Source: an uncultured Verrucomicrobiota bacterium (lineage in GTDB: Bacteria; Verrucomicrobiota; Verrucomicrobiia; Limisphaerales; CAYIIH01). From it: a stretch of DNA of 64,000 nt. Shown piece after piece: positions 1 to 64,000 of the stretch. Location: contig CAYIIH010000002.1 in NCBI GenBank assembly GCA_964363225.1, positions 28,880 to 92,879 of the forward strand, in the 5' to 3' direction. The translations under genes were made by a program, and so were the position numbers. The notes beneath the pieces were generated by a model, which searched no databases, was not told the DNA's origin, and worked only from the letters and a program-made list of their open reading frames with translations. Numbering within the stretch: position 1 is the stretch's first letter; each line of letters begins with the position of its first letter.

Positions 1-751
1 CGGCGCCACTGAAGTCCAGCGACTGCCACGGATAGAGCGAGTGCGCCTGGCCGTGGCTGCTGCGCCAGACCAGGTAGCAGCAGGCCGGTTGGTAGAGCGT
101 GGCCTCCACCCAAAGCTTTGTCTGGAAACGAACCGGGAGGGCACCCGGCTCGCGGGCGGAAACGAACCTGCGCTGGCGGTCGCTCCACACCCAGACGTCC
201 AGGTCTGCTTCCGGTGCGATCGGCGCCTCTGCATTGGCGATTTCACGAGCGAGCTTTTCGTAATCGTCGGCGGCGGGCTTGCCATCGACGAGGACGGAGA
301 ACTTCGCGCTGTTCCAACAAGGATTGAGCGTGACTTGGTAGATGGTCCGGCCCGCTTTGTCAGTCTCCTTGCTGAGTTGGAAGTAAGTCGTTTGAAGCTG
401 GGCCTTGCCCGGGAGAGGAAACATCGTCGTCAACCACGCTGGTTGTTTGCGCACCATGTCCCACAGGGCGCTGGCCAGGCTGCCTTGCGCGCCTTCGAGG
501 AGGAAAGGATTGAACTTGCCCTCGGCGAAGGAGCGCAGGAGCAGCACGGCGAGTCCTTTGGCGGGAGCGTGCCAGGGAAAGATGCGCGACTTCAACTCGT
601 GCGCCGGATAGCGACCGGCCAACTCACCGACGTGAAAACGATCCGCCATCTCGCTGTCGGGCAGGTTGAGAGCCGGGTTCTTGAAGCGGGTCTTCGAGAA
701 GCGCAGTTCTTTCCCCCAGTGATCGAATTCGAGGCGGAGTTCCAGGCTCAT
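1..751 (-). CDS. hypothetical protein, N-terminal part only (gene continues past left edge of window)
   Basis: Minus-strand ATG at 751-749 opens a stop-free frame down to position 1 (MSLELRLEFDHWGKELRFSKTRF...YLVWRSSHGQAHSLYPWQSLDFSGA). Third codon positions are G/C-rich. It is absent from the ORF track because no stop lies inside the window. Preferred over the antisense + ORF 41..1045, whose R/A/G/L-rich translation looks like a shadow ORF. Confidence 0.5.
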   Translation of the reverse strand, partial: MSLELRLEFDHWGKELRFSKTRFKNPALNLPDSEMADRFHVGELAGRYPAHELKSRIFPWHAPAKGLAVLLLRSFAEGKFNPFLLEGAQGSLASALWDMVRKQPAWLTTMFPLPGKAQLQTTYFQLSKETDKAGRTIYQVTLNPCWNSAKFSVLVDGKPAADDYEKLAREIANAEAPIAPEADLDVWVWSDRQRRFVSAREPGALPVRFQTKLWVEATLYQPACCYLVWRSSHGQAHSLYPWQSLDFSGA

Positions 752-1041
752 GCGCTACTAAGTTACGCCCGGCCCTTCGGGCCGGCAAGGCGGAAGGGGC
801 AGACGGTGCCGCTTTGTGGAAGGCGGTGGAACTTGGGTGGAAGCTCGGTGGAATTTTCCAGTCTTACTCCGAGGGCAACAGGTGGAGATCGAGTGGAATC
901 AAAGGTGGAACGCCGACCATTTACACGTCTAAAGCGAGCGGCGAGTGTGCGCGAGTTGCTGAATGGTTCGGACCTGAAGCTGAACATTCAGCCTGCATCG
1001 AAGCGCGCTTCATGCGGGCTGCAAAACAAACAAGCAGACGC

Positions 1042-1413
1042 ATGAAAGAGACAAAACAAACCCAGTTGAGCGCCTCTGGAATCGGAAAAGGCGCACGCGT
1101 GCCAGTCGCGTTTGAAGCTGGTGAAGAAAGCGGAGCCGTGTCGATCCGATTTGCCGGCACGCGGGCACAAACTGCGGGCTTTGAGCCGAAAGGCCAAGCC
1201 GCGTGGGAAGTCGTCGGTGCCGCCGTGGTTGACGCGACCTATGAGTCGTCCGAGGTGGTCTTCGGGGATCACGTGGTGCAGGTCAAAACGCCCGCCGGCT
1301 GGGTGAGCCTGCCGTACGTGGGGCCGCCTCTCAGTCTCGCAGCAGGCGGCAAGCGCGTGGCGGCACAGCCGACCTCGGCCCCGTCGCGGAGCGGCTCGGC
1401 GCCAAGCGTGTGA
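1042..1413 (+). CDS. hypothetical small protein
   Basis: ATG at 1042 (MKETKQTQLSASGIGKG...) inside ORF 814..1413. Its TGA stop overlaps the GTG start of the next ORF (GTGA at 1410-1413), which suggests translational coupling. Confidence 0.4.
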   Translation: MKETKQTQLSASGIGKGARVPVAFEAGEESGAVSIRFAGTRAQTAGFEPKGQAAWEVVGAAVVDATYESSEVVFGDHVVQVKTPAGWVSLPYVGPPLSLAAGGKRVAAQPTSAPSRSGSAPSV

Positions 1414-2396
1414 ACGGCGGCGGCCTGCCGAACTCCACCAGAGAGTTGGCACGGCTGCGAAAGGAGAAGTGCTTGCCGATCCGCCTGCGCGCGATCAACG
1501 CGAGCACGTCGTGGCCGGAGTTGGAGAAGGAGATGGCGGCTCTGGACGTCGGGCACTTTCCGCTCGAACTGCTCCCTGCGCTGACGAACCTGGTCCTGAC
1601 CAACGGCGGCGGCCCGCTGTTGCGCTGGATTTTCAAGTCGCCCGCGCCATCGCCGGCCTCGCTCAACGGCGAGTGGAATCGCGTGAGGGCGTGTGAAGGC
1701 TCGCAGCCGAGCGTCCTGCTGATCAACAGCGCAAGGCCGGAAGCACTGGTTCGCGCCGCCGTGGTGAACAGCCTCCAGCACGGAACCCGCATCTACAGCC
1801 TGGCGACAACTTCACTCCCGGTGGATGACCAAGTTGGACTGTTGTTGAGGAACAGTCGCTTTACCCAGTTCGGCCTTGAGGAGTTCGTGGAGTTGGCTGA
1901 TGCGCTGGGGATTGAGTGCCCCTGTGAAGAACGATTGACGGCTGTGCCGGAAGTGGGTGAGGCCATCGCCGAGCTGGTTCAAACGTTGCCGTTCCCTCCG
2001 TGCGGTCTCGTGGTGACGATGGGTGAGACGGGCATGGTCATTTACGACGCGCAGAAGGGCTGCATCTGTCACGTGGGGCTGAGCCGGGAGGGCCGCGCCG
2101 CCACGCGAAACTATTTGCGGCCGGACAAGATCCCCGGCATCGGTGACCGCACCTTCGCGGCGCTGGTCCTCGCATACGATACAACCACCGTCGCCCCGGA
2201 AAGCTCGCGGCTGGTTCGCGCCGCACGTCAGGCGTGGGCCGATGTCCTGCAGGGCTCCGGGCCGTTTCTCCAGCCCAAGCCGGTTTGGTTCCAAGTCACC
2301 GTGCTGAAGTGCGGGTGCTTCGGGGTGAGGTGGACTCAATTGCCGCTCGCGCAAATTGCGCAACCGGATGTCGGCTGGTCGGAACAGGCGCTGTGA
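1410..2396 (+). CDS. hypothetical protein; weak PfkB/ribokinase-like C-terminal motifs
   Basis: 328-aa ORF. VVTMGETGMVIYD and PGIGDRTFAALVLAY loosely resemble PfkB sugar-kinase motifs. The function call is weak. Confidence 0.55.
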   Translation: MNGGGLPNSTRELARLRKEKCLPIRLRAINASTSWPELEKEMAALDVGHFPLELLPALTNLVLTNGGGPLLRWIFKSPAPSPASLNGEWNRVRACEGSQPSVLLINSARPEALVRAAVVNSLQHGTRIYSLATTSLPVDDQVGLLLRNSRFTQFGLEEFVELADALGIECPCEERLTAVPEVGEAIAELVQTLPFPPCGLVVTMGETGMVIYDAQKGCICHVGLSREGRAATRNYLRPDKIPGIGDRTFAALVLAYDTTTVAPESSRLVRAARQAWADVLQGSGPFLQPKPVWFQVTVLKCGCFGVRWTQLPLAQIAQPDVGWSEQAL

Positions 2397-2411
2397 ACCC
2401 AGCACCAACGC

Positions 2412-2448
2412 GACGCCCGCCGAGAGGTCCCGGCGGGCGTCTTGTTCG
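2412..2448 (+). terminator. putative intrinsic terminator (GC-rich hairpin)
   Basis: gacgcccgccg (2412-2422) pairs perfectly with cggcgggcgtc (2431-2441). An 8-nt loop separates them and cttgttcg follows. It lies between convergent genes ending at 2396 (+) and 2590 (-). Confidence 0.5.
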
Positions 2449-2589
2449 CGCGCCCTTGTGCCTCTTTGCGGCGAGAAAACCCCTGGTTTGAAATGTGTTC
2501 AGTGAGTCGCCGAACACGACAGGCGGGTCGCCTGTGCTACCCAGTTGCGGCAAAGGATTTCGTGTGTTTCGCGTCTTTCGTGGTTCCCC

Positions 2590-3888
2590 TTACTCCGTCA
2601 CCTTGAACTTCTTCAGCGCGTGTTCGTCCACCGTGATGCCGAGGCCGGGGATGTTTTCGTCCAGGTCAATGAAGCCGTCCTGGGGCGTCGGCTCGCCTTT
2701 GAAGATGTACCAGAACAGTTCGTTGCCGACTTCGACGTCCACGGGCGGGAAGAACTCGGCCATCGGCGAATTCAAGCTGGCCATCACGACGTGATAATTG
2801 TGCATCTGGCCGGCGTGCGGGATGACCGGAATCTGGTGCGCCTCGGCCAGCGCCGCGATCTTGCGCGCTTGCGTGAGGCCCCCGACGCGGTTCGTGTCGA
2901 ACTGGATGTAATCCACCGCGTGAGCTTCGATGAGTTCGCGGAAGCCGTAAAGAGTGTGCTCGTGCTCGCCGCCGGCGATGGGGATGCGGCCAAAGCGTTT
3001 CAACTCGGCGTAGCCGTGGATGTCGTCGGGGATGACGGGTTCTTCGAGCCAGCGGAGGTGGAACGGTTCGAGCAGCGGCAACATCCGCTTCGCGTAATCG
3101 AGGTTCCAGCCCATGTAGGCGTCGGCCATGATGTCAATGCCGTCGCCGACGGTCTCGCGCACGGTGCGGACGAGCGCGACGTTTTTTTGCATGCCTTCAG
3201 GACCGTCCACCGGACCCCAGCCGAAGCGGAGCTTCATGGCTTTGTAGCCTTCGTTCTTGTACTTCGTCGCTTCGCGCGCAAGTTCGTCGAGCGGCGTGCT
3301 GTAGAGGCGGCTGGCATAAACGGGAATGCGCGGCTTGGTGCGTCCACCGAGCAAACGATAGACGGGTTGCTTGGCGGATTTGCCGAGCAAGTCCCACAGC
3401 GCGATGTCCACGACGCTGATAGCGACCATGGCGATGCCCTTGCGGCCAAAAGCCATCGTCCTGCGATACATGTGTTGCCAGAGAAACTCGGTGTCCCACG
3501 GGTCCGCGCCGATGAGCAGGGGTTTAAGGTAAAGATCGATGACTTGCTTGGTGACGAGCGGCGCGAGTGCGGCGTTGCCGCTGCCGACGAGGCCGTTGTC
3601 GGTGAAGATTTCGCAGATGAGCCAGCCGTGAAAGGTGAACGTGCCCATGCTGGCTGAGGATTTCTCACGGCGCGCTTTCGCCTTGAGATTCGTAGCAGCG
3701 GACGTAAGCCCGCTCACTCTTTCGGGCTGGGAAGGTGGAGCCGACTCACGTCGGCTGCTACGGTCGGAGGGGAACTCTGCGAGCATGGGTGAGAGGACGT
3801 CCATGGGGTTGGTGCAGAAGTGCGGCGGCAGCGGGACGGTCTTGCCTTTCCATTGCACGACGCGGGTGCGGATTTCGGTGATTTTCAT
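2590..3888 (-). CDS. enolase-superfamily (mandelate racemase/muconate lactonizing) sugar-acid dehydratase, L-rhamnonate-dehydratase-like
   Basis: Start moved to ATG 3888 (MKITEIRTRVV...). Enolase-superfamily layout is present: VDIALWDLLGKSAKQPVYRLLGG, MADAYMGWN, RWLEEP, IAGGEHE. An extra segment of about 40 aa is encoded by a palindromic repeat (see repeat 3691..3762). Confidence 0.8.
   Translation of the reverse strand: MKITEIRTRVVQWKGKTVPLPPHFCTNPMDVLSPMLAEFPSDRSSRRESAPPSQPERVSGLTSAATNLKAKARREKSSASMGTFTFHGWLICEIFTDNGLVGSGNAALAPLVTKQVIDLYLKPLLIGADPWDTEFLWQHMYRRTMAFGRKGIAMVAISVVDIALWDLLGKSAKQPVYRLLGGRTKPRIPVYASRLYSTPLDELAREATKYKNEGYKAMKLRFGWGPVDGPEGMQKNVALVRTVRETVGDGIDIMADAYMGWNLDYAKRMLPLLEPFHLRWLEEPVIPDDIHGYAELKRFGRIPIAGGEHEHTLYGFRELIEAHAVDYIQFDTNRVGGLTQARKIAALAEAHQIPVIPHAGQMHNYHVVMASLNSPMAEFFPPVDVEVGNELFWYIFKGEPTPQDGFIDLDENIPGLGITVDEHALKKFKVTE
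3691..3762. repeat. REP-like palindromic element embedded in frame in the dehydratase CDS
   Basis: cgtagcagcggacgt (3691-3705) and acgtcggctgctacg (3748-3762) form a 14/15 inverted repeat. An inner hairpin agccgac-tcac-gtcggct is also present. Related copies are intergenic at 24340-24363 and 39911-39929. Confidence 0.6.
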
Positions 3889-3896
3889 GGGTTTCC

Positions 3897-4136
3897 TTAA
3901 AATTTGGCCGGCAAGGGTTGAAGCGAACAAACGAACGTCAGCATGACCAGGAACGCGATGATCGGCAGCGAACCGGCCATGACCGGCAGCGGCGCATAGC
4001 AGCAGCCGTGATCCAGGAGTTGGCCGGCAAGTCGTCCAAGATCAACGCCGTCCACGGCGCCGCCGGGGCCCGCGAGTGCGGCGACTGGGCCAACCGCACG
4101 CTTCGGCAAAAGGTCTGCGGGCAAAATCATAATCAA
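3897..4136 (-). CDS. possible small membrane protein
   Basis: 79-aa ORF that exactly fills the gap between the SDR and dehydratase genes on the same strand. It has a hydrophobic C-terminus (SLPIIAFLVMLTFVCSL). No recognisable family. Confidence 0.3.
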   Translation of the reverse strand: MIMILPADLLPKRAVGPVAALAGPGGAVDGVDLGRLAGQLLDHGCCYAPLPVMAGSLPIIAFLVMLTFVCSLQPLPAKF

Positions 4137-4161
4137 CGTCGTCCAGGCGATGGGACCCCAT

Positions 4162-4992
4162 CTACAACCTTCTCAGATGAAATCCGCCGTCCACGTTGAT
4201 GACTTCGCCGGTGCTGAACGGCAGCAAATCCTGGGCGATGGCTGCGACTGCTTTGCCCACGTCTTCCGGCGTGCCCCAACGTTGCAGAGGCGTCAGGCCG
4301 TCAGCGATGAGCCGGTCGTATTTTTCCTTGACGGCGCTGGTCATGTCGGTCGCCACAAGGCCGGGCCGGATTTCGTAAACATTGACGCCGTGTTCGGCCA
4401 AGCGTGAAGCATAGAGGGGGGTGAGCATGGAAAGCGCTGCCTTGGCGATGCAATAGTCGCCCCGGTTTAGGGAGGCCGTGTAAGCGCTGATCGAGGAGAT
4501 GGTGACAATCTTCGGTCTGCCGAGAGCCTGGCCGCATTTTTCTTTCAGGGCCGGCGAGGAACTGCTTGTTCCCTGTTGGACTTGTTCAATCATCCACTTG
4601 GCAGCGAGTTGGGTCAGGAAATAGGGTCCTTTCACGTTGATGCTGATGAGGCGGTCAAAACTCTCCTCTCCGGCCTCTAAAATGTCGGCTCGGGCGTCGG
4701 GGGCAACCCCGGCATTGTTCACCAGCAGATCGAGCCGTCCGAATGTCGTCTTCGTGAATGCGATCAATCGCTGCCGGTCAGGAGCCAGGGCAATATCAGC
4801 CTGACAAGGTTCCGCGCGCATTTCCCTGCCTTGGCCGGCGGCGCGCCGCCGGCACTCGGCGGCGGTTTGTTGGGCGGCGATCTCCTGACGGGCGTAATTG
4901 ATGACCAGGTCGTAGCCAAGGCCAGCCAATTCCAGGGCAATGCCCCGTCCAATTCCTCGCGAGGCGCCTGTAATTAATGCAACCGGATTCAT
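4162..4992 (-). CDS. short-chain dehydrogenase/reductase (SDR) family oxidoreductase
   Basis: [12 protein letters not shown] (TGxxxGxG), NNAG, and S...YCIAK (YxxxK) motifs. Confidence 0.85.
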
Positions 4993-5096
4993 GATGATCT
5001 CCGCTGAAAATAGAACTCACAGCGCTAAACGGAAGACTATTTTGCAGTTGGCAAGAAAAACCTCAAGCAAGTGCATGTTCACCTGAGAAAATGCGC

Positions 5097-5124
5097 TTGC
5101 CGCCCCTCCGCACCGGCCTAGACT
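5097..5124 (+). promoter_or_regulatory. putative sigma70-type promoter (TTGCCG-N16-TAGACT)
   Basis: ttgccg at 5097-5102, 16-nt spacer, tagact at 5119-5124, about 130 nt upstream of the kinase ATG. The same N16/17-TAxxxT layout recurs at 23028, 25152 and 45990. Confidence 0.3.
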
Positions 5125-5256
5125 GGCGAAAATGAGCACGACGGAAAAGCAAATCCCCGCCACCCGTGGAGCGTCAAAAAAGGAAATACCTGTCAATAAC
5201 CTTTCGGCGCTTTTGCCGGAGCAAAGGGCAAGGCATCAACCGGACGGGACAGATTC

Positions 5257-6734
5257 ATGAACACGATCCCAGTTTGCGAAAAATGCGGCGCGCCGCTGCC
5301 CAGCGACGCCCCGCCCGGCCTCTGTCCGAGCTGCAAGATGGCGGCGGCGCTTGAGGCGACCCTAAAGGACTCAAAGGCAAAGGCCGAGCCGGCCGATGGC
5401 ACTTCGTTCCAGCTCAACCCCACCGCAGGCGCGCCGGAACTTGGCACGAAGCTCCGTTACTTCGGCGACTACGAATTGCTTGAGAAGATTGCCCAAGGCG
5501 GCATGGGCATCGTCTATAAGGCCCGCCAAGTCAGTCTCAACCGCACCGTCGCTGTGAAGATGATCCTCAGTGGCCAACTCGCCAACGAAACCGAAAAATC
5601 CGGCGCTTCCTCACCGAGGCCGAGGCGGCGGCCAACCTGCAGCATCCGAACATCGTCGCCATCCACGAGGTTGGCCAGCACGACGGGCAATACTACTTCT
5701 CCATGGACTACGTGGAGGGAAAGAACCTTGCCGATGACACGAAAGAAAACCCGCTGCCGGCCCGTGAGGCGGCGCAACTGGTCAAGACCATTGCCGAAGC
5801 CGTCCACTATGCGCATCAGCGCGGCACGCTGCACCGCGACCTGAAGCCGCAAAACGTGCTGAGGGACGTCGCCGGCCAGCCGCACATCACGGACTTTGGA
5901 TTGGCCAAGCGGATCGAGAAGGAGAGCGGGCTGACGGCGAGCGGCGCGGTACTGGGCAGTCCCAGCTACCTGCCGCCGGAACAGGCGGCGGGCCGGCAGG
6001 ATCAGGCGGGTCCGTCCAGCGACGTGTATTCCATCGGCGCGATTCTTTACGAACTGCTGACCGGCCAACCGCCGTTCCGAGGTGAAACGCCGCTGGCGAC
6101 GCTGATCAAAGTGATCGAAGACGAACCGGCTCGGCCTTCAAAACTCAATCCCCGAGTGCCGTCTGACTTGGAGACGATTTGCCTGAAGTGTTTGGAGAAA
6201 TCGCCCGAACGCCGCTATCCCACGGCGCGCGCCTTGGCCGAAGAGTTGAACCGCTTCCTCAACCACGAGCCGATTCTGGCCCGGCCGGCAAGCCCGCTGC
6301 GCAAGGCCTCGAGTTGGGCGCGAAAGCACCCCTGGACCTTTACCAGCCTTGCAACCTTCATCATTTTGGGGTTGATGACGTTGGCTTATGGCCTGTGGGA
6401 ACAGAATCAACTCCTGCACTGGCAAATGGCGCACCCAGGCAAACCCAAACCCGTCGCGGAGGTGCTGGAAAGGTTCAAGGAAGCTAAGGAGTCAGTTTCT
6501 TTAGAGGTGGCATTGGCTATGAATTTCTTCTTCCTCCTTTATGGGATATGGATGAAAAGGCACTGGGTTCGTGGCACGCGCCCCTCTCCGCTGCTCTTAT
6601 GGGGAGTTCTACTGGCAGGTGTCCTATGGACGGGTTGGGTCCTCTTTTGCGGCGCGCGGCTCATTGCCGCCGTCGTCTGGGCTGACCACCCGGTTGTCTG
6701 GGCTGACCACCCGGTTTTCAGAGTGGGAACCTAG
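5257..6734 (+). pseudogene. membrane-anchored Ser/Thr protein kinase, frame broken by a 1-nt indel (or sequencing error)
   Basis: N-terminal zinc ribbon CEKCGAPL...CPSCK. Kinase motifs [31 protein letters not shown] and SPSYLPPEQ are present, with C-terminal TM segments. The frame shifts at the A5 run 5594-5598; an A6 run would read ...[26 protein letters not shown]... continuously into ORF 5703..6734. Confidence 0.8.
6675..6716 (+). repeat. perfect 21-bp tandem duplication inside the kinase 3' end
   Basis: gtctgggctgaccacccggtt occurs twice (6675-6695 and 6696-6716). It encodes VWADHPV twice, in frame. Confidence 0.9.
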
Positions 6735-6809
6735 ACTTCGCCCTGGCTGGGCTACGGGCTGATCGCCTGGGCTGTTCTAATAGCCGCCTCAAGCCTGTTT
6801 CGCGGTTGG

Positions 6810-7220
6810 TTGAAACGCGGCATGAAGCGAATGGACCCAGCGTCCTCCGGATTCACTTCCGCACGGGCTGTTTCTGAGTTTGCAGTTATGCTGCCGATGA
6901 TGCCGATGCTAGCAATACCTTTGGCGTGTTTGGCGTGTTTGGACCGGGACTGCTTGGTGTTGCTATTTGGTGTCTTCGTAGGGTATTGTCTCATTGCTTC
7001 ACCAGTGGAAACTTACTTCTCTCTGATCGGATCCGGTCTGAAGTGCGACTTTTTCTTGACCAGGGGCTTGTCCGAGGCCCAATCCGAGAAACTCCGAGTT
7101 CTCTTGAACTCGCGCAAAGAGGATGAAGCCGCGAAGTTGCTGGCCGAATGGAAGAACATTACTCCGATCAACGCCCAAAAAGCGATTAGCATTCTGACGA
7201 GGTATGTGAAGAAGAGTTGA
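6810..7220 (+). CDS. hypothetical membrane protein
   Basis: 136-aa ORF in a locally lower-GC stretch. It has a hydrophobic middle and a helical C-terminus (SEAQSEKLRVLLNSRKEDEAAKLLAEWKNI...). The competing minus ORF 7013..7456 overlaps the antitoxin gene and is less plausible. Confidence 0.4.
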   Translation: MKRGMKRMDPASSGFTSARAVSEFAVMLPMMPMLAIPLACLACLDRDCLVLLFGVFVGYCLIASPVETYFSLIGSGLKCDFFLTRGLSEAQSEKLRVLLNSRKEDEAAKLLAEWKNITPINAQKAISILTRYVKKS

Positions 7221-7340
7221 ACCAAGCCGCCGAGTGCAAGCTGCGTTGCCCGTGCAAATAAGCCAGGCATGTCGGGGTGACTCAGATGGATCATGGCGAG
7301 CAACACCACTTGGCATTTGACCATCTGAGGCCTGACTGAC

Positions 7341-7562
7341 ATGGTGACGAAAATGAAAGTGACATCACGTGATTTCCAACGGGATTTTGCCCGCATGAAA
7401 GCCAAAGCGGCTGCTGGAGAAACGGTGTACGTCCTATCCGGACGAGAACAGTTCATCTTTCAAGCAGTGAAGCCTAAGACGTGGCAGGGGGCGCTCAAAG
7501 GCAAGGCCAGGATCACGGGCGACCTATTCAGCACCGGACTGGCCTGGGAGGCGTCGCGGTGA
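7341..7562 (+). CDS. vapB: type II antitoxin (Phd/YefM- or VapB-like) paired with VapC
   Basis: 73-aa ORF (MKVTSRDFQRDFARMKAKAAAGETVYVLSGREQFIF...). Its stop overlaps the GTG start of the PIN toxin (GTGA at 7559-7562). Confidence 0.7.
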   Translation: MVTKMKVTSRDFQRDFARMKAKAAAGETVYVLSGREQFIFQAVKPKTWQGALKGKARITGDLFSTGLAWEASR

Positions 7563-7963
7563 CACACCTGCTGGACACCCATGCGTGGATCCAACGCGCC
7601 TTGGGCGAACCCTTGCCGCTGCTCGTGGAGCAGACGCTGTCGCGGCACGCCGAAACACTCGCTATCGCTGACATCTCGCTCTGGGAAGCAGCCAAGTTGG
7701 TGGAATTGGGACGACTGCAATTATCCGTCCCGCTGGCGGAGTTTTTTCGCCTGGCGATTACCAATGAGTTGACCGTCCTTCCGATCACACCGGCGATTGC
7801 TGATCGGGTCACAGCATTGGAGGCGGCCGGTTTCCACAAAGATCCGGCGGATCAGTTGATCGTCGCGACCGCGTTGGTGCATGGGCTGCGGTTGATCACG
7901 GACGACACTCGCATTCGCCAGTGGGGCGGTGTACCGCTGCTTTGGCGAACCAGCCGCAAATAG
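7559..7963 (+). CDS. vapC: PIN-domain toxin VapC
   Basis: Start moved to GTG 7559 (VTHLLDTHAWIQ...). PIN acidic residues lie in LLDTH, ISLWE and DPADQLIVATAL...LITDD. Confidence 0.8.
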   Translation: MTHLLDTHAWIQRALGEPLPLLVEQTLSRHAETLAIADISLWEAAKLVELGRLQLSVPLAEFFRLAITNELTVLPITPAIADRVTALEAAGFHKDPADQLIVATALVHGLRLITDDTRIRQWGGVPLLWRTSRK

Positions 7964-8090
7964 TGCGGGATGATCCCCGACGCGCCTGCTTTCACCCCAC
8001 AATAGCGAGGCAGCCTAGGCCGCTGGATCCTTACTATTCGATCACCGCCGCACCCCAGGTGGGGCTGGCGCCGAACGCTAAACAGAACAA

Positions 8091-8125
8091 GCCCGTCGCA
8101 GGGCGGTTTATGCCGCGCGACGGGC
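8091..8125 (-). terminator. putative intrinsic terminator hairpin
   Basis: gcccgtcgc (8091-8099) pairs with gcgacgggc (8117-8125). On the minus strand it is followed by ttgttctgttt. It lies downstream of the minus gene ending at 8168 and of vapC (+). Confidence 0.45.
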
Positions 8126-8167
8126 TGTGATTGAGAAAGGGCTGGGTGAGAAGTGGTTAGGAAAGAA

Positions 8168-8503
8168 TTACTTCTTGACCAGATCGATTTTGGTGGCGGT
8201 GAATTCCTTCTTGCCTTTCACTTCCTTGACCGTGCCTTCGGCGGTGACTTGTTCTTTGGTCGTGCAAATGTTCTTGTGGAATGCCCTGCTCACGTCGTTC
8301 TGCACCAGGTAATAGGTGACTTTCTTGCCGTTCTCCTCCACTTTAACGGCGTTTTGGCAGGAATCCGTTTCTTTCAATGAGCATTTGGCGCATTGTCCTT
8401 CGCCTTTGATCGTGACGGTCTTATCGGCCGCGAAGGTTTGGGTGGAGGCGCCCAGCAAGAGCAGCCCGGTGATCGACAGCGCCGCAGCGAATCTTTTCTT
8501 CAT
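8168..8503 (-). CDS. small secreted protein, unknown function
   Basis: 111 aa. Signal peptide MKKRFAAALSITGLLLLGASTQTFA, Lys-rich mature part, and 4 Cys. Confidence 0.65.
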   Translation of the reverse strand: MKKRFAAALSITGLLLLGASTQTFAADKTVTIKGEGQCAKCSLKETDSCQNAVKVEENGKKVTYYLVQNDVSRAFHKNICTTKEQVTAEGTVKEVKGKKEFTATKIDLVKK

Positions 8504-8630
8504 ACTAATTTTCCTTTCATTTTTTTAAAAAGTCTCAAGCGAACTTTTCAGGGGGACGGAGTACGACAATGGGCTTCAAAAAGCAAGAGCCAATTCAATC
8601 TTTACGATTTCTAATATCTCAGCCGGTGCT

Positions 8631-11600
8631 TCACAAGTTCCGGCCGCAGCATTGTTTGTACTTTTTGCCGCTGCCACAAGGGCAGGGATCATTGCGGCCG
8701 ACTTTGGGGCCGGAGCGGACCGGCTTGGCCTTGGCGAGGGCTTCCGAGGCTTCGCTGACCATGTCGCTGGCTTTGGCCGGAGCGGCGGACTGGCTCTGGC
8801 CAAAGGCGCTCGTTTCATGGTGGACCGTCCGCTGGGGGAGCGTATGCAGGAACTGCTCAAAGGCCATCAGACTGGATGCGCTGCGGAAGATGTTGTGGCA
8901 AATCTCGGTTTTGATGTTGACCATCAATTCCTCGAAGATCTTGAAGGCCTCGGCTTTGTATTCAATGAGCGGGTCGCGCTGGCCATAAGCGCGCAGGCCA
9001 ATGCTGTTCCGCAGACTGTCCATGCCATACAAGTGCTCCTGCCAGAGCTTGTCGATCGCGCTCAGGATCGTATAACGCTCGACTTCCTTGAGCGCTTCTG
9101 GATTCTCGAAGCTGACCTTGAGTTTGTAGGCGTCGCGAATGTGCTGGGAAATGAACTGGCAGACGGAAAACTGGGCGGCATTGAGGCCGTCAAAGACCGA
9201 GCCGGGCACTGGGAGTTCATTGCCCGCGTGGGCGGCTTTGATGAGTTCGCCTTCGGGCAGACCCAGCGGGAAGTTCAGGTTCACCCAATCGGCCAGGGCG
9301 CGGACGTTCCACTCCTGCACATCGCTGTCGGCGGCGGTGAACTGCTCGGTTTTCTGGATGACGACCTCCTCCATGATGTCCATGAGCCGGTCCTGCACAT
9401 CGTCGGCGCGGATGATGTCGTTGCGGAAACCATAAATGATTTCGCGCTGTTTGTTCATGACATCGTCGTACTCGAGGGTCCGCTTGCGGATTTGGAAATT
9501 GTGCTGCTCGACTCGTTTCTGGGCGGTTTCGATGGAGCGGTTAAGCAAGGGATGCTCCAATTCCTGGCCTTCCTCGAGACCCACTCTTTCCATGACCTTG
9601 ACGATGCGGTCCGAGCCGAAGAGCCGCATCAAATCATCTTCCAGGGCAATGAAGAAGTGCGAGGAACCGGGATCGCCCTGGCGCGCACAACGGCCGCGCA
9701 ACTGGCGGTCAATGCGGCGGGCTTCATGCCGTTCCGTGCCGATGACGTGCAAGCCGCCCAGATCGGGCACGCCCGGTCCCAGTTTGATGTCGGTGCCGCG
9801 GCCGGCCATGTTGGTCGCAATCGTCACCGAGCCTCTTTGGCCGGCCCGGGCCACGATTTCGGCTTCTTGCTCATGGTACTTGGCGTTGAGGACGGAATGG
9901 ATGATGCCGGCTTTTTTCAGCATGCGCGACAGGTGTTCGCTGACCTCCACCGAGATGGTGCCGACCAGCATCGGGCGTCCCTGCTGGTGAATCGTTTGGA
10001 TTTCCTTCAGGACGGCGTTGAATTTCTCGCGCTTCGTTTTATAGACGGTGTCATGCGCGTCGTTGCGCCGCACCGGCTTATTGGTGGGGATGACGAGGAC
10101 GCCGAGCTTGTAGATATCAAAAAACTCACTGGCTTCCGTCTCGGCCGTGCCGGTCATGCCGGCGAGCTTTTGATAAAGGCGGAAGTAATTCTGGATGGTG
10201 ATGGTGGCGTAGGTCTGCGTTTCGGCCTCAACGGCCACTCCCTCCTTGGCTTCCACGGCCTGGTGCAAGCCGTCGCTCCAGCGGCGCCCGGTCATGAGCC
10301 GTCCGGTGTTTTCATCGACAATAATGACTTTATTGCCCTGGATGACGTACTGCACGTCTTTCTGGTACAGGCAGTAGGCTTTGAGCAGTTGCGAGATGCA
10401 ATGGATGCGCAGCGCTTTTTCTTCGAAGTCAACCTGCAATTTCGTCTTGGCTTCCAGGCGCTTGCGCACGTCGGGCTCCGGCCCGGTGTCAATTTCGTGA
10501 AACGCCGTGATCAGATCGGGCAGCATGAAGGCATCCGGGTCTTTCGGGCTGAGGAGATTGCGCCCTTTCTCGGACAAATCGGCCTCGTGGCCTTTTTCGT
10601 CGATGGCAAAGAAGAGAGCTTCCTTTTGCTCGTAGAGGAGTTTCTTGGATTGCTCAGCGTGCAACTCCAGCTCGGCCCGGTTCATCCGCCGGAGGTTTTC
10701 CGGGTCCTCCAGGAGCTTGAGCAGACCTTCGGATTTGGGCTGGCCGAGCTTCACCCGGTAGAGCAACAAACCGATTTCATTCTCCAGGGCTTCCGGGTTG
10801 GCCGGGTTCGAGCCGTCTTCCGGCTGCAACTGGCGGATGAGTTCTACCGCCTCGCTCAGAAAACGATTGCACAAACTTTCCTGGGTGTGGACCAGCGATT
10901 CGACAGGGGGCTTGAATTGATCAAACTTGTTATCCACGCTCACCACCGCCGGGCCGCTGATGATGAGGGGCGTGCGCGCTTCGTCAATGAGAATGGAGTC
11001 CACCTCGTCCACGATGGCGTAATAGTGGCCTCGCTGCACCTGCTCTTCCTGGCGCGTGGCCATGCCGTTATCCCGCAAATAATCGAATCCGAACTCGGCA
11101 TTGGTGCCGTAGGTAATGTCGCAGGCGTATTGCTCGCGGCGCACGGAAGGAGGCTGGTCGTGAAGAATGCAGCCGACCGTCAAACCAAGAAAGCGATAGA
11201 TGGCGCCCATCCATTCACTGTCGCGCGCGGCGAGATAATCGTTCACCGTCACGATATGCACCCCCCGGCCGGAGAGAGCATTCAGATAAACCGGGAGGGT
11301 GGCAACCAACGTTTTGCCTTCGCCGGTGGCCATTTCAGCGATTCTTCCGGTGTGCAGGGCCATTCCGCCAATGAGTTGCACATCAAACGGGATCATCTCC
11401 CAGATCAACGGATGGCCTCGGACGATGATTTCCTGGCCCCAACGGCGGCGGCAGGCGTTTTTGACGACGGCGAAGGCCTCGGGCAGGATTTCGTTCAGGG
11501 TCTTGGCCAGTTCCGCGTTGTCCTCGATGGTCGAAAGGCGCGCCTTCCAATCGGCCGTCTTTTTTCTCAGATCATCGTCGGATAACGACTGGAGCGACGC

Positions 11601-11696
11601 TTCGATCTCATTGATCCTGACCACCATAGGCCGCATCCTTTTGACTTCACGGTCGTTCTTCGAGCCGATGAGTTTCCTAATGATAAAGCCGATCAT
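8631..11696 (-). CDS. secA: preprotein translocase ATPase SecA
   Basis: 1021 aa. Motor motifs MATGEGKTLVATLP and TNMAGRGTDIKLG are present, with the C-terminal zinc finger CPCGSGKKYKQCCG. Confidence 0.97.
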   Translation of the reverse strand: MIGFIIRKLIGSKNDREVKRMRPMVVRINEIEASLQSLSDDDLRKKTADWKARLSTIEDNAELAKTLNEILPEAFAVVKNACRRRWGQEIIVRGHPLIWEMIPFDVQLIGGMALHTGRIAEMATGEGKTLVATLPVYLNALSGRGVHIVTVNDYLAARDSEWMGAIYRFLGLTVGCILHDQPPSVRREQYACDITYGTNAEFGFDYLRDNGMATRQEEQVQRGHYYAIVDEVDSILIDEARTPLIISGPAVVSVDNKFDQFKPPVESLVHTQESLCNRFLSEAVELIRQLQPEDGSNPANPEALENEIGLLLYRVKLGQPKSEGLLKLLEDPENLRRMNRAELELHAEQSKKLLYEQKEALFFAIDEKGHEADLSEKGRNLLSPKDPDAFMLPDLITAFHEIDTGPEPDVRKRLEAKTKLQVDFEEKALRIHCISQLLKAYCLYQKDVQYVIQGNKVIIVDENTGRLMTGRRWSDGLHQAVEAKEGVAVEAETQTYATITIQNYFRLYQKLAGMTGTAETEASEFFDIYKLGVLVIPTNKPVRRNDAHDTVYKTKREKFNAVLKEIQTIHQQGRPMLVGTISVEVSEHLSRMLKKAGIIHSVLNAKYHEQEAEIVARAGQRGSVTIATNMAGRGTDIKLGPGVPDLGGLHVIGTERHEARRIDRQLRGRCARQGDPGSSHFFIALEDDLMRLFGSDRIVKVMERVGLEEGQELEHPLLNRSIETAQKRVEQHNFQIRKRTLEYDDVMNKQREIIYGFRNDIIRADDVQDRLMDIMEEVVIQKTEQFTAADSDVQEWNVRALADWVNLNFPLGLPEGELIKAAHAGNELPVPGSVFDGLNAAQFSVCQFISQHIRDAYKLKVSFENPEALKEVERYTILSAIDKLWQEHLYGMDSLRNSIGLRAYGQRDPLIEYKAEAFKIFEELMVNIKTEICHNIFRSASSLMAFEQFLHTLPQRTVHHETSAFGQSQSAAPAKASDMVSEASEALAKAKPVRSGPKVGRNDPCPCGSGKKYKQCCGRNL

Positions 11697-11705
11697 GTTA
11701 TCATG

Positions 11706-13610
11706 CTATTTTCCAATGCCAGCGGGCGCCAAGGATGGCCGGCCAGCCATGCCCCGTTCCTCGGAACGAAGACTGGCCCAATATCGTTCGGGCAACATGC
11801 CCAGGCCCATGATGACCGCCTGGCTGGCCACGAACACCATCAACCACAGAAAAGCTTGGTCCATGAAACCATAGGAGTGAAGCCCAACCCCCAGCATATT
11901 GACGCCGAACCAGGAGAAACTGGTCACAATATTGCCGAACACCGTCATGGCCATCAGGCCGCGCTCCCGGAGCAAGCCGCCCCAGTGCACGTGCAGAATA
12001 ATTGCGTTCCAGAGGACAATCAGCAGCGCGCCGTTTTCCTTCGGATCCCATCCCCAAAAACGCCCCCAGGATTGATCCGCCCATATACCGCCCAGGATGG
12101 TGCCGACAAAACTGAACAAGGTGGCGAAACAGACGATCCCATAAACCATTCGGACCAGCGCCTGGCGGGTGGCACTGCCCAGGCTGCGGGTGAAAACGCC
12201 GCGCAAAATATAGACCACGGCCAGGAACCCGCCCACAAAGGTCGAAGCATAGCCCAAGGTGATCACCACCACATGGGTGGCCAGCCAGAAATTCGTGTCC
12301 AACACCGCGCGCAGCATTTCCATCGTATCGCCGTCCAGGGACAAGTTATGGGCGACCACCAAGCTGAGAAAACCAATGCAAGCAGCCGTCACGTTGCCGA
12401 TGCCGTCGCGGTAGATGCGTTCCAAAACCAGCCCTAAAATTACCGCGCCCCAGCCGACAAAGATCGCTGAGGAATAGAGGTTCGTCACAGGTGGGCGGCC
12501 TTCCAGGACCATGCGAAAAATCACACCGGAGGTGTGAACGACCAAGGCCAGCACAGCCAAATAGAAAGCCGAGCGGTTGAGCCAGGGTGATAGTTTCAAC
12601 CAAAAAGCGCAGGCCAAGAGAAAGGCCGTCAGGTAGAGCACGATGCTTTTGTAGAACGGCTGGTAACCATTGTAGAAAAACTCGCGCCGGCCCTTGTTCA
12701 GTTCGAGGTCGAACTTCTTCTCCGCCAGCCACTGCTGATAGTCGTCCACGGCCTTGTTAAACTCGGACGGCTGGCCGTGGCGATAGGCGGAGGCCATGGC
12801 GGCGTAGCGCGCGACGGCAGGATGGATTTGACCGGTGCGCGCCGATTCCAGCAAGCTGGCGCCGACATTGATCCAGTTCTCCCGGGTGTGTTCGGCCTCC
12901 TGCGGCGGGACCATGAGGGGGTAGGCAAACCGGGTCATGGCCTCATATTGGCCGAGTAATTCCAGGAGGCGATCGAAGGCTTTTTGATCGAACTCCTTCC
13001 CGGCTTCCCGGGCCCGGACGGCCGCCACGCCGGGGGCAATGCTCTGCTGGAACGCTTCGAGTTCCCGCGCGAAATCCTCCGATTCAGCCGGGCGCAGGCT
13101 GACCTTGAGCCGTTGGTACAAGGTGAGCGCGTGGTAGAGTTTCATCAGTTGCTTCTCGAAAGTCGTGCGCAATTGCGGGTCGGATTTCTTGGTCCGCTCC
13201 GCTTCGCTGATGCGTTCGGCCTGCTTGCCGATTTCCTCCAGTTGCGCTTGAAGCTGGTGGTAGGAAAAATGTTTTTCAGTTTCCGGCAGGCGCAGGAGGC
13301 CGAGCAATTCCGGGTGATCGATGCGGAAGACTTTCCGCTCGTCGGCCAGTTCCGGCTTCATCAGGACTTCGAGCAACCATTCCGAGGCCGGGAGTTTCTT
13401 CCCGTTTTCCAGCGCCACAGTCTGTTTGCCGCGCATGACCAGCAGCGCATTGCGGCCCACGGAATCGAGCGGCTGAATGCGCCCGTTCAAAAGCACGGGC
13501 AGCGTTCCGAATTCACGAATGTGAAATTCTTTTTCCGGCTTCGGCCGCAGCGCAGAGAGAATCCACACCGCGAAAAATCCCGTGACAATCCAGGGCAGCC
13601 ATTTCTTCAT
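11706..13610 (-). CDS. ccsA: System II cytochrome c biogenesis protein CcsA/ResC with long N-terminal extension
   Basis: Start moved to ATG 13610 (MKKWLPW...), giving an ATGA overlap with the resB stop. The Trp-rich heme-handling motif WGRFWGWDPKENGALL lies in a polytopic C-terminal core. About 340 aa precede the core. Confidence 0.85.
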   Translation of the reverse strand: MKKWLPWIVTGFFAVWILSALRPKPEKEFHIREFGTLPVLLNGRIQPLDSVGRNALLVMRGKQTVALENGKKLPASEWLLEVLMKPELADERKVFRIDHPELLGLLRLPETEKHFSYHQLQAQLEEIGKQAERISEAERTKKSDPQLRTTFEKQLMKLYHALTLYQRLKVSLRPAESEDFARELEAFQQSIAPGVAAVRAREAGKEFDQKAFDRLLELLGQYEAMTRFAYPLMVPPQEAEHTRENWINVGASLLESARTGQIHPAVARYAAMASAYRHGQPSEFNKAVDDYQQWLAEKKFDLELNKGRREFFYNGYQPFYKSIVLYLTAFLLACAFWLKLSPWLNRSAFYLAVLALVVHTSGVIFRMVLEGRPPVTNLYSSAIFVGWGAVILGLVLERIYRDGIGNVTAACIGFLSLVVAHNLSLDGDTMEMLRAVLDTNFWLATHVVVITLGYASTFVGGFLAVVYILRGVFTRSLGSATRQALVRMVYGIVCFATLFSFVGTILGGIWADQSWGRFWGWDPKENGALLIVLWNAIILHVHWGGLLRERGLMAMTVFGNIVTSFSWFGVNMLGVGLHSYGFMDQAFLWLMVFVASQAVIMGLGMLPERYWASLRSEERGMAGRPSLAPAGIGK

Positions 13611-14758
13611 GCGGCCCTCCGTTTCGCGAACGAAATCAAATGCGACATAAATTGCACGGCCAGTCCCAGCCCAACCAGGCAACAGGACAAGTAGGGAGTC
13701 AGCCAGCTTGGGTTGCGGACGACTTGCAGGATGGAAACGCGCGGATCATTCTCATCGTAGCTGGCTTGATAATAGGTTTCGCCCCAGTAGCGCAGAGGGT
13801 TGTTCATGTAAATCAGCACTTCCCGGTCCTCGCCCGTCGCAGGGCGTTGCACCCGGATGCGGCTGGAAAAGTTCTTTGGGATCTCGGTGCCTTTGTATTT
13901 GTCATGCCGGAAATCCACCAGTTGAATGCTGAACGGCTTGTAAAATCGCGTGAATCGCAAGGCCATCTGATAACTCTTGCTCTCATGGGTGAACGTTTGA
14001 GGGGCATCCAGCCACGCGGAAACCAGCCAGGTGCCCAGCGAGGCCCCTTGCGCCGTCACCAACTCCACCAGCGCGCTCGGCAGGTTGCGCTCGTCCATGC
14101 GCACGGTAGGCTGCAATGGGATTAATTTCAACTGGGTGCCGACTCCCCGGGTCGCCGGCAGGGTTTCGCCGCCGGCGTTGGACAGGCGGTTGGTCAACGC
14201 TGAATTGGGGTAGTAATTCTTGATCCGGACCGTAAAAGGCAGCTTGCGGTTCGTAATCTCCTTTTGCCTGGCCAGAATTTTATCCGGTATCGCCACCACC
14301 TCATTGTATTCCGGATTCGAGACCTCAATCAGAGCCAGCTCGCTGGCTTGCTGGCTCAGCGAGTAGTCCTTCGCTTCCCCTTCGGTCAGCCGCATGGAGC
14401 TTTCCACCGACAAGAAGTCCGTCAACAATTGTCCCAGCAGCAGCAGAATCAGCCCCGCGTGAATGATGAAAATGCCGATTTTCTTCCGGCTGAAACTAAA
14501 CCGCTTGAGGTGCGCGGCGACGAGATTGACCAGCAGAACGCCGCCAATGAGGTAACCGCCGGGGAACACCGGGAGTTTCCAGCTTGCCCCGGGCAGCGAC
14601 CACCAAATCAAGAGACTCCGGAAATAGCGGTGCTGGGCGTTATAGAGTCCCTCATCCACCTGCGCCAGGGTCCCAACGAACACCAGCAGCGTCGCCAGAC
14701 TCAGGCAAACCACCGTGAGATGGAGCGAGGTCAGAATGTTGAGGAATTTCTTAGCCAT
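13607..14758 (-). CDS. resB: System II cytochrome c biogenesis protein ResB/CcsB
   Basis: Start moved to ATG 14758 (MAKKFLNILTSLHLTVVCLSL...). Topology is TM, large loop, then TMs. It sits immediately upstream of ccsA and overlaps it. Confidence 0.8.
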   Translation of the reverse strand: MAKKFLNILTSLHLTVVCLSLATLLVFVGTLAQVDEGLYNAQHRYFRSLLIWWSLPGASWKLPVFPGGYLIGGVLLVNLVAAHLKRFSFSRKKIGIFIIHAGLILLLLGQLLTDFLSVESSMRLTEGEAKDYSLSQQASELALIEVSNPEYNEVVAIPDKILARQKEITNRKLPFTVRIKNYYPNSALTNRLSNAGGETLPATRGVGTQLKLIPLQPTVRMDERNLPSALVELVTAQGASLGTWLVSAWLDAPQTFTHESKSYQMALRFTRFYKPFSIQLVDFRHDKYKGTEIPKNFSSRIRVQRPATGEDREVLIYMNNPLRYWGETYYQASYDENDPRVSILQVVRNPSWLTPYLSCCLVGLGLAVQFMSHLISFAKRRAA

Positions 14759-15881
14759 TCGGAAAACGGACGGATTGCACAAATTCAATAAACCCCTTTT
14801 TCTCCTGCTCGACGGCCGGCTCATCCCCTTTCATCTTAAAGAACCAAGTGCGCTCACCCTGGGGAACGATGGCGCCAACCAAGCGTGACTTCTGTCCGCT
14901 GTCTGGGTCCTTTCCAGTCACGTCCACTAACATGGCTTTAACGCCGCTGACGTCAAGCGGCATGAGCCCCTTCGACAGCTCAGCTTGATCGACCGGCGCG
15001 AGACTCACCTGGCTGCGCCAGCGATTCACATTGGCCAGCAGGCCTCCCACCTCTCCGGGAAAGGAACTGACGGTGACTTCGGCTTTCGTGCCGTCCTGGC
15101 CTTTGGCCAGAAACTTGGCCAGGAGCATTTGCGTCGGCGGCTGTTCCTGCCAGCCGGGAGGAACTTGCCAGGCCGGCTTGTCCGAGGCAGGATGCGGGCT
15201 TTCTTTAAGGTTGGTGCTGACCGGAGGATGGTTCGCCGCCAAATGCACGGCCTCGCTGCCGGCCTCAAATCTAATGGACTTGAGGAATTGCACGAAAACG
15301 GCCTTCCCCTGAGTCACCACCTCGTCCCGGCCGGACATCTTGAAAAACCAGGCGGCACCCTCCCGATCCATCCGGGCGACGATGATGCGCACCGGGTGTT
15401 TCTGGTCGAGGATCGGCTCTTTGCTGACCATATCGAAAAGTCGTCCCTCGGTTTCGCCGATGGCCACCTTCTCGGCCTGGAGCGCGACCGCTTCTTCGCC
15501 CAGCGGTTCCAAGCGGAGTTGCTCGCGCCACATGTTTACGACGTCGGCATTCCGGGCGGCCAAGCCCGGCATGGGGATGATCGCCACCTCGGCGTTTTGT
15601 CCGTCCGGGCCAGGAACGGCAAACGACGCGGCGCGCATGCGGCCGGCCGGTTTTTCCTCCCAGCCCTCCGGCAACGTCCACTTGACCGCCGGCGACCGGA
15701 CTTCGCCGTGTGGATCGGCGGCGGGTTTGGCTTCGGCTTTTTCCTTCGGAATTTGGTACTCGCTGACTTTGTTCTGGCCGCAGGCGGCCAGGAGGAGGAG
15801 CAGGGACGCAATAGCTCCTTGGCTGATCGAAGCCAAAGGGCCGGGTTGGGTGGACGGAGATTCTGGCGACATATACATCAC
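14751..15881 (-). CDS. lipoprotein with internal two-domain duplication, coupled to resB
   Basis: Lipobox LLLLAAC. Two homologous halves are visible: KWTLPEGWEEKP...AEVAII...NMWREQLRLEP...WFFKMSG...FVQFLKSIRF versus AWQVPPGWQEQP...AEVTVS...NVNRWRSQVSLAP...WFFKMKG...FIEFVQSVRF. Its stop overlaps the resB start by 8 nt. Confidence 0.7.
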   Translation of the reverse strand: MMYMSPESPSTQPGPLASISQGAIASLLLLLAACGQNKVSEYQIPKEKAEAKPAADPHGEVRSPAVKWTLPEGWEEKPAGRMRAASFAVPGPDGQNAEVAIIPMPGLAARNADVVNMWREQLRLEPLGEEAVALQAEKVAIGETEGRLFDMVSKEPILDQKHPVRIIVARMDREGAAWFFKMSGRDEVVTQGKAVFVQFLKSIRFEAGSEAVHLAANHPPVSTNLKESPHPASDKPAWQVPPGWQEQPPTQMLLAKFLAKGQDGTKAEVTVSSFPGEVGGLLANVNRWRSQVSLAPVDQAELSKGLMPLDVSGVKAMLVDVTGKDPDSGQKSRLVGAIVPQGERTWFFKMKGDEPAVEQEKKGFIEFVQSVRFPNG

Positions 15882-15994
15882 GGTAGTTGGTGGTTCAGTG
15901 GACGCGCAAATAAAATAGCCTTTCTTTGGTGAGAGCTGCGGCCATAAAGGGCCGGGGCAGAAAAAGGGCCTTGAGTTTCGGCAGGCGCTCTCTC

Positions 15995-17620
15995 TTATCC
16001 CATTCCCACGGAGAGCAGGAATTCGACGTTGCTCCGGGTCTTCTTCAGCTTGTTCAGCATCAATTCCATGGCTTCCACCGGAGGAACGCCGGTCAAGGCG
16101 CGCCGCAGAAGGACGACCCGGTTGTACTCATCCGGGTGGTAAAGCAGCTCTTCCTTGCGCGTGCCGGACAGCTCGATGTTGATGGATGGGAAAATGCGGC
16201 GGTCCACCAAATGCCGGTCCAGACACACCTCCATGTTGCCGGTGCCTTTGAACTCCTCAAAAATCACTTCGTCCATGCGCGAACCGGTATCGACCAGCGC
16301 CGTGGCGATGATGGTCAGGGAACCGCCTTCCTCGATATTGCGGGCCGCGCCAAAGAACCGCTTCGGCTTGTGCAGGGCGTTGGCATCCACGCCGCCGGAC
16401 AGAATCTTCCCCGAATGCGGCTGGACCGTGTTGTAGGCGCGGGCCAGGCGCGTGATGGAGTCCAGGAGAATGACCACGTCCTTCTTGTGCTCGACCATGC
16501 GTTTGGCCTTTTCGATGACCATCTCGGCCACTTGCACATGGCGCTCCGGCGGTTCGTCAAAGGTGGAGCTGATGACTTCCGCCGGTTTGCAGGAGCGTTC
16601 CATGTCCGTCACTTCCTCCGGCCGTTCGTCGATCAACAGAATAAACAGGTACGCTTCGGGATTGTTTTTCAGAATGGCGTTGGCCAGTTTCTGCATCAAC
16701 ACTGTTTTGCCGGTGCGCGGTGGCGCGACAATCAATCCGCGGCTCCCTTTCCCGATGGGACAGACTAAATCCAGAACGCGCGTGGACAATTCATCCTGCA
16801 CGGTTTCCAGGAGCAATCGTTTGTTGGGAAAGAGCGGCGTCAGGTTGTCAAAATGCGTTTTATCCTTGGCCTTGTCCGGGTCTTCTTTTGCGACCGCCTC
16901 GACTTTGAGCAAGGCGAAAAAGCGCTCCTTTTCTTTGGGCGGGCGGATTTGCCCAGCCACCAAATCGCCCGTTTGCAGGTCGAACCGGCGGATTTGGGAG
17001 GGCGAGACATAGATGTCCTCGGGGCACGGCAGGTAATTGAAGCTTTGGGAGCGGAGAAAGCCGAAGCCTTCCGGGAGAATCTCCAAGACACCCTCCGAGA
17101 AGAGAATGCCGCTCCGTTCCGCATTCTTTTGCAGGATTTGGAAAATCACCTCGTGCTTCTTCATCGTCCCGAAGTTCTCGATGCCCATCTCCTTGGCCAT
17201 CAGGTTCAACTCGCCCATGGACATGGCTTGCAGTTGGGTGATGTTGATCGTAGTGACCGTGGCATCAATGTCGGCCGGAACCGGCGGCTCTTTGTGCTTC
17301 GGAGCCGCCTTGGCTTGCCCTTTGGATGTTCCCCTTTTGGGGGGTGCCGCCGGTTCGGGCGCCAGCGGCGCCGGCGCCTCTTCGGGAGGGGCGGCGGTCG
17401 TGGCGACAGTCTCGGAGGCCGTCTCGGCTGCGGTTTCGGTGGCCATTTGGGTCGCCGTCTCGGTTGCCGGAGAGACGGATGATTCTTCCGGCGGCGGAGC
17501 GGCCGGCATTTCAGCGACGGCCGTGACGGCGATCGTTTCTTCAATCTGGGGTTCCGCCGCCTTCACTTTGGCTTTGGAGGCCTTTGGCTTGGCCACGGTT
17601 TTCTTTGTCGGTTTTGCCAT
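15995..17620 (-). CDS. rho: transcription termination factor Rho with low-complexity N-terminal extension
   Basis: [19 protein letters not shown] Walker A and a Rho RNA-binding region (EGFGFLR) are present. About 130 aa of Ala/Pro/Glu/Thr/Lys-rich sequence precede the Rho_N helix ([18 protein letters not shown]). Confidence 0.95.
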
Positions 17621-17774
17621 AAAATATACTGGGTTAAAATGATCAAGCTTAGGCAGACACAGAGTCCGGCAAGGGGCCTGGGGAGCGACCTGACCTTCGT
17701 CTAAGTGCCTGATTTCATCCCGACCTAAGCAGTTCTAAACCGGGATGTTTTCCAGGAGCGATTCTGCTCCAAAA

Positions 17775-19946
17775 CTAATAGGGCAAGGGAAATCTTGCGG
17801 TTAATTCGTGAACACGTTCGCGCACCTTGTGCGCGGCGTCAAGGCTTTTAATGTCGAGCAGCACTTCGCTGATCATGTCGGCGATGGCCGCCATTTCCGT
17901 TTCCCGAATGCCGCGGGTGGTCACGGCGGGCGTCCCCAGCCGAATGCCGCTGGCTTGGAAGGGGGAACGTGTCTCAAAGGGGATGGTATTCTTGTTGACC
18001 GTGAGGCCGGCCTCATCCAGGGCCGCCTGGCATTCCTTGCCGGTCAACCCTTTGGCGCCCACGTCCACCAGCATCAAATGGTTATCCGTTCCGCCGCTGA
18101 CCAGCCGGTAACCGTTGCGTTTCAGCCCGGCGGCCAGCGCTTTGGCATTGCTGACAATCTGGCGTTGGTACTGCCTGAAATCGGGCTGCAACGCCTCGTG
18201 GAAGCAGACGGCCTTGGCGGCAATGACATGCATGAGCGGCCCGCCTTGAATGCCGGGGAAAACCTGCGAATCAATTTCCCGGGCATACTTCTCCGGGCAA
18301 AGAATCAGGCCGCCCCGCGGCCCCCGCAAGGTCTTGTGCGTGGTGGTGGTGACAAAATCGGCATGGGGGATGGGGCTGGGATGCTCGCCGGCCACCACCA
18401 AACCCGCGATATGCGCAATGTCCGCCAGCAGGTAGGCGCCCGCTTCGCGCGCGATCTCTCCCATGCGGGCGAAATCGATGATCCGCGGATAGGCGCTGGC
18501 CCCGACCGTGATCATCCTTGGCTGGTGCTCGCGCGTCAGCCTGGCCAACTGGTCGTAGTCGATCTGTTCGTCTTCCTTGCGCACGCCATAATGGATCACT
18601 TCGAAGAAACGGCCGGAAAAATTGGCTTTGTTGCCATGCGTCAAATGCCCGCCATGACTCAAATCCATCGTCAGAATCCTGTCCCCGGGCTTGAGGAAGG
18701 CAAAATAGACGGCCATGTTCGCGCCGCTGCCTGAATGAGGCTGAACATTGGCATGCTCCGCGCCAAACAGCTTTTTGGCCCGGTCGATCGCCCATTGCTC
18801 CGCCGTATCGACGTTCTCGCAGCCGCCATACCAGCGCTTGCGCGGATAGCCTTCGGCATATTTGTTGGTGAGCACCGACCCTTGAGCTTCCATCACGGCC
18901 AGGCTGGTAAAATTCTCGCTCGCAATCAGCTCGATATTCTCTTGCTGGCGCTGCCGTTCCAATTGAATGGTCTCGGCAATCTCCGGGTCCGCCTTCCAGA
19001 GGTGCCATCCATAAGTTGCGGGAGGAACTTCCATCTTTTGCACGCGCCGTTGGTGGCGTCCGCCCTCAAAATGGGCCTGCAGGAAGGCCTCCAGAATCTT
19101 CTTGGCTTGATCAGGAGAGGCCGTTTTTCCGCCCAGGCACAGGATATTGGCGTCATTGTGCTGCCGGGCCAGCGTGGCCATCTGTTCATCAAAAGCCAGC
19201 GCGGCGCGCACGCCGGGAATCTTGTTGGCGGCCATGCACATGCCCACCCCGGTGGCGCAAATCAAAAGGCCAAACTGGCTTTTTTGACTGGCCACGCTTT
19301 GGGCCACGGCCTGGGCGAAATCCGGGTAATCGGCGGACTCGCTGGCATGGGTGCCGAAATCGGTCACGGCCAGGCCCAACTTCTGCAAGTGCTCCTTGAG
19401 CTGTTCCTTGAGTTCATAGCCCGCGTGGTCCGCGCCTATCGCCCAACCCGTCTTTTTCGATGCGTCGGGACCGGTCAGCGGAACGCCGGAGGTTTGTTCG
19501 ATGAATTTCAACATCGCGGCAATTCCTTGTTCGATTTGATCGCGGCAATTCAGGTAGGTTTCATACGAACCGCCAATGGGGTCGGGAATGTCCTTTTCAA
19601 AAGCATCCAGCGTCTCGTCAAACTCCCGCAGCAAAAACGTCTTCTCGGCGGCCAGCGGGTAGAGCAAGGTGATGGCATCGATGTGCCCGTGCGTCATGCC
19701 AAAAATGTAGTCCGCCTGTTGCACCAATTCCGCCGTCAGCATGCGGCTGCGCTGGCGCGAAATGTCAATGCCCAAATCCTCCAAAACCTGCACCGCATGC
19801 CCGCTGGGCGGCTGGCCATCAATCGCGCCGACTCCTGCCGAAAAGATCTGGTACTCTCCCCGGCCCTGCACGGTGTGCCGAAACAGCCCCTCCGCCATGG
19901 GGCTCCGGCAAACGTTCCCCGTGCAAACGAAAAGGATGGTCTTCAT
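17775..19946 (-). CDS. glyA: tri-domain fusion: low-MW protein phosphatase + ribose-5-phosphate isomerase B + serine hydroxymethyltransferase
   Basis: Start moved to ATG 19946 ([20 protein letters not shown] = CX5R(S) LMW-PTP loop; DPIGG). RpiB follows ([38 protein letters not shown]). SHMT comes last ([21 protein letters not shown]). There is one continuous frame with no stops. Confidence 0.85.
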
Positions 19947-20001
19947 GCCGGCGTTAATGGTTTCAAGTTGGGGCGCGCTCGGAGAATCGTCAACGGCGAA
20001 A

Positions 20002-21075
20002 TCAGAGCGAACGGAGTTGCTGCGCCATGGCCAGGCCCTTGAGGAAATCAATGCTGCGCGCCAGGACCGGGTCTCGGATGACCGGCTTCGTTTCGGCATC
20101 GCGATTCTTCGCGTCCGCGTCCGTTTCGATCCCTTCCCGATGTCTCCGGACCAATTCGGCTTCGTTGAGGCCCCGGCGAGCGAACGGATTGGTCGCAACG
20201 CCGGATAGGGCGTTGGTCCCGCCCGCCACGGACACGAGGGCGGGCACCGCGGCGAGGAGCTTGAATGCATCCTGGAAATACGCCCTTTCCTCCTCCAGGC
20301 TCACGGCCACCGCAATGTCCGGGGTGAGGCCGGCTGCGGTCAACGCCGGGCCCTCCGGCAATTGCACCCGGCTCCGGGCAATCCGCAGACGCTGGCCGTT
20401 GCTCAAGTTGAACTCCTGAAAAATGTGCGCCTCACCGGCGGTCGGGCTTCCGATCAGCAGGCCGATGCCGGCCTGGCGCAAAACGGCGGCCAGGGCCTCC
20501 GCCGCGCCCGAAGTCTGGCGGTTGACCAGAATCGCGACCGGCACTTTCAAGGCATTGGTCTTGACGGTGGAATGCTCGGTTTTATCACCCCATTTCAGCA
20601 GCGGTTGCTCGTGGGCTAAAAAGCGGTCCGCCACTTGGGCTGCGGCCGAATAATCATCGCCTCCGGCAAAGCGCAGATCGAGCACCAGACCGGCCAGTTT
20701 GTTCGTGGACTTGAGGCGCTGGAAAGAGTCCCTGACGGCTTCCGCCAAGCCGGATTCGACTCGAGCCACGCGCAGATAGGCCACCAAATTCTCATACACG
20801 TCGCTCTTGCCGATCAAAGGCCCCTCCGCGGGGACGGTGGAAAGACCGTTCGTGACCAAAACAACCTGCGAACCAAGCTGGGCCAGCAATCCTCGCGTGG
20901 CGGCCCGGTTCAACTCAGCCTCGCTCATGCCGGCCAAGTTCGAGCGGATTAAGCCGAAGACCTCCTGAAACTGCGGCGCCGGCTCTTCTTTGTCGGCTTG
21001 CGCCCTGATTAAACTCATTGAGCCCGCAATCCACGCGGCGCCCAGGGCGGTCATGATCCATTTCTGCAAGTTCAT
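20002..21075 (-). CDS. S41 (C-terminal processing peptidase)-like secreted protein
   Basis: ATG at 21075 ([18 protein letters not shown]... signal). [13 protein letters not shown] and [20 protein letters not shown]...[10 protein letters not shown] resemble the S41 core. The usual Ser/Lys positions look substituted by eye. Confidence 0.6.
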
Positions 21076-21161
21076 CGGAGGCAAATGTCGAATGTTGGAG
21101 CGGGAATGTCGATTTTTTTTTGCACAAGACCCAGGGGCTGGCGGCGGGCTTCACCCAGGAC

Positions 21162-22463
21162 TCAGCCTGAATGGCGCAACGCTTTGGCGGCAATGTCCCG
21201 CCGAAAGTGCGCGCCCTCAAAATGAATTCGTTCCACGGCGGCATAAGCAGCCTGCCGCGCCTCCGCCAGACCGGGCGCCCAGGCGGTCACTCCCAAAACC
21301 CTCCCGCCGCTCGTGACAATCCCATCGCCCATCTGCGCGGTGCCGGCATGGAAAACCTTTGTGTTGGCCATCATAGCGGCGTCCGCCAGGCCGGAAATCG
21401 GATTGCCTTTGGCGTAACTTCCCGGATACCCGCCTGAAGCCATCACCACGCAAACCGAAGCCAGGAAACTCCACTGCAACTCCTTATGATCCAGCGTTCC
21501 GCCGACGCTGGCCTCCAGCAACTCGGCCAAGTCACTGTCCAGCCGTGTCAAATAGACTTGCGTCTCCGGATCGCCAAAACGGGCATTGAACTCCAGCACT
21601 TTCGGACCCTCCTTCGTCAGCATGACGCCGGGATAAAGGATGCCTCGGAAATCAATTCCCTCCGCTGCGCAGCCGCTCAGCCACGGGCCAATGATCCGTT
21701 CTTTCACCTCGAACAACTGCCGCTCGTTCAAGAACGGCGCCGGCGAGCAAGCTCCCATGCCTCCGGTGTTCAGGCCTTGGTCGCCCTCCAGCGCCCGTTT
21801 GTGGTCCTGCGAGGTCGGGAACAGTTTAGCCGTCCGGCCGTCGCAGAGCGCATGCAGGGAAATCTCCATCCCTTCCAGGAATTCCTGGATGACGATTTTC
21901 GTCCCCGCGGTGCCAAACGCTTTCCGGACCAGAACTTCCTCGATGGCTTGGTCAGCCTGGGCCATGTCTTGGCAGATCAGGACGCCTTTGCCGAGGGCCA
22001 GCCCATCGGCCTTCACGGCGCACCGGCCGCCCAGGGAGGCCGCGAACCGCGAAGCCGAAACCGCGTCCGCAAACGCGCCCGCCCGCGCCGTGGGAATGCC
22101 ATAGCGCTCCATGAAAGACTGGGCGAAGACTTTCGATGACTCGAACTGAGTGGCCTTTTGATTTGGCCCCCAGATACGCAGCCCGTTTTGTTGAAACAAA
22201 TCGACGATGCCCAGCGCCAGCGGATTGTCCGGCCCGACCACAGTGAGGTCCGGCTTCTTTTCCTGGGCGAAAGCCAGCAGCTTCGGCAGGGCCTCCGCGC
22301 CGAGGCCCACGCATTCAACCGGGGTTTCCTTGAGCGCCAGTTTTTCCTGGGCCATGCCGGCATTGCCTGGCGCGCACCACATCTGGGTGACGTGCGGCGA
22401 CTGCGCCAGTTTCCACACTAGCGCATGCTCGCGTCCTCCTGAACCGATGATCAGCAATTTCAT
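21162..22463 (-). CDS. purD: phosphoribosylamine--glycine ligase
   Basis: Start moved to ATG 22463 (MKLLIIGSGGREHALVWKLAQSP). ATP-grasp body and C-terminal GGRVLGVTA are present. Confidence 0.95.
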   Translation of the reverse strand: MKLLIIGSGGREHALVWKLAQSPHVTQMWCAPGNAGMAQEKLALKETPVECVGLGAEALPKLLAFAQEKKPDLTVVGPDNPLALGIVDLFQQNGLRIWGPNQKATQFESSKVFAQSFMERYGIPTARAGAFADAVSASRFAASLGGRCAVKADGLALGKGVLICQDMAQADQAIEEVLVRKAFGTAGTKIVIQEFLEGMEISLHALCDGRTAKLFPTSQDHKRALEGDQGLNTGGMGACSPAPFLNERQLFEVKERIIGPWLSGCAAEGIDFRGILYPGVMLTKEGPKVLEFNARFGDPETQVYLTRLDSDLAELLEASVGGTLDHKELQWSFLASVCVVMASGGYPGSYAKGNPISGLADAAMMANTKVFHAGTAQMGDGIVTSGGRVLGVTAWAPGLAEARQAAYAAVERIHFEGAHFRRDIAAKALRHSG

Positions 22464-22715
22464 TTTGGATTGGACTATGGGACAACCAGACCTGTTTGGT
22501 AAAGCGGATCGTCCATGCTTTGAAAATAGCTGCTGCCCTATGGCCAAACAAGCCGAACATTTTCGGCCTCACCGCCTCGGCCAAGGCCGTTGACAAAGTC
22601 GCGGTCAAGCGGACTTCCAGTCTGCGATACAACCGATGGACAAGCGGCGCTTCGTTCGTAGCGCAGACTGGCCGTCTGTCAGTCTCGCCTGGAATCGCCG
22701 CTGGCTGCGACGATT

Positions 22716-22970
22716 TTGGAGTGCGGTGGCAGAGCCTCATCCTTACCCGCAAAACCCGACTTCCCGCAAATCCCGACTGAAGATTTGGGCGGTTGTTCGA
22801 AACTTCTGCTGTTGCCAATGGCGACTGTCGGCCATTTTCAAGGAATTTTTGGACCGCCGAAGAGCCGCCTGCGTTCGGGGATCGCAAAACTGCAGGGTTT
22901 TTTGCAGAGATCGATTTGCGGGACGGGGTATTTTGCGGGTAAGGATGAGTCGCTTCCCGCCCCACTCCAA
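22716..22970. mobile_element. MITE-like element (about 255 bp) with ~40-bp terminal inverted repeats
   Basis: The left arm 22716-22754 (ttggagtgcggtggcagagcctcatccttacccgcaaaa) is the imperfect reverse complement of the right arm 22931-22970 (ttttgcgggtaaggatgagtcgcttcccgccccactccaa). A 19-bp core ttttgcgggtaaggatgag is perfect. The interior has no ORF. It lies in the 630-bp purD/uxuA-like intergenic region. Confidence 0.55.
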
Positions 22971-23027
22971 AAAGTGCGTGACCGACAACGTAGGGATGCG
23001 CGGGGTTGGGAGGTTGGGAGGTTGCAA

Positions 23028-23055
23028 TTGACAGATGCCTCCCCGGCCCTAGACT
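23028..23055 (+). promoter_or_regulatory. putative sigma70-type promoter (TTGACA-N16-TAGACT)
   Basis: ttgaca at 23028-23033, 16-nt spacer, tagact at 23050-23055, 43 nt upstream of ATG 23098. It is preceded by the direct repeat ggttgggag ggttgggag (23006-23023). Confidence 0.45.
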
Positions 23056-23097
23056 CCGCCCTATGGCCCGCAAACTCCATCTCGAAAGCCAACAACC

Positions 23098-24246
23098 ATG
23101 AACCTTGCTCTGTCCCCGCGCAAAACTGATCAACCTTTCACCTCGTCCCCCCAGCGCCTGCCGAGAAGGGACTTTATCAAACTGGCCGTTGGCGCTGCGG
23201 CGGCGGGCGCGGCCTGGAGGCCGTGGGAGGCGCGAGCGGCCACGAAGCTGGAGGCGTTGCCGCCTGGCATCAAGGTATCGTTGCAAATCTCCGGCGAAGC
23301 TGGCGACGAGGACCTGCAATTTGCCCAGCAACTCGGCGTCGAATATGTCAACATCCCGAGCGGCGGCGACAAAGCGACCCTGGAAAACTTCGTTCGCCTG
23401 AAACAGAGAGTGGAAGCCGCCGGACTGAAGGTCTGGAACATCGGCAACAGCAACGTCCACAACATGCCGGAAGTGACGTTGAACCTGCCGGGCCGAGACC
23501 AGAAGATCGAGGAGTACAAGAATTACCTGCGCAACCTGGCCAAGGCCGGCATCTTCTACACCACTTACGCCCACATGGGCAACGGCATCTGGAGCAGCGA
23601 GCGTGAGACCACCCGCGGCGGAGCGCCCGCCCGCGCCTTCGACATGGCCAAGAATCCAAAAGGCTATTGGGCTGGCAAAGTCTTTGAAAGCCCGCTCACG
23701 CATGGCCGCAAATACAGCAAGGAAGAGCTTTGGGAGAATTACACCTACTTCATCAAGCAGGTCGTGCCGGTGGCGGAAGAGTTGGGCATCCGCATCGGCA
23801 TTCATCCGGACGATCCGCCGGTGCCGGAACTGGGCGGCGTGCCGCGCTGCATCTTCGGCAATTTCGAGGGCTACGCGCGGGCTTTTGAGATCGCCAACAG
23901 CCCCAACATCGGCGTCTGCCTGTGTGCAGGAACCTGGATGGAAGGCGGCGAGCACATGGGCAAGGACGTGTTTGAAGCGGCCCGCGCCTTCGCCAAGATG
24001 GACAAGCTCTGGAAGATTCACTTTCGCAACGTCAGCGCGCCGATCCCTTACTTCGTGGAGACGTTTGTCGATAACGGTTACACGGACATGCTCAAGCTGA
24101 TGAAGACGCTCCATGAGGTGGACTTCCGTGGGGCGGTGATTGCCGACCACGTTCCGGGCATGGTGGGCGGGTCCAGGACCGGCTGGGCCTACAGCATCGG
24201 CTACATCAAGGCGCTCCTGGCGTCGGTCAGCGCCGGGAAGAGTTGA
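23098..24246 (+). CDS. mannonate-dehydratase (UxuA)-family / xylose-isomerase-like TIM-barrel protein with TAT signal
   Basis: Twin-arginine signal RRDFIKLAVGAAAAGAA. IGIHPDDPPVPELGGVPRCIF and the overall layout resemble UxuA. Confidence 0.7.
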   Translation: MNLALSPRKTDQPFTSSPQRLPRRDFIKLAVGAAAAGAAWRPWEARAATKLEALPPGIKVSLQISGEAGDEDLQFAQQLGVEYVNIPSGGDKATLENFVRLKQRVEAAGLKVWNIGNSNVHNMPEVTLNLPGRDQKIEEYKNYLRNLAKAGIFYTTYAHMGNGIWSSERETTRGGAPARAFDMAKNPKGYWAGKVFESPLTHGRKYSKEELWENYTYFIKQVVPVAEELGIRIGIHPDDPPVPELGGVPRCIFGNFEGYARAFEIANSPNIGVCLCAGTWMEGGEHMGKDVFEAARAFAKMDKLWKIHFRNVSAPIPYFVETFVDNGYTDMLKLMKTLHEVDFRGAVIADHVPGMVGGSRTGWAYSIGYIKALLASVSAGKS

Positions 24247-24339
24247 ACAACCGCAGCGGCCTGCCTGAGAAGAAGGAATCAAGATTCAGGAGGGCAAATG
24301 AACGGAATCACCTCCCGTTTTGGCTCTGCCGAAATCAGC

Positions 24340-24363
24340 GCCGACTCACCTCGGCGGCTGCGG
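24340..24363. repeat. REP-like hairpin, same family as 3740-3763
   Basis: gccgactcacctcggcggctgcgg compared with gccgactcacgtcggctgctacgg in the dehydratase insert. Confidence 0.5.
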
Positions 24364-24507
24364 TTCAAGGCGCAAGGCACGAACAACGAGTTCGGCAGTT
24401 GTCAACCAGAACGGCTGGGAGGAAGGACGTCCACATTGTCGCTAACATTGGGGCGCGGTGGAACGTGTTGTCTCCCAGGAAAGAAACGCCGCGGTAATCG
24501 AATCCGG

Positions 24508-24987
24508 CTACTCCTTCATCTTCTCCAAAATCTCCTTGACCCGCATCCCCTGCGCCTTGGGGAGGCACCCGATGGAATTGGCCTTTTGGCCTCGTGTCTG
24601 AATCTCCACGCTGTCCCAAAACCAGCCTGAATGATAATGGAAACCGGCGATCTTCTCCCACGGGATATCCTCGTCCGTCCGGCTCAGACCCAAGAATCCC
24701 CAGGTTTGGATCATGACTTTCTGCGGGGTGAGATGAATCCGCTGTGGAATAAGCCGTCCGCGAAGGAGAAAGGTGGGCAACAAGTCGGCGCGCACGCTGT
24801 AGGGCTCGATGGCCGCAACCCTTTCCTCACGAGCGAAGCTGTGACCGCAATAACGGCATTTCTGCGCGGCCAGCTTGACCATTTCGGCGCACTCCGGGCA
24901 CCGCTTCCCCGCCATCTGCCGTCCGCAAGCACAACAAATCTCCGCCTGATCCTGAACCTCGGACAAACATTCTGGACAAGTCTTCAT
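24508..24987 (-). CDS. double zinc-ribbon + PH-like domain protein
   Basis: CPECLSEV...CCACG and CPECAEMV...CRYCG zinc ribbons. The C-terminal part resembles a bacterial PH (YdbT-like) domain (IPWEKIAGFHYHSGWFWDSVEIQTRG). Confidence 0.65.
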   Translation of the reverse strand: MKTCPECLSEVQDQAEICCACGRQMAGKRCPECAEMVKLAAQKCRYCGHSFAREERVAAIEPYSVRADLLPTFLLRGRLIPQRIHLTPQKVMIQTWGFLGLSRTDEDIPWEKIAGFHYHSGWFWDSVEIQTRGQKANSIGCLPKAQGMRVKEILEKMKE

Positions 24988-25002
24988 ATCAAGTCTTCAT
25001 AT
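24977..25002. repeat. 13-bp tandem duplication spanning the start codon
   Basis: caagtcttcatat occurs twice (24977-24989 and 24990-25002). On the coding strand this gives ATGAAGACTTGA (mini-ORF MKT*) immediately before the real ATGAAGACTTGTCCA. Confidence 0.9.
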
Positions 25003-25151
25003 CGCCATAATGCAGCTTGACTCCCGGTTTGTCAGCAACGGTTGTATGCTCTTGATGCAGAGGGCATCCCCCCGGCGCGTTGCTCACCGGCCAATACCGC
25101 GCACTGTTCATCGCTTCCCAGGTTCCGAATTCTGCGGCGTGTGATCTGCAC

Positions 25152-25180
25152 TTGTCATCAGGCCCTGCCGGGAATACTCT
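25152..25180 (+). promoter_or_regulatory. putative sigma70-type promoter (TTGTCA-N17-TACTCT)
   Basis: ttgtca at 25152-25157, 17-nt spacer, tactct at 25175-25180, 33 nt upstream of ATG 25213. Confidence 0.35.
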
Positions 25181-25212
25181 GGCGCGCAACTCCTGATATC
25201 ATGAGGTGACTT

Positions 25213-26454
25213 ATGTCGAATCGCCGCACATTCCTGCAACAGTTGGCTGGCGGAGCCGCCTGGATAGCCGTCTCCGGAATAGCTGTATCCCGGCGCGTTC
25301 GGGGCGCCAATGATCGCATCCGCATCGGCTTGATCGGAGCCGGCAGCCGCGGCAAAGAGATTCTCCGAGCGGCGCGGCGCTGCCCGAATGTCGAGGCCGT
25401 GGCGGTGGCTGATGTCTATGCTCGGCGCTTGGACGAAGCGCAGGCCATCGCGCCGGAAATCAAGACCCACCGCGATTTCCGACGCCTGCTCGACGACAAG
25501 TCCATCGATGCCGTCCTCATCGCGACTCCGCAACACCAACATGCGCTCAACTTCGTGCCCGCGATCCAGGCGGGCAAAGACGTTTATCAGGAGAAAACCA
25601 TGGCGTTCAATCCCGACCACGCCCGGCGCATGCGGAAAGCTTTTGCCGGCTCAGGGCGCGTGGTTCAGATCGGCATGCAGATGAACAGCGGGCCGGGCCT
25701 CCGGAAGGTTCAGGAATTGATCAACCCCGACCGCATGGGCCAGATCACCGCCATCCAGGCGCACCATTACCGCAATGCCCCGTATGGCGGCTGGCTCAGG
25801 CCGGTTCCTTCCGATTGCGACGCTGACCACGTCGATTGGCCTGCCTTCGAAGGAGAGGCCCCACACCACCCCTTTGATCCGCAGCGTTACATGAATTGGC
25901 GCTTTTACTGGGATTATTCGGGCGGCAACGTCTTCGAGAATATGGTTCACCAAGTCGGCTTCTGGTTCCAAGTTCTGGGCTTGGGCATTCCGCAGACTGT
26001 CACCATGGCCGGCGCCAACTATCACTCGCCGAAAATGGAGGTGCCGGACACAATGATGGTGTCGATGAATCAACCGGAAAGGATCCTTTTTACCTGGAAT
26101 TCGATGTTTGCCAACGCCTACTACGGAGAGACGCACGACTACCTCTTCGGCACCAAAGGCACCGTGAGGCACGACGAGTCCGATCAGGTCGCGTACTGGC
26201 CGGCCGGGAAAAAGGCGGACGGCGGAGGCGACGAGGCATCACGGGCGGATGAGAAGGCCAGGGAGAAGACCGGCTATCTGGATTCGACGGGCCGGCATAT
26301 TCAGAATTTCTTCGATTGCGTCCGCAGCCGCCAAGAACCCGTCTGCCCCTTCGAAATGGGTTTCCGGTCCGCGATAGCCTGCCAGATGGCCATTGCCTCT
26401 TATCGTCGGCAGCGCACCGTGCGGTGGGACCCCCAGACAGAAGACATTGTGTGA
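25213..26454 (+). CDS. Gfo/Idh/MocA-family oxidoreductase with TAT signal
   Basis: RRTFLQQLAGGAA twin-arginine signal. Rossmann N-terminus IRIGLIGAGSRGKE. Confidence 0.85.
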   Translation: MSNRRTFLQQLAGGAAWIAVSGIAVSRRVRGANDRIRIGLIGAGSRGKEILRAARRCPNVEAVAVADVYARRLDEAQAIAPEIKTHRDFRRLLDDKSIDAVLIATPQHQHALNFVPAIQAGKDVYQEKTMAFNPDHARRMRKAFAGSGRVVQIGMQMNSGPGLRKVQELINPDRMGQITAIQAHHYRNAPYGGWLRPVPSDCDADHVDWPAFEGEAPHHPFDPQRYMNWRFYWDYSGGNVFENMVHQVGFWFQVLGLGIPQTVTMAGANYHSPKMEVPDTMMVSMNQPERILFTWNSMFANAYYGETHDYLFGTKGTVRHDESDQVAYWPAGKKADGGGDEASRADEKAREKTGYLDSTGRHIQNFFDCVRSRQEPVCPFEMGFRSAIACQMAIASYRRQRTVRWDPQTEDIV

Positions 26455-26541
26455 CCGCACGCTTGAAGGGTCATACTACAATCAACGCATTCTCCCAGTT
26501 GAGTTTCCCCCCGGGAACGGGATAAGCGAAGGGAGATTTTT

Positions 26542-28470
26542 GTGTTCGGAAAAGCAACTATGGTCCGGAAAAAAACACAGGCTATGAGGTCATATCGAGG
26601 CGTCAGGAATGGTGGTTCGCTTCTGCAAAAAGCGGCGTGGCTTGTTCTGCTGGCGGCCGCCGCTGGCCTGTTTGCAGCCCAGCGCGCTGAAGCGGCCACC
26701 AATGTCGTGGTTTGGGATACGTTCTCGTCCTTTGCCGACACGGTCGAGGTTTCAGACAGGCGAGGGTGGAAGCCCGTGCCGAGCGATCTTCTGACCCTCG
26801 AAGCCGACCCGCCCAAGGCCAGTTCAGATCCGGGCTATTACGGCCAGGAGTACTCATTCAAGGGCGATGCGGTCGTAGAGAACCGCAGCTTGGCCGCGGT
26901 GTTCTGGTCAGCCAAAGGCCGAGTCGTTCTTTACTCGAAGACCGATCCAGCTCGGTCAAATGGCGCTGCGCCACGACACACGAGTCTTGGGCGGAAAATC
27001 CTGGAATTGGTCCCACGACAGACGACGACCCAGCCGGCGAGCATCAGCCGCTGCGAAATCGTGCGCAATGCGGGTGATGAAGCGGCCTTGGAAGTCTTCT
27101 TTTCCACCAAGGGATCAGCGGAGGTGTCGGCGGTCTTCTCCTTTGGCAAGACCGAGATCGTGGAGGTAAAGCCGGCTGAGAGGATGAAGGGAATCAGTTT
27201 GCTCAGCACGATCGAGTATGGCGTGGTGCCCAGCTTTATCGGCGATGATCTTATCTTTGGTCCCGGCGAATACCCGTCGGCTGACACGCTTTGTCTTCCG
27301 TCGGAGAATCTTTTCCTGGGATTGCTGAAGGGTGAAGAGAACATGCTGGTCATGACCTGGCCGAAGGGAAAACAGCAATTGAGGCTCCGGTTAGGCAAAG
27401 AACCCCAAGGCAGGCGCATTGTTGAGTCCGTTGACTTTGACCACGCCGGACAGAGTCTCTACCTCGCCGCGTTGGGAGCGCCCGGTATTTGGCACCGGGA
27501 AGAGTTGAAGCCGTCTTACCTGGAGAAGGATGTGGCGATCCAGTGGAAAAGGCCTTTCTCGGCAAAATGGGCAACTCAGTTAGAGGAGGCAGGAGTCAAA
27601 ACGACATTTGCTTTCAGAGCCTCCAAAGGACAAGTCTGGCGTGGCGTGCCCGGTTCGTACAGCTATCCCGTCTGGTTCGACGGGCAAACCGCTCGCTATC
27701 GCCTGAGCAAGAAAGTGCCGCCCAAGGGCGAATCTCTCATCTATTTTCGGGAAGGAGCGGATACGCCTCTCTCGATCTCGACGCCCGTCGATATCATGAA
27801 GGCGACGCTGGGCCGGCAACTGTGCGATGGCCTGCTCGACCCTGCCGGTCGGAAGCTTCGCACTCACCACCGAAGGGGTGACGCGGGGGTCCATCGCGCC
27901 TGCACCTGTGGCTGCACCGAAGCCATCGAGGCGGTCTTTAAGGCGGGGGAAGAGGTCCAGAAAAAAGAGTGCGTCGCCAGCGCTCTCGATGACATGGTCT
28001 ATTTTATCCGGCGGCACGTGGCCAGGATTGACGAGTACAGACGATTTGCCGGGGAGATGATCAAGTTCCTGCGGGCCACGGGAAGCTCCTCTCCCGATCT
28101 GAAGCCGTTCCTCGAAAGCCTGGAGCAGATCGTTCAGCAAATACCGCAGGAATACAGCGTGCAGAAAGAGAACATGAAATCGCCGGCCTACATGGACGAA
28201 CTGACCCGCCAGACCATCGCCCTGACCGCCAGGAAAGACCCGCAAAACCTGCCGGCCTGCTTGGAGCTCGGCAAGGCCTGGAGAGCCATGGGTGGCGCTC
28301 AAGACTACGTCGTCGCTCAGTGTCACACCATCACCCGAAAACTGTTTCAAGAGGCCGGTTATGGCTGTGCCAACCAGCCTCAAGCCGTGGAAGTCGCTGA
28401 GGAGGTGCGAAGACGCTGCCGGCAGTGCCTCAGAAACCCCGACGGTTATGAAATCTGGGCGGATTACTGA
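26542..28470 (+). CDS. hypothetical secreted protein (642 aa)
   Basis: Long ORF with signal-like AAWLVLLAAAAGLFAAQRAEA. No family recognised. The start is uncertain (GTG 26542 or ATG 26560). Confidence 0.6.
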   Translation: MFGKATMVRKKTQAMRSYRGVRNGGSLLQKAAWLVLLAAAAGLFAAQRAEAATNVVVWDTFSSFADTVEVSDRRGWKPVPSDLLTLEADPPKASSDPGYYGQEYSFKGDAVVENRSLAAVFWSAKGRVVLYSKTDPARSNGAAPRHTSLGRKILELVPRQTTTQPASISRCEIVRNAGDEAALEVFFSTKGSAEVSAVFSFGKTEIVEVKPAERMKGISLLSTIEYGVVPSFIGDDLIFGPGEYPSADTLCLPSENLFLGLLKGEENMLVMTWPKGKQQLRLRLGKEPQGRRIVESVDFDHAGQSLYLAALGAPGIWHREELKPSYLEKDVAIQWKRPFSAKWATQLEEAGVKTTFAFRASKGQVWRGVPGSYSYPVWFDGQTARYRLSKKVPPKGESLIYFREGADTPLSISTPVDIMKATLGRQLCDGLLDPAGRKLRTHHRRGDAGVHRACTCGCTEAIEAVFKAGEEVQKKECVASALDDMVYFIRRHVARIDEYRRFAGEMIKFLRATGSSSPDLKPFLESLEQIVQQIPQEYSVQKENMKSPAYMDELTRQTIALTARKDPQNLPACLELGKAWRAMGGAQDYVVAQCHTITRKLFQEAGYGCANQPQAVEVAEEVRRRCRQCLRNPDGYEIWADY

Positions 28471-28511
28471 ACCGTGTCTTTTCAATGGCCTCAGCCCAAA
28501 TGAACCGCAGA

Positions 28512-28617
28512 GGAGCGCGGCCTTTAGGCTGCAAAACGGTGCGATGTGAAAAGGCCAAAGACTTATAGCGGGCGTGTCGGAACTTCGAACATTTCTGCAG
28601 CCTAAAGGCCGCGCTCC
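28512..28617. repeat. perfect 22-bp inverted repeat (long hairpin), intergenic
   Basis: ggagcgcggcctttaggctgca (28512-28533) and tgcagcctaaaggccgcgctcc (28596-28617) are exact reverse complements separated by 62 nt. Confidence 0.85.
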
Positions 28618-28645
28618 GTTTGGTTGCTGCTTTGCCGTGCTGAGT

Positions 28646-28699
28646 CCATCGCGTTTCTGCGGTCCATCAGAAAGCGCCGTACTGAATAGTCGCGGCTAA
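28646..28699. repeat. dispersed repeat, same family as 31842-31896
   Basis: ccatcgcgtttctgcgg...actgaatagtcgcggctaa compared with tcatcgcgtctctgcgg...actgcatagtcacggctaa. Both are similar in length and order. Confidence 0.6.
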
Positions 28700-28730
28700 A
28701 CGTGAAGAACCAAATCAAAGAATCCCGAAC

Positions 28731-29654
28731 GTGAACATGAGAATCATGATGCATCTCATCGTAGCTGCGTCGGTCTCGGCCGGAGCTTTGGCACTGCTGC
28801 CAGGCTGTGAACGCAAAACTCCACAAGAACGTGCGCCAGCGCCGGCTGCCGGCTCGCCTCAGGAAGCGGCAGACTCCAACAAACCAGCGGCCGTTTCCAG
28901 CAAAACAGGGACCGACTCGAGAATGGAGATGGTTCAGCTTCCCGGGGGCCGGTTCATGATGGGAGACAAGGACGAGATCGATGCAACGCCTCACGAGGTT
29001 GTGGTCAGCTCATTCTTCATGGACAAGCACCTTGTGACCCAGGAGCAGTACCAGAAAGTCATGGGCGGGAATCCTTCCCGGTGGAAAGGAGACAAGAATC
29101 CCGTCGAACAGGTTCGCTGGTCCGATGCGGTGCGGTTCTGCAATAAGCGCTCCCAGTTGGAGGGATTTCAGCCGTGCTATGACACGAACACTTGGCAATG
29201 CAGCTTCGGCGCAAATGGATACCGGCTGCCCACGGAAGCCGAGTGGGAATACGCTTGTCGGGCCGGAACCGCCACGGCCTTTTTTTTCGGGGACGCGCCC
29301 GCAAAACTGGGGGATTACGCATGGTTTGACAAGAATTCGGGCGGACATCCTCGGCCGGTGGGCCAGAAGCAGCCCAATCCGTGGGGACTTTATGATATGT
29401 GCGGCAACGTCTGGCAATGGTGCCACGACTTCTACCAAGTGGATTATTACTCAGAGGCGCCTCGACAAGACCCTCGAGGCCCCACGGCTGGTGAAACCAG
29501 AGTGGTTCGAGGCGGAGCGTGGAGATTCAGCGCTGAAAGCTGCCGCTCCGGGTACCGCTACAACGAGAATCCCGGCTATGCCGATGTCTGTTTCGGATAC
29601 GACATCTATGGCTTTCGTTGCGTGAGACCGGTTTCCGGCGCCATGGCAAAGTAA
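28731..29654 (+). CDS. formylglycine-generating-enzyme (SUMF1/FGE) family lipoprotein
   Basis: Lipobox LALLPGC. VTQEQYQKVMG, GYRLPTEAEWEYACRAGT, NPWGLYDMCGNVWQWCHD and RVVRGGAW are present. Confidence 0.9.
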   Translation: MNMRIMMHLIVAASVSAGALALLPGCERKTPQERAPAPAAGSPQEAADSNKPAAVSSKTGTDSRMEMVQLPGGRFMMGDKDEIDATPHEVVVSSFFMDKHLVTQEQYQKVMGGNPSRWKGDKNPVEQVRWSDAVRFCNKRSQLEGFQPCYDTNTWQCSFGANGYRLPTEAEWEYACRAGTATAFFFGDAPAKLGDYAWFDKNSGGHPRPVGQKQPNPWGLYDMCGNVWQWCHDFYQVDYYSEAPRQDPRGPTAGETRVVRGGAWRFSAESCRSGYRYNENPGYADVCFGYDIYGFRCVRPVSGAMAK

Positions 29655-29797
29655 GCGCCAAATCCGAAACCCGGAATTCGAGAAGAAGGTGTCTTCCCGC
29701 CCCTGGCCAGTTCGCACCCTGATGCTGGCATTGGCACATTGCCGTCCTCATCCATCGGCGGATTGACTTTCGAGCGCATGAGGAGCAGAGTTCTTCC

Positions 29798-30034
29798 ATG
29801 TCTGCACACGAAGCCCTGCAAAAAGAACTCGTGCGCCAACCGGAATCCGTCGCGCAGAAGCTTCTCGATTATCTTCATGCGCTCACGCCGCAGACCGCAC
29901 CTGAACACAACAGCGCCGCGCGAGGAACAGGCGGGCATTTCTCCACCTACTGGAGCCGCTTTTACGGCGCGTTCGAAGGTGAGGAGTGGGAGGAGCCGCG
30001 TGAATTGCCTTGCGAGAAGCGTGAGGAGTGGTGA
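29798..30034 (+). CDS. vapB: type II antitoxin paired with VapC
   Basis: 78-aa ORF. Its TGA shares one base with the ATG of the PIN gene (TGATG at 30032-30036). Confidence 0.6.
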   Translation: MSAHEALQKELVRQPESVAQKLLDYLHALTPQTAPEHNSAARGTGGHFSTYWSRFYGAFEGEEWEEPRELPCEKREEW

Positions 30035-30438
30035 TGCCCCACCTCTTGGACACGAACCATTGGATTCAACTGCTCAAAGGTCGTTGCCCGGCGCTGGCCC
30101 GGAGACTCGATGCCGTGACACCGGAGGAGGTGTGGTTCTGCTCCGTGGTAAAGGAAGAATTGTTCCACGGCGCGCAGAAATACGAGAACCGTGACGCGAG
30201 ATTCGCAAAGCTGCGCGAATTGTTCGCACGACATGGTTCCGTGCCGTTCGACGATGCCGCCGCCGAAGAAGCCGGGCGGCTGCGTCATGTTTTGGAGACC
30301 AGCGGTGCGGTCATTGGCCCGCACGATTTGCAGATTGCCGCGATCGCCCGCGTGCGAGCATGGACTCTGGTGACGACCAACTTATCAGAATTTCAGCGCA
30401 TCGACGCTCTGGCATTGGAAGACTGGACAAAGGACTAA
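30034..30438 (+). CDS. vapC: PIN-domain toxin VapC
   Basis: MPHLLDTNHWIQLLKG..., VVKEELFHG, IGPHDLQIAAIA...LVTTNLSEF. Confidence 0.85.
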   Translation: MPHLLDTNHWIQLLKGRCPALARRLDAVTPEEVWFCSVVKEELFHGAQKYENRDARFAKLRELFARHGSVPFDDAAAEEAGRLRHVLETSGAVIGPHDLQIAAIARVRAWTLVTTNLSEFQRIDALALEDWTKD

Positions 30439-30487
30439 TTTTTTCAGTTCCCAGCTTTGGCAAGCAAACGCGGCCACACTCTCCGGT

Positions 30488-31672
30488 TCATTCTACCCTC
30501 GCTACGCCTTGGCCCTTTACGACTTGGCCGATGAGCCAGGACTGCCAGTGCTCCGGCAGACCAGCCTTTCGTTTTTGGGCACGGACGAATCGGAGAACGG
30601 CTTCCGCCTGGTCCGCCGCGACGATGATCGTCATGCCGATGCCCATGTTGAAGACCTGGTAGAGCTCCGCCTCCGGCACGCCGCTCTTGGCCCGGATCAT
30701 TTGAAAGATCGGCAGCATTTCCCACGTTCCCTTGCGGATGACGACATCGCAGTTGTGCGGCAGGACACGCGGGATGTTATCAATAAAACCGCCGCCGGTG
30801 ATGTGCGCCAGGCCGCGGATGGTGATTGCGGATTGCGGAGTGCGGAGTGCGGATTTGGCAGAACGGGAGTCGTCTGGTGAGGCGGGAGGATTGAAGCGCT
30901 GCAGAAGCGCTTGCACCAGCGGGCCGTAGCTGAGGTGAACCTTGAGCAGTTCGTCGCCGATGGCGCCGCCGAGTTCGGCGACGCGGCTCCTAGGTTTGAG
31001 TTTGAGTTGCTCGAAGAAGATTCTGCGGGCCAGGGAATAACCGTTGGTGTGCAGGCCGCTGGAGGCCAGGCCGATGACGGCGTCGCCGGGGCGAATGGCT
31101 TTCCCATCGAGCATCCGGGACTTTTCCACGACGCCGACAATGGTTCCGCTCAAGTCGTATTCGCCGGGTTGATAAAAGCCGGGCATCTGCGCCGTTTCAC
31201 CGCCGATGAGCGCACACCCGTTCTCGGCGCAAGCCTTGGCAAAGCCTTTGATGATCTCCGTGAAAACGTGCGGCTCCAGTTTCCCGGTGCCGAGGTAATC
31301 GAGGAAGAAAAGAGGCTCGGCGCCCAGCACGGCGATGTCGTTGACGCAATGGTTGACCAGGTCCTGGCCGATGGTGTCGTGCCGGTCCATGGCGAAGGCG
31401 ATCTTGAGTTTGGTGCCGACGCCATCGACGCTGGAGACGAGCACGGGCTGGCGGTATTTCTTGATGTCGAGCGCAAACAAGCCGCCGAAGCCGCCGACCT
31501 GGCCCAGAACCTCTGGCCGGTGAGTCGAGGCGAGCAGTTCAGGCAAGGCAGCTTTGACACGGTTGCCGAGGTCGATATCGACGCCGGCTCGCGCGTAAGC
31601 TTTGGGTGTTATGAATCGTCTGGGAGATTTCATTCCTGGAAATCTGCCTTGTTTTGGTTGCCGTTCCGCCAC
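30488..31672 (-). CDS. purM: phosphoribosylformylglycinamidine cyclo-ligase (AIR synthetase)
   Basis: YARAGVDIDLGN, VDGVGTKLKIA and GLAHITGGG are present. It contains an extra heptamer-repeat-encoded segment. The start may be 31672 or ATG 31633. Confidence 0.93.
   Translation of the reverse strand: MAERQPKQGRFPGMKSPRRFITPKAYARAGVDIDLGNRVKAALPELLASTHRPEVLGQVGGFGGLFALDIKKYRQPVLVSSVDGVGTKLKIAFAMDRHDTIGQDLVNHCVNDIAVLGAEPLFFLDYLGTGKLEPHVFTEIIKGFAKACAENGCALIGGETAQMPGFYQPGEYDLSGTIVGVVEKSRMLDGKAIRPGDAVIGLASSGLHTNGYSLARRIFFEQLKLKPRSRVAELGGAIGDELLKVHLSYGPLVQALLQRFNPPASPDDSRSAKSALRTPQSAITIRGLAHITGGGFIDNIPRVLPHNCDVVIRKGTWEMLPIFQMIRAKSGVPEAELYQVFNMGIGMTIIVAADQAEAVLRFVRAQKRKAGLPEHWQSWLIGQVVKGQGVARVE
30821..30860. 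repeat. heptanucleotide tandem repeat (GATTGCG/GAGTGCG) inside purM
   Basis: ggt gattgcg gattgcg gagtgcg gagtgcg gatttgg. It is translated on the minus strand as SAKSALRTPQSAITI. Confidence 0.85.
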
Positions 31673-31733
31673 CTGCAGCGTAATCCGGCTGTGTCTAAGC
31701 CGTCTCTATGCAGTAAGGGAAGCCGGAAAGAAA

Positions 31734-31896
31734 CCGCAGAGACGCGATGGACGCAGAGAAGATTGAGCTTCTGGTCGGTCGGAAACCGTTCACGCTTCAG
31801 TGAACCAGTTTGAATTGGCTCTTCTTCATCCCTCTCAGCGTTCATCGCGTCTCTGCGGTTCAATTGGCCGCGTTCGAACTGCATAGTCACGGCTAA
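31734..31896. repeat. palindromic dispersed repeat between purF and purM
   Basis: ccgcagagacgcgatg (31734-31749) is the exact reverse complement of catcgcgtctctgcgg (31843-31858). The tail actgcatagtcacggctaa (31878-31896) matches 28681-28699. Confidence 0.7.
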
Positions 31897-31907
31897 GGCA
31901 AGGACGG

Positions 31908-33368
31908 TCAAAGTAGTTTGGTTTGGAGTTCCTCCTTGGCCAGCGCTTCGCCCAGGCTTTCGACGCGGGCGCGGCGCCGTTCCAAGATGTGTTTGTCCAC
32001 CAGGGGATCGTAAGGAACGGGATAATCGCCATCGTAGCAGGCCATGCAGAAGGCGGTTCTAGGCAAACCGGTGGCCTTGACCATGCCTTCCTGGGAAAGA
32101 TAAGCCAGGGAATCGGCATTCAGATATTTGCGGATTTCATGCAGGGTATGGTTCGCGGCCATCAGTTTGCTGCGGTCCGGGAAATCAATGCCATAGACGC
32201 ACGGATGCATGTGGGGCGGGCAACTGACCCGCACGTGGACTTCCCGGGCGCCGGCTTCCTTGAGGTTGTTGACCCGCGTCTTGCAGGTCGTGCCTCGGAC
32301 GATCGAGTCGTCCACGATGATGACGCGCCGGTTCTTGACCAGGTCGGTGATCAGATTGAGCTTCACCCGCACATCGAAATCGCGAATGAGCTGCGTGGGT
32401 TGGAGAAAGCTGCGGCCGACATAATGGTTGCGCACAAACGCCATTTCAAACGGGGTGCCGGATTCGAGCGAATAGCCGAGCGCGGCGCAGTTGCCGCTGT
32501 CCGGCACGGGCACGACGATATCGGCCTCGAGCGGGTTTTCGCGGGCCAGTTGCCGGCCCATTTCCACCCGCACCTGATAGACATTGCGGTGGGCGATGGT
32601 GCTGTCCGGCCGCGCGAAATAGACATATTCGAACATGCAAAACGCGCGGCGCTCCTGCTCGGGGAAGGCCCGGATGCTGCGCAAGCCGTTCTTGTCGATG
32701 ATGACAATCTCTCCCGGCTCCACGTCGCGGACAAACCGGGCGTGGATCAAATCGAAGGCGCAGGTTTCGCTGGCCAAAACCCAGGCGTCGTCGATTTTGC
32801 CGATGGAGAGCGGGCGAAAGCCATGCGGATCGCGCACGCCGATCAATTCCTGCTCGGTCATGATGACCAGGGAGTAGGCCCCTTCGACGCGACGGACCGT
32901 TTGGACGAGATTGTTTTCGTTGCCACCCAAGGTGGGCTGGGCGAGGAGATTCAGAATCACTTCGCTATCCACGGTCGTCTGGAACATGACGCCTTTGGAT
33001 TCCAGTTCGTCGCGCAACTGCACCGCGTTGGTCAGGTTGCCGTTGTGAGCGATGGCAATCTGCCCGCGCAGACAATTGCCGGTCAGGGGCTGCGCGTTCA
33101 ACAACTGGGACGAGCCGGCGGTCGAATAGCGCGTGTGGCCGACGGCCATCGAACCGACCAGGTCATGCAGGATCGAGCCGTTGAAGACCTGGGAAACCAG
33201 TCCCATCCCGATGTACTTGACGAACTGCCGGCCGTCAGACGTGACGATGCCGGCGCTTTCCTGGCCGCGATGCTGCAAGGCGTAGAGGCCGTAATAAGTC
33301 AACTCGGCGGCATTGGGATGACCGTAAATGCCGAAGACGCCGCAATAATGCTTGGGATAGGATGACAT
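31908..33368 (-). CDS. purF: amidophosphoribosyltransferase
   Basis: The N-terminal CGVFGIYGH follows a short propeptide. Ntn-glutaminase and PRTase domains are present (VIIVDDSIVRGTT). Confidence 0.95.
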   Translation of the reverse strand: MSSYPKHYCGVFGIYGHPNAAELTYYGLYALQHRGQESAGIVTSDGRQFVKYIGMGLVSQVFNGSILHDLVGSMAVGHTRYSTAGSSQLLNAQPLTGNCLRGQIAIAHNGNLTNAVQLRDELESKGVMFQTTVDSEVILNLLAQPTLGGNENNLVQTVRRVEGAYSLVIMTEQELIGVRDPHGFRPLSIGKIDDAWVLASETCAFDLIHARFVRDVEPGEIVIIDKNGLRSIRAFPEQERRAFCMFEYVYFARPDSTIAHRNVYQVRVEMGRQLARENPLEADIVVPVPDSGNCAALGYSLESGTPFEMAFVRNHYVGRSFLQPTQLIRDFDVRVKLNLITDLVKNRRVIIVDDSIVRGTTCKTRVNNLKEAGAREVHVRVSCPPHMHPCVYGIDFPDRSKLMAANHTLHEIRKYLNADSLAYLSQEGMVKATGLPRTAFCMACYDGDYPVPYDPLVDKHILERRRARVESLGEALAKEELQTKLL

Positions 33369-33371
33369 GAT

Positions 33372-33647
33372 TCAAGTATGCTTCTTGCCCCATAAAAACC
33401 AGAGCAATGGCCCGAAAAACGGAGCGAGCAAAATAACGATCATCCAGAGCAGCTTCAAGCCGCCCGCCTTGTCCGAGCGCAGGCAACTGACGAGTCCGGC
33501 GATGGTGAAGGCCACGGGCAAAGCGATAAAAAGAAGCCAGCCCAGCGCCCCGAGGAGCAAGGGCGTGAGGAAAAACAGGGCGATGGCTGTCAGGACAATC
33601 GCCACCAGCCAGACCGCTTTTGTGCCAATGTTCGAGACCAGACTCAT
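33372..33647 (-). CDS. small membrane protein, PLD-nuclease-N-terminal (PLDc_N)-like
   Basis: 91 aa with three TM helices. The C-terminus is [25 protein letters not shown]. An ATGA overlap joins it to the purL stop. Confidence 0.6.
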
Positions 33648-36184
33648 GCTTCATTCATCAGGCGCGCCAGGGCATTCCACCAGAGATCATGCAACTCGTT
33701 CAAGTCCCAACTCAACTCGCGCCGGGCGGCTTGGATGATGAGAGCTGAGCCGCCGACGGTTCCCAGCCGCGCCGCCTGGATGCCTGCGTCCCTCGAACAG
33801 GCCAGCGCTTCCTCGGCGTGGGCTGGGGCTACTGAGATAACGATGCGTCCCTGGGCTTCGCCAAAAAGCAAGGTATCCAAACGGGCCGAAGGCCACGGTG
33901 ACAGATCAATTTGCGCGCCGACAAGTCCGGGAGTATCACGGGCGATCTGCCGGGAAATGCAGCTCTCGGCCAGCGCCACCGCCAGTCCCCCTTCGCTGCA
34001 ATCATGGGCGCTTTTCACCAACAGGGCCTGAATCAGAGCGCGCAGCGCATCATGCACCTTCTTTTCCTCGGCCAAATCGCAGCGGGGCGGTGTGCCCGTT
34101 TTCAAGCCGTGAATGCGCTGCAAATAAGCCGAGCCGCCCAGGCCCAAGAGCGGGTCCTTCGCGTCCAGAACGCCGCCGAGCATGAAGATGACGTCGCCTT
34201 CGTCTTTGAACCATTGGGTGGTGATGTGTTCGGCGCAGCCGATCAGGCCCACCATGGCTACGGTGGGCGTCGGATCAATGGGACCGTTCGGGTTCTGGTT
34301 GTAAAGGCTGACATTGCCGCCGGTCACCGGAGCGTCAAAGGCGCGGCACGCTTCGGCCAGACCTTCCACGGATTTCCGGAGTTGATAAAAAATCTCCGGG
34401 TTGTGGGGATTGCCGAAATTGAGGTTGTCCGTGATGCCGAGCGGGACGGCGCCCGCACAGGCCAGATTGCGCGCCGCTTCGGCGACGGCGATTTTGCCGC
34501 CTTCGTACGGATCGAGATAGACGTAAGCAGCGTTGCCATCGACGGTCAGAGCGATGAATTTCTCGATGGGAAGGTGTTCCGCCGCGCCCCTGGCTTGTCT
34601 CGCATCAACTGATTCATCCAGGGACACGGTGGAACGCGTCCCTCCCGGCATGGTCGGCAGCGAGTCCTCTTTGATGCGAAGGACGGCGGCGTCAGAGCCG
34701 GGGCAAACCACGGAGCTGTCGCGGACCATGTGATCGTATTGGCGATAGACCCAGTTCTTGGAAGCGATGCTGGGCCAACTGAGCAAGCCTTTCAAATCGC
34801 TGACCGGATCGTTGGTGTCGGTGATTTGGCTCAAGGAAAACGCTCGCACGGCTTTTAAGTAAGCCGGCTCGCGTCCTTCCCGCTCGTAAACGGGCGCTTC
34901 GTCGGCCAGCTTCCTGGCCGGTATGTCGGCCACGATTTGGCCGTGGTTTTTCACCACCATCCGGCCCGTGCCGGTGACAAATCCAATCTCCGCCCAGGGC
35001 AGGTCCCACTTGTCAAAAATCGTTTGCACCTCGGCTTCGCGCCCGCGCTGCACGATGATCAGCATCCGTTCCTGGGACTCGCTGAGCATGATTTCGTAAG
35101 GGGTCATGTTGGGGGCGCGCTGGGGCACTTTGCTCAGTTCAATTTCAATGCCGGTGCCGGCACGGGCGGCGGTTTCGCAGGTGGAACAGGTCAAGCCCGC
35201 CGCGCCCATGTCTTGAATGCCGGCCACGGCGCCGGTGGCCAGCAATTCCAGGCAGGCCTCCAGGACAAGCTTCTCCATGAACGGATCGCCGACCTGGACG
35301 GCGCCGCGTTGTTGCTCGGCCGATTCTTCGGTGAGGTCTTGGGAGGCAAAAGCCGCGCCGGCCAAGCCATCACGTCCTGTGGCGGGGCCGACGTAGAAAA
35401 CAGGATTGCCAAGGCCTTGGGCGGCGCCGCGGGCGATCTGCTCATGGCGCAACACTCCCAGGCAAAAGGCATTGACCAAAGGATTCCCCTCGTACGATTT
35501 GTCAAAGTAAACCTCGCCGGCAATGGTCGGGATGCCAAAGCAATTGCCGTAATGGGCGATGCCGGAGACGACGCCGCTGAAAAGGCGGCGGTTGTTGGTG
35601 ACGGGGGACTGGTGATTGGTGATTGGTGACTGGGGATTGGCGGCTTGAGGTTGAGGAGCAAGTGTGCCCTCAGGAGCCGTTGCGGCGTCGCCACCCTGGG
35701 AAGGAGCCGACGTAGGGAAGCTCGGGTCATTTCGGATTGCGGATTGCGGATTGCGGATGGCGGGGGCGTCGTCGGTGATTGGCCCAAAGCGCAGCGAGTT
35801 GATGGCGCAGATGGGGCGCGCGCCCATGGTGAAGATATCGCGAATGATGCCGCCGACGCCGGTTGCTGCGCCTTGAAACGGTTCCACGGCACTGGGGTGA
35901 TTGTGCGATTCCATTTTGAAGGCGATGGCCAGCCCGTCGCCGATGTCGATGATCCCGGCGTTTTCTTCACCTGCGCCCACCAGAATGCTCGGCGACTTGG
36001 TGGGGAACAATTTCAAGAGCGGCCGGGTGTTCTTATAGGAACAATGTTCGCTCCACATCACCGAGAAGATGCCCAGCTCAGTATAGGTCGGCTCGCGTCC
36101 GAGAATGTTCTTGAGGCGGTCGTATTCGTCCGGGGTCAGGTTGTGCTTTTGGACGAGGTCGGGGGTGATGGCGGGTTCGGTCAT
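33644..36184 (-). CDS. purL: phosphoribosylformylglycinamidine synthase subunit PurL
   Basis: Start moved to ATG 36184 ([21 protein letters not shown]...). [12 protein letters not shown] and [11 protein letters not shown] are present. It carries a low-complexity insert of about 60 aa (see 35595..35775). Confidence 0.95.
35595..35775. repeat. heptamer-repeat-rich insert inside purL
   Basis: ggtgatt ggtgatt ggtgact ggggatt lies at 35611-35638, and ggattgc ggattgc ggattgc at 35734-35754. They flank a unique spacer. The minus-strand translation is [22 protein letters not shown]...[17 protein letters not shown]. Confidence 0.85.
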
Positions 36185-36189
36185 TGGAT

Positions 36190-36278
36190 TCCTTTGCCTT
36201 GCTGTGATGGAAATGGTCCGAGAAAGCCACCGCCAGCCAGACATTAGCGTCCGCGAGTTTAATCCCAGAGGCTGGCAT
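36190..36278 (-). pseudogene. truncated PIN-toxin (VapC) stub
   Basis: ATG 36278 overlaps the antitoxin 3' end by 20 nt. The first ~30 codons ([30 protein letters not shown]) match the VapC N-terminus (LxDxNVxLAL...H.HH). Homology then ends, and the purL ATG (36184) lies inside the remaining frame. Confidence 0.55.
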
Positions 36279-36492
36279 CCAATTCCTCGGGCGTGGGGTT
36301 TATTATGTGGGTTCCGTCGCCGCGGATGAGCGGGACTTGGATCCGTTGGCGGACACGCTTGGCTCCAGAAGTCTGGCCGGCCACCGGTTGCAGGATCGTC
36401 AGCAAGCCGCGGCCCGATTCCGGCATTTTGTCCGGCTCCTTCGGCACCACCTTGCCGTGGTCAATCTCCACTTCCAAAGTCAAATAGCTCAT
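36259..36492 (-). CDS. putative antitoxin (orphaned)
   Basis: 77-aa ORF ([34 protein letters not shown]...) immediately upstream of the VapC stub and overlapping it. Confidence 0.5.
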
Positions 36493-36621
36493 GGCGGAAG
36501 ATTAAATACTTTCGGTCGGCTCACAAGCTTTGCCTGGTTCCGTTGGCCGAGCGAGTTCAGCATTCATTCCCTGCCAGCAGAAACGAACTATGTTTCGGGC
36601 CATGAACATGGAAGAGTGTCC

Positions 36622-37335
36622 TCAAGCGGCTCTGGCCGGCTGCCGCGCTTGCAGCGCCGCCATCAGGCTTTCAAAGATGAGGCGCCCATCGTCCGAGCCT
36701 AACAGCGCTTCGCAGGCTCTTTCGGGGTGGGGCATGAGACCGGCCACGTTCCGGCGAGGGTTGCAGATGCCGGCGATGTTGAGCAGCGAACCGTTCGGAT
36801 TGGCCCGATCGCTCAGCTCCCCCTGGGCATTGACGTACTGCCAGAGGATTTGATCGTTGGTTTGCAGTTGCTGCAGCGTGGCTTCGTCGGCAAAGAAGCA
36901 TCCTTCTCCATGGGCGATCGGGATGCGCAGGAGTTTTCCTTCCGGAATGCGGCTGGTGAACGGGGAGTTGCGGCTGCGCGTCTTCAAATAAATGTGCTCG
37001 CAACGGAATTGCAGCGAGCGATTTCGAATGAGCGCTCCCGGCAGCAAACCGGCTTCGCACAGGATTTGGAAGCCGTTGCATATTCCCAGCACCAGACCAC
37101 CCTGAGCGGCAAACGATTGCACGGCCTGCATGATTGGGCTGAAGCGCGCGATGGCTCCCGTGCGCAGGTAATCGCCGTAGCTGAAGCCGCCGGGGACGAT
37201 CACGGCATCGGCTTGGCCCAGGGAAGTTTCCTTGTGCCAGAGCAACCGGGCGGAATGGCCGAGAACATGGCGCAGGGCGTGCATCGCGTCCTGATCGCAA
37301 TTTGAAGCCGGGAATTGGAGGACGGCAAAGTTCAT
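36622..37335 (-). CDS. purQ: phosphoribosylformylglycinamidine synthase glutaminase subunit PurQ
   Basis: [35 protein letters not shown] and PHPER motifs. Confidence 0.95.
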
Positions 37336-37572
37336 TTATTCCAGCTCGAAATGGTACTCTTCAATCACAGGATTGCTGAGCAACCGGTGGCAGGCCTCGT
37401 CGATTTGTTGGCGGACGGTTTCTTTGTCGCCCGTGATTTCAATCTCCAGGTACTTGCCCATGCGCACGGCCTGAATGCCCGTGTAGCCCATGTGTTCGAG
37501 CGCGTTCCGGATGGTCTTGCCCTGCGGATCGAGCACGGCCTTTTTGGGTGTAACAATGATTTTTGCTTTCAT
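37336..37572 (-). CDS. purS: phosphoribosylformylglycinamidine synthase subunit PurS
   Basis: 78 aa (MKAKIIVTPKKAVLDPQGKTIRNALEHMGY). It abuts the purQ start. Confidence 0.9.
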   Translation of the reverse strand: MKAKIIVTPKKAVLDPQGKTIRNALEHMGYTGIQAVRMGKYLEIEITGDKETVRQQIDEACHRLLSNPVIEEYHFELE

Positions 37573-37738
37573 TTCGGCGCGAGATCATCCCGCGAGTCAT
37601 CGGCAGGATGTTGGGCGAATCAGTTTGCGGGCGCTAGTATTTTTTGACTGAAAAGGCGATCCGGCTCGTCTGCCCGCCACACGTTGAATAGTCGTCATTG
37701 CCCCTCACCAAGCCGAGCGTGGCCAGGCTGTTGCCAGT

Positions 37739-37951
37739 CTAGACGGCCCGTTTCGTGTCGAAATTGCTGCCCACGGTATCAAGCACCCAGGCGCCATCTG
37801 TCGGCGCAGTCCAATAATTCCACCCTGAGCATCCAGGGGAGTTCATGGCATGATTCTGTTCTCCCCACTCCCAAGTTGCATTCAGATTGCTGCCCGTGAC
37901 CCATGCGGCGATGCCGGTAATCTGCTGCGCGTTGCGGAAATCGTCGTTCGC
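37739..37951 (-). pseudogene. orphan fragment resembling the start of a pre-peptidase-C-terminal-like (NDxFxNA...GEPxH...FDT) domain
   Basis: The minus frame reads ANDDFRNAQQITGIAAWVTGSNLNATWEWGEQNHAMNSPGCSGWNYWTAPTDGAWVLDTVGSNFDTKRAV*. There is no start codon. It is in the same frame as the upstream TatD-like gene and separated from it only by TAG plus 4 codons. Confidence 0.35.
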
Positions 37952-37963
37952 AGGCGGGCTGGC

Positions 37964-38770
37964 CTACAAGGTGAGTTTAAACTTCGAACACTGGCTGAGA
38001 AACTTCAGCGGGTTCTGATAAATCAATTTGTCGATAGCCTCTGCGCTGTGACCGCGCCGGCGCATTTCCAGCGCAGTTTTGGGCACCGCCAGGGGGATGC
38101 TCACGCCCCAGTCGCAGGCACTGTTCATCCAAATCCGTTCGTTGCCATAAACCTCAACGATGTCGATGGCACGGGCTGGGGTGCACTTGGATTCGGGGTA
38201 AAGCGTCATCCCGGCCCAAAAGCCTGCATCCAGCACGAGTTGGACGGTGTGCTCTTCAACATGATCGATGATCACCCGCTCGGGCTGAATTCGCTGGTCG
38301 CTCTTGAGCGCGTCGAGGATGAGCCGCGTGCCTTTCAGCTTGTCTTCGAGATGCGGCGTATGCACCAAGATCATTTGATCGTGGCGGGCGGCCAGATCAA
38401 TGTGTTTCTCCAAAACCGTCATCTCATTCCGGCTGTTCTTGTTCAGGCCGATCTCGCCGATGCCCAGCACGGTCGGGCGATCCAGGAATTGGGGGATGAT
38501 GGCCAAGACTTCATCCGCCAGTTTGACGTCCTCCGATTCCTTGGGGTTAAGGCAGAGCCAGCAGAAATGGGCCAGGCCAAACTTGGCGGCGCGTTTCGGT
38601 TCGTGCTCGGTCAGTTGGCAAAAATAATCGTAAAAGCCGTGCACCGAGCTGCGGTCAAAGCCGGCCCAAAAGGCCGGTTCGCAAACGGCCTGGCAGCCCG
38701 CCGTCACCATCTCCACGTAATCGTCGGTGACGCGGCTGACCATGTGGGCGTGCGGTTCAATGTAGCGCAT
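37964..38770 (-). CDS. TatD/amidohydrolase-superfamily metal-dependent hydrolase
   Basis: 268 aa. N-terminal EPHAHM metal-ligand motif, TIM-barrel-like length, and LVHTPH, IDHV and NSACDWG motifs. Confidence 0.6.
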   Translation of the reverse strand: MRYIEPHAHMVSRVTDDYVEMVTAGCQAVCEPAFWAGFDRSSVHGFYDYFCQLTEHEPKRAAKFGLAHFCWLCLNPKESEDVKLADEVLAIIPQFLDRPTVLGIGEIGLNKNSRNEMTVLEKHIDLAARHDQMILVHTPHLEDKLKGTRLILDALKSDQRIQPERVIIDHVEEHTVQLVLDAGFWAGMTLYPESKCTPARAIDIVEVYGNERIWMNSACDWGVSIPLAVPKTALEMRRRGHSAEAIDKLIYQNPLKFLSQCSKFKLTL

Positions 38771-38792
38771 GGGGATTTTTGGATTTACGACT

Positions 38793-38820
38793 GGTGATTG
38801 GTGATTGGCGATTGGGGCCG
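38793..38820. repeat. heptanucleotide tandem repeat GGTGATT, intergenic
   Basis: ggtgatt ggtgatt ggcgatt ggggccg lies directly upstream of the TatD-like start. It is the same unit as in the purL insert. Confidence 0.85.
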
Positions 38821-38864
38821 GAATGACAGGTGTTGCTAAGGCGAAAGTTGGGCCGTCGGCGACT

Positions 38865-39197
38865 TTAGACAGGGGACTTTACGTTTTGCAGGCATCTTGG
38901 GAAACCTCCGGCTTTGCCGGAGTTCGCTGACTTTGTTCCCGGCCAGGCTCCGCAAGCCGCTTTGGTGGTCGCTTTGGCAATGGGTTTGATGGTCGGATCG
39001 CTGAAAGTAAGGAGCGCCTTTCTGGCTTTGCCCGGAGCTTTCTTGCTCAGTTCACCTAAGGCCTGGCGAAAAGCTTTCACGCGAAAATCCTCTTCGCCCT
39101 CGGCCCGTTCCACGCGGTCGAGGAAAGCGGCCAGGTCGATCAGCTTGCTCCGCGCCTCCATGAAATAAAGATCCGTTACTTGCTGGCGTGTCATCAT
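38865..39197 (-). CDS. hypothetical protein
   Basis: 110-aa ORF (MMTRQQVTDLYFMEARSKLIDLAAFLDRVERAEGEEDF...). No family recognised. Confidence 0.45.
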   Translation of the reverse strand: MMTRQQVTDLYFMEARSKLIDLAAFLDRVERAEGEEDFRVKAFRQALGELSKKAPGKARKALLTFSDPTIKPIAKATTKAACGAWPGTKSANSGKAGGFPRCLQNVKSPV

Positions 39198-39320
39198 AAT
39201 GCTCTTTCGACGTAACTATACGGGTTTCCTATTCGCAGACAACGGTTGATTCCAACCTTCAGATCTTCACCCAAGGGCATTGGCCAGAACAAGATTGGCG
39301 CTACGAGCCCTCCATCGCAG

Positions 39321-39342
39321 GGCCGGGCGAAGGCTTCAAACG
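39321..39342 (+). repeat. 22-bp direct repeat, copy 1
   Basis: ggccgggcgaaggcttcaaacg, identical to 39764-39785. Confidence 0.9.
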
Positions 39343-39465
39343 GCTTTGGCGGCCGTTCATGCGGATTGATGATTTAGTCCGAAAGAGAATGGACGCCTTA
39401 TTCGAAGTATCCGCCGATGATCGCGCAGTTGACTAACAGCCAAAAAGCATGAAAATCACGGCGTT

Positions 39466-39702
39466 ATGTCAACGTCAGCCTTCAACGAAATCGAAAGCCA
39501 GTTTGCGGGATTGTCGCCAGAAGCTCAATTGAACCTATTGGAACGTCTCGTGCATCACGTCCGCGTGGGCTTGACCGGCAGTCACGGCGTTTGGGAAGCC
39601 GACCTCTCTGCGATGGCCGCCGATCCGGAAATGCAAAGAGAACTCAGGCGCATCAACGCGGAGTTCAGCGCCGCTGAAGCCGACGGGCTGGGGAGAGACT
39701 GA
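39466..39702 (+). CDS. putative antitoxin of a MazEF-like pair
   Basis: 78-aa helical ORF. Its TGA shares a base with the ATG of the MazF stub (TGATG at 39700-39704). Confidence 0.5.
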   Translation: MSTSAFNEIESQFAGLSPEAQLNLLERLVHHVRVGLTGSHGVWEADLSAMAADPEMQRELRRINAEFSAAEADGLGRD

Positions 39703-39806
39703 TGGCTGTCCAGCGCGGCGACATTTACCTGGTCAAACTGAATCCGGTGAAAGGACGAGAGCAGGCCGGGCGAAGGCTTCAAACGCCCTTGACTTCCGCT
39801 CGTTAA
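39702..39806 (+). pseudogene. truncated MazF/PemK-family toxin stub (34 codons)
   Basis: MAVQRGDIYLVKLNPVKGREQAGRR matches the MazF N-terminus (GDIYxVxLxPxxGxEQxGxR). Homology stops exactly where direct-repeat copy 2 begins, and a stop follows at 39804-39806. Confidence 0.6.
39764..39785 (+). repeat. 22-bp direct repeat, copy 2 (at MazF truncation point)
   Basis: ggccgggcgaaggcttcaaacg, identical to 39321-39342. Confidence 0.9.
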
Positions 39807-40084
39807 GATAAACCCAGCGGTGAAGGCTAACGTGAAAGAATATTGGGAGGGCAAGGCTCCTGACGAGCCTTGATTCAAGCACGAATGAACGCCGATGATC
39901 ACGAATCCAGCCGTAGCAGTCGGCGTAAGAAGGCTCTGATTCAAAGGGCTAAAAGCCCGAAAAGCAACAGCCCAAAGCAAGCGAGGCGAAGCGAGCGCTG
40001 CCCGGAGCAAGCCATTCCGGGAATTTAAGTGGCCTCCCAGACGGTGAAATGTAGTGGTTGCAAAGTCTCGGCCAATCATTTGAA

Positions 40085-41410
40085 ATGTGGGTGATGCCAT
40101 TTGACGTCTCGGTAATCGACCAAATCGCTAACCTGTATCACGCTGATGACCGACCCTGGGTTGTAGGTTTTAGCGGCGGTAAAGATTCGACTGCACTGCT
40201 CCAGCTTGTATTCCACGCGTTGACCAAAATCCCGTCAGACGCGCGCAAAAAGCAGGTTCACGTTGTGAGCAACGACACGCTGGTTGAAATCCCACAGGTC
40301 GCTCAGATGGTGCTTGAGACTTTGGTGAAAATCGAAAAGGGGGCGAAGCGTCGAGGCTTGCCAATGGTCGTTGCTCAGACGAGACCGGAGCTGGAGGATT
40401 CGTTCTTCGTCAACATTATCGGGCGGGGATACCCATCGCCCACCAGCCGATTTCGCTGGTGCACTGAGCGCATGAAGATCGACTCGACGACGCGCTACAT
40501 CACCAAGTTGGTCGAGACGCGCGGCGAGGTCATCATTTTGCTCGGCGCGCGCAAAGCTGAGAGCAACACTCGCGCTCAAACCATGGAGAGCCATAAAATC
40601 GAAGGCTCGATCTTGCGGCGCCACTCGACACTTCCCCGCTCCTACGTGTACACCCCGATCGAGGATTGGACGACGCAAGAAGTTTGGGCCTATTTGATTG
40701 GCGTGCCCTCACCTTGGGGCGGAGACAATCGGGCTTTGTTCCACCTGTATAAACAAGCGGACGGTGGAGAGTGTCCGTTGGTCATCGACAAATCCACTCC
40801 GAGTTGCGGCAACTCCCGTTTCGGCTGTTGGACTTGCACGGTCATTGAGAATGACAAAGCGGTGGAGGGATTCATTGAATCAGGCGACGAACATCTCGAG
40901 CCGCTGCTTGAGTTCAGGAATTTTTTGAAGGAAGCACGTTCGCGGCGCGACTGGCGGGAGCGAGTCCGAAAAAATGGCCAGTTAAAGAATCAAGACGGCG
41001 AAGAAGTGTGGGGCCCGTTCACTCTCGAAGCACGGAAAGCAATTTTGCGGCGGCTGTTGGAGACGGAGAAGAAGGCCGGCTTTCAGCTAATCTCTATCGA
41101 TGAGCTTTTGCTGATTCAACGGTTTTGGAAAAAGGGTGGTCGTTCGCTCACAGGCCCGACCGCCGACATTGATTTCTCAGTGGCGAAAATCCTGAGAGAA
41201 ACACGAGGAGAGACAGCTATGAGTGGTTACCTTGATTTGCTGGAAGGCGGGGTTGACCCGCTGCTGAAGACAGTGTGTGAGCAATACGACTTGCCGCCTG
41301 AATTAATTGAACGGCTCAAAGCGGAAGAGGAGGCTGTTGCCCATTTGCAGCGCCGCGACGGAATCTTTCAGCGCATTGACGAGATACTGGATAGCGTACA
41401 GGCGAAGTAA
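40085..41410 (+). CDS. dndC: DndC-like PP-loop ATP pyrophosphatase / PAPS-reductase-fold protein (DNA phosphorothioation type)
   Basis: PWVVGFSGGKDST (SGGKDS at 40172-40189), RGYPSPTSRFRWCTERMKI, and the Cys cluster CPLVIDKSTPSCGNSRFGCWTC (40772-40837). The start is uncertain (TTG 40058, ATG 40085 or ATG 40094). Confidence 0.8.
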   Translation: MWVMPFDVSVIDQIANLYHADDRPWVVGFSGGKDSTALLQLVFHALTKIPSDARKKQVHVVSNDTLVEIPQVAQMVLETLVKIEKGAKRRGLPMVVAQTRPELEDSFFVNIIGRGYPSPTSRFRWCTERMKIDSTTRYITKLVETRGEVIILLGARKAESNTRAQTMESHKIEGSILRRHSTLPRSYVYTPIEDWTTQEVWAYLIGVPSPWGGDNRALFHLYKQADGGECPLVIDKSTPSCGNSRFGCWTCTVIENDKAVEGFIESGDEHLEPLLEFRNFLKEARSRRDWRERVRKNGQLKNQDGEEVWGPFTLEARKAILRRLLETEKKAGFQLISIDELLLIQRFWKKGGRSLTGPTADIDFSVAKILRETRGETAMSGYLDLLEGGVDPLLKTVCEQYDLPPELIERLKAEEEAVAHLQRRDGIFQRIDEILDSVQAK

Positions 41411-41441
41411 CCTCATCGGCCTAAAGGCGGGCCCCGGGGAC

Positions 41442-43532
41442 ATGCTGATTGACTACCTTTCAGTTGAAAATTTTGGTCCGTTCAGCGGGCCTCACCGCTT
41501 GAACCTCGCACCGTCGCCAGACGGCAAGAAGTCGGTCGTTTTGATTGGCGCTGATAACGGAGCAGGGAAAACGACACTTCTCAGCGCGTTGAAGCTGTGC
41601 CTTTACGGCAAGCGAGCGGCGGATTTGTGGGACGGTGGCCAACAGGGTTATCGGCAATTCATTAGCGAGAAGTTCAATAACCGCGCATTCGACTCCGGCG
41701 AACGCCAAATGATTTTGGAGATTAGCCTCCGCGTTTGGGAACACAAGATTGAGCACACCCTCACGGTCAGACGTTCATTCCAAATCACTGACAGTCGCCT
41801 GTTCTTGACGGACAATCAGGAAACCCTTGAGGTGCTGCGAGACGGTAAACTTTGGGAGCGGCCTTTCCCTGATCTCCCCGAAGAAGACGACGCGAACCAA
41901 TACGATGACCTGCTGCGGCTTTTAATCCCGCCCAATCTTGCGCAGTTTTACTTTTTTGACGGTGAGCGCGTGCGTGAATTGTTCAAAAAGGCGAGCGCGG
42001 AGAACATCTCACAAGCCATCCGGGACTTGCTCGGTCTCTCGTTGCTCGAGCGGCTGGTGGACGATTTACGAGATTATCGGCGGACCACAATCCCTCGCCT
42101 TTACGGAAAGCACCACGACAAACAAGCCGCTCTGCTTCAGGCCCAAGGAGAAAGAGAGCAGCTTCGTGGTGAGATTCAGAGGTTGGAAGCCGAGGCCCGA
42201 GAAATTGAGGAAGACCTCTCCGAACTGGGCGCCAAGATTACCGAAAAGGAGAACGAGTTCCGCCGTCTTGGCGGATTGCAGCAGGTAGAGGTTGACCAAA
42301 TCAAAGAACAAGAGCAGCAGTGCAAGCTGGAGCATGAGCGTTTGACCGCGGAGCTTAAAGCAGCACTTGGTGATCAAATCTCAGTTTCGTTTCTGCTGCC
42401 GCTCAAGGCGGCGTGGGAAAAACGAATTGAGAAGGAAGCAGAGCGCCGTCGCTGGTTGACGAGACGCGAGGCGATTGAACCGTACATCAAGCGGCTGATT
42501 GACCGACTTGTTGGTCCCAACGCGCCCCAACCCGAGCCACCGTTGACGCGGGGACAGACTGCCTTCTTTACGCAGCGAATCGAGGAAGAGGTGAAGGGGC
42601 TCTGGCAGCCGCCGCCTGCCGAAGCCAGCGAAGATTTCTGGTTTGATTTGCGACAGGAAGAAATTGACCAAATCCGCAAACTGTTCGAGGAAGCGTTGCG
42701 CTTTTCATTGGGCCGTGTGCAGGAGTTGGTGGAAGCCAAAGAACGCGTGAGCGCGCAGCGGCGTCGCCTGCTGGAAAAACTGCAAAGCTTGGGCGACACA
42801 GAGGCGACTCAAGCCATTGCGAAGGAAATTGCAGAACGTCATCAGAAGAAAGGCTCGCTGAACCAGAAGCGATCGGACTTGGAAACGGAGATTGCACACC
42901 GGAATGACAAGCTGACCGAAATCGAGCGGCAAATCACGAACCTCGAGCAGGAATGCGGGAAATCGGCGAAGGGGAAGACCAAGAGCGACCTTTCCAACCG
43001 CGTTGAGCAAACCATCAAGGATTACCTTGAGCAGGCCAAAGTCCGGAAATCTGATGAAATCGAGCGCCACTTGAATCAGCTTTTCCTGGCGATGGCGAAC
43101 TGCCGTGACGAGATTCGAGAATTGAAGTTGAACCGGCAGACGTACGAGATCGAGATCGTGGACAAGGAAGGCCGAAGGCGGCCGATTGAAAACGGGCTTT
43201 CGGCGGGTCAAGCCCAGGTTCTGGCGATGGCGTTTGTCGGCGCGCTAGCCAAGGCAAGTGGCAGAATCCTGCCTCGCATCGTGGACACGCCGCTCGGACG
43301 CCTCGACGTGAATCATCGCCGTGACGTGACGCGCCACTTCTTCATCGAAAACGCTTCGCCTCAAACGATCCTTTTGAGCACGCCCACGGAGATCAACAAC
43401 TGCGTTTACGACAACCAGCCGCTGCGGCTTCTTGACGACTTGCGCCCTCATACCGCACGAGTCGCAACGCTCGTGAAGAAGGGGCCGGGTCAGACGTTGA
43501 TTGAGTCGCATTACTTCGGGAACAAGCTGTAG
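41442..43532 (+). CDS. dndD: DndD-like SMC/ABC-type ATPase
   Basis: Start moved to ATG 41442 (MLIDYLSVENFGPFSG...). Walker A GADNGAGKTT lies at 41547-41576. A long coiled-coil centre is present. The C-terminal block is LSAGQAQVLAMAF...IVDTPLGRLDVNHRRDV...ILLSTPTEI (DTPLGRLD at 43284-43307). Confidence 0.8.
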   Translation: MLIDYLSVENFGPFSGPHRLNLAPSPDGKKSVVLIGADNGAGKTTLLSALKLCLYGKRAADLWDGGQQGYRQFISEKFNNRAFDSGERQMILEISLRVWEHKIEHTLTVRRSFQITDSRLFLTDNQETLEVLRDGKLWERPFPDLPEEDDANQYDDLLRLLIPPNLAQFYFFDGERVRELFKKASAENISQAIRDLLGLSLLERLVDDLRDYRRTTIPRLYGKHHDKQAALLQAQGEREQLRGEIQRLEAEAREIEEDLSELGAKITEKENEFRRLGGLQQVEVDQIKEQEQQCKLEHERLTAELKAALGDQISVSFLLPLKAAWEKRIEKEAERRRWLTRREAIEPYIKRLIDRLVGPNAPQPEPPLTRGQTAFFTQRIEEEVKGLWQPPPAEASEDFWFDLRQEEIDQIRKLFEEALRFSLGRVQELVEAKERVSAQRRRLLEKLQSLGDTEATQAIAKEIAERHQKKGSLNQKRSDLETEIAHRNDKLTEIERQITNLEQECGKSAKGKTKSDLSNRVEQTIKDYLEQAKVRKSDEIERHLNQLFLAMANCRDEIRELKLNRQTYEIEIVDKEGRRRPIENGLSAGQAQVLAMAFVGALAKASGRILPRIVDTPLGRLDVNHRRDVTRHFFIENASPQTILLSTPTEINNCVYDNQPLRLLDDLRPHTARVATLVKKGPGQTLIESHYFGNKL

Positions 43533-43540
43533 GAGGCGAG

Positions 43541-45052
43541 ATGGCAAACTTACATCCTTCGAAGGAGACACACGAGTTCTTAGAGAACACACTGGCAAAA
43601 CGGACGGGTGTTCGGCGCAATGTGTGGGCGAGGATTGCGGCGTCTCGTTCTCTCACCTTGCCGAATCTGCCGCAGGAAATGGAGATTGACTCCGAAGGAC
43701 TTGAACTGAGGCGTGAGACTATCCTTGGCGACCAAGACGCTCTCTTCAAAGCGATCTTCACGCTCCGCTACGAGCGACCGCTATCGGACGATGAGTTCTT
43801 CCCAAAGCTCTTTAAGCTGCATCTGGAACGGGGAACGAAACTGCTGAAGCAGGACTGGGAATTGGCCGGGGGACGCGCGGAGGACTTCTACGCTAAGTTG
43901 GCGGAAAACCTTCCGAAAATGCACCTGCCGGAGAGCAGGTTGATCGAACATCGGGGTGTCCAGAAGCTACTCCGCTTGGAAGTAGGCAATGTTTTTGAGA
44001 CAAATGAGCCGTTGGTCTGGATGCTGAACAGTGCGAACAATGCCCATGCTGCCATTGTTGGCACAACCGGAAGCGGCAAAACTCATCTCGTAAAAGACTT
44101 GCTGGTTCAGGTCACTGAACAAACGCAGGGGAAGTTGCCATTTGTGTTTTTTGACTACGCCCGTGGTGACGTGGCGGGTGATGCCGACTTTGTAAAAGCA
44201 AGCAAAGCTCGCGTTGTCAGTTTGCCTGATACGCCTGTCCCACTCAATCCGTTTCCCGGCTGTCGAACGCCAATCGAAATCAACCAACAGGCTCATCACC
44301 TAGCCAAAATTTTCCGCGACGTTGCGCCACACATCGGAATCGTTCAGGAACAACGGCTGGTTGCCGCAGTCCAGCAGTGCTATCACGACAGCCAAGGCAA
44401 GCCACCAGACTTCTACGACCTCCGAACGGTTGTCGAAGCCACCGGCGACATGGATTCGTTAACAGGTGTGCTCGGAAAGCTCACCGACTTGAATCTGTTT
44501 CCGTCGCTGCATGTGGACCAAGCCCTCCAGACGCAAGACCTCTTAGCCAGTTCTTGGATAATTGACCTGCACAAGCTGCAAGATCTCCGCGAACTGGTTC
44601 TGTTCCTCGTCGTGGATACTCTCAAGAACTATTTCAGCCGGCTGCGCGACCAGTCCGTTGACGAGACGAGCGGGGCGAGGGAGTTACGTTGCCTCCTGGT
44701 CATTGACGAAGCACACAACTTTCTGCCAAAAGACAACGCGCAAGTTTTGGAAAAATGCTTGCGCGAGATGCGCGGCAAGGGCCTCGGCACCTGGCTGCTG
44801 TCACAGAACCCGCGTGACCTCGACCAAGACCATTACAACTACGCCACCGAGGTGAACTTCCACATGTGCCTCAAGGTTCTGGACGCTAAGCCGCAGATAC
44901 TCACGAATCTCTACGGCGTTCCTCCCACGGAAGCAAAAAACTGGGCGGTCCGACTCGCCACTTTTGAGCGTGAAGGGATTTGCCGAAATTCGGCTGTGCC
45001 AAAAGGTTTTTCGAAAATTGGTGTCCGGCAGTTTTGGCAGCGGAAGCATTGA
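43541..45052 (+). CDS. fusion of a DndE-like N-terminal domain with a HerA/FtsK-type (DUF87-like) P-loop ATPase
   Basis: AGGAGG at 43531-43536 lies 4 nt before the ATG. The N-terminus SKETHEFLENTLAKRTGVRRNVWARIAASRSL resembles DndE (SKEa..L..Lk.rTGi.pN..aRiA...S). Walker A is IVGTTGSGKTH (44060-44086), Walker B is LLVIDEAHNF (44693-44722), and LGTWLLSQNPRDLD is also present. Confidence 0.7.
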   Translation: MANLHPSKETHEFLENTLAKRTGVRRNVWARIAASRSLTLPNLPQEMEIDSEGLELRRETILGDQDALFKAIFTLRYERPLSDDEFFPKLFKLHLERGTKLLKQDWELAGGRAEDFYAKLAENLPKMHLPESRLIEHRGVQKLLRLEVGNVFETNEPLVWMLNSANNAHAAIVGTTGSGKTHLVKDLLVQVTEQTQGKLPFVFFDYARGDVAGDADFVKASKARVVSLPDTPVPLNPFPGCRTPIEINQQAHHLAKIFRDVAPHIGIVQEQRLVAAVQQCYHDSQGKPPDFYDLRTVVEATGDMDSLTGVLGKLTDLNLFPSLHVDQALQTQDLLASSWIIDLHKLQDLRELVLFLVVDTLKNYFSRLRDQSVDETSGARELRCLLVIDEAHNFLPKDNAQVLEKCLREMRGKGLGTWLLSQNPRDLDQDHYNYATEVNFHMCLKVLDAKPQILTNLYGVPPTEAKNWAVRLATFEREGICRNSAVPKGFSKIGVRQFWQRKH

Positions 45053-45263
45053 ACTGAGTCGTCGCCGTTGCTGGCCGGTGGGCCGCAATTTGATTTATTT
45101 CGCCGAGGTGGCCGAGCCTTGCCATACGTTATGCCCGAACTTGGAAACAGCTTTGCCCGACGCCGCGCGACAGTTTGAGGGCCTCCAACCCTGCCGTCAT
45201 CGGCGCTCGTTCGTGCCTCGTTCGTGTCTTGCCACTTGTGACAAGACAGGCCATACTTCGAGC

Positions 45264-45638
45264 ATGAATACAGTTGCGGAAGAGCTGGCCACGCCGCTGG
45301 CCCCACCCAACCTGGAGCGCATCGTGCTGGCCCAGGTGGACCAGTGGTTGGGGCAATGTCACGCCTTCCGCCAGTGGTATCGTCAGAGTTTCCTTTTAAG
45401 GCGGCCCTCAAGGGAACAGGAGAAACTGGCGGACGAAATCCAGCCGTGGATGATCCGCATCACCCGTGCGCTGCTCTCGCAGATGTTGGATCCGGAGTTC
45501 CCGCATCGACACCTCGCCCGCTCGGTCGAAGCGACTCTCTGGCAATTGGAGGAGGATTGGGCAGGCCGGCACAATCCGATGACCGAAGCAGAAGCCGATA
45601 GCATCCTACACGCGAGTTTCCCGGAGCATGCATCCTGA
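45264..45638 (+). CDS. hypothetical protein (124 aa)
   Basis: ATG 45264 within ORF 44964..45638 (MNTVAEELATPLAPPNLERIVLAQVDQWLGQCHAF...). GC is back to the flank level. No family recognised. Confidence 0.4.
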   Translation: MNTVAEELATPLAPPNLERIVLAQVDQWLGQCHAFRQWYRQSFLLRRPSREQEKLADEIQPWMIRITRALLSQMLDPEFPHRHLARSVEATLWQLEEDWAGRHNPMTEAEADSILHASFPEHAS

Positions 45639-45852
45639 CCTGGAAGCGTTGATCCAGGCCTACGATGCGGCTTTGGAAGCCAGCCCAAAAGAGGCAGCGC
45701 GTCGCCGCGACGAATTCGAGCAGCGGCTTCAAGAAGTGCTGTCGCGTGCTCGCGGTGTCAGCGAGGAGTCCCTTCACAACGTCATCCGTCTGGCCCACCG
45801 CCGCTGGCTTGCCAAGCAAAGGAAGCCGCCTACGATGCCGCCAAAGACGTGA
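45628..45852 (+). CDS. hypothetical protein (74 aa)
   Basis: Overlaps the previous ORF by 11 nt. It is helical and Arg/Glu-rich (MHPDLEALIQAYDAALEASPKEAARRRDEFEQRL...). Confidence 0.35.
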   Translation: MHPDLEALIQAYDAALEASPKEAARRRDEFEQRLQEVLSRARGVSEESLHNVIRLAHRRWLAKQRKPPTMPPKT

Positions 45853-45989
45853 ACGACGAAGTGAGCCTGACGCTGCTTGAGCGCAGCACCCAGTCAATCC
45901 GCCTGACCGGCGCTGACTGCGTGTTGTTCACCCGAGCGGGCTTTCGCTGTTGAGATCCACACATGGCGAACACTTTGCGCGAAAAGCTT

Positions 45990-46017
45990 TTGACACCGCC
46001 ATTCAATCGACTAGCCT
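45990..46017 (+). promoter_or_regulatory. putative sigma70-type promoter (TTGACA-N16-TAGCCT), possibly giving a near-leaderless mRNA
   Basis: ttgaca at 45990-45995, 16-nt spacer, tagcct at 46012-46017. The ATG of the next gene is at 46027, only 9 nt after the -10 element. Confidence 0.35.
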
Positions 46018-46026
46018 GCCAGCATT

Positions 46027-46869
46027 ATGAGACTTGGAATCAATACTTTTTTGTTTACTTCACCGTTCACCAACGAGAGCACGAAGCTCTTTCCGCAATT
46101 TAAGAAGTGGGGTTTTGAAACGATCGAAATCCCTATCGAAGACCCCTCCCACATTGACCCGGCACACGTCAAAGCCGAACTGGACAAGAATGGACTGGTT
46201 TGCGGCTCGGTGTGCGCCTGCCTGGGGCCGGACCGCGATTTGCGCGGGACGCCGGAACAGCAAAAGACCGGGCTGGAGTACATGCTCAAGCTGATCGATC
46301 AAATGGTCGTGCTGGATTGTCCATCGCTGATCGGACCGGTTTATTCGGCGGTGGGCCGGGCCGACGCGGTGCCGGAAAAGGAGTATAAACAGCAGTGGAA
46401 AACGGTCGTGAAGAATCTCAAGCAGTTTTGCAAATACGCGGAGAAACACGGCCGCCAGGTCTGCATGGAACCGTTGAACCGCTTCGAAACGGATTTTATC
46501 AACACCTGCGATCAAGGTTTGAAAATGATCGGCGACGTTGGCAGCCCCGCCCTCAAGCTGCACCTGGACACCTTCCACATGAACATCGAGGAGAAGAACC
46601 AGGCCAAAGCCATCCGCAAAGCCGGCAAATTGCTCGGCCATTTCCATGCTTGCGGCAGCGATCGCGGCACGCCGGGCAACGATCACATTGATTGGAAGCC
46701 CATTGCCGCAGCGTTGAAAGGCATCGGCTACAAAGGCGACGTCGTCATCGAGTCCTTTACGACCGACGTGAAAGTCATCGCCCGCGCCGCAGCCATTTGG
46801 CGGCAGATGGAGCCGACCCGGGACGAAATCGCCGTCAAAGGCCTGCGATTCCTGAAGCGGGTGCTTTAA
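46027..46869 (+). CDS. sugar phosphate isomerase/epimerase (xylose-isomerase-like TIM barrel)
   Basis: MRLGINTFLFT..., EPLNRFE, LDTFHMNIEE and IESF motifs typical of the AP_endonuc_2/xylose-isomerase-like fold. Confidence 0.8.
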   Translation: MRLGINTFLFTSPFTNESTKLFPQFKKWGFETIEIPIEDPSHIDPAHVKAELDKNGLVCGSVCACLGPDRDLRGTPEQQKTGLEYMLKLIDQMVVLDCPSLIGPVYSAVGRADAVPEKEYKQQWKTVVKNLKQFCKYAEKHGRQVCMEPLNRFETDFINTCDQGLKMIGDVGSPALKLHLDTFHMNIEEKNQAKAIRKAGKLLGHFHACGSDRGTPGNDHIDWKPIAAALKGIGYKGDVVIESFTTDVKVIARAAAIWRQMEPTRDEIAVKGLRFLKRVL

Positions 46870-46895
46870 TCAAGGCCATCAACAAGAGAACAACT

Positions 46896-47624
46896 ATGAA
46901 AACACATTTGAGTTCCTTGAATTTGCTCCTGCTCACGGCCTGCTTGGCCAGCTTCGCGCCCACGGCCTCGGCGGCGGAGGCTGAAGAAGGCTTTAAATCG
47001 CTCTTCAATGGCAAAGACTTGACCGGCTGGGATGGGAATCCAAAACTGTGGTCCGTCCAAGATGGTTGCATTACCGGCCAGACCACCGCTGACAATCCCA
47101 CCAAAGGGAACACGTTCCTGATTTACACCGGCGGTCCGGTGGACGATTTCGAGTTGCGCCTGTCCTACAAGATCGTCGGCGGCAATTCCGGGATTCAATA
47201 TCGCAGCAAAGTCGTCAACCAGAAGAATTGGGTGGTGGGCGGATATCAAGGCGACTTCGCAGCGGAGAAGACCTATTCGGGAATTCTTTACGACGAAGCG
47301 GGCGTGGCCGGCGGGCGCGGCATTATGGCGGGCCGCGGCGAGAAAGTGGTTTGGACCGCCGAAGGCAAGAAGCAAGTAACCGGCAGCACGGGCAAGACCT
47401 CCGAAGAACTGCAGGCCGGCATCAAGCACGAAGATTGGAATGAGTACGTGATCCTCGCCAAAGGCAACCACTTCATTCACAAAATCAATGGCAATGTCAC
47501 CGTGGACGTGACGGACGAGGATGCGCAAAAGCAACTCAAGTCCGGAGTTCTCGCCCTGCAACTTCACGCCGGGCCTCCCATGATGGTCCAGTTCAAGGAC
47601 ATTCGCATTAAGCCGCTGAAATAG
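46896..47624 (+). CDS. DUF1080 (3-keto-disaccharide hydrolase-like) secreted protein
   Basis: Start moved to ATG 46896 (signal MKTHLSSLNLLLLTACLASFAPTASA). FKSLFNGKDLTGWDG, NSGIQYRS, LALQLHAGPPMMVQFKDIRIKPL. Confidence 0.85.
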   Translation: MKTHLSSLNLLLLTACLASFAPTASAAEAEEGFKSLFNGKDLTGWDGNPKLWSVQDGCITGQTTADNPTKGNTFLIYTGGPVDDFELRLSYKIVGGNSGIQYRSKVVNQKNWVVGGYQGDFAAEKTYSGILYDEAGVAGGRGIMAGRGEKVVWTAEGKKQVTGSTGKTSEELQAGIKHEDWNEYVILAKGNHFIHKINGNVTVDVTDEDAQKQLKSGVLALQLHAGPPMMVQFKDIRIKPLK

Positions 47625-47690
47625 GCCTCGGAGCCAGGGAGGCTTTATTGCCATTGTTTTGGGCGTGTCGTTGCATTACGTTTCTGGGAA

Positions 47691-48098
47691 ATGAGAGTCT
47701 TCATAAGCTATGCGATGCCGGATGCTGAACTGGCGCGGAAGGTTGCCGATGGACTACGGCGTGAAGGGTTGAGCGTTTGGCTGGCCGACCAGGAGATATT
47801 ACCGGGAGACAACTGGGCGGAGAAAGTTTCGCAAGCGTTGAACGAATCGCAGGCGATGGTGGTGTTGATCACGTCCGAGACGTTCCGGTCCCGTGCCGTG
47901 ATGCGCGAGATCGAATTTGCCTTGGGCAACAAAGAATACCGTCAGCGCCTGATTCCTGTGGTCATCGAATCGGAACGGATACCGGATGAGACCATTCCGT
48001 GGATTCTGCGGCGATACCAGATGGTTCGTGTGCCGGAAGGAGGGCGGATCGCGGATTGTGTCAGCGAGATTAAGCGGGCCTTGCTTGTGACAGCCTGA
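47691..48098 (+). CDS. stand-alone TIR-domain protein (135 aa)
   Basis: RVFISYAMPDAELARKVADGLRREGLSVWLADQEILPGDNWAEKVSQALNESQAMVVLITSETFRSRAVMREIEFAL fits the bacterial TIR pattern (FISY..D, G..VW.D, G..W, vvvlS...S.w...E). No other domain is present. Confidence 0.7.
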   Translation: MRVFISYAMPDAELARKVADGLRREGLSVWLADQEILPGDNWAEKVSQALNESQAMVVLITSETFRSRAVMREIEFALGNKEYRQRLIPVVIESERIPDETIPWILRRYQMVRVPEGGRIADCVSEIKRALLVTA

Positions 48099-48245
48099 GC
48101 GACCAAAGCATGGCCGCGATTCCCACAGAAGTCTCTCGTCATGGACGCTGCCTGCGTTCCAGATGATTGGCTTCGACGAAGGTTTTGACGTTGGTTGCCG
48201 AAATCTGTTACGAATCTGGGGAATTGGCTATCAGAAACCGATGAC

Positions 48246-49124
48246 ATGAAAACAATACTTCTCGCTCTTGCATTCTTTGCGGTCGCGGCCCACAGCGCTG
48301 CCGCCGACAAGAAACTTGTGTTAATCGCCGGCACTCCCAGCCACGGTCCCGGTGACCACGAACATCGTGCCGGTTGTTTGCTGTTGCAGAAATGCCTGAA
48401 CAACGTGCCCGGCCTGCAAGTCGTTGTCGTCACCAATGGCTGGCCCAAAGACCTGCAAATCTTCGATGGCGCGGATGCGGTCGCCATTTATTGCGATGGT
48501 GGCGGCGGACATCCCTTCATCCAGGGCGACCGCCTGAAAGTCATCGGTGACCTGGCGAAGAAAGGCGTCGGCGTCGGCTGCCTGCACTACGGGGTCGAAG
48601 TGCCCAAGGAGAAGGGCGGACCGGAGTTTCTGCAATGGATTGGGGGCTACTTCGAGACTTTTTGGTCGGTCAACCCGCACTGGGACGCCGATTTCAAGGA
48701 ATTGCCCACGCATCCGATCACTCACGGAGTCAAGCCGTTCAAGATCCGGGATGAATGGTACTACCACATGCGCTTCCCGGAGAACATGAAGAACGTCACG
48801 GCCATTTTGACCGCCGTCCCGCCCGACAGCACCCGAGGCCGGCCCGGAGCCAATGATCCTCACGGCGGCAATCCCGAAGTGCAAAAGCATCAAGGCAAAC
48901 CGGAGCACGTCATGTGGGCCGTCGAACGCCCGGACGGCGGACGCGGCTTCGGCTTCACCGGCGGCCATTTCCACAAGAACTGGGGCAACGATGACTTCCG
49001 CAAGACGGCACTCAACGCGTTGCTCTGGATCGCCAAGGTCGAAGTGCCCAAAGACGGCGTGGCCTCGACGGTGACCGCCGAAGAATTGGCGGCGAACCTC
49101 GATCCAAAGCCGGCCAGAAGATAG
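48246..49124 (+). CDS. ThuA-like (trehalose-utilisation domain) secreted protein, paralog 1
   Basis: Start moved to ATG 48246 (signal MKTILLALAFFAVAAHSAAA). DKKLVLIAGTPSHGPGDHEH, GGRGFGFTGGHFHKNWGNDDFRKTALNALLW. Confidence 0.75.
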   Translation: MKTILLALAFFAVAAHSAAADKKLVLIAGTPSHGPGDHEHRAGCLLLQKCLNNVPGLQVVVVTNGWPKDLQIFDGADAVAIYCDGGGGHPFIQGDRLKVIGDLAKKGVGVGCLHYGVEVPKEKGGPEFLQWIGGYFETFWSVNPHWDADFKELPTHPITHGVKPFKIRDEWYYHMRFPENMKNVTAILTAVPPDSTRGRPGANDPHGGNPEVQKHQGKPEHVMWAVERPDGGRGFGFTGGHFHKNWGNDDFRKTALNALLWIAKVEVPKDGVASTVTAEELAANLDPKPARR

Positions 49125-49748
49125 GTGATGAGGATCTCAGCGGCACTGCGAACAGCGTATAGGCCGGTCATGGCGTTGGTGCTCTCGCTTGCGGTTTGGC
49201 AGGGCTGGGCGGCGCAGCCGAAGCCTTTGGGCAAGCTGACCAATTGCCGGTATGTCACGGCGGATTACAATGATGGCGACAGTTTTCACGTGCGTTCCGA
49301 CCGCAGCGATTTCGTTCTTCGGCTTTACTTTGTGGACGCGCCTGAGACTACTCTGCGTGATGCGGTGCGGACGCAGGAGCAGCGTCAATATTTTGATGTG
49401 ACTTCCGATGAGACGATAGACGCCGGGTTGAAAGCGAAAGAGGCGGTGCATGACATGTTGCAGCAGCCCTTCGTGGTCTGGACGCGCCGGGCGACCGCCC
49501 CAGGCCGGAGCCAGTTGCCCCGCTATTACGGGTTGGTGGAGGTCAAAGGCACGAACCTGACCGAATGGTTGGTCAGCAAAGGCTTGGCGCGAGTCAAAGG
49601 CGTTCGCACCCAATTACCCGACGGCCAAAAGTCGAAAACGTACCTGGAAAAACTCCGCAAGCTGGAAAAGGAAGCCAAAGAAAAGCGAGCCGGGATTTGG
49701 GCGTTCTCGAAAACAAGCAACTCAGACAAAATCCCGCCAAAGAAATAA
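49125..49748 (+). CDS. staphylococcal-nuclease (thermonuclease, SNase) family protein
   Basis: Signal-like N-terminus. DGDSFHV...LRLYFVDAPET, YGLVEV...NLTEWLVSKGLARV, and EAKEKRAGIWA resemble the SNase fold motifs. Confidence 0.7.
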   Translation: MMRISAALRTAYRPVMALVLSLAVWQGWAAQPKPLGKLTNCRYVTADYNDGDSFHVRSDRSDFVLRLYFVDAPETTLRDAVRTQEQRQYFDVTSDETIDAGLKAKEAVHDMLQQPFVVWTRRATAPGRSQLPRYYGLVEVKGTNLTEWLVSKGLARVKGVRTQLPDGQKSKTYLEKLRKLEKEAKEKRAGIWAFSKTSNSDKIPPKK

Positions 49749-49751
49749 TGT

Positions 49752-50813
49752 ATGAACCTCATTCGCACTCTCTCTGTTCTCATCCTCGGCTCGGCTAGGA
49801 GCGCAGGTGTCCAACCTGCGCGCGTCATTCACACTCTCCGTATGCTCATCCTCTGCGCGGTCACCCTGACTGCGGCGGCGGCCGACAAGAAACTGGTCCT
49901 GATCGCTGGCAAACCGAGTCACGGCCCCGGCGACCATGAATTCCGCGCCGGCTGCCTGCTGCTCAAGAAGTGTCTCGATCAAGTCCCCGGCCTTACTTCA
50001 GCGGTTTATTCCAATGGCTGGCCGCACGAAGCCAATGCCTTCGTCGATGCCGACGCCATCCTCATTTTCTCCGACGGCGGCGGTGGCCACCCGGCGATTC
50101 AAGGCGATCATGCGAAAATCCTGGGCGAGCTGACGAAAAAAGGCATTAGCCTTGGTCTGGCTCATTACGCGGTGGAAGTGCCCAAGGAGAAGGGTGGCGC
50201 GGAGTTCCTTGATTGGATTGGCGGCTATTACGAACACCTCTTCTCCTGCAACCCAATGTGGTCGCCGGATTTCCAGAAATTCCCCGATCACCCCATCACG
50301 CGCGGCGTGCAGCCCTTCAGCATCCGCGATGAATGGTACATGAACATGCGTTTTCGTCCGGAGATGAAAGGCATCACGCCCATTCTCCTGGCCAAACCTT
50401 CGGATCAAGTTCGCAAAGGCCCTTACGTTTATCCGCAAGGCCCTTACGAACACATCGTGGCGGCCAGTGGCCGCGATGAAGCGATGATGTGGGCCGTGGA
50501 ACGCGCCGACGGCGGGCGCGGTTTCGGCTTCACGGGCGGGCATTTTCACAAGAACTGGGGCAATGAGAATTTCCGCAAGGTGATGTTGAACGCCTTGCTC
50601 TGGCTGGCCAAAGTCGAGGTGCCGGCTCAAGGCGTCCCCTCCAGCGTGACCACCGAAGACTTGCAGCAGAATCTTGATCCCAAAGGACAAAAGCCGCGCG
50701 CTTCTGCAGCCGGGCCGCAACCCCGCCTGGAAGCAGCCCGTGCCCAACTCAAAGCCACGACATCAATTCCGCCCTCACCTTTGCCCAGCTCTCGCCCCGG
50801 CGGGAGAGGATGA
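49752..50813 (+). CDS. ThuA-like secreted protein, paralog 2
   Basis: DKKLVLIAGKPSHGPGDHEF, GGRGFGFTGGHFHKNWGNENFRKVMLNALLW. It is collinear with paralog 1 and has a Pro/Ser-rich C-terminal tail. The start may be 49752 or ATG 49842. Confidence 0.75.
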   Translation: MNLIRTLSVLILGSARSAGVQPARVIHTLRMLILCAVTLTAAAADKKLVLIAGKPSHGPGDHEFRAGCLLLKKCLDQVPGLTSAVYSNGWPHEANAFVDADAILIFSDGGGGHPAIQGDHAKILGELTKKGISLGLAHYAVEVPKEKGGAEFLDWIGGYYEHLFSCNPMWSPDFQKFPDHPITRGVQPFSIRDEWYMNMRFRPEMKGITPILLAKPSDQVRKGPYVYPQGPYEHIVAASGRDEAMMWAVERADGGRGFGFTGGHFHKNWGNENFRKVMLNALLWLAKVEVPAQGVPSSVTTEDLQQNLDPKGQKPRASAAGPQPRLEAARAQLKATTSIPPSPLPSSRPGGRG

Positions 50814-50826
50814 TCTAGCCCGACTA

Positions 50827-51375
50827 TTACCGTCCTCCGTCCACGTATTCGGCGACGAATTTTTTGAACTTCTCAAAGTTGGCCGGGGCGAAATCACGCA
50901 CGACAATCGCGTTCTTGCCGATGACTTTGACGGTGAGCTTCTGCGCGTTGGCGATGGCGCGGAGAGCCGCCGCGTTGGTTTCATAAATGGCATCCTCCAT
51001 CACGATCCCTTTCTTTTCCTTGCGCGTATTCAGACTGCCCAGTCCGGGGAATCGCATTTCCTGGCCGTCGGCCAGCACCACCAATGTTTTGCCCGGCAGA
51101 ATATCGAGCCAGCCTGTCTCGCTCGTGGCTTGGTAATGCACTTCCAGGTAATACGTAAAATTCCGCACATCGGTAAACACGCGCGAGGCATTCAGCCAAA
51201 CCAGTTCCCGGCTTGGCTCCTTGGATTCCAACAGGTTTTCTGGGATGAAATCGGTCCGGAGGCCGCTCACGGTATCGGTGTAGGTTGCCACTGGCGGCAC
51301 CGGCGTGGCGCATCCTGCCAGCAGACTCAGCAGGATCAAAAAAGCGCAGTCTCTTTTTTTCATGTTACCTTTCAT
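50827..51375 (-). CDS. lipoprotein, unknown function
   Basis: MKKRDCAFLILLSLLAGC lipobox. 182 aa. Confidence 0.6.
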   Translation of the reverse strand: MKGNMKKRDCAFLILLSLLAGCATPVPPVATYTDTVSGLRTDFIPENLLESKEPSRELVWLNASRVFTDVRNFTYYLEVHYQATSETGWLDILPGKTLVVLADGQEMRFPGLGSLNTRKEKKGIVMEDAIYETNAAALRAIANAQKLTVKVIGKNAIVVRDFAPANFEKFKKFVAEYVDGGR

Positions 51376-51454
51376 TTGACACGTCTGGCATCACGCGGGA
51401 ACGTTTCGGCGCGATACTAACACGACTGGCCCCGTTGCAAACGATTTCTTTTGG

Positions 51455-51566
51455 ACTTCAGGCTGCGGCTTTCGGCTTTCCGCTTTCGGCCTTCAGATTT
51501 CGGTCTTCGATTTTCAGCCTTCAGCCTTCAGCCTTCAGCCTTCAGCCTTCAGCCTTTGGCCTTCAA
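51455..51566. repeat. heptanucleotide microsatellite (CCTTCAG)n with degenerate flanks
   Basis: Five perfect ccttcag units lie at 51518-51552. Degenerate copies lie upstream (ctttcgg, cttcaga...) and downstream (cctttgg, ccttcaa). The last unit overlaps the stop codon of the TPR/peptidase gene. Confidence 0.9.
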
Positions 51567-54205
51567 GGCGCCCCTGGGCGGTTGAGGTCCAGCAGCAGAC
51601 GATAAGCGTCCCGGAAACGAGGCGCCTCTTCCAAAGCCTGGAGCACATGCCGTTTGGCGGCGGGATCGCCCGTTTGATGCAGGAGGCGCGCCAGCCGAAA
51701 GTGGATTTCCGCCACTTCGGGCGGATCGAGCAACAGCAAAGTCCGATAGGAAGAAATAGCATCCTCTCTTTTTCCCTGCTCTTCACTGGCGCGCCCCAGA
51801 TACCGGTGGGGCTGTGGCAGCAGCGGGTTGACCGCCAGCAGGCGCTGGGCGTTGCGGGCTGCCGCGGGCCAATCCTGGCTCAGCGCCGCCATCTCCATCA
51901 ACCGGAGGAACGCTTCCACCGCGTCGGGATCGCGCGCCGCCAGCTTGGCCAGGGTTTCGCGCTCCGGCTCGGTTTCGCCGAGCGCCCGATGCGCTGCGGC
52001 CAGCAGGGCGTAGGCATTGTCAGCGCCGGTCTGTTCCGGGTAAAGTTCGATCAGCTTTTGCAGGGGCGCTTTGGCTTCCTGCCAATTGCGCTCGGCGATC
52101 AATTTCTTGCCGCGCCGGATCAAGGTCCAGTAGTTGTTTGGATGCAGCAGTTCCCAACCGGCCTCATCCTCAACCAACGATTTGCCGGCCGGCTTTTCCC
52201 AATTCAGGCCGGGAGCCAATTGCTCAGCCTGTTCGCGGGCATAAGCGGCAAAGTCGCGCTCGATGTTGTCCAGCGGTCCGAGGCGCTTTTCCATGGCCTG
52301 GTTAATGGGTGTTCCCTGGGCCAGCTCGGCCAGCAATTGCTGCAGGCGTTCGAGTCCAAATTGTTTGATCAGGAACTCGACCACCAGGGAAGATTCATAA
52401 TAGGCGAATTGCAGGTCCTCGCCGTCTTGGGCCGTGAGAAAAGCCGCGCTTAGATCGCGCACCGGCTTTAAGCCGCCGCCCAGGATCAATTCCCGATAAT
52501 GGGGACTCATGGTTTGGCCCCAGACCGGATTCGCCTGCCGCTCTTCGTACACGGAAATGCCCTCGCTGAGCCAGCGCGGCATCCTGTTGCGGGTCAATTG
52601 CAGCGTCACGACATGACAAAACTCGTGCCAAAGCACCGCCTGCCAATTGGCGGGATTGGCCGCCTGCGAAGCCGGGCTGTTGGCCGTGATGACCGAGCCA
52701 AAGCAAACGCCGAGGAAACCGGCGCCGCCCGGCATGCCAAAGGTCCGCACCGCAAAATCTCTCTGTTCCGGAAAAACCTCGACTGTGGTCGGTTGATCCA
52801 GCTTGAGGCCGTACTTCTGGCACAGGTTGGTCTTGGCCCGCCCCAGAAGCTGCAAAACCTCCTGGCCATAGACGGCGGCCTCGTGCGCAGACATGCGCAC
52901 GATAAACTCGTCATTCGTCAGCGTCTGGAACTTCGCGAGGCTCTCCTGCAGCGTAACCAGGTTGTAGGCCGCCACGTCGTAGGCATCGGCTTGATAGACT
53001 TCTTCGGCCAGCTTCCAGCCTTCTTTCTCTTCACCCAGGCGCAGCAGGTCCTGGGCAAGCTGGATTTTGGCGGGCAAAAACTTGGGATCAAATCGCAAGG
53101 CCTGACGCTGATAGCCGGACCCTTCGGCAAAACGGTATTTCTGGGAGATTTTCTGTCCAATGAGATAATCCACAGCCGGATTGGTATTCCAGTGCGCCAA
53201 GGCTTGCTGATGCGCTTTGGCTTCGCCTTCCGGTTCGCCGCGCACATGATGCAGCACGCTGCGATAGGCCCAGGCTTCAGGCGAGTGCGGATTGACCGCC
53301 AGCGCTTTCGCCACGGTTTTCTCCGCCGCGGCATATTCCTCCGCATCGATCAGGTGGTCGGCCAGCAGCAGGAGGCTCGGCACGTGATTGGTGTTGTGGC
53401 GCAGGGCTGTCTCCAGCGCCTGGATCATTTCCGGACGGTCGCTGGGCGCATAGGCTTGGGCGCGGCCAAAATGGAAATCGGGTTCTTCCGGAAACTGTTT
53501 CAGGCCTTCCTCAAAAATTTTGGCGGCCAGGGCATAATCGTATTTGGCCAGGGCCACCTCGCCGCTGGCCGTATAAGCCTCACGAGACTTCGGATCCGCC
53601 TTCTTGGCCGTATCAAAGAAATTTTCCAGCACCAGGCGGGGGTCTGCTCCGAGCAATAGCGCCGCGCGGCCCAGCGCCACCAGGTTGGCCGGGTCGCGGT
53701 AGCCCCATCGCCGGCTCCCGCCCAGTTCGTTAATCTCCCTCAGCAGAGCAGCCGCCTGTTCACGCTGGCCGTTGTGCAGACAAACCTCGCGCCCGATCAG
53801 ACGAATGCGGATGCTGTACGGAGACCGTTTCAGGGCTGCAACGATGGACGTTTGGGCTTCCGGATACTTCCCGGTGTCGAGCAACGACCTGGCCAGCAAA
53901 ATGGGCCATTCTTCATCCCGTTCTTTCTCGAGAATGGCTTGCGCACAGAGCCGGATGCAGTCGCCATAGTCGCCGCCGATGAATTTCTTGCGCGCCTCCT
54001 CCAGCTCGACGCCGGAGGCGGAGACAAGGCAAAACATCAGGACAAAAGTCCAACCGATCCAAGCCGTGGCGCAGTCGCCGGGCCGGAGCGGCCTGTCCGG
54101 TTTCTCGTTCACCAGGGTCCTGGCCTCATTTGAGAACATCTTCACACCTAAGCGCAATCGGACTCTGGACGCAAGGGCGACTGCAACTAAACCAAGGGTG
54201 ATCAT
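51563..54205 (-). CDS. TPR-repeat protein with HExxH metallopeptidase-like module
   Basis: Multiple TPR-like helices occur at both ends. The central AVLWHEFCHVVTL (HExxH) is followed by WLSEGISVYEE, as in MA-clan peptidase-like domains. The start is uncertain. Confidence 0.7.
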   Translation of the reverse strand: MITLGLVAVALASRVRLRLGVKMFSNEARTLVNEKPDRPLRPGDCATAWIGWTFVLMFCLVSASGVELEEARKKFIGGDYGDCIRLCAQAILEKERDEEWPILLARSLLDTGKYPEAQTSIVAALKRSPYSIRIRLIGREVCLHNGQREQAAALLREINELGGSRRWGYRDPANLVALGRAALLLGADPRLVLENFFDTAKKADPKSREAYTASGEVALAKYDYALAAKIFEEGLKQFPEEPDFHFGRAQAYAPSDRPEMIQALETALRHNTNHVPSLLLLADHLIDAEEYAAAEKTVAKALAVNPHSPEAWAYRSVLHHVRGEPEGEAKAHQQALAHWNTNPAVDYLIGQKISQKYRFAEGSGYQRQALRFDPKFLPAKIQLAQDLLRLGEEKEGWKLAEEVYQADAYDVAAYNLVTLQESLAKFQTLTNDEFIVRMSAHEAAVYGQEVLQLLGRAKTNLCQKYGLKLDQPTTVEVFPEQRDFAVRTFGMPGGAGFLGVCFGSVITANSPASQAANPANWQAVLWHEFCHVVTLQLTRNRMPRWLSEGISVYEERQANPVWGQTMSPHYRELILGGGLKPVRDLSAAFLTAQDGEDLQFAYYESSLVVEFLIKQFGLERLQQLLAELAQGTPINQAMEKRLGPLDNIERDFAAYAREQAEQLAPGLNWEKPAGKSLVEDEAGWELLHPNNYWTLIRRGKKLIAERNWQEAKAPLQKLIELYPEQTGADNAYALLAAAHRALGETEPERETLAKLAARDPDAVEAFLRLMEMAALSQDWPAAARNAQRLLAVNPLLPQPHRYLGRASEEQGKREDAISSYRTLLLLDPPEVAEIHFRLARLLHQTGDPAAKRHVLQALEEAPRFRDAYRLLLDLNRPGAP

Positions 54206-54211
54206 TCGGAG

Positions 54212-55474
54212 TCATTCCGAGACCTCTTCGACCAGGGCGCCGGCTGGCCGCCCTGTTTTGCCGAATTTGATTTCCGGGAGGAGAAGAACGCTGGAGAGCA
54301 CAATCAAACCGACGCTGATCAGCCCCAGTTTCTCAATGGACAATACCGCGACCACATGAAATGCGACCAGCGGCGCCAGCAAGCCTCGCACGCCCGTGAA
54401 AAAAGTATGGACGGACATGTAATCCGCCACCCGCTCGGGCGGGGCAAATTTGGTGACCCACAAACTCCAGGCCACGTCGCCGCCGGCGTTGGAAATGCCA
54501 AAGACAATCGATCCCAAAATCAGGCCGCGCAGATCGTGGCTGGTAAAGAAAGCCGGAATTCCCACCGCGAAACCGGTGTTCAGGACCACTCTCAAGATGA
54601 AGAAGTTCATCCGGTCAAAAAGCCACCCCCAAATCGGACTCAGAATCAACCGCGCCAGGTTTGGGATGACGCCGGTGAAGAAGGCGATTTCGCCCACCGT
54701 CAAAACCAGCCCGTATTTTGGGTTGGCCAGGAATTCGACTCGCATCGGGATCATCATCAAATTGGCGAACCCCATCAGCATCCAGCAAACCAAGGTGCGC
54801 CGGAACAGGGAGTCTGCCCTGACGAAACGCCAGGAACGAAAGGGATGGGTTCCCCCGTCCGAGGTCAGAGGCCGGGAGGGATAGCGCGCCAGAAGGAAAC
54901 TGGCCACGGCAAAAGCCAGAGCAAAAACGAGGAGCAAAGCGCGGAAGCTGGCGATTTGTCCGGAGAGGGCGCGGCCGGCCAGTTCGCTGAACAACGCGGC
55001 CGTGGCAATGCGAATCATGACCGTCCTGGAGAATAGCCGGCCCCGCATGACCTCCGGATAATTCTCCTGGTAAATCTGCGTGAGGAGCGGAATCGCCGCG
55101 GCGGAGGCCGTCAGGGCCAGCACACTGCCGGCAATAAAGACGGGCAGAAGCGGCCACAGGGCCATGAGCAAAAAGCAGGTGGCGCCCGCCGCCGCCAGCC
55201 GGCTGGCGGCCGTCGCGGTGGACCAGCCCAGCCTGGCCACACTCGACACCACCAGGGGAGTGAGCATCAACCCCAGGCTTCCCCCGCCCGCCACGAGCGC
55301 TTTGGCGGTCGCGCCGGCCTGAAACCAACGCACCGCGATCAGCAGCAGAAAGGTCGTGCCGGCCGTTTCGAGAATGCCTGAAGCCACCGCCCGCCATCGT
55401 TCGTAGCGGTAGGTCAATTCGGTGCGAGTCCGGGCCGTCATCGCCGCGCAGGTTACCCGGCCAGGGACCGGCAC
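54212..55474 (-). CDS. MFS transporter
   Basis: About 12 predicted TM segments and MFS-like loop motifs. The start may be ATG 55441. Confidence 0.7.
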   Translation of the reverse strand: MPVPGRVTCAAMTARTRTELTYRYERWRAVASGILETAGTTFLLLIAVRWFQAGATAKALVAGGGSLGLMLTPLVVSSVARLGWSTATAASRLAAAGATCFLLMALWPLLPVFIAGSVLALTASAAAIPLLTQIYQENYPEVMRGRLFSRTVMIRIATAALFSELAGRALSGQIASFRALLLVFALAFAVASFLLARYPSRPLTSDGGTHPFRSWRFVRADSLFRRTLVCWMLMGFANLMMIPMRVEFLANPKYGLVLTVGEIAFFTGVIPNLARLILSPIWGWLFDRMNFFILRVVLNTGFAVGIPAFFTSHDLRGLILGSIVFGISNAGGDVAWSLWVTKFAPPERVADYMSVHTFFTGVRGLLAPLVAFHVVAVLSIEKLGLISVGLIVLSSVLLLPEIKFGKTGRPAGALVEEVSE

Positions 55475-55634
55475 TGCAAAAACTAAAATTGAAGTGTGCA
55501 GATCGTGTCATAATTGTGACACTTTTTGCGCAAATCTTTCTGAACTGAACTCAGGCTGATTCCGATTGCCTTTGGCTGAGGACAGCCCTACAAGGTAAGT
55601 GAAATGGCGGATACCCTTCGGGCGATGCTTTTCC

Positions 55635-56921
55635 CTATTGAGCCGGCGTGCCGCCCGCCATTGGCAGATAAACCGAAAAGAGAGTCCCGTGGCCGAACTC
55701 GGAATGAACCTGGATGACGCCTTTAGATTGCTCGACCAAACGCCGCACGATAGAGAGGCCCAGTCCGGTGCCCTGGCCGGGAGGTTTGGTCGTAAAATAG
55801 GGCTCAAAAATGCGGCCCATAATCTCCGGCGCAATGCCGGGTCCATCGTCTTCCACAGATAAAGCCAGCAGGGGCGCTTTGTTATGAAAGGCTTCGCGGT
55901 TCAGGAAGCGGTCCTGAGGTCCTTCCTTGAGATCGGTGAGCGGGAGCGGCTCGGCAAGGAGGCGGGCCTGCACTTCGACCCGGTGTGATTGCGCCGTGCT
56001 TTGCAGGGCGTTGATGGTCAAATTCAAAAGAATCTGAATCAAATCAGTGCCATTAATTTGCGTGCAAATATCCTTCTCCAACAGCCGGACAGTTAACTGA
56101 TGTCGATGCGCATGCGGATGCACTTTCAACAGTTCCTGCAAGTCGCTCAAGATTTGATTGACCGCTATCTCGGTCTTGTCCGCCCTCTCACCCCGCAAAA
56201 AGCTGAGATACCGCCGGGAGATATCGATGCAATTGCTCACTTGCCGGGTCATGCGGGCCAGGCGATCGCGGATGATGGCCAAGTCTTCCCCTTCGACCTT
56301 GCTGACGTTCTTGATGCGTTGATTGATGACTTCAATGAAACCCGAAATGATGGTAATCGGACCATTGATATCATGCACAATGCTGGCGTAAATCTCGCCC
56401 CGGGTCCGGGCGATCTCTTCCCGCAATTGCTGGTTATGAATTTCCTCCTGGAGCTCCTTCAGCTTTTCATTGTTCGAGCGAATCTCGTCCGAGATCGACC
56501 GGCGCTGCATGGCCATGCCGACCGCGTCGCGCAAGGTGGCAATGTCAAAGGGCTTGGTCAGGTAATCGCAGGCTCCCAGCCGCAGAGCCTGGCGGGCGGT
56601 CTCCAGCGTTTCGTAGGCGGTCAGCATGACCACTTCGATGGCCGGATCGATTTCTTTGAGGTGCTTCAGGAGGTCGATGCCCGACATGCCAAACATGCGA
56701 ATATCCAGGACGGCGGCGTCCACGGTCTGGTGCCGGGCGTGTTCCATGGCTTGCAGGCCGTCGTTTGCCATCAGAATCTGATACTCCTCCTTGAAAACGA
56801 TGCGGATGGATTGGCGCGGTCCCTCCTCGTCGTCCACGATCAACAACACGCGCTTCGGGTTTCGATCCGTGGGCGAGCGTTTGGGTTCAGAAGGTGTATC
56901 CGAGAGAAAAGGTGAGGGCAT
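55635..56921 (-). CDS. hybrid response-regulator receiver / histidine kinase
   Basis: REC domain (VLLIVDDEEG...LDIRMFGMSG...LTKPF). H-box-like IVHDINGPITIISGF. HATPase_c (DDGPGIAPE...GTGLGLSIV). Confidence 0.85.
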   Translation of the reverse strand: MPSPFLSDTPSEPKRSPTDRNPKRVLLIVDDEEGPRQSIRIVFKEEYQILMANDGLQAMEHARHQTVDAAVLDIRMFGMSGIDLLKHLKEIDPAIEVVMLTAYETLETARQALRLGACDYLTKPFDIATLRDAVGMAMQRRSISDEIRSNNEKLKELQEEIHNQQLREEIARTRGEIYASIVHDINGPITIISGFIEVINQRIKNVSKVEGEDLAIIRDRLARMTRQVSNCIDISRRYLSFLRGERADKTEIAVNQILSDLQELLKVHPHAHRHQLTVRLLEKDICTQINGTDLIQILLNLTINALQSTAQSHRVEVQARLLAEPLPLTDLKEGPQDRFLNREAFHNKAPLLALSVEDDGPGIAPEIMGRIFEPYFTTKPPGQGTGLGLSIVRRLVEQSKGVIQVHSEFGHGTLFSVYLPMAGGTPAQ

Positions 56922-58106
56922 GGCTGATAAACCGGTATCGACCGTCGGCCAGTTCGCCGGCGGTCGAAGGAGCGCTGTTATTCACGGTCCTGGATGGGCC
57001 ATAGGCCAGTTGATAGGCTGCGTCCCAGCGAAATTGTCGGCCCTTTCGTCCCACGCCCACACTGAAAACGTGGCGATCGGAATCGGGAACAATAGGGTTA
57101 AAATTGGCGTCCGGGACCGAGTTTTCGCTGTAGATGTATCCGGCGCTGAGCGCGTAACCTTTGTCAAAATAACGGGTCAGGCCCCACTCATAGAAAAAGC
57201 TGGAGCGCCAGTTAAAGGCTTGGGCGGGAAGATTTCCGGCCGCCCGCTGCAGGGTGATGCTGTCCAGTCGATCCCAGTCCGTCCAATCGACATCAAACTC
57301 GAAGTTCCAAACGGGGCTGGGCCGAAAAGACCATCCCGCCACCACGTGCTGCGGAAATGGAAAGCGGATGCTGGCCGACGATTGGCCGGCCAGGAAAGCG
57401 GGAATGGGTCCTTGGCCTTCGGTATGGCCGCGGAAGTTCTGGGTGGTCTGGCTGCGATAGCTGGCCCCAAACGAATGTTGAGCGTGCGGCTGCCAGAGAA
57501 GCCCGGCGTTGAAGCCAATATCGGTGCCATCGCCTTTGAACTTCAATTGATCGCCGACCAGAGATGGGGTTGGATAAACTCCTTGCCGCAAATCGGCTTC
57601 GGCATAATTCAAGGTCGGACCGGCGGCCAAGGACAATCGAGGTGCGATTTCCCACGCCACAATGGATTGAGCGTCAGGTAAGTAATGCGCGCTTTGGTGG
57701 CAAAGGTGCGGATGCCCGTGTTGTCCGGCCATTCCAAGCCCAAACCGTACGGCGAGTAAAAACCAAGTCCGTAAGAGAGGGGCTGTTCTTTGGGTGAGCA
57801 AACAAAAAACACTTGGGGCGCCACTTGGACTTCGTCTTTCGTATCGCTCTCCGTTCCAGTCAGTTGGGCAGTGTAGGCGGAATGCAGCGTGATGGCGTAA
57901 AAGCCGGCCCGGAAATTCTGCCCCTCCAGTTGCGTGATGCCGGCCGGGTTGTAATAGATGGCCGATGGATTGTCCGCCGTCGCGACAAAGGCATTGCCCC
58001 GGGCTGTGGCCAGCGGGTCTTGGTCGGCGATGCGGATTCCCAGCCCATGAACCAGGCACGGCCAGCAACAACTGCTCAGGAGCAGGAGACGGAGCTTCGA
58101 TTTCAT
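56887..58106 (-). pseudogene. FadL/OmpP1-family outer-membrane channel, frame broken by a 1-nt indel (or sequencing error)
   Basis: The N-terminal part lies in ORF 57609..58373 from ATG 58106 (signal MKSKLRLLLLSS..., GIRIADQDPLATARGNAFVATADNPSAIYYNPAG). The C-terminal part lies in ORF 56887..58224 (AWEIAPRLSLAAGPTLNY...ALTFSLGYTF, with terminal Phe). The junction is near 57663-57666 (TLNP/IVAWEI). Confidence 0.75.
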
Positions 58107-58267
58107 CTGCAAACCACTCTGAATACGCGTAACGATGGCCAACAAAGAGCCATAGATGCTGAGGCGAAGCAACCAATTTTTTTCGAGAAAAAGCAGGATG
58201 GGCCAGGCGCGGCACTCTCCGCACCTCGTCTCGGCCTGGCTTTCCGGAAAACCTTGCGGCCCGAAGA

Positions 58268-60344
58268 TCAGGATCGCAGAGGCCGGGAAGTTCCCTGATC
58301 CAACGCGGAAATAGCAGAATGAAAACCGTCCTCCTCCCGCGAAGAATCCAGGGGAAGCAGGCAAACCACGCAACCTCCCTGGCCCGGCGAAGAGGGCGAG
58401 ATGTCGATTTTGCCCTGATGGGCCTCCAGGATTCTACGGGCCACCGTCAGCCCGGATGCCGAGGCCGACATTGCGCGTGGAGAAGAAGGGTTCCTGCGCC
58501 TTTAAAGCGGTTTCCGTGGTGAAGCCATTCCCCGAGTCGCGGATCGCCAGGCGCAGCCAGGGACGGCCTTGGGCATCGGTCTCCGTGACGCTTTCCACTC
58601 GGACGCGGGGATGGATCGGATTGGCCTGCAGCGCATTCAACATGACTTCGGCCAAGGCATGCCTGAGGCCCGCGCGGCTGGCATAAACCGCCGCCGCTAT
58701 CCCGTCCCCTTCGCATTGCACTTCGGCCGGGCCCGCCGGAGCGTATTCTTTCGCTTCGCCAAAGGCTTCCTCGATCAGTTCCCGCACCGGAACCAATTCG
58801 GCGGGTCCGGCCGTATCCCGCGCCAGGAGAATCATCTGGTTGGCTAGGCGGCTGATACGCTTGACGGTGTCAGCCATGGCCCCGGCCAAAGAGGCCTGGA
58901 AATCGGGATCTTCGCGCTTTTCGGCCAGCAGTTGCTGATGGGTCGAGAGCGGCACCAACGAATTGCCGATCTCGTGAGCCAGATGCTCGGCCATGGATTT
59001 GATCAACCGCAGTTTGGACGTCTCAACCTCGAGTTGCCGGGTGCGTTCCTGCTGCGTGGCGTCTTCGATGGAAAGGAGGACCGCGTTGGCCGCGAGTGAG
59101 TTCAGTTGTTTGAAAGAGCTGATCGAAACTCGATAAACGGCTCCCGGAATGTCCGGCGGCGAATATTCGAAGGGAGGGCAGGAAACACCTGTTTTCAAAA
59201 CCTCAAAGGCTTTGCTCCCCAGCACTTGGGGCAGATGGCTGAACTCTAAACGCGTCGTCGCCGGCCGGCCCGGTAGAAAAAACCGGCTGGCCGCCAGGTT
59301 GGTTTGGACAATGTCCAGGTTGCGATCCACCACGACGCAGCCGCTGCCCAACTGGCTTAGAATAGCCTCCATGATTTCATGGTTGACGGCCAATTGGTCA
59401 TGCAACCAACTGTTTTTGACGGCCAGCCCTAATCCCTCCAGGAGATGGAAGATCAAGGCCAGCTCCTCATTGGTAAACGGCTCCTCCGTCAGCCGTGTGT
59501 CAAAGACAGCCACCCCAAGAAACGATTCGCGATCCAAAATGGGAATGGCCAGTTGCGCCCCCAAAAGTTCGAATTCCTTTTGCATCTCGCGGTTCCGCAA
59601 GGCTTCTTCGCTGTCGCGCCTCAGGATGCGTCCGTGACGGCAGGCATAGCCGCCGATGCCGCGGTCAAGCGACAATTCAAAATGCTCGAACAGCCCGTGA
59701 GCCAGCCCCATGGCGCAGGCCGAACGGAGACCGCGGTCTTCGCTGGCAGCGGCATTCCGGAACGCGCCGGCCGGTTTGCGCAGGAAGATGGCGGCTCGAT
59801 TCACGCCGAGAATCTCGCGCAACAAAAGCAAGAACTGATTTAACAGCGCCTCCGTTCTCAGGCTGTGAGTGAGCATGGCCGAAAAATCGCGCAACGCTTC
59901 CAAGGTTTGCACCGGTTTGCGGGAGGATTCGGCCGCCGGCTCTCTCTGGCGGGCAGGCGCGGGAAACGGAGCGGGCGGAGGGGCGTCACTTGGCCACAGC
60001 CGGCCGAGCAGCGCCTGGAGCAATCGACCGCGAATGGGTTTGGCCAGGATATGCCGGACGCCCAGCAAATAGGCTTCTTCTTCCCATTCCCACTGCCGGG
60101 CGGCGGCAAACATGATGATGGGACAGTCGGGTTTGAAAGTACGGAGCTGCTGGACCACGCGAATGGGCGCGATATCCGTCAGGTCCGCGTCCACGAGGCA
60201 GGCATCGATCATCCCGCTGGCCAGAAGCGACTCGGTTTTCAGCACCGTTTCCATCAGTACTAAACGATAATTCTGAGCATCCAGGACAGCGCGAATGGCG
60301 GGTTCGAACCCTGAAGATTTGGCCAGAATCAACAAGGTTTTCAT
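58268..60344 (-). pseudogene. sensor histidine kinase (atypical REC + GAF/PAS + HisKA + HATPase), frame broken near the 3' end (or sequencing error)
   Basis: ORF 58434..60344 ends prematurely in the G2 box (FFSTRNVGLGIRADGGP*). The remainder (GLTVARRILEAHQGKIDISPS...) continues in ORF 58268..58471. The junction lies at the cc/ggg run around 58451-58457. The H-box is MAEHLAHEIGNSL. Confidence 0.75.
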
Positions 60345-62496
60345 GGCGAGACTGCCGCGGCCTGAGTCCGGTTCCGGACCTGGTAATTGGGCAAATCGAC
60401 CTGCACCATCGTCCCCTTGCTCTCCTGACTTTCAATCGTCAGATTGCCATCGTGCAGATGAACGATTTTGCGGCAAATAGCCAACCCGAGTCCAAAGCCG
60501 CGCTGTTCGCTGCCCCGATCCTTGGTCGTAAAGTAAGGGATGAGAACCCGTTTCAAATTCTCGCGGCTGATGCCTTCTCCGTGATCGATGATTTGCAGCC
60601 GATACCACGCGCGGTCTGCGCTGCTGCGGACGAGATGAATCAGCCTGACCTCGATTTCGGATGCGGAGGGCGAGGCGTCAATGGCATTGGCCAGCAAGTT
60701 GGTGATCAACCGCTGGATCAAAACCGAATCCATCTCGATCTCGGCGGGCGGCATGCTGTGGCAGTGGATTGTCACCCCTTTTTGTCTGGCGCGCGGTTGA
60801 GCCAGCTCGGCGGCCTGCAGAGTGGTTTGAGCCAGGCAACCGATGGCAAACTGGGGCGTCTGCGTGTTGGAAAAAAAGAGGGCTTCCTTGATGTAGGCCC
60901 GGATGGTTTCGGCATTCAGGGTGACGATGGGCAGCAATTCAGCCGTGCCGGTTCCGGGCATAGCTTCCTCCCGGACCAACTGCAGGTAAGTCCAGATGGG
61001 CGTCATCAAATTATTCAAGTCATGCGCCATGCCCCGGGACATTAAGCCCAGCAAATCCATTTCCTGAGACAAGAGAATCTGGTTCTTGAGCCGAATTTGA
61101 TTGAGATGCAAGCTCAGGTTTTTGACCAGCGAAGTCAGCAGTTGCAAATCATGCGGCGTGAAGGGCTCGCCGCTGGCTTTTTCGCCGATCAAAAACAGCC
61201 CGAAAGGTTCGTCGTCCGAAAAAAGCGGAAAGCAGAACTCGGGATCAAAATCTTTAAATTGGTCCCGTGTCGCTCGCTCCAGATCAGTTTCGCCCGGCAT
61301 CGCGTAAGCGATTTTGAACGGCATATAATCGATCCGGGAATTCTGGAACAGCTTAAAGATAGGCGAATCCCCCTCAGCTTGGGCAATAGTGTTTCCGGCC
61401 GTTCCGGATGCGACCGGAACAGGGAAAAGGTCCGCATCTTCTCATCCAGGACAACGATCTGGTAACTGCGGACCTTGATGGTCTTGACCAGCAGATCGTG
61501 CAAACCATCCAGGAGGGAGGTGGAATCGGTGTACCATTGCATGGACTGCACGAAGCCCTGGATTTGGTCGTGGTACTCGAACCGGTCGCCCAGAATCCGC
61601 CGTTCCAAACGATCCACGCCGGTCCCAAACAGACGCGGGAAGAAAAATGAAGCAATCGCCGCGCTAAAGAGCAGGATGATCAAGGCGCTGGCAAAGGAAA
61701 ACGGCGTGAATTCCTCCCGGAAAAGCGTCGCGACAAAGGCCAGCAACACAAAACCGGTAAAAAACAGAAACAAAAGCCGGACGATGTGCGCGGCCCACTT
61801 GCTCAGGGTCACGTGCAAATCCAGCAACTGGTGCTGCAGCACGCTGTAGCCTACCACGATGACGTAAAACACCGCCCCGATATTCCCGAATGGATAAATC
61901 TTGATTTGAGTATAAGGATAATAATCGTAATCTAAAATCGGCAGGAGATCATTGGTCCCCAGCACCAACAAAATGGCATAGGCCAGCAACAAAGAGCGAA
62001 CGCGCTTGCGGTGCAGCGGCGCCAAATGCCGCTGCTTGTGGTAGAGCAACGTCATCGTGGCCGAAGTGGAAACGGCGTAGAGCACCAAATAGGCCCAGAA
62101 ACCCGGACCGGCCACGGAGTAATACGCGAAGCCAAAGTCGCGCACCCCCGCGATGAATCGCCCTGCAAACAAGCTGCCCAGCAAAGCAAAATGCAGCAGG
62201 TAAAGAATGGGTAACAACGGACCTATCGAAATCCGGGCAATGAGCAAGGTCAGATGAAGATTGCTGATCGGGAGCAGAATCACTCCGCACTGCAAAACAT
62301 AGGCCCAAAACAAAGCGTCCTCCGGATTCTGAGAGCGGGTGAGGAAGTAGGCCCCGAGGTTCCACGTCGTCACAGCGCTGCCCCACAAAAAATAAACCCG
62401 GTTCACCGTCGCACGCAAGTCGCGGCTCAGGACAAACAGAGTCAGGGCCAGGTTGCAGATGACGGCAATGAGCGGGGTTAACTCGGAGTATTTCAT
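60341..62496 (-). pseudogene. 7TM-type membrane sensor histidine kinase, frame broken by a 1-nt indel (or sequencing error)
   Basis: ATG 62496 (MKYSELTPLIAVICNL..., multiple TMs) has an ATGA overlap with the fabF stop. The frame shifts at the C5 (coding-strand G5) run 61369-61373. With G6 it would read ...LLPKLRGDSPIFKLFQNSRIDYMPFKIAYAMPGE... into ORF 60341..61324 (H-box MSRGMAHDLNNLM; HATPase DHGEGI...GFGLGLAI). Confidence 0.75.
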
Positions 62497-63773
62497 GGCC
62501 GGCCGTCGCAGGCTCGCAGGATTAAACAGGCATTCTTGCCCCCGAAACCGGCGCTCAAATTCATGGCCGTCCGCACGGGATAAGGACGAGGCTTTTGCGG
62601 AACGTAATCCAGATCGCAACCTTCCTCCGGCTCGGTCAGGTTGATCGTCGGTGGAATCTCCTGGTATTTGATGGCCAGGGCCGTGATGACGGTCTCCGCC
62701 GCGCCGGACGCTCCCATCATGTGTCCGGTGACCGGTTTGGTGGAACTGACCGCCAAACGGCTGGAATGCTCGCCGAAGACCGCTTTAATGGCTTTGGTTT
62801 CGATGGTGTCATTCATGAGCGTGGCCGAGCCATGCCCGTTGATGTAATCGATTTCCGCCGGATGAACGCGCGCGTCTCGCAACGCTTTTTGCATGGACCG
62901 CCGAAAACCGAGGCCATCCGGACGCGAATCGGTCGGATGGTACGCTTCGCAACTGCGTCCGTGCCCCAGGACTTCCGCATAAATCCTGGCCCCTCGGCTT
63001 AAGGCATGAGATAGTTCCTCCAGGATCAGGAAGGCCGCGCCTTCGCCAAGCAAAAACCCGTCGCGCGTGCGGTCGTAGGGCCGCATGGCTTCCCGGGGAG
63101 TTTCATTGCGGCGCGACATGACTTTGAGAAGGGAAAGCCCGGCGTACATCGGCTCGATCATCATATTGTCGGTAGCCCCTGCGACCATAACATCCACCTC
63201 ATCGTCGCGAATCATCCGCTGGGCGTAGCCGATGGCGTCATTGCCGGAAGCACATCCGGAGCAATAGGTTATGGCGTGTCCTTTGATGCCCAGGTGAAGC
63301 GCCAGGCGGCGGCTGCCCTCCCCGCAGTAGCCGTTCACCACCGTCAGCGGGCTGAGCAGCCGAAAACCATCATTGTCCACATAATTCTGGTAACCTTTCA
63401 AAACGCTCTCCATCGAACTGACGGTCGTCCCTTCCACCACACCGATTCGGTCCGGGTCCATTGCTTGGAAATCGATGGCGGCGTCCCTCACGGCCAGTGT
63501 GGCTGCCGCCAAAGCGTATTGGGTGGAAAGATCGCAACGCCGCGCCATTTTCGAATCCATATAGTGCCGGCTGTCGAAGCGCTTGACTTCAGCGGCAATT
63601 TTGTTCGGCAATTTGGCCGTGCTGAACTTGGTCACCGGCCCGGCGGCGCTCAGACCGTTGCGCACACTATGCCAGAAAGCCCCTAGGTCTTGTCCATTGG
63701 GCGCAATCACTCCCATGCCGGTGATAACGACGGAACGACGATACAATCCTGAATTCATCGGGATGGCGGCCAT
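62493..63773 (-). CDS. fabF: beta-ketoacyl-ACP synthase II-like (KAS family)
   Basis: VVITGMGVIAPNG, active-site region CSGCASGNDAIGYA, HGSATLMND, and STKPVTGHMMGASG. Confidence 0.85.
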   Translation of the reverse strand: MAAIPMNSGLYRRSVVITGMGVIAPNGQDLGAFWHSVRNGLSAAGPVTKFSTAKLPNKIAAEVKRFDSRHYMDSKMARRCDLSTQYALAAATLAVRDAAIDFQAMDPDRIGVVEGTTVSSMESVLKGYQNYVDNDGFRLLSPLTVVNGYCGEGSRRLALHLGIKGHAITYCSGCASGNDAIGYAQRMIRDDEVDVMVAGATDNMMIEPMYAGLSLLKVMSRRNETPREAMRPYDRTRDGFLLGEGAAFLILEELSHALSRGARIYAEVLGHGRSCEAYHPTDSRPDGLGFRRSMQKALRDARVHPAEIDYINGHGSATLMNDTIETKAIKAVFGEHSSRLAVSSTKPVTGHMMGASGAAETVITALAIKYQEIPPTINLTEPEEGCDLDYVPQKPRPYPVRTAMNLSAGFGGKNACLILRACDGRP

Positions 63774-64000
63774 TTGTACGGAAACAAGGCCGGTGTGGTT
63801 CGTTGGTAGGCGCGATAGGCCTCGCCAAATTTATCCACGAGGGCTGCTTCCTCCAGTTTCAGTCTCGCCAGCAACACCGGCACAAATAGAACAGGAATGA
63901 TCAGCAGCGAATAAAAGGCATTCAAAATCAAGCCGCCGGAAACGAGCTCCAAAAGCATCGAGAAGTAGGTCGGATGCCGCATCCATCGAAAAGGGCCGGC
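63755..64000 (-). CDS. isoprenylcysteine carboxyl methyltransferase (ICMT)/phospholipid methyltransferase family protein, C-terminal part (5' end beyond window)
   Basis: The frame is open to the window edge (...AGPFRWMRHPTYFSMLLEL...LEEAALVDKFGEAYRAYQRTTPALFP), which is the typical ICMT C-terminal motif set. Confidence 0.7.
   Translation of the reverse strand, partial: AGPFRWMRHPTYFSMLLELVSGGLILNAFYSLLIIPVLFVPVLLARLKLEEAALVDKFGEAYRAYQRTTPALFPYKWPPSR

What the first reader, a model, noticed from the sequence alone, without database searches (positions are those of the whole stretch)
40058..45052. dndC - dndD - (dndE::HerA-like ATPase) operon: a stripped-down, rearranged DNA phosphorothioation-type module
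Three co-directional, tightly spaced ORFs are present. The gaps are 31 nt and 8 nt, and AGGAGG lies 4 nt before the third ATG. ORF1 carries the PP-loop SGGKDS (40172-40189), RGYPSPTSRFRWCTERMKI, and the Cys cluster CPLVIDKSTPSCGNSRFGCWTC (40772-40837). These are the hallmarks I associate with DndC and its relative SspD. ORF2 has Walker A GADNGAGKTT (41547-41576), a long coiled-coil centre, and the C-terminal LSAGQAQVLAMAF...IVDTPLGRLDVNHRRDV...ILLSTPTEI block typical of DndD/SspC-type SMC-like ATPases. ORF3 starts with a DndE-like segment. Known layouts are dndA plus dndBCDE (often with dndFGH or pbeABCD), or sspABCD (with sspE or sspFGH). This window shows no cysteine desulfurase, no DndB/SspB-like gene and no recognisable PT-dependent restriction partner, and DndE is not free-standing. 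It could be a minimal modification-only module that borrows a housekeeping IscS. Alternatively it could be an undescribed Dnd-like variant in which the fused ATPase supplies a new activity.
Basis: partly seen in the sequence, partly recalled or inferred. Interest (0 to 1): 0.85.

Follow-up and report, generated by a model that had tools for sequence, protein, structure and literature searches.

The report
Compact dndC-dndD-dndEi phosphorothioation cassette
This is an intact three-gene cassette for putting sulfur into the DNA backbone, of an already described type in which DndE is fused to a DNA-motor ATPase ("DndEi"), so it is a new member of a known kind and not a new system.

Summary
Window 40058-45052 holds three co-directional genes with the stated motifs, gaps and ribosome-binding site. 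Curated models identify them as DndC, DndD and a DndE domain fused to a HerA/FtsK-type ATPase. No cysteine desulfurase, DndB, DndFGH, Pbe or Ssp partner was found in the 64 kb.

The "undescribed variant" reading does not hold. The DndE-ATPase fusion is the published DndEi, shown in Riemerella anatipestifer to be a helicase/ATPase required for phosphorothioation. A 2024 NAR survey already lists DndE-fused HerA/FtsK domains as a sister group of some DndH C-termini. The same survey reports DndA in only 32% and DndB in 51% of Dnd-carrying taxa, with IscS able to substitute for DndA. An earlier survey found 45.6% of dndBCDE clusters without dndFGH. The gene order C-D-E is canonical. GenBank already names all three proteins Dnd proteins, in a Verrucomicrobiota genome assembled from a metagenome.

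New here:
- The same 5.0-kb three-gene cassette (85% nucleotide identity, dN/dS 0.06-0.08) sits in unrelated flanks in soil contigs.
- It has lower GC than its surroundings.
- In both genomes it lies next to toxin-antitoxin genes.

Best reading: a horizontally acquired, modification-only PT writer using a housekeeping desulfurase. Interest is low.

The parts
40042..40084 (+). Conserved 5' leader of the cassette; the left end of the DNA shared with the soil cassette in L070
   Evidence: blastn homology between window 40042-45045 and L070 9958-14961 starts here. No convincing sigma-70 promoter was found in it.
40085..41410 (+). dndC: PP-loop ATP pyrophosphatase / [4Fe-4S] sulfurtransferase. The probable start is ATG 40085 (441 aa); the longest ORF and the GenBank call start at TTG 40058 (450 aa).
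   Evidence: TIGR03183 462.5 bits (cut-off 290.4) and PADLOC DndC 511 bits. SGGKDS is at 40172-40189 and the Cys cluster at 40772-40837. The PP-loop and C126/C230/C241/C248/C251 are conserved in >=93% of 16 homologues. The C-terminal PF20306 Sp-DndD hit lies inside the normal DndC model range.
41442..43532 (+). dndD: coiled-coil (SMC-like) ABC ATPase of the DndD clade
   Evidence: TIGR03185 340.9 bits (cut-off 245.85); PADLOC DndD 371 bits and PbeC 381 bits. Walker A is at 41547-41576. Walker A, the signature S587xG589..Q592 and Walker B D615-D622 are conserved in >=93% of 17 homologues, and there is no CxC zinc hook.
43531..43536 (+). AGGAGG ribosome-binding site for dndEi, overlapping the dndD stop codon
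   Evidence: Read directly from the sequence.
43541..43861 (+). dndEi N-terminal DndE domain (aa 1-107): two tandem ribbon-helix-helix units
   Evidence: PF08870 59.8 bits (cut-off 25). TIGR03184 gives 50.4 bits, below its 71.85 cut-off. PDB DndE 7x4e matches at E 1.6e-6. The AF2 model shows strand-helix-helix twice: E4/H8-22/H26-38 and E56/H58-77/H83-108.
43958..44920 (+). dndEi C-terminal HerA/FtsK-type P-loop ATPase (aa ~140-460). Walker A GTTGSGKT is at 44060-44083 and Walker B LLVIDE at 44693-44710.
   Evidence: PADLOC DndH C-terminus 105.7 bits; Pfam DUF87/HerA_C/FtsK. phmmer against PDB gives the DptH C-domain 7es4 at E 3.7e-14. Foldseek top hit is 7es4 (E 1e-22, TM 0.87, rmsd 2.5), followed by VirB4 and HerA. 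G174/G177/G179/K180, D389/E390, R408/R411 and Q422 are invariant in 34 homologues.
43541..45052 (+). dndEi, the whole gene (503 aa)
   Evidence: GenBank MEK7675042.1 'DndE family protein'.

Best explanation
This is a horizontally acquired, self-contained 5.0-kb dndC-dndD-dndEi cassette that writes phosphorothioate (PT) marks on the host's own DNA. It has no linked restriction partner.

Inferred mechanism, by analogy with characterised Dnd systems:
1. A housekeeping cysteine desulfurase (IscS/SufS/NifS type) encoded outside this window makes a persulfide.
2. DndC, a PP-loop ATP pyrophosphatase with a Cys-ligated Fe-S cluster, activates the backbone phosphate and inserts the sulfur.
3. DndD, a coiled-coil ABC ATPase, scans or loops DNA together with the DndE part of DndEi. 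The two ribbon-helix-helix units of DndE read the target motif.
4. The HerA/FtsK-type ATPase fused to DndE supplies ATP-driven unwinding or translocation at the site, as shown for R. anatipestifer DndEi.

Shown here: gene identities, intact catalytic motifs, the fold of DndEi, recurrence of the cassette in unrelated flanks, purifying selection, and absence of partner genes in 64 kb. Inferred: actual PT formation, the sulfur donor, the target motif, and the biological role. With no partner nuclease seen, that role is more likely epigenetic or redox-related, or protection against PT-reading nucleases, than classical restriction.
For: - Family assignments clear the curated cut-offs for DndC and DndD, and the Pfam cut-off for DndE.
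- DndC and DndD catalytic motifs are conserved in >=93% of homologues. Walker A/B, the arginine fingers and the sensor Q of the DndEi ATPase are invariant in 34 homologues.
- The AF2 model has pLDDT 89.9, a double-RHH N-terminus, and an ATPase closest to the DndH C-domain 7es4 at TM 0.87.
- The same three genes recur on soil contigs L070-L075 with identical lengths (441/696/503 aa) and identical 31-nt and 8-nt gaps, between different neighbours.
- DNA homology of 85% over 5007 bp stops at the cassette ends, window 40042-45045.
- dN/dS is 0.06-0.08 for all three genes.
- Cassette GC is 0.548 against 0.58-0.60 in the flanks, and GC3 is 0.63-0.66 against 0.68-0.78 in housekeeping genes.
- L067 (62% identity) is also a three-gene-only locus.
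- Literature: DndEi helicase/ATPase activity is essential for PT, and IscS substitutes for DndA (PMC6435447). DndA is present in 32% and DndB in 51% of Dnd taxa, and DndFGH is commonly decoupled (PMC10853773).
Against: - No PT chemistry can be tested here.
- No cysteine desulfurase was seen in the window or in 10 kb beyond its left end, so the sulfur donor is assumed.
- Closer relatives L001, L066 and the P0010 contig keep dndB and a ~170-aa gene downstream. Loss of the negative regulator DndB may therefore change how the cassette behaves.
- One relative (L003/L004) has lost dndC and most of dndD, so cassettes of this lineage do decay.
- The TIGR03184 DndE equivalog cut-off is not reached (50.4 against 71.85 bits).
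- Homology to the experimentally studied R. anatipestifer protein itself was not verified.
Confidence: 0.75

Rival explanations
1. The cassette is the modification half of a full PT restriction-modification defence. Its reader nuclease (DndFGH, PbeABCD, an SspE-like or SBD-HNH type enzyme) would be encoded elsewhere in the genome, outside the 64-kb window.
For: About half of dnd clusters do pair with dndFGH. Dnd modification neighbourhoods often carry other nucleases. Relatives L001/L002 have an Mrr_cat nuclease gene 0.6-1.7 kb past dndB. The ATPase domain is the sister of DndH C-domains.
Against: No nuclease partner appears in 64 kb or in the 10 kb beyond the left end. The independent copies L070-L075 and L067 also carry none within 5-10 kb. 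DNA homology stops at the three genes, so any partner does not travel with the cassette.
Confidence: 0.17
2. The cassette is a decaying, non-functional remnant of a larger dnd island that once also held dndB, a ~170-aa gene and dndA.
For: Relatives at 59-74% identity have dndB and a small gene downstream, and L066 has an Aminotran_5 gene 5.7 kb away. L003/L004 show an advanced deletion. The neighbouring mazF is truncated.
Against: All three ORFs are full length with intact motifs. Against an independently located copy, dN/dS is 0.06-0.08 and the alignments are gapless. No dndB or accessory-gene remnants lie in the flanks even at E<=5.
Confidence: 0.05
3. The DndD-DndEi pair directs a modification other than PT, or acts as a HerA/FtsK 'capture'-type anti-invader motor, with DndC playing a secondary role.
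For: Homologous DndD + DndE-HerA pairs occur without DndC: next to a type-I-like N6 methylase, an S subunit and a GmrSD/'Orf5' nuclease (L014, L023, L024, L028, L029), and in Flavobacterium loci with Schlafen/AlbA proteins. The NAR 2024 survey proposes that the DndDE core recruits other modifications.
Against: Here a bona fide DndC with all catalytic residues is the first gene of the operon and is under the same purifying selection. No methylase or nuclease gene is adjacent. In the NJ tree the window clade is separate from the methylase-linked clade.
Confidence: 0.03

Closest known systems
DndEi-type Dnd systems (Riemerella anatipestifer ATCC 11845, Flavobacterium indicum, Kordia algicida; Zheng et al. 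J Biol Chem 2016, as summarised in PMC6435447)
   Same: A canonical DndE part sits in one polypeptide with an extra P-loop ATPase/helicase domain, encoded with the other dnd modification genes. The window protein has exactly this architecture.
   Different: I could not obtain the R. anatipestifer sequence, so direct homology is untested. The Flavobacterium homologues I did retrieve are only 25-26% identical over the full length, and their loci lack DndC. The window clade forms its own 50%-identity cluster, with its next relatives at 37% identity or less.
HerA/FtsK 'clade-3' of Rakesh, Aravind & Krishnan, NAR 2024 (PMC10853773)
   Same: [quoted passage not shown] Here the best sequence and fold matches of the ATPase are DndH/DptH C-domains.
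   Different: No difference in kind. I did not place the window protein in their tree.
Canonical dndBCDE (+dndA) of Salmonella enterica Cerro 87, E. coli B7A and Streptomyces lividans
   Same: DndC, DndD and a DndE domain in the same C-D-E order. Reliance on IscS instead of a linked DndA is documented for some strains.
   Different: DndE is fused to an ATPase. There is no dndB regulator, no dndA within 64 kb, and no dndFGH.
Solitary PT R-M+ clusters (Tong et al. 2018, via PMC6435447; e.g. Pseudomonas fluorescens Pf0-1)
   Same: A modification module without dndFGH; 615 of 1349 clusters are of this type.
   Different: Those clusters are dndBCDE with a free-standing DndE.
DndH/DptH (restriction component of DndFGH)
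   Same: The C-terminal HerA/FtsK ATPase fold: 7es4 at TM 0.87 and rmsd 2.5 Å.
   Different: ORF3 is 503 aa and lacks every N-terminal DndH domain (inactive SF2 domain, TRDs, inactive methylase, REase). DndH models are ~1400-1700 residues long and match only at their C-termini.

Membership tests
Dnd PT-modification module (DndCDE core) | DndC: PP-loop (SGGKDS) ATP pyrophosphatase with a conserved cysteine cluster, scoring above the DndC equivalog cut-off | tested here: met
   TIGR03183 462.5 bits against a cut-off of 290.4. Motifs read directly and conserved in >=93% of 16 homologues.
Dnd PT-modification module (DndCDE core) | DndD: coiled-coil ABC ATPase of the DndD clade (no CxC zinc hook), above the equivalog cut-off | tested here: met
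   TIGR03185 340.9 bits against 245.85. Walker A, signature and Walker B are conserved and there is no CxC motif.
Dnd PT-modification module (DndCDE core) | DndE: two tandem ribbon-helix-helix units | tested here: met
   PF08870 59.8 bits against 25. The AF2 model shows strand-helix-helix twice. PDB DndE 7x4e matches at E 1.6e-6. Caveat: the TIGR03184 equivalog gives 50.4 bits, below its 71.85 cut-off.
Dnd PT-modification module (DndCDE core) | Operonic linkage of dndC, dndD and dndE | tested here: met
   Same strand, gaps of 31 and 8 nt. The same arrangement occurs in L001, L066, L067 and L070-L075.
Dnd PT-modification module (DndCDE core) | Linked cysteine desulfurase DndA. This is frequent but not defining: it is present in 32% of taxa. 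| tested here: not met
   No IscS-like tblastn hit in the window and no Aminotran_5 in the Pfam scans. Frequency from PMC10853773.
Dnd PT-modification module (DndCDE core) | DndB regulator. Not defining: present in 51% of taxa. | tested here: not met
   No DndB-like hit in the window.
Dnd PT-modification module (DndCDE core) | Phosphorothioate linkages present in the DNA | not testable with these tools
   Needs LC-MS/MS or iodine cleavage.
DndEi subtype | A DndE domain and an additional ATPase/helicase domain in one polypeptide, encoded next to dndD | tested here: met
   The definition comes from PMC6435447 and PMC10853773.
DndEi subtype | Sequence homology to the characterised R. anatipestifer DndEi | not tested
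   The paper (PMC4714231) is not held. A Flavobacterium homologue aligns over the full length at 26% identity, E 4e-40.
DndEi subtype | DNA-stimulated ATPase and helicase activity required for PT | not testable with these tools
   Only the intact Walker A/B, arginine fingers and sensor Q could be checked.
SspABCD system | SspD-type PP-loop enzyme with SspA/B/C partners | tested here: not met
   SspD model 37.9 bits against DndC 511 bits. No SspA/B/C-like genes are present.
PbeABCD | PbeC together with PbeA, PbeB and PbeD | tested here: not met
   ORF2 scores 381 bits on one PbeC model against 371 bits on DndD. PbeC is a DndD paralogue, and ORF2 sits between dndC and dndE and passes the TIGR03185 cut-off. 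No PbeA/B/D genes are present.
DndFGH (DndH) | The ~1400-1700-aa multidomain DndH (TRDs, inactive methylase, REase) with DndF and DndG | tested here: not met
   Only the C-terminal ~330 positions of the DndH models match. The protein is 503 aa.
MADS (mad1-8) | mad methylase, specificity and accessory genes | tested here: not met
   Only a 55.5-bit mad8 hit on the ATPase. No methylase is in the neighbourhood.

The most novel reading that the evidence does not exclude
The 5-kb dndC-dndD-dndEi unit would be an autonomous 'minimal PT writer' that moves as a block between genomes and lands preferentially in toxin-antitoxin or defence islets. It would need neither DndB nor a dedicated DndA. Its DndH-like HerA/FtsK motor would let the same complex also act directly on incoming DNA (translocation or exclusion), so that writer and anti-invader functions reside in three genes with no nuclease.
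Probability: 0.07. Interest if true: 0.45.

Novelty: new member of a known kind. Interest (0 to 1): 0.15.

Why it matters
It matters little beyond cataloguing. The locus shows that the DndEi-type phosphorothioation module exists in groundwater and soil Verrucomicrobiota as a compact three-gene cassette under strong purifying selection, moving without dndA, dndB or a nuclease.

That makes it a convenient minimal construct for asking two questions in a heterologous host that has IscS. Are DndC, DndD and DndEi sufficient for PT? What does the fused HerA/FtsK motor contribute? It does not open a new class of system.

Tried and rejected
- I tried to read Zheng et al. 2016 (PMC4714231). It is not held, so DndEi properties are cited second-hand from PMC6435447.
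- A second homologous-protein run with a diverse alignment (A3), meant to reach Riemerella/Kordia DndEi, returned the same 35 proteins.
- The genome-contig scan hit its 600-stretch limit. Its 61 loci are therefore a sample and not a census, and it did not return the window's own genome or Riemerella.
- I looked for mobility signals. There are no tRNA genes in the window. No integrase or transposase appeared in the Pfam scans. No flanking direct repeats bracket the cassette; the only notable repeat (39321/39764) lies entirely on the left side. The transfer mechanism stays unknown.
- I looked for the missing part of mazF and for dndB or accessory-gene remnants in the flanks. None were found.
- A weak PADLOC 'Orf5' hit on window 21486-22139 (18.7 bits) had no Pfam support. 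I dismissed it as noise.
- The promoter/terminator scan around the operon was not above shuffled expectation.
- 'Sp-DndD' (PF20306) at the DndC C-terminus was considered as a possible extra fusion. I rejected this because the TIGR03183 DndC model itself spans that region (profile positions 2-445 of 447).
- An SspD identity for ORF1 and a PbeC identity for ORF2 were considered and rejected (see the membership tests).
Full report
**Observation**

The three ORFs exist as described.
- SGGKDS at 40172-40189.
- The Cys cluster at 40772-40837.
- The DndD Walker A at 41547-41576.
- Gaps of 31 nt and 8 nt.
- AGGAGG at 43531-43536, which overlaps the dndD stop and ends 4 nt before ATG 43541.

The only adjustment is the dndC start. 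Homologues and DNA homology favour ATG 40085 (441 aa) over TTG 40058.

**Identity of the three genes**

- ORF1 is DndC. It scores 462.5 bits on TIGR03183 (cut-off 290.4) and 511 bits on PADLOC DndC, against 55.7 bits for generic PAPS_reduct, 59 bits for BrxP and 37.9 bits for SspD.
- ORF2 is DndD. It scores 340.9 bits on TIGR03185 (cut-off 245.85), while generic SMC/Rad50/SbcC models score 26 bits or less. A PbeC model scores slightly higher than the best DndD model in PADLOC (381 against 371 bits). PbeC is a DndD paralogue, and the gene lies between dndC and dndE.
- ORF3 has a DndE domain at aa 7-107 (PF08870 59.8 bits, cut-off 25) and a P-loop ATPase at aa ~140-460. The best matches of the ATPase are the C-termini of DndH models (105.7 bits), then CedB, VirB4, HerA and mad8. 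Against PDB sequences, the best hits are the DptH C-domain 7es4 (E 3.7e-14) and DndE 7x4e (E 1.6e-6).
- An AlphaFold2 model of ORF3 built on 34 homologues has pLDDT 89.9. It shows two strand-helix-helix (RHH) units at the N-terminus. Foldseek puts 7es4 first (E 1e-22, target TM 0.87, rmsd 2.5 Å), followed by VirB4 and HerA hexameric translocases.
- Walker A (G174-T181), Walker B (D389/E390), R408/R411 and Q422 are invariant in the 34 homologues. DndC and DndD catalytic residues are conserved in >=93% of 16-17 homologues, and DndD has no CxC hook.

**Neighbourhood**

The window is an ordinary chromosomal stretch. It carries secA, cytochrome c assembly genes, rho, a glyA fusion, purM/F/L/Q/S, a TatD-like hydrolase, sugar-metabolism genes, TPR proteins and histidine kinases. 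Its gene content is typical of the Planctomycetes-Verrucomicrobia-Chlamydiae group.

Exact-sequence look-up shows it is a Verrucomicrobiota MAG already in GenBank. The three proteins are named there: DndC (MEK7675044.1), DndD (MEK7675043.1) and 'DndE family protein' (MEK7675042.1). A contig carrying an identical window protein (1410-2396) comes from an ENA assembly whose record name begins Hain_H43_02um, apparently a filtered-water sample.

I found no partner genes anywhere in the 64 kb:
- tblastn gave no IscS-like or DndB-like hit.
- PADLOC and Pfam scans of the remaining ORFs gave no DndFGH, Pbe, Ssp or other nuclease partner.
- The flanks hold no remnants of dndB or of the small accessory genes seen in relatives.

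**Relatives and how the cassette travels**

- ORF3 has 35 homologues in the word-indexed protein search. In the exhaustive 1.84-billion-representative search it has 319 at E<=1e-10. Of the 149 best representatives, 122 carry both the DndE-like and the ATPase parts, and 108 of those are 470-560 aa. The fusion is therefore a widespread family. The window clade is one 50%-identity cluster within it, and all other clusters are 37% identical or less.
- A DndC >=90% identical to the window's occurs on 13 soil contigs. The six contigs read (L070-L075) hold the same three genes with identical lengths (441/696/503 aa) and identical 31-nt and 8-nt gaps. Their neighbours are unrelated: RND efflux genes, a HicB-like antitoxin, DUF4926/DUF6883, and PIN plus ORF6N.
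- blastn aligns window 40042-45045 with L070 9958-14961 at 85% identity over 5007 bp, and the homology stops at the cassette ends. tblastx against L001, L066, L067 and L003 likewise stops at the three genes.
- dN/dS between the window and the L070 copy is 0.061 for dndC, 0.081 for dndD and 0.075 for dndEi, with gapless alignments.
- Cassette GC is 0.548 against 0.58-0.60 in the flanks. GC3 is 0.63-0.66 against 0.68-0.78 in housekeeping genes.
- In the window the cassette sits 280 bp after an antitoxin-like ORF and a mazF truncated after ~25 codons.
- More distant members of the clade keep extra genes: [721 aa]-dndC-D-Ei-[175 aa]-dndB-Mrr in L001, C-D-Ei-[89]-[170]-dndB in L066 with an Aminotran_5 gene 5.7 kb away, and Ei-dndB on the P0010 contig. 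L067 is three-gene only.
- L003/L004 keep an intact DndEi preceded only by the last 91 codons of dndD.
- Among the species-representative genomes sampled, PT-type loci (dndC-dndD-dndEi) occur with dndB and an antisense IscS-like dndA (L041, L043, L044, L048, L051, L064), with dndA only (L042, L045, L047, L050, L052), or with neither (L038, L039, L056).

**Comparison with what is known**

[quoted passage not shown] Its extra domain has helicase and ATPase activity, inactivating it abolishes PT, and the ATPase is stimulated by GAAC/GTTC DNA. The same review says IscS can replace DndA, and that 615 of 1349 dndBCDE clusters lack dndFGH.
- PMC7464106 reports dndEi in Bacteroidales.
[quoted passage not shown] This matches the sequence and fold results here. 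The paper also reports DndC in 70%, DndB in 51% and DndA in 32% of Dnd-carrying taxa, with frequent decoupling from DndFGH. It defines DndE as two RHH units, which the model reproduces.

**Mechanism**

The most likely mechanism (confidence 0.75) is PT writing by DndC, with sulfur from an unlinked housekeeping desulfurase. Targeting would come from DndD together with the RHH part of DndEi. The fused HerA/FtsK motor would supply ATP-driven unwinding or translocation. No linked restriction arm is present.

Shown here are gene identities, motif integrity, the fold, cassette recurrence, purifying selection and the absence of partners in the window. Inferred are PT formation, the sulfur donor, the target motif and the biological role.

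The rivals are:
- An unlinked restriction partner elsewhere in the genome (0.17).
- A decaying remnant (0.05), argued against by the low dN/dS and intact motifs.
- A non-PT modification or a motor-only function (0.03), argued against by the conserved DndC.

**Verdict**

It belongs to a divergent Verrucomicrobiota/soil lineage of DndEi-type dnd modules that travels as a minimal 5-kb cassette. Interest is 0.15.

Noticed in passing
window 39321-39806: A 78-aa antitoxin-like ORF (39466-39702) is followed by a mazF/pemK gene that is truncated after ~25 codons (39703-39806). A 22-nt exact direct repeat, GGCCGGGCGAAGGCTTCAAACG, occurs at 39321 and 39764, and the second copy lies exactly where the MazF homology ends. 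The rest of mazF is nowhere in the window. The independent cassette copies L070-L075 also sit among toxin-antitoxin genes (HicB-like, PIN/ORF6N).
   Followed up: partly
L003 3463-5262 and L004 1135-2934: A DndEi 78% identical to the window's is intact. It is preceded only by the last ~91 codons of dndD, and there is no dndC. This is a partly deleted cassette between phoU and a methyltransferase gene.
   Followed up: partly
L014, L023, L024, L028, L029 (e.g. L024 3580-13272): A DndD plus DndE-HerA/FtsK pair occurs without DndC. It sits downstream of a type-I-like N6 methylase (PADLOC MTase_I 487 bits, weak mad2) and an S subunit (weak mad5), and upstream of a GmrSD/'Orf5' nuclease. This looks like a methylation-linked relative of the Dnd core, in taxa from Lysinibacillus to Paracoccus.
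   Followed up: partly
L032, L035, L040 (Flavobacterium and relatives), about 5500-13500: An HTH-rich 650-750-aa protein, a DndD-like ATPase, a DndE-HerA fusion and then a Schlafen/AlbA_2 or large P-loop protein. No DndC was detectable, so not every flavobacterial 'DndEi-like' gene is in a PT locus.
   Followed up: partly
window 47691-48098: A stand-alone 135-aa TIR-domain protein (PF13676 89.7 bits; PADLOC SAVED_TIR/ThsB-like hits) lies between a 3-keto-disaccharide hydrolase gene and ThuA genes. An SNase-like gene is at 49125-49748.
   Followed up: no
window 17775-20270 (- strand): A single 831-aa ORF combines a low-molecular-weight phosphatase, RpiB and serine hydroxymethyltransferase domains. 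It is an apparent triple fusion, or genes joined in frame.
   Followed up: no
L001 4350-6515 and L041 14856-20636: A 721-aa protein with weak methyltransferase and HNH-repeat hits lies directly upstream of dndC in L001/L002. It has a 64%-identical homologue, plus further fragments, near the dnd locus in L041. It could be an unrecognised accessory gene of some DndEi-type islands.
   Followed up: no
L068/L069 (ENA assemblies ERZ2470813, ERZ1300416): Contigs 98.8% identical to window 40253-45228 have dndD and dndEi split into several short gene calls. At ~1.5x coverage these are probably assembly frameshifts and not real pseudogenes.
   Followed up: no

Follow-up and report, generated by a model that had tools for sequence, protein, structure and literature searches.

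A verrucomicrobial fusion of DndE with a HerA/FtsK-type ATPase is a member of the described DndEi family

In the window analysed here, by which we mean the whole stretch of 64 kb, we found a compact operon with the gene order dndC-dndD-dndEi. The last cistron, dndEi (43541..45052, forward strand), is a single ATG-initiated open reading frame of 503 codons, encoding 503 amino acids with 0 internal stops; its definition as a fusion of DndE with a HerA/FtsK ATPase draws on the reading frame, on profile matches and on conservation in the family. A preliminary description of this DNA had read it as one continuous frame in which a DndE module is fused to a translocase-type ATPase. Profiles and the AF2 model confirm the fusion, and neither a frameshift nor a stop codon separates the two domains. 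A Shine-Dalgarno sequence AGGAGG was read from the sequence at 43531..43536 (forward strand), 4 nt before the ATG, where it overlaps the stop codon TAG of dndD (43530-43532). Since dndEi has an AGGAGG of its own that overlaps this stop, dndD and dndEi are separate, tightly coupled cistrons.

The gene dndC (40058..41410, forward strand) encodes a PP-loop/PAPS-reductase-type sulfurtransferase, which scores 462.5 bits with the NCBIfam equivalog TIGR03183 (cut-off 290.4) and reaches E=1e-153 with the PADLOC DndC profile. Its translation, in which a cluster of cysteines and the PP-loop SGGKDS are visible, is 65% identical to the DndC of a related locus, L081. The frame is listed from a TTG at 40058; one of the in-frame ATGs at 40085 and 40094 may be the true start. 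The gene dndD (41442..43532, forward strand) encodes an SMC-like ABC ATPase (NCBIfam equivalog TIGR03185, 340.5 bits, cut-off 245.85), and its start was placed at 41442 by alignment to residue 1 of the DndD from L081. The DndD product carries a Walker A motif GADNGAGKTT, the signature LSAGQ and the motif IVDTPLGRLD. Among the window ORFs scanned against Pfam, the DndE family PF08870 was reported for dndEi alone.

The DndE domain comprises residues 1-122 (43541..43906, forward strand), as delimited by PF08870, by a profile match to the PDB and by the AF2 fold. PF08870 matches residues 7-107 with 59.8 bits against a cut-off (gathering score) of 25 and E=3.7e-16. The NCBIfam DndE equivalog TIGR03184 gave a score of 50.4 versus a cut-off of 71.85 and missed the threshold, as is expected of a divergent, fused DndE. 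A profile built from the N-termini of 21 family members matched the DndE structures 7X4E (E=3.2e-18), 5WTU and 4LRV, and nothing else. An AF2 model of residues 1-126 has a pLDDT of 94.4 and shows two strand-helix-helix units. Searching this model against the PDB with Foldseek gave significant matches only to the DndE entries 7X4E, 4LRV and 5WTU, with TM scores of 0.57-0.78 (0.72/0.78 for 7X4E, about 0.65/0.75 for 4LRV). According to this model, the domain is composed of two ribbon-helix-helix-like units and a C-terminal helix. The similarity to DndE that had been claimed for the N-terminus is thus borne out by the PF08870 match and by fold matches to DndE structures only. All peptides quoted in the preliminary description were recovered in the translation, among them SKETHEF...SRSLT at residues 7-39, LGDQDALFKAIFTLRY at residues 62-77 and LHLERGTKLL at residues 93-102 of the dndEi product. 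The domain is followed by an interdomain linker (residues about 123-140; 43907..43960, forward strand). The AF2 model of the full-length protein has a pLDDT of 92.2, and only residues 127-131 fall below 50.

The C-terminal part, residues ~141-503 (43961..45049, forward strand), is a HerA/FtsK-type P-loop ATPase domain, for which the structure 7ES4, the C-terminal domain of DptH/DndH, is the match by both sequence and fold. Using Pfam, we found matches of this part to the DUF87, HerA_C, TrwB and FtsK profiles, and the last ~330 positions of the PADLOC DndH profiles match it with E=3.4e-31. Searches against the PDB identified 7ES4 with E=3.7e-14 when the single sequence was used and with E=6.1e-58 when the family profile was used (profile positions 146-508). 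With the full-length model, 7ES4 was also the top match of Foldseek (E=8.8e-23, target-normalised TM 0.85, rmsd 2.8 A), and further matches were obtained to HerA (4D2I, 8e-12), VirB4 (4AG5, 2.5e-11) and TrwB (1E9R, 1e-9).

Residue conservation was assessed in a family alignment of 46 sequences with 22-88% identity to the query, in which K180, D205, Q269, F320, E390, A391, R411 and Q422 are invariant. The Walker A motif GTTGSGKT lies at 44060..44083 (forward strand) and contains K180 (44078-44080). The motif had been correctly recognised in the longer form IVGTTGSGKTH, but its position requires correction to 44054-44086, as 44060 is the first G of GTTGSGKT. The same applies to the Walker B motif, where LLVIDEAHNFLP is correct as a motif and spans 44693-44728 rather than ending at 44722; its core LLVIDE (44693..44710, forward strand) holds the invariant E390 and D389, which is kept in at least 90% of the sequences. 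The arginine finger R411 (44771..44773, forward strand) is placed shortly before the strand leading to Q422, the sensor-1 glutamine (44804..44806, forward strand), which is part of an LLSQNP motif at the end of the model strand E415-421. The peptide LGTWLLSQNPRDLD was located at 44783-44824, and the LSQ motif pointed out in the preliminary description contains this glutamine, which is diagnostic of the HerA/FtsK clade. It has been described that the combination of an arginine finger and a sensor-1 glutamine, with the finger just upstream of that strand, is diagnostic of the clade (PMC10853773). The proposed placement in the HerA/FtsK/VirB4 class, with Walker A and B motifs, therefore agrees with the profiles, the invariant residues and the Foldseek matches. 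As judged from the alignment, the catalytic residues of the ATPase domain are intact. Neither the Pfam scan nor the full-length model of the dndEi product showed a nuclease or other effector domain.

It had been suggested to search databases for the same fusion and its gene neighbourhoods, and such searches demonstrated that the fusion is widespread, usually with dndD upstream. A word-indexed protein search returned 35 proteins with identities down to 28%, most of which share the Pfam domains of the query. When 1.84 billion representatives at 50% identity were searched exhaustively, 1005 matches had E<=1e-3 and 319 had E<=1e-10. Of the top 150 matches, 120 were full-length representatives, and 105 of these contain both domains; the same is true of 261 of the 329 proteins retrieved, where DndE always comes first and the median length is 508 aa. 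In one-genome-per-species data, searched with an alignment of 11 sequences, relatives were found in 219 genomes from many phyla, including Acidobacteriota, Verrucomicrobiota, Bacteroidota, Planctomycetota, Pseudomonadota, Bacillota and Spirochaetota. Among these genomes, a Verrucomicrobiia MAG gave the best match, with 64% identity, and the identity to family members from Bacteroidota is ~30-35%. For the neighbourhoods, the best 80 of the 219 loci were retained; dndD is immediately upstream in about 57 of these 80, and dndC is present in 19. The order dndC-dndD-dndEi is also found on the megaplasmid of Methylorubrum extorquens AM1 and in a relative of 59% identity. Moreover, dndC-linked members from Bacteroidota are clearly homologous: one of them (locus L035) matches, with E=1e-59, a relative that shares 62% identity with the window protein. 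A profile search with the alignment A1 was dominated by generic HerA proteins and gave no new family members.

Canonical DndE is a free protein of ~110-130 aa that was crystallised as a tetramer (PMC6435447), and one may ask whether a dndE gene and a separate ATPase gene were joined here by a sequencing or assembly error. Apart from this published size, we found no support for such an error in the data, and we consider it close to impossible. Six contigs, taken from separate assemblies of groundwater metagenomes from Hainich, encode the identical 503-aa product, so that an isolated sequencing error does not account for the frame. In addition, the fusion recurs in hundreds of proteins across many phyla, and in the AF2 model both domains are predicted with confidence and joined by a short linker. 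An assembly artefact is thus ruled out by the recovery from six contigs together with the 261 two-domain proteins.

We conclude that the gene is very probably dndEi in a minimal dndC-dndD-dndEi operon and encodes a modification subunit with a built-in HerA/FtsK motor. This assignment, made at the level of sequence, rests on architecture, on context and on family-wide homology: DndE and an additional NTPase domain are found in one polypeptide, and the gene sits in a dnd modification cluster instead of a separate dndE. The architecture had been regarded as undescribed, which did not hold up, as it is already known as DndEi (PMC6435447, PMC7464106, PMC10853773). The gene in the window is an uncharacterised member of this described family.

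According to the passages on DndEi in a 2018 review (PMC6435447), the protein was first noted in Bacteroidetes by Barbier in 2013, and Zheng et al. (2016, J Biol Chem 291:1492) reported for Riemerella anatipestifer that the extra domain of DndEi has helicase/ATPase activity needed for phosphorothioation. The same passages state that the ATPase is strongly stimulated by DNA with the GAAC/GTTC modification motif. DndEi has also been noted in Flavobacterium indicum and Kordia algicida. Moreover, dndEi has been reported in Prevotella and Bacteroides (PMC7464106). Rakesh, Aravind and Krishnan (2024, NAR 52:1005) described a clade 3 of HerA/FtsK proteins that is fused to DndE and encoded next to DndD, and they re-read DndE as a double ribbon-helix-helix protein that scans DNA as a co-evolving partner of DndD (PMC10853773). 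Canonical DndE binds nicked double-stranded DNA (PMC6435447). Which protein reads the modification motif is disputed, with DndE (PMC10853773) and a 'specificity loop' of DndC (PMC12193691) being proposed. DndI (PMC11662687) was considered as the same protein and rejected, as it is a different protein.

The window protein resembles DndEi of R. anatipestifer ATCC 11845 in that DndE and an ATPase/helicase domain form one polypeptide that replaces canonical DndE. The host phylum differs, with Verrucomicrobiia providing the best genome match of the window gene, and the two proteins were compared by architecture only. With the HerA/FtsK clade 3 (PMC10853773) it shares the arginine finger, the sensor-1 glutamine, the fusion to DndE, the adjoining ABC ATPase of the DndD type and the relationship to the C-terminal domain of DndH; we found no difference to the published description. 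Residues 1-~110 share fold and sequence family with canonical DndE (E. coli B7A 4LRV, 5WTU; 7X4E), but the latter is a free protein, whereas the DndE of the window is tethered to a motor domain of 360 aa.

The C-terminal ATPase of DndH/DptH (7ES4) is the best match of residues 141-503 in both sequence and structure and has the same set of motifs. However, DndH is a restriction protein of ~1700 aa, encoded together with DndF and DndG, in which an inactive helicase lobe, target-recognition domains, an inactive methylase and a restriction endonuclease precede the ATPase (PMC10853773), whereas the ATPase of the window protein is joined to DndE in a modification module. We therefore rejected the possibility that it is the DndH of a DndFGH system, given its length of 503 aa and the match of only the last ~330 profile positions. 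Neither DndF nor DndG was found in the 64-kb window. The protein has the P-loop core fold in common with HerA, VirB4 and TrwB (4D2I, 4AG5, 1E9R; Foldseek E about 1e-11 to 1e-9), but it lacks the N-terminal barrel of the HerA type, and the TM scores are lower (0.45-0.53). A pair of DndD and DndE-ATPase also occurs in MADS-like operons (PADLOC mad2, mad5, mad8). Those operons are without DndC and instead encode a specificity subunit, a RAMA protein and an N6 methyltransferase that is type I-like, whereas the window encodes DndC but not the other three. The MADS preprint contains no domain description of mad8.

Outside the cassette, the window is ordinary chromosome, with secA, rho, glyA, purD/F/L/M/Q/S and a TatD-like hydrolase gene upstream and genes of sugar metabolism downstream. 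The GC content of the cassette is 0.547 versus 0.58-0.59 in the flanking housekeeping genes, and GC3 is 0.63-0.66 versus 0.72-0.76. These lower values suggest horizontal acquisition, and on this compositional evidence the dndCDEi cassette was probably acquired in this way. Scanning the window for Rfam families and tRNAs gave no hits, which leaves the cassette without a tRNA-linked integration site, and a repeat search around the cassette revealed no convincing att-like repeats flanking it. Promoter and terminator scans remained at background level. A pair of 38-nt repeats was seen upstream of dndC. Downstream of dndEi lie two small ORFs (45264-45638 and 45628-45852) that gave no family matches and are not conserved beside dndEi at other loci, and they were rejected as members of the system on these grounds.

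Within the 64-kb window, no cysteine desulfurase/dndA, DndB, DndFGH, Pbe, Ssp or other partner recognised by PADLOC was found. The cassette could be read as the non-functional leftover of a larger dnd island, in decay after the loss of dndB, dndA and the restriction genes. The relative of 59% identity does have a larger gene set, with an unknown protein of 721 aa, DndC, DndD, DndEi, an unknown protein of 175 aa, DndB and Mrr_cat. In a relative of 78% identity, dndC and most of dndD are gone and only dndEi and a DndD remnant of 91 aa are retained, which demonstrates that cassettes of this kind decay. None of the genes that set the larger island apart (those for the 721-aa and 175-aa proteins, DndB and Mrr) has left a trace in the window. 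On the other hand, the ORFs of dndC, dndD and dndEi are of full length with intact catalytic motifs, and the identical dndEi sequence was recovered from several samples. Moreover, dndA and dndB are dispensable or replaceable in known systems; a housekeeping cysteine desulfurase, for example, can take the place of DndA (PMC6435447, PMC10853773). Weighing these points, we regard a non-functional remnant as very unlikely. For an intact modification operon, the lack of desulfurase, dndB and restriction genes in the window implies that its activity depends on genes outside, and the cassette would be either an orphan modification module or one whose restriction partner is encoded elsewhere.

For DndEi as a modification subunit, the following mechanism can be proposed. 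The double ribbon-helix-helix module of DndE would hold a complex of DndC, DndD and DndEi on the DNA, and the tethered motor, probably as a ring oligomer, would use ATP for local unwinding of or translocation along the DNA. This opening or movement may allow the ABC ATPase DndD and the PP-loop ATPase DndC to exchange a non-bridging oxygen of the phosphate for sulfur, which an IscS-type enzyme encoded outside the window would provide. HerA/FtsK enzymes are usually translocases of double-stranded DNA, and the reported 'helicase' activity may therefore misdescribe the real mode of action. The preliminary description had offered two roles, a motor that aids DndCD or a sensor, and this is broadly in line with the published work on DndEi (PMC6435447).

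Alternatively, the motor may act on the defence side, with DndEi sensing unmodified or foreign DNA and translocating on it and the cassette itself being anti-phage. The ATPase domain is most closely related to the C-terminal domain of DndH/DptH, a separate restriction partner is missing from the window, and 'capture' by HerA/FtsK proteins has been proposed as a general theme in the response to invaders (PMC10853773). However, the dndEi product is devoid of a nuclease or other effector domain, and the gene occupies the position of dndE after dndD in about 57 of the best 80 of the 219 loci. Furthermore, the genetics summarised in the DndEi passages of PMC6435447 places the helicase function of DndEi in the modification step. 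A defence-side role is thus highly improbable in our view. An even broader proposal, to which we attach only a very slight chance, is that the verrucomicrobial dndCDEi is self-sufficient, so that a motor of the DndH type drives phosphorothioation as well as protection or surveillance without DndFGH, Pbe, Ssp or HNH. If this were true, the ATPase of DndEi and DndH would represent a common ancestral scanning engine of the modification and the restriction side.

Taking DndEi as a modification subunit, the locus adds a verrucomicrobial example from groundwater with a minimal dndC-dndD-dndEi cassette and no dndA, dndB or restriction partner nearby. Such a cassette without a partner agrees with the published notion that the modification modules of Dnd systems frequently occur uncoupled from DndFGH. 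Beyond correct annotation, the importance of the locus is small. Relatives of the protein are publicly named 'DNA sulfur modification protein DndE', 'DndE family protein' or 'ATP-binding protein', and dndEi would be the correct label instead of the plain names 'DndE family protein' and 'ATP-binding protein'.

The dndC-dndD-dndEi cassette, with its genes in the same order as in the window, is also present on the megaplasmid of Methylorubrum extorquens AM1 (locus L085, 5545-10404), corresponding to about 1,013.9-1,018.7 kb of NC_012811.1, a stretch for which the PLSDB gene table lists no features. This organism would offer a cultured and tractable host for tests of DndEi. A relative of DndEi with 59% identity is placed in a larger mobile island (L081, 4350-14203), where genes for a relaxase, a primase, methylases and an iSirtuin/nSTAND protein are found as well. 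Along this locus come, in turn, a 721-aa protein with only weak methyltransferase and HNH-repeat matches, DndC, DndD, DndEi, a 175-aa unknown protein, DndB and an Mrr_cat nuclease.

Moreover, we found dndEi persisting where most of the rest of the cassette has been lost. At two loci (L083, 3463-5262; L084, 1135-2934) the gene of a 78%-identical relative is intact, while dndC and most of dndD are missing. Upstream of dndEi, only a 91-aa C-terminal remnant of DndD (78% identity) is left, adjoining an unrelated PhoU/ROK/Ppx block. These loci represent cassette decay caught midway.

A conserved operon without DndC was identified in at least 16 loci, including L056 (1044-12998), L050, L076, L075, L043 and L063. 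It opens with a 908-aa N6 methyltransferase with HSDR_N_2 and N6_Mtase domains, continues with a subunit resembling type I specificity subunits and then a RAMA protein, and closes with DndD followed by a 508-aa DndEi; it shows weak matches to the PADLOC profiles mad2, mad5 and mad8. Often a large protein of ~1060-1130 aa follows, for which the PADLOC scan gave no match. In the DndC-less operon, the DndD-DndEi pair thus seems to be employed in connection with methylation.

Within the window, the C-terminal helix region of DndC (residues 402-445, positions 41261-41392) matches the Pfam family Sp-DndD (PF20306; E=1.4e-8), which is described as a 'small protein found in certain Dnd systems'; the same annotation is found on DndC of relatives. 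Just upstream of dndC lie two copies of a 38-nt direct repeat (39321-39358 and 39764-39801), which are 84% identical and 443 nt apart. They flank a 78-aa ORF (39466-39702) that had no match in the family search.

Downstream, 2.6 kb 3' of dndEi and separated from it by two sugar-metabolism genes, the plus strand encodes a stand-alone TIR-domain protein of 135 aa (47691-48098; Pfam TIR_2, E=2.6e-25) with weaker matches to ThsB_TIR and CAP12/Pycsar TIR. This may be a solitary TIR of the defence type, but no partner for it was seen. A staphylococcal-nuclease homologue (49125-49748, plus strand; SNase, E=4.2e-10) sits between two ThuA-like genes.

Elsewhere in the window, two small overlapping ORFs of 77 aa and 66 aa (36078-36492) lie on the minus strand between purL and purQ. 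The Pfam scan gave no match for the 77-aa ORF; judged by their translations alone, the two resemble a toxin-antitoxin pair in which the toxin is PIN-like and truncated. On the same strand, an 831-aa ORF (17775-20270) joins low-molecular-weight phosphatase, RpiB and serine hydroxymethyltransferase domains in one frame, and could be either a genuine fusion of the three domains or neighbouring genes with no stops between them.
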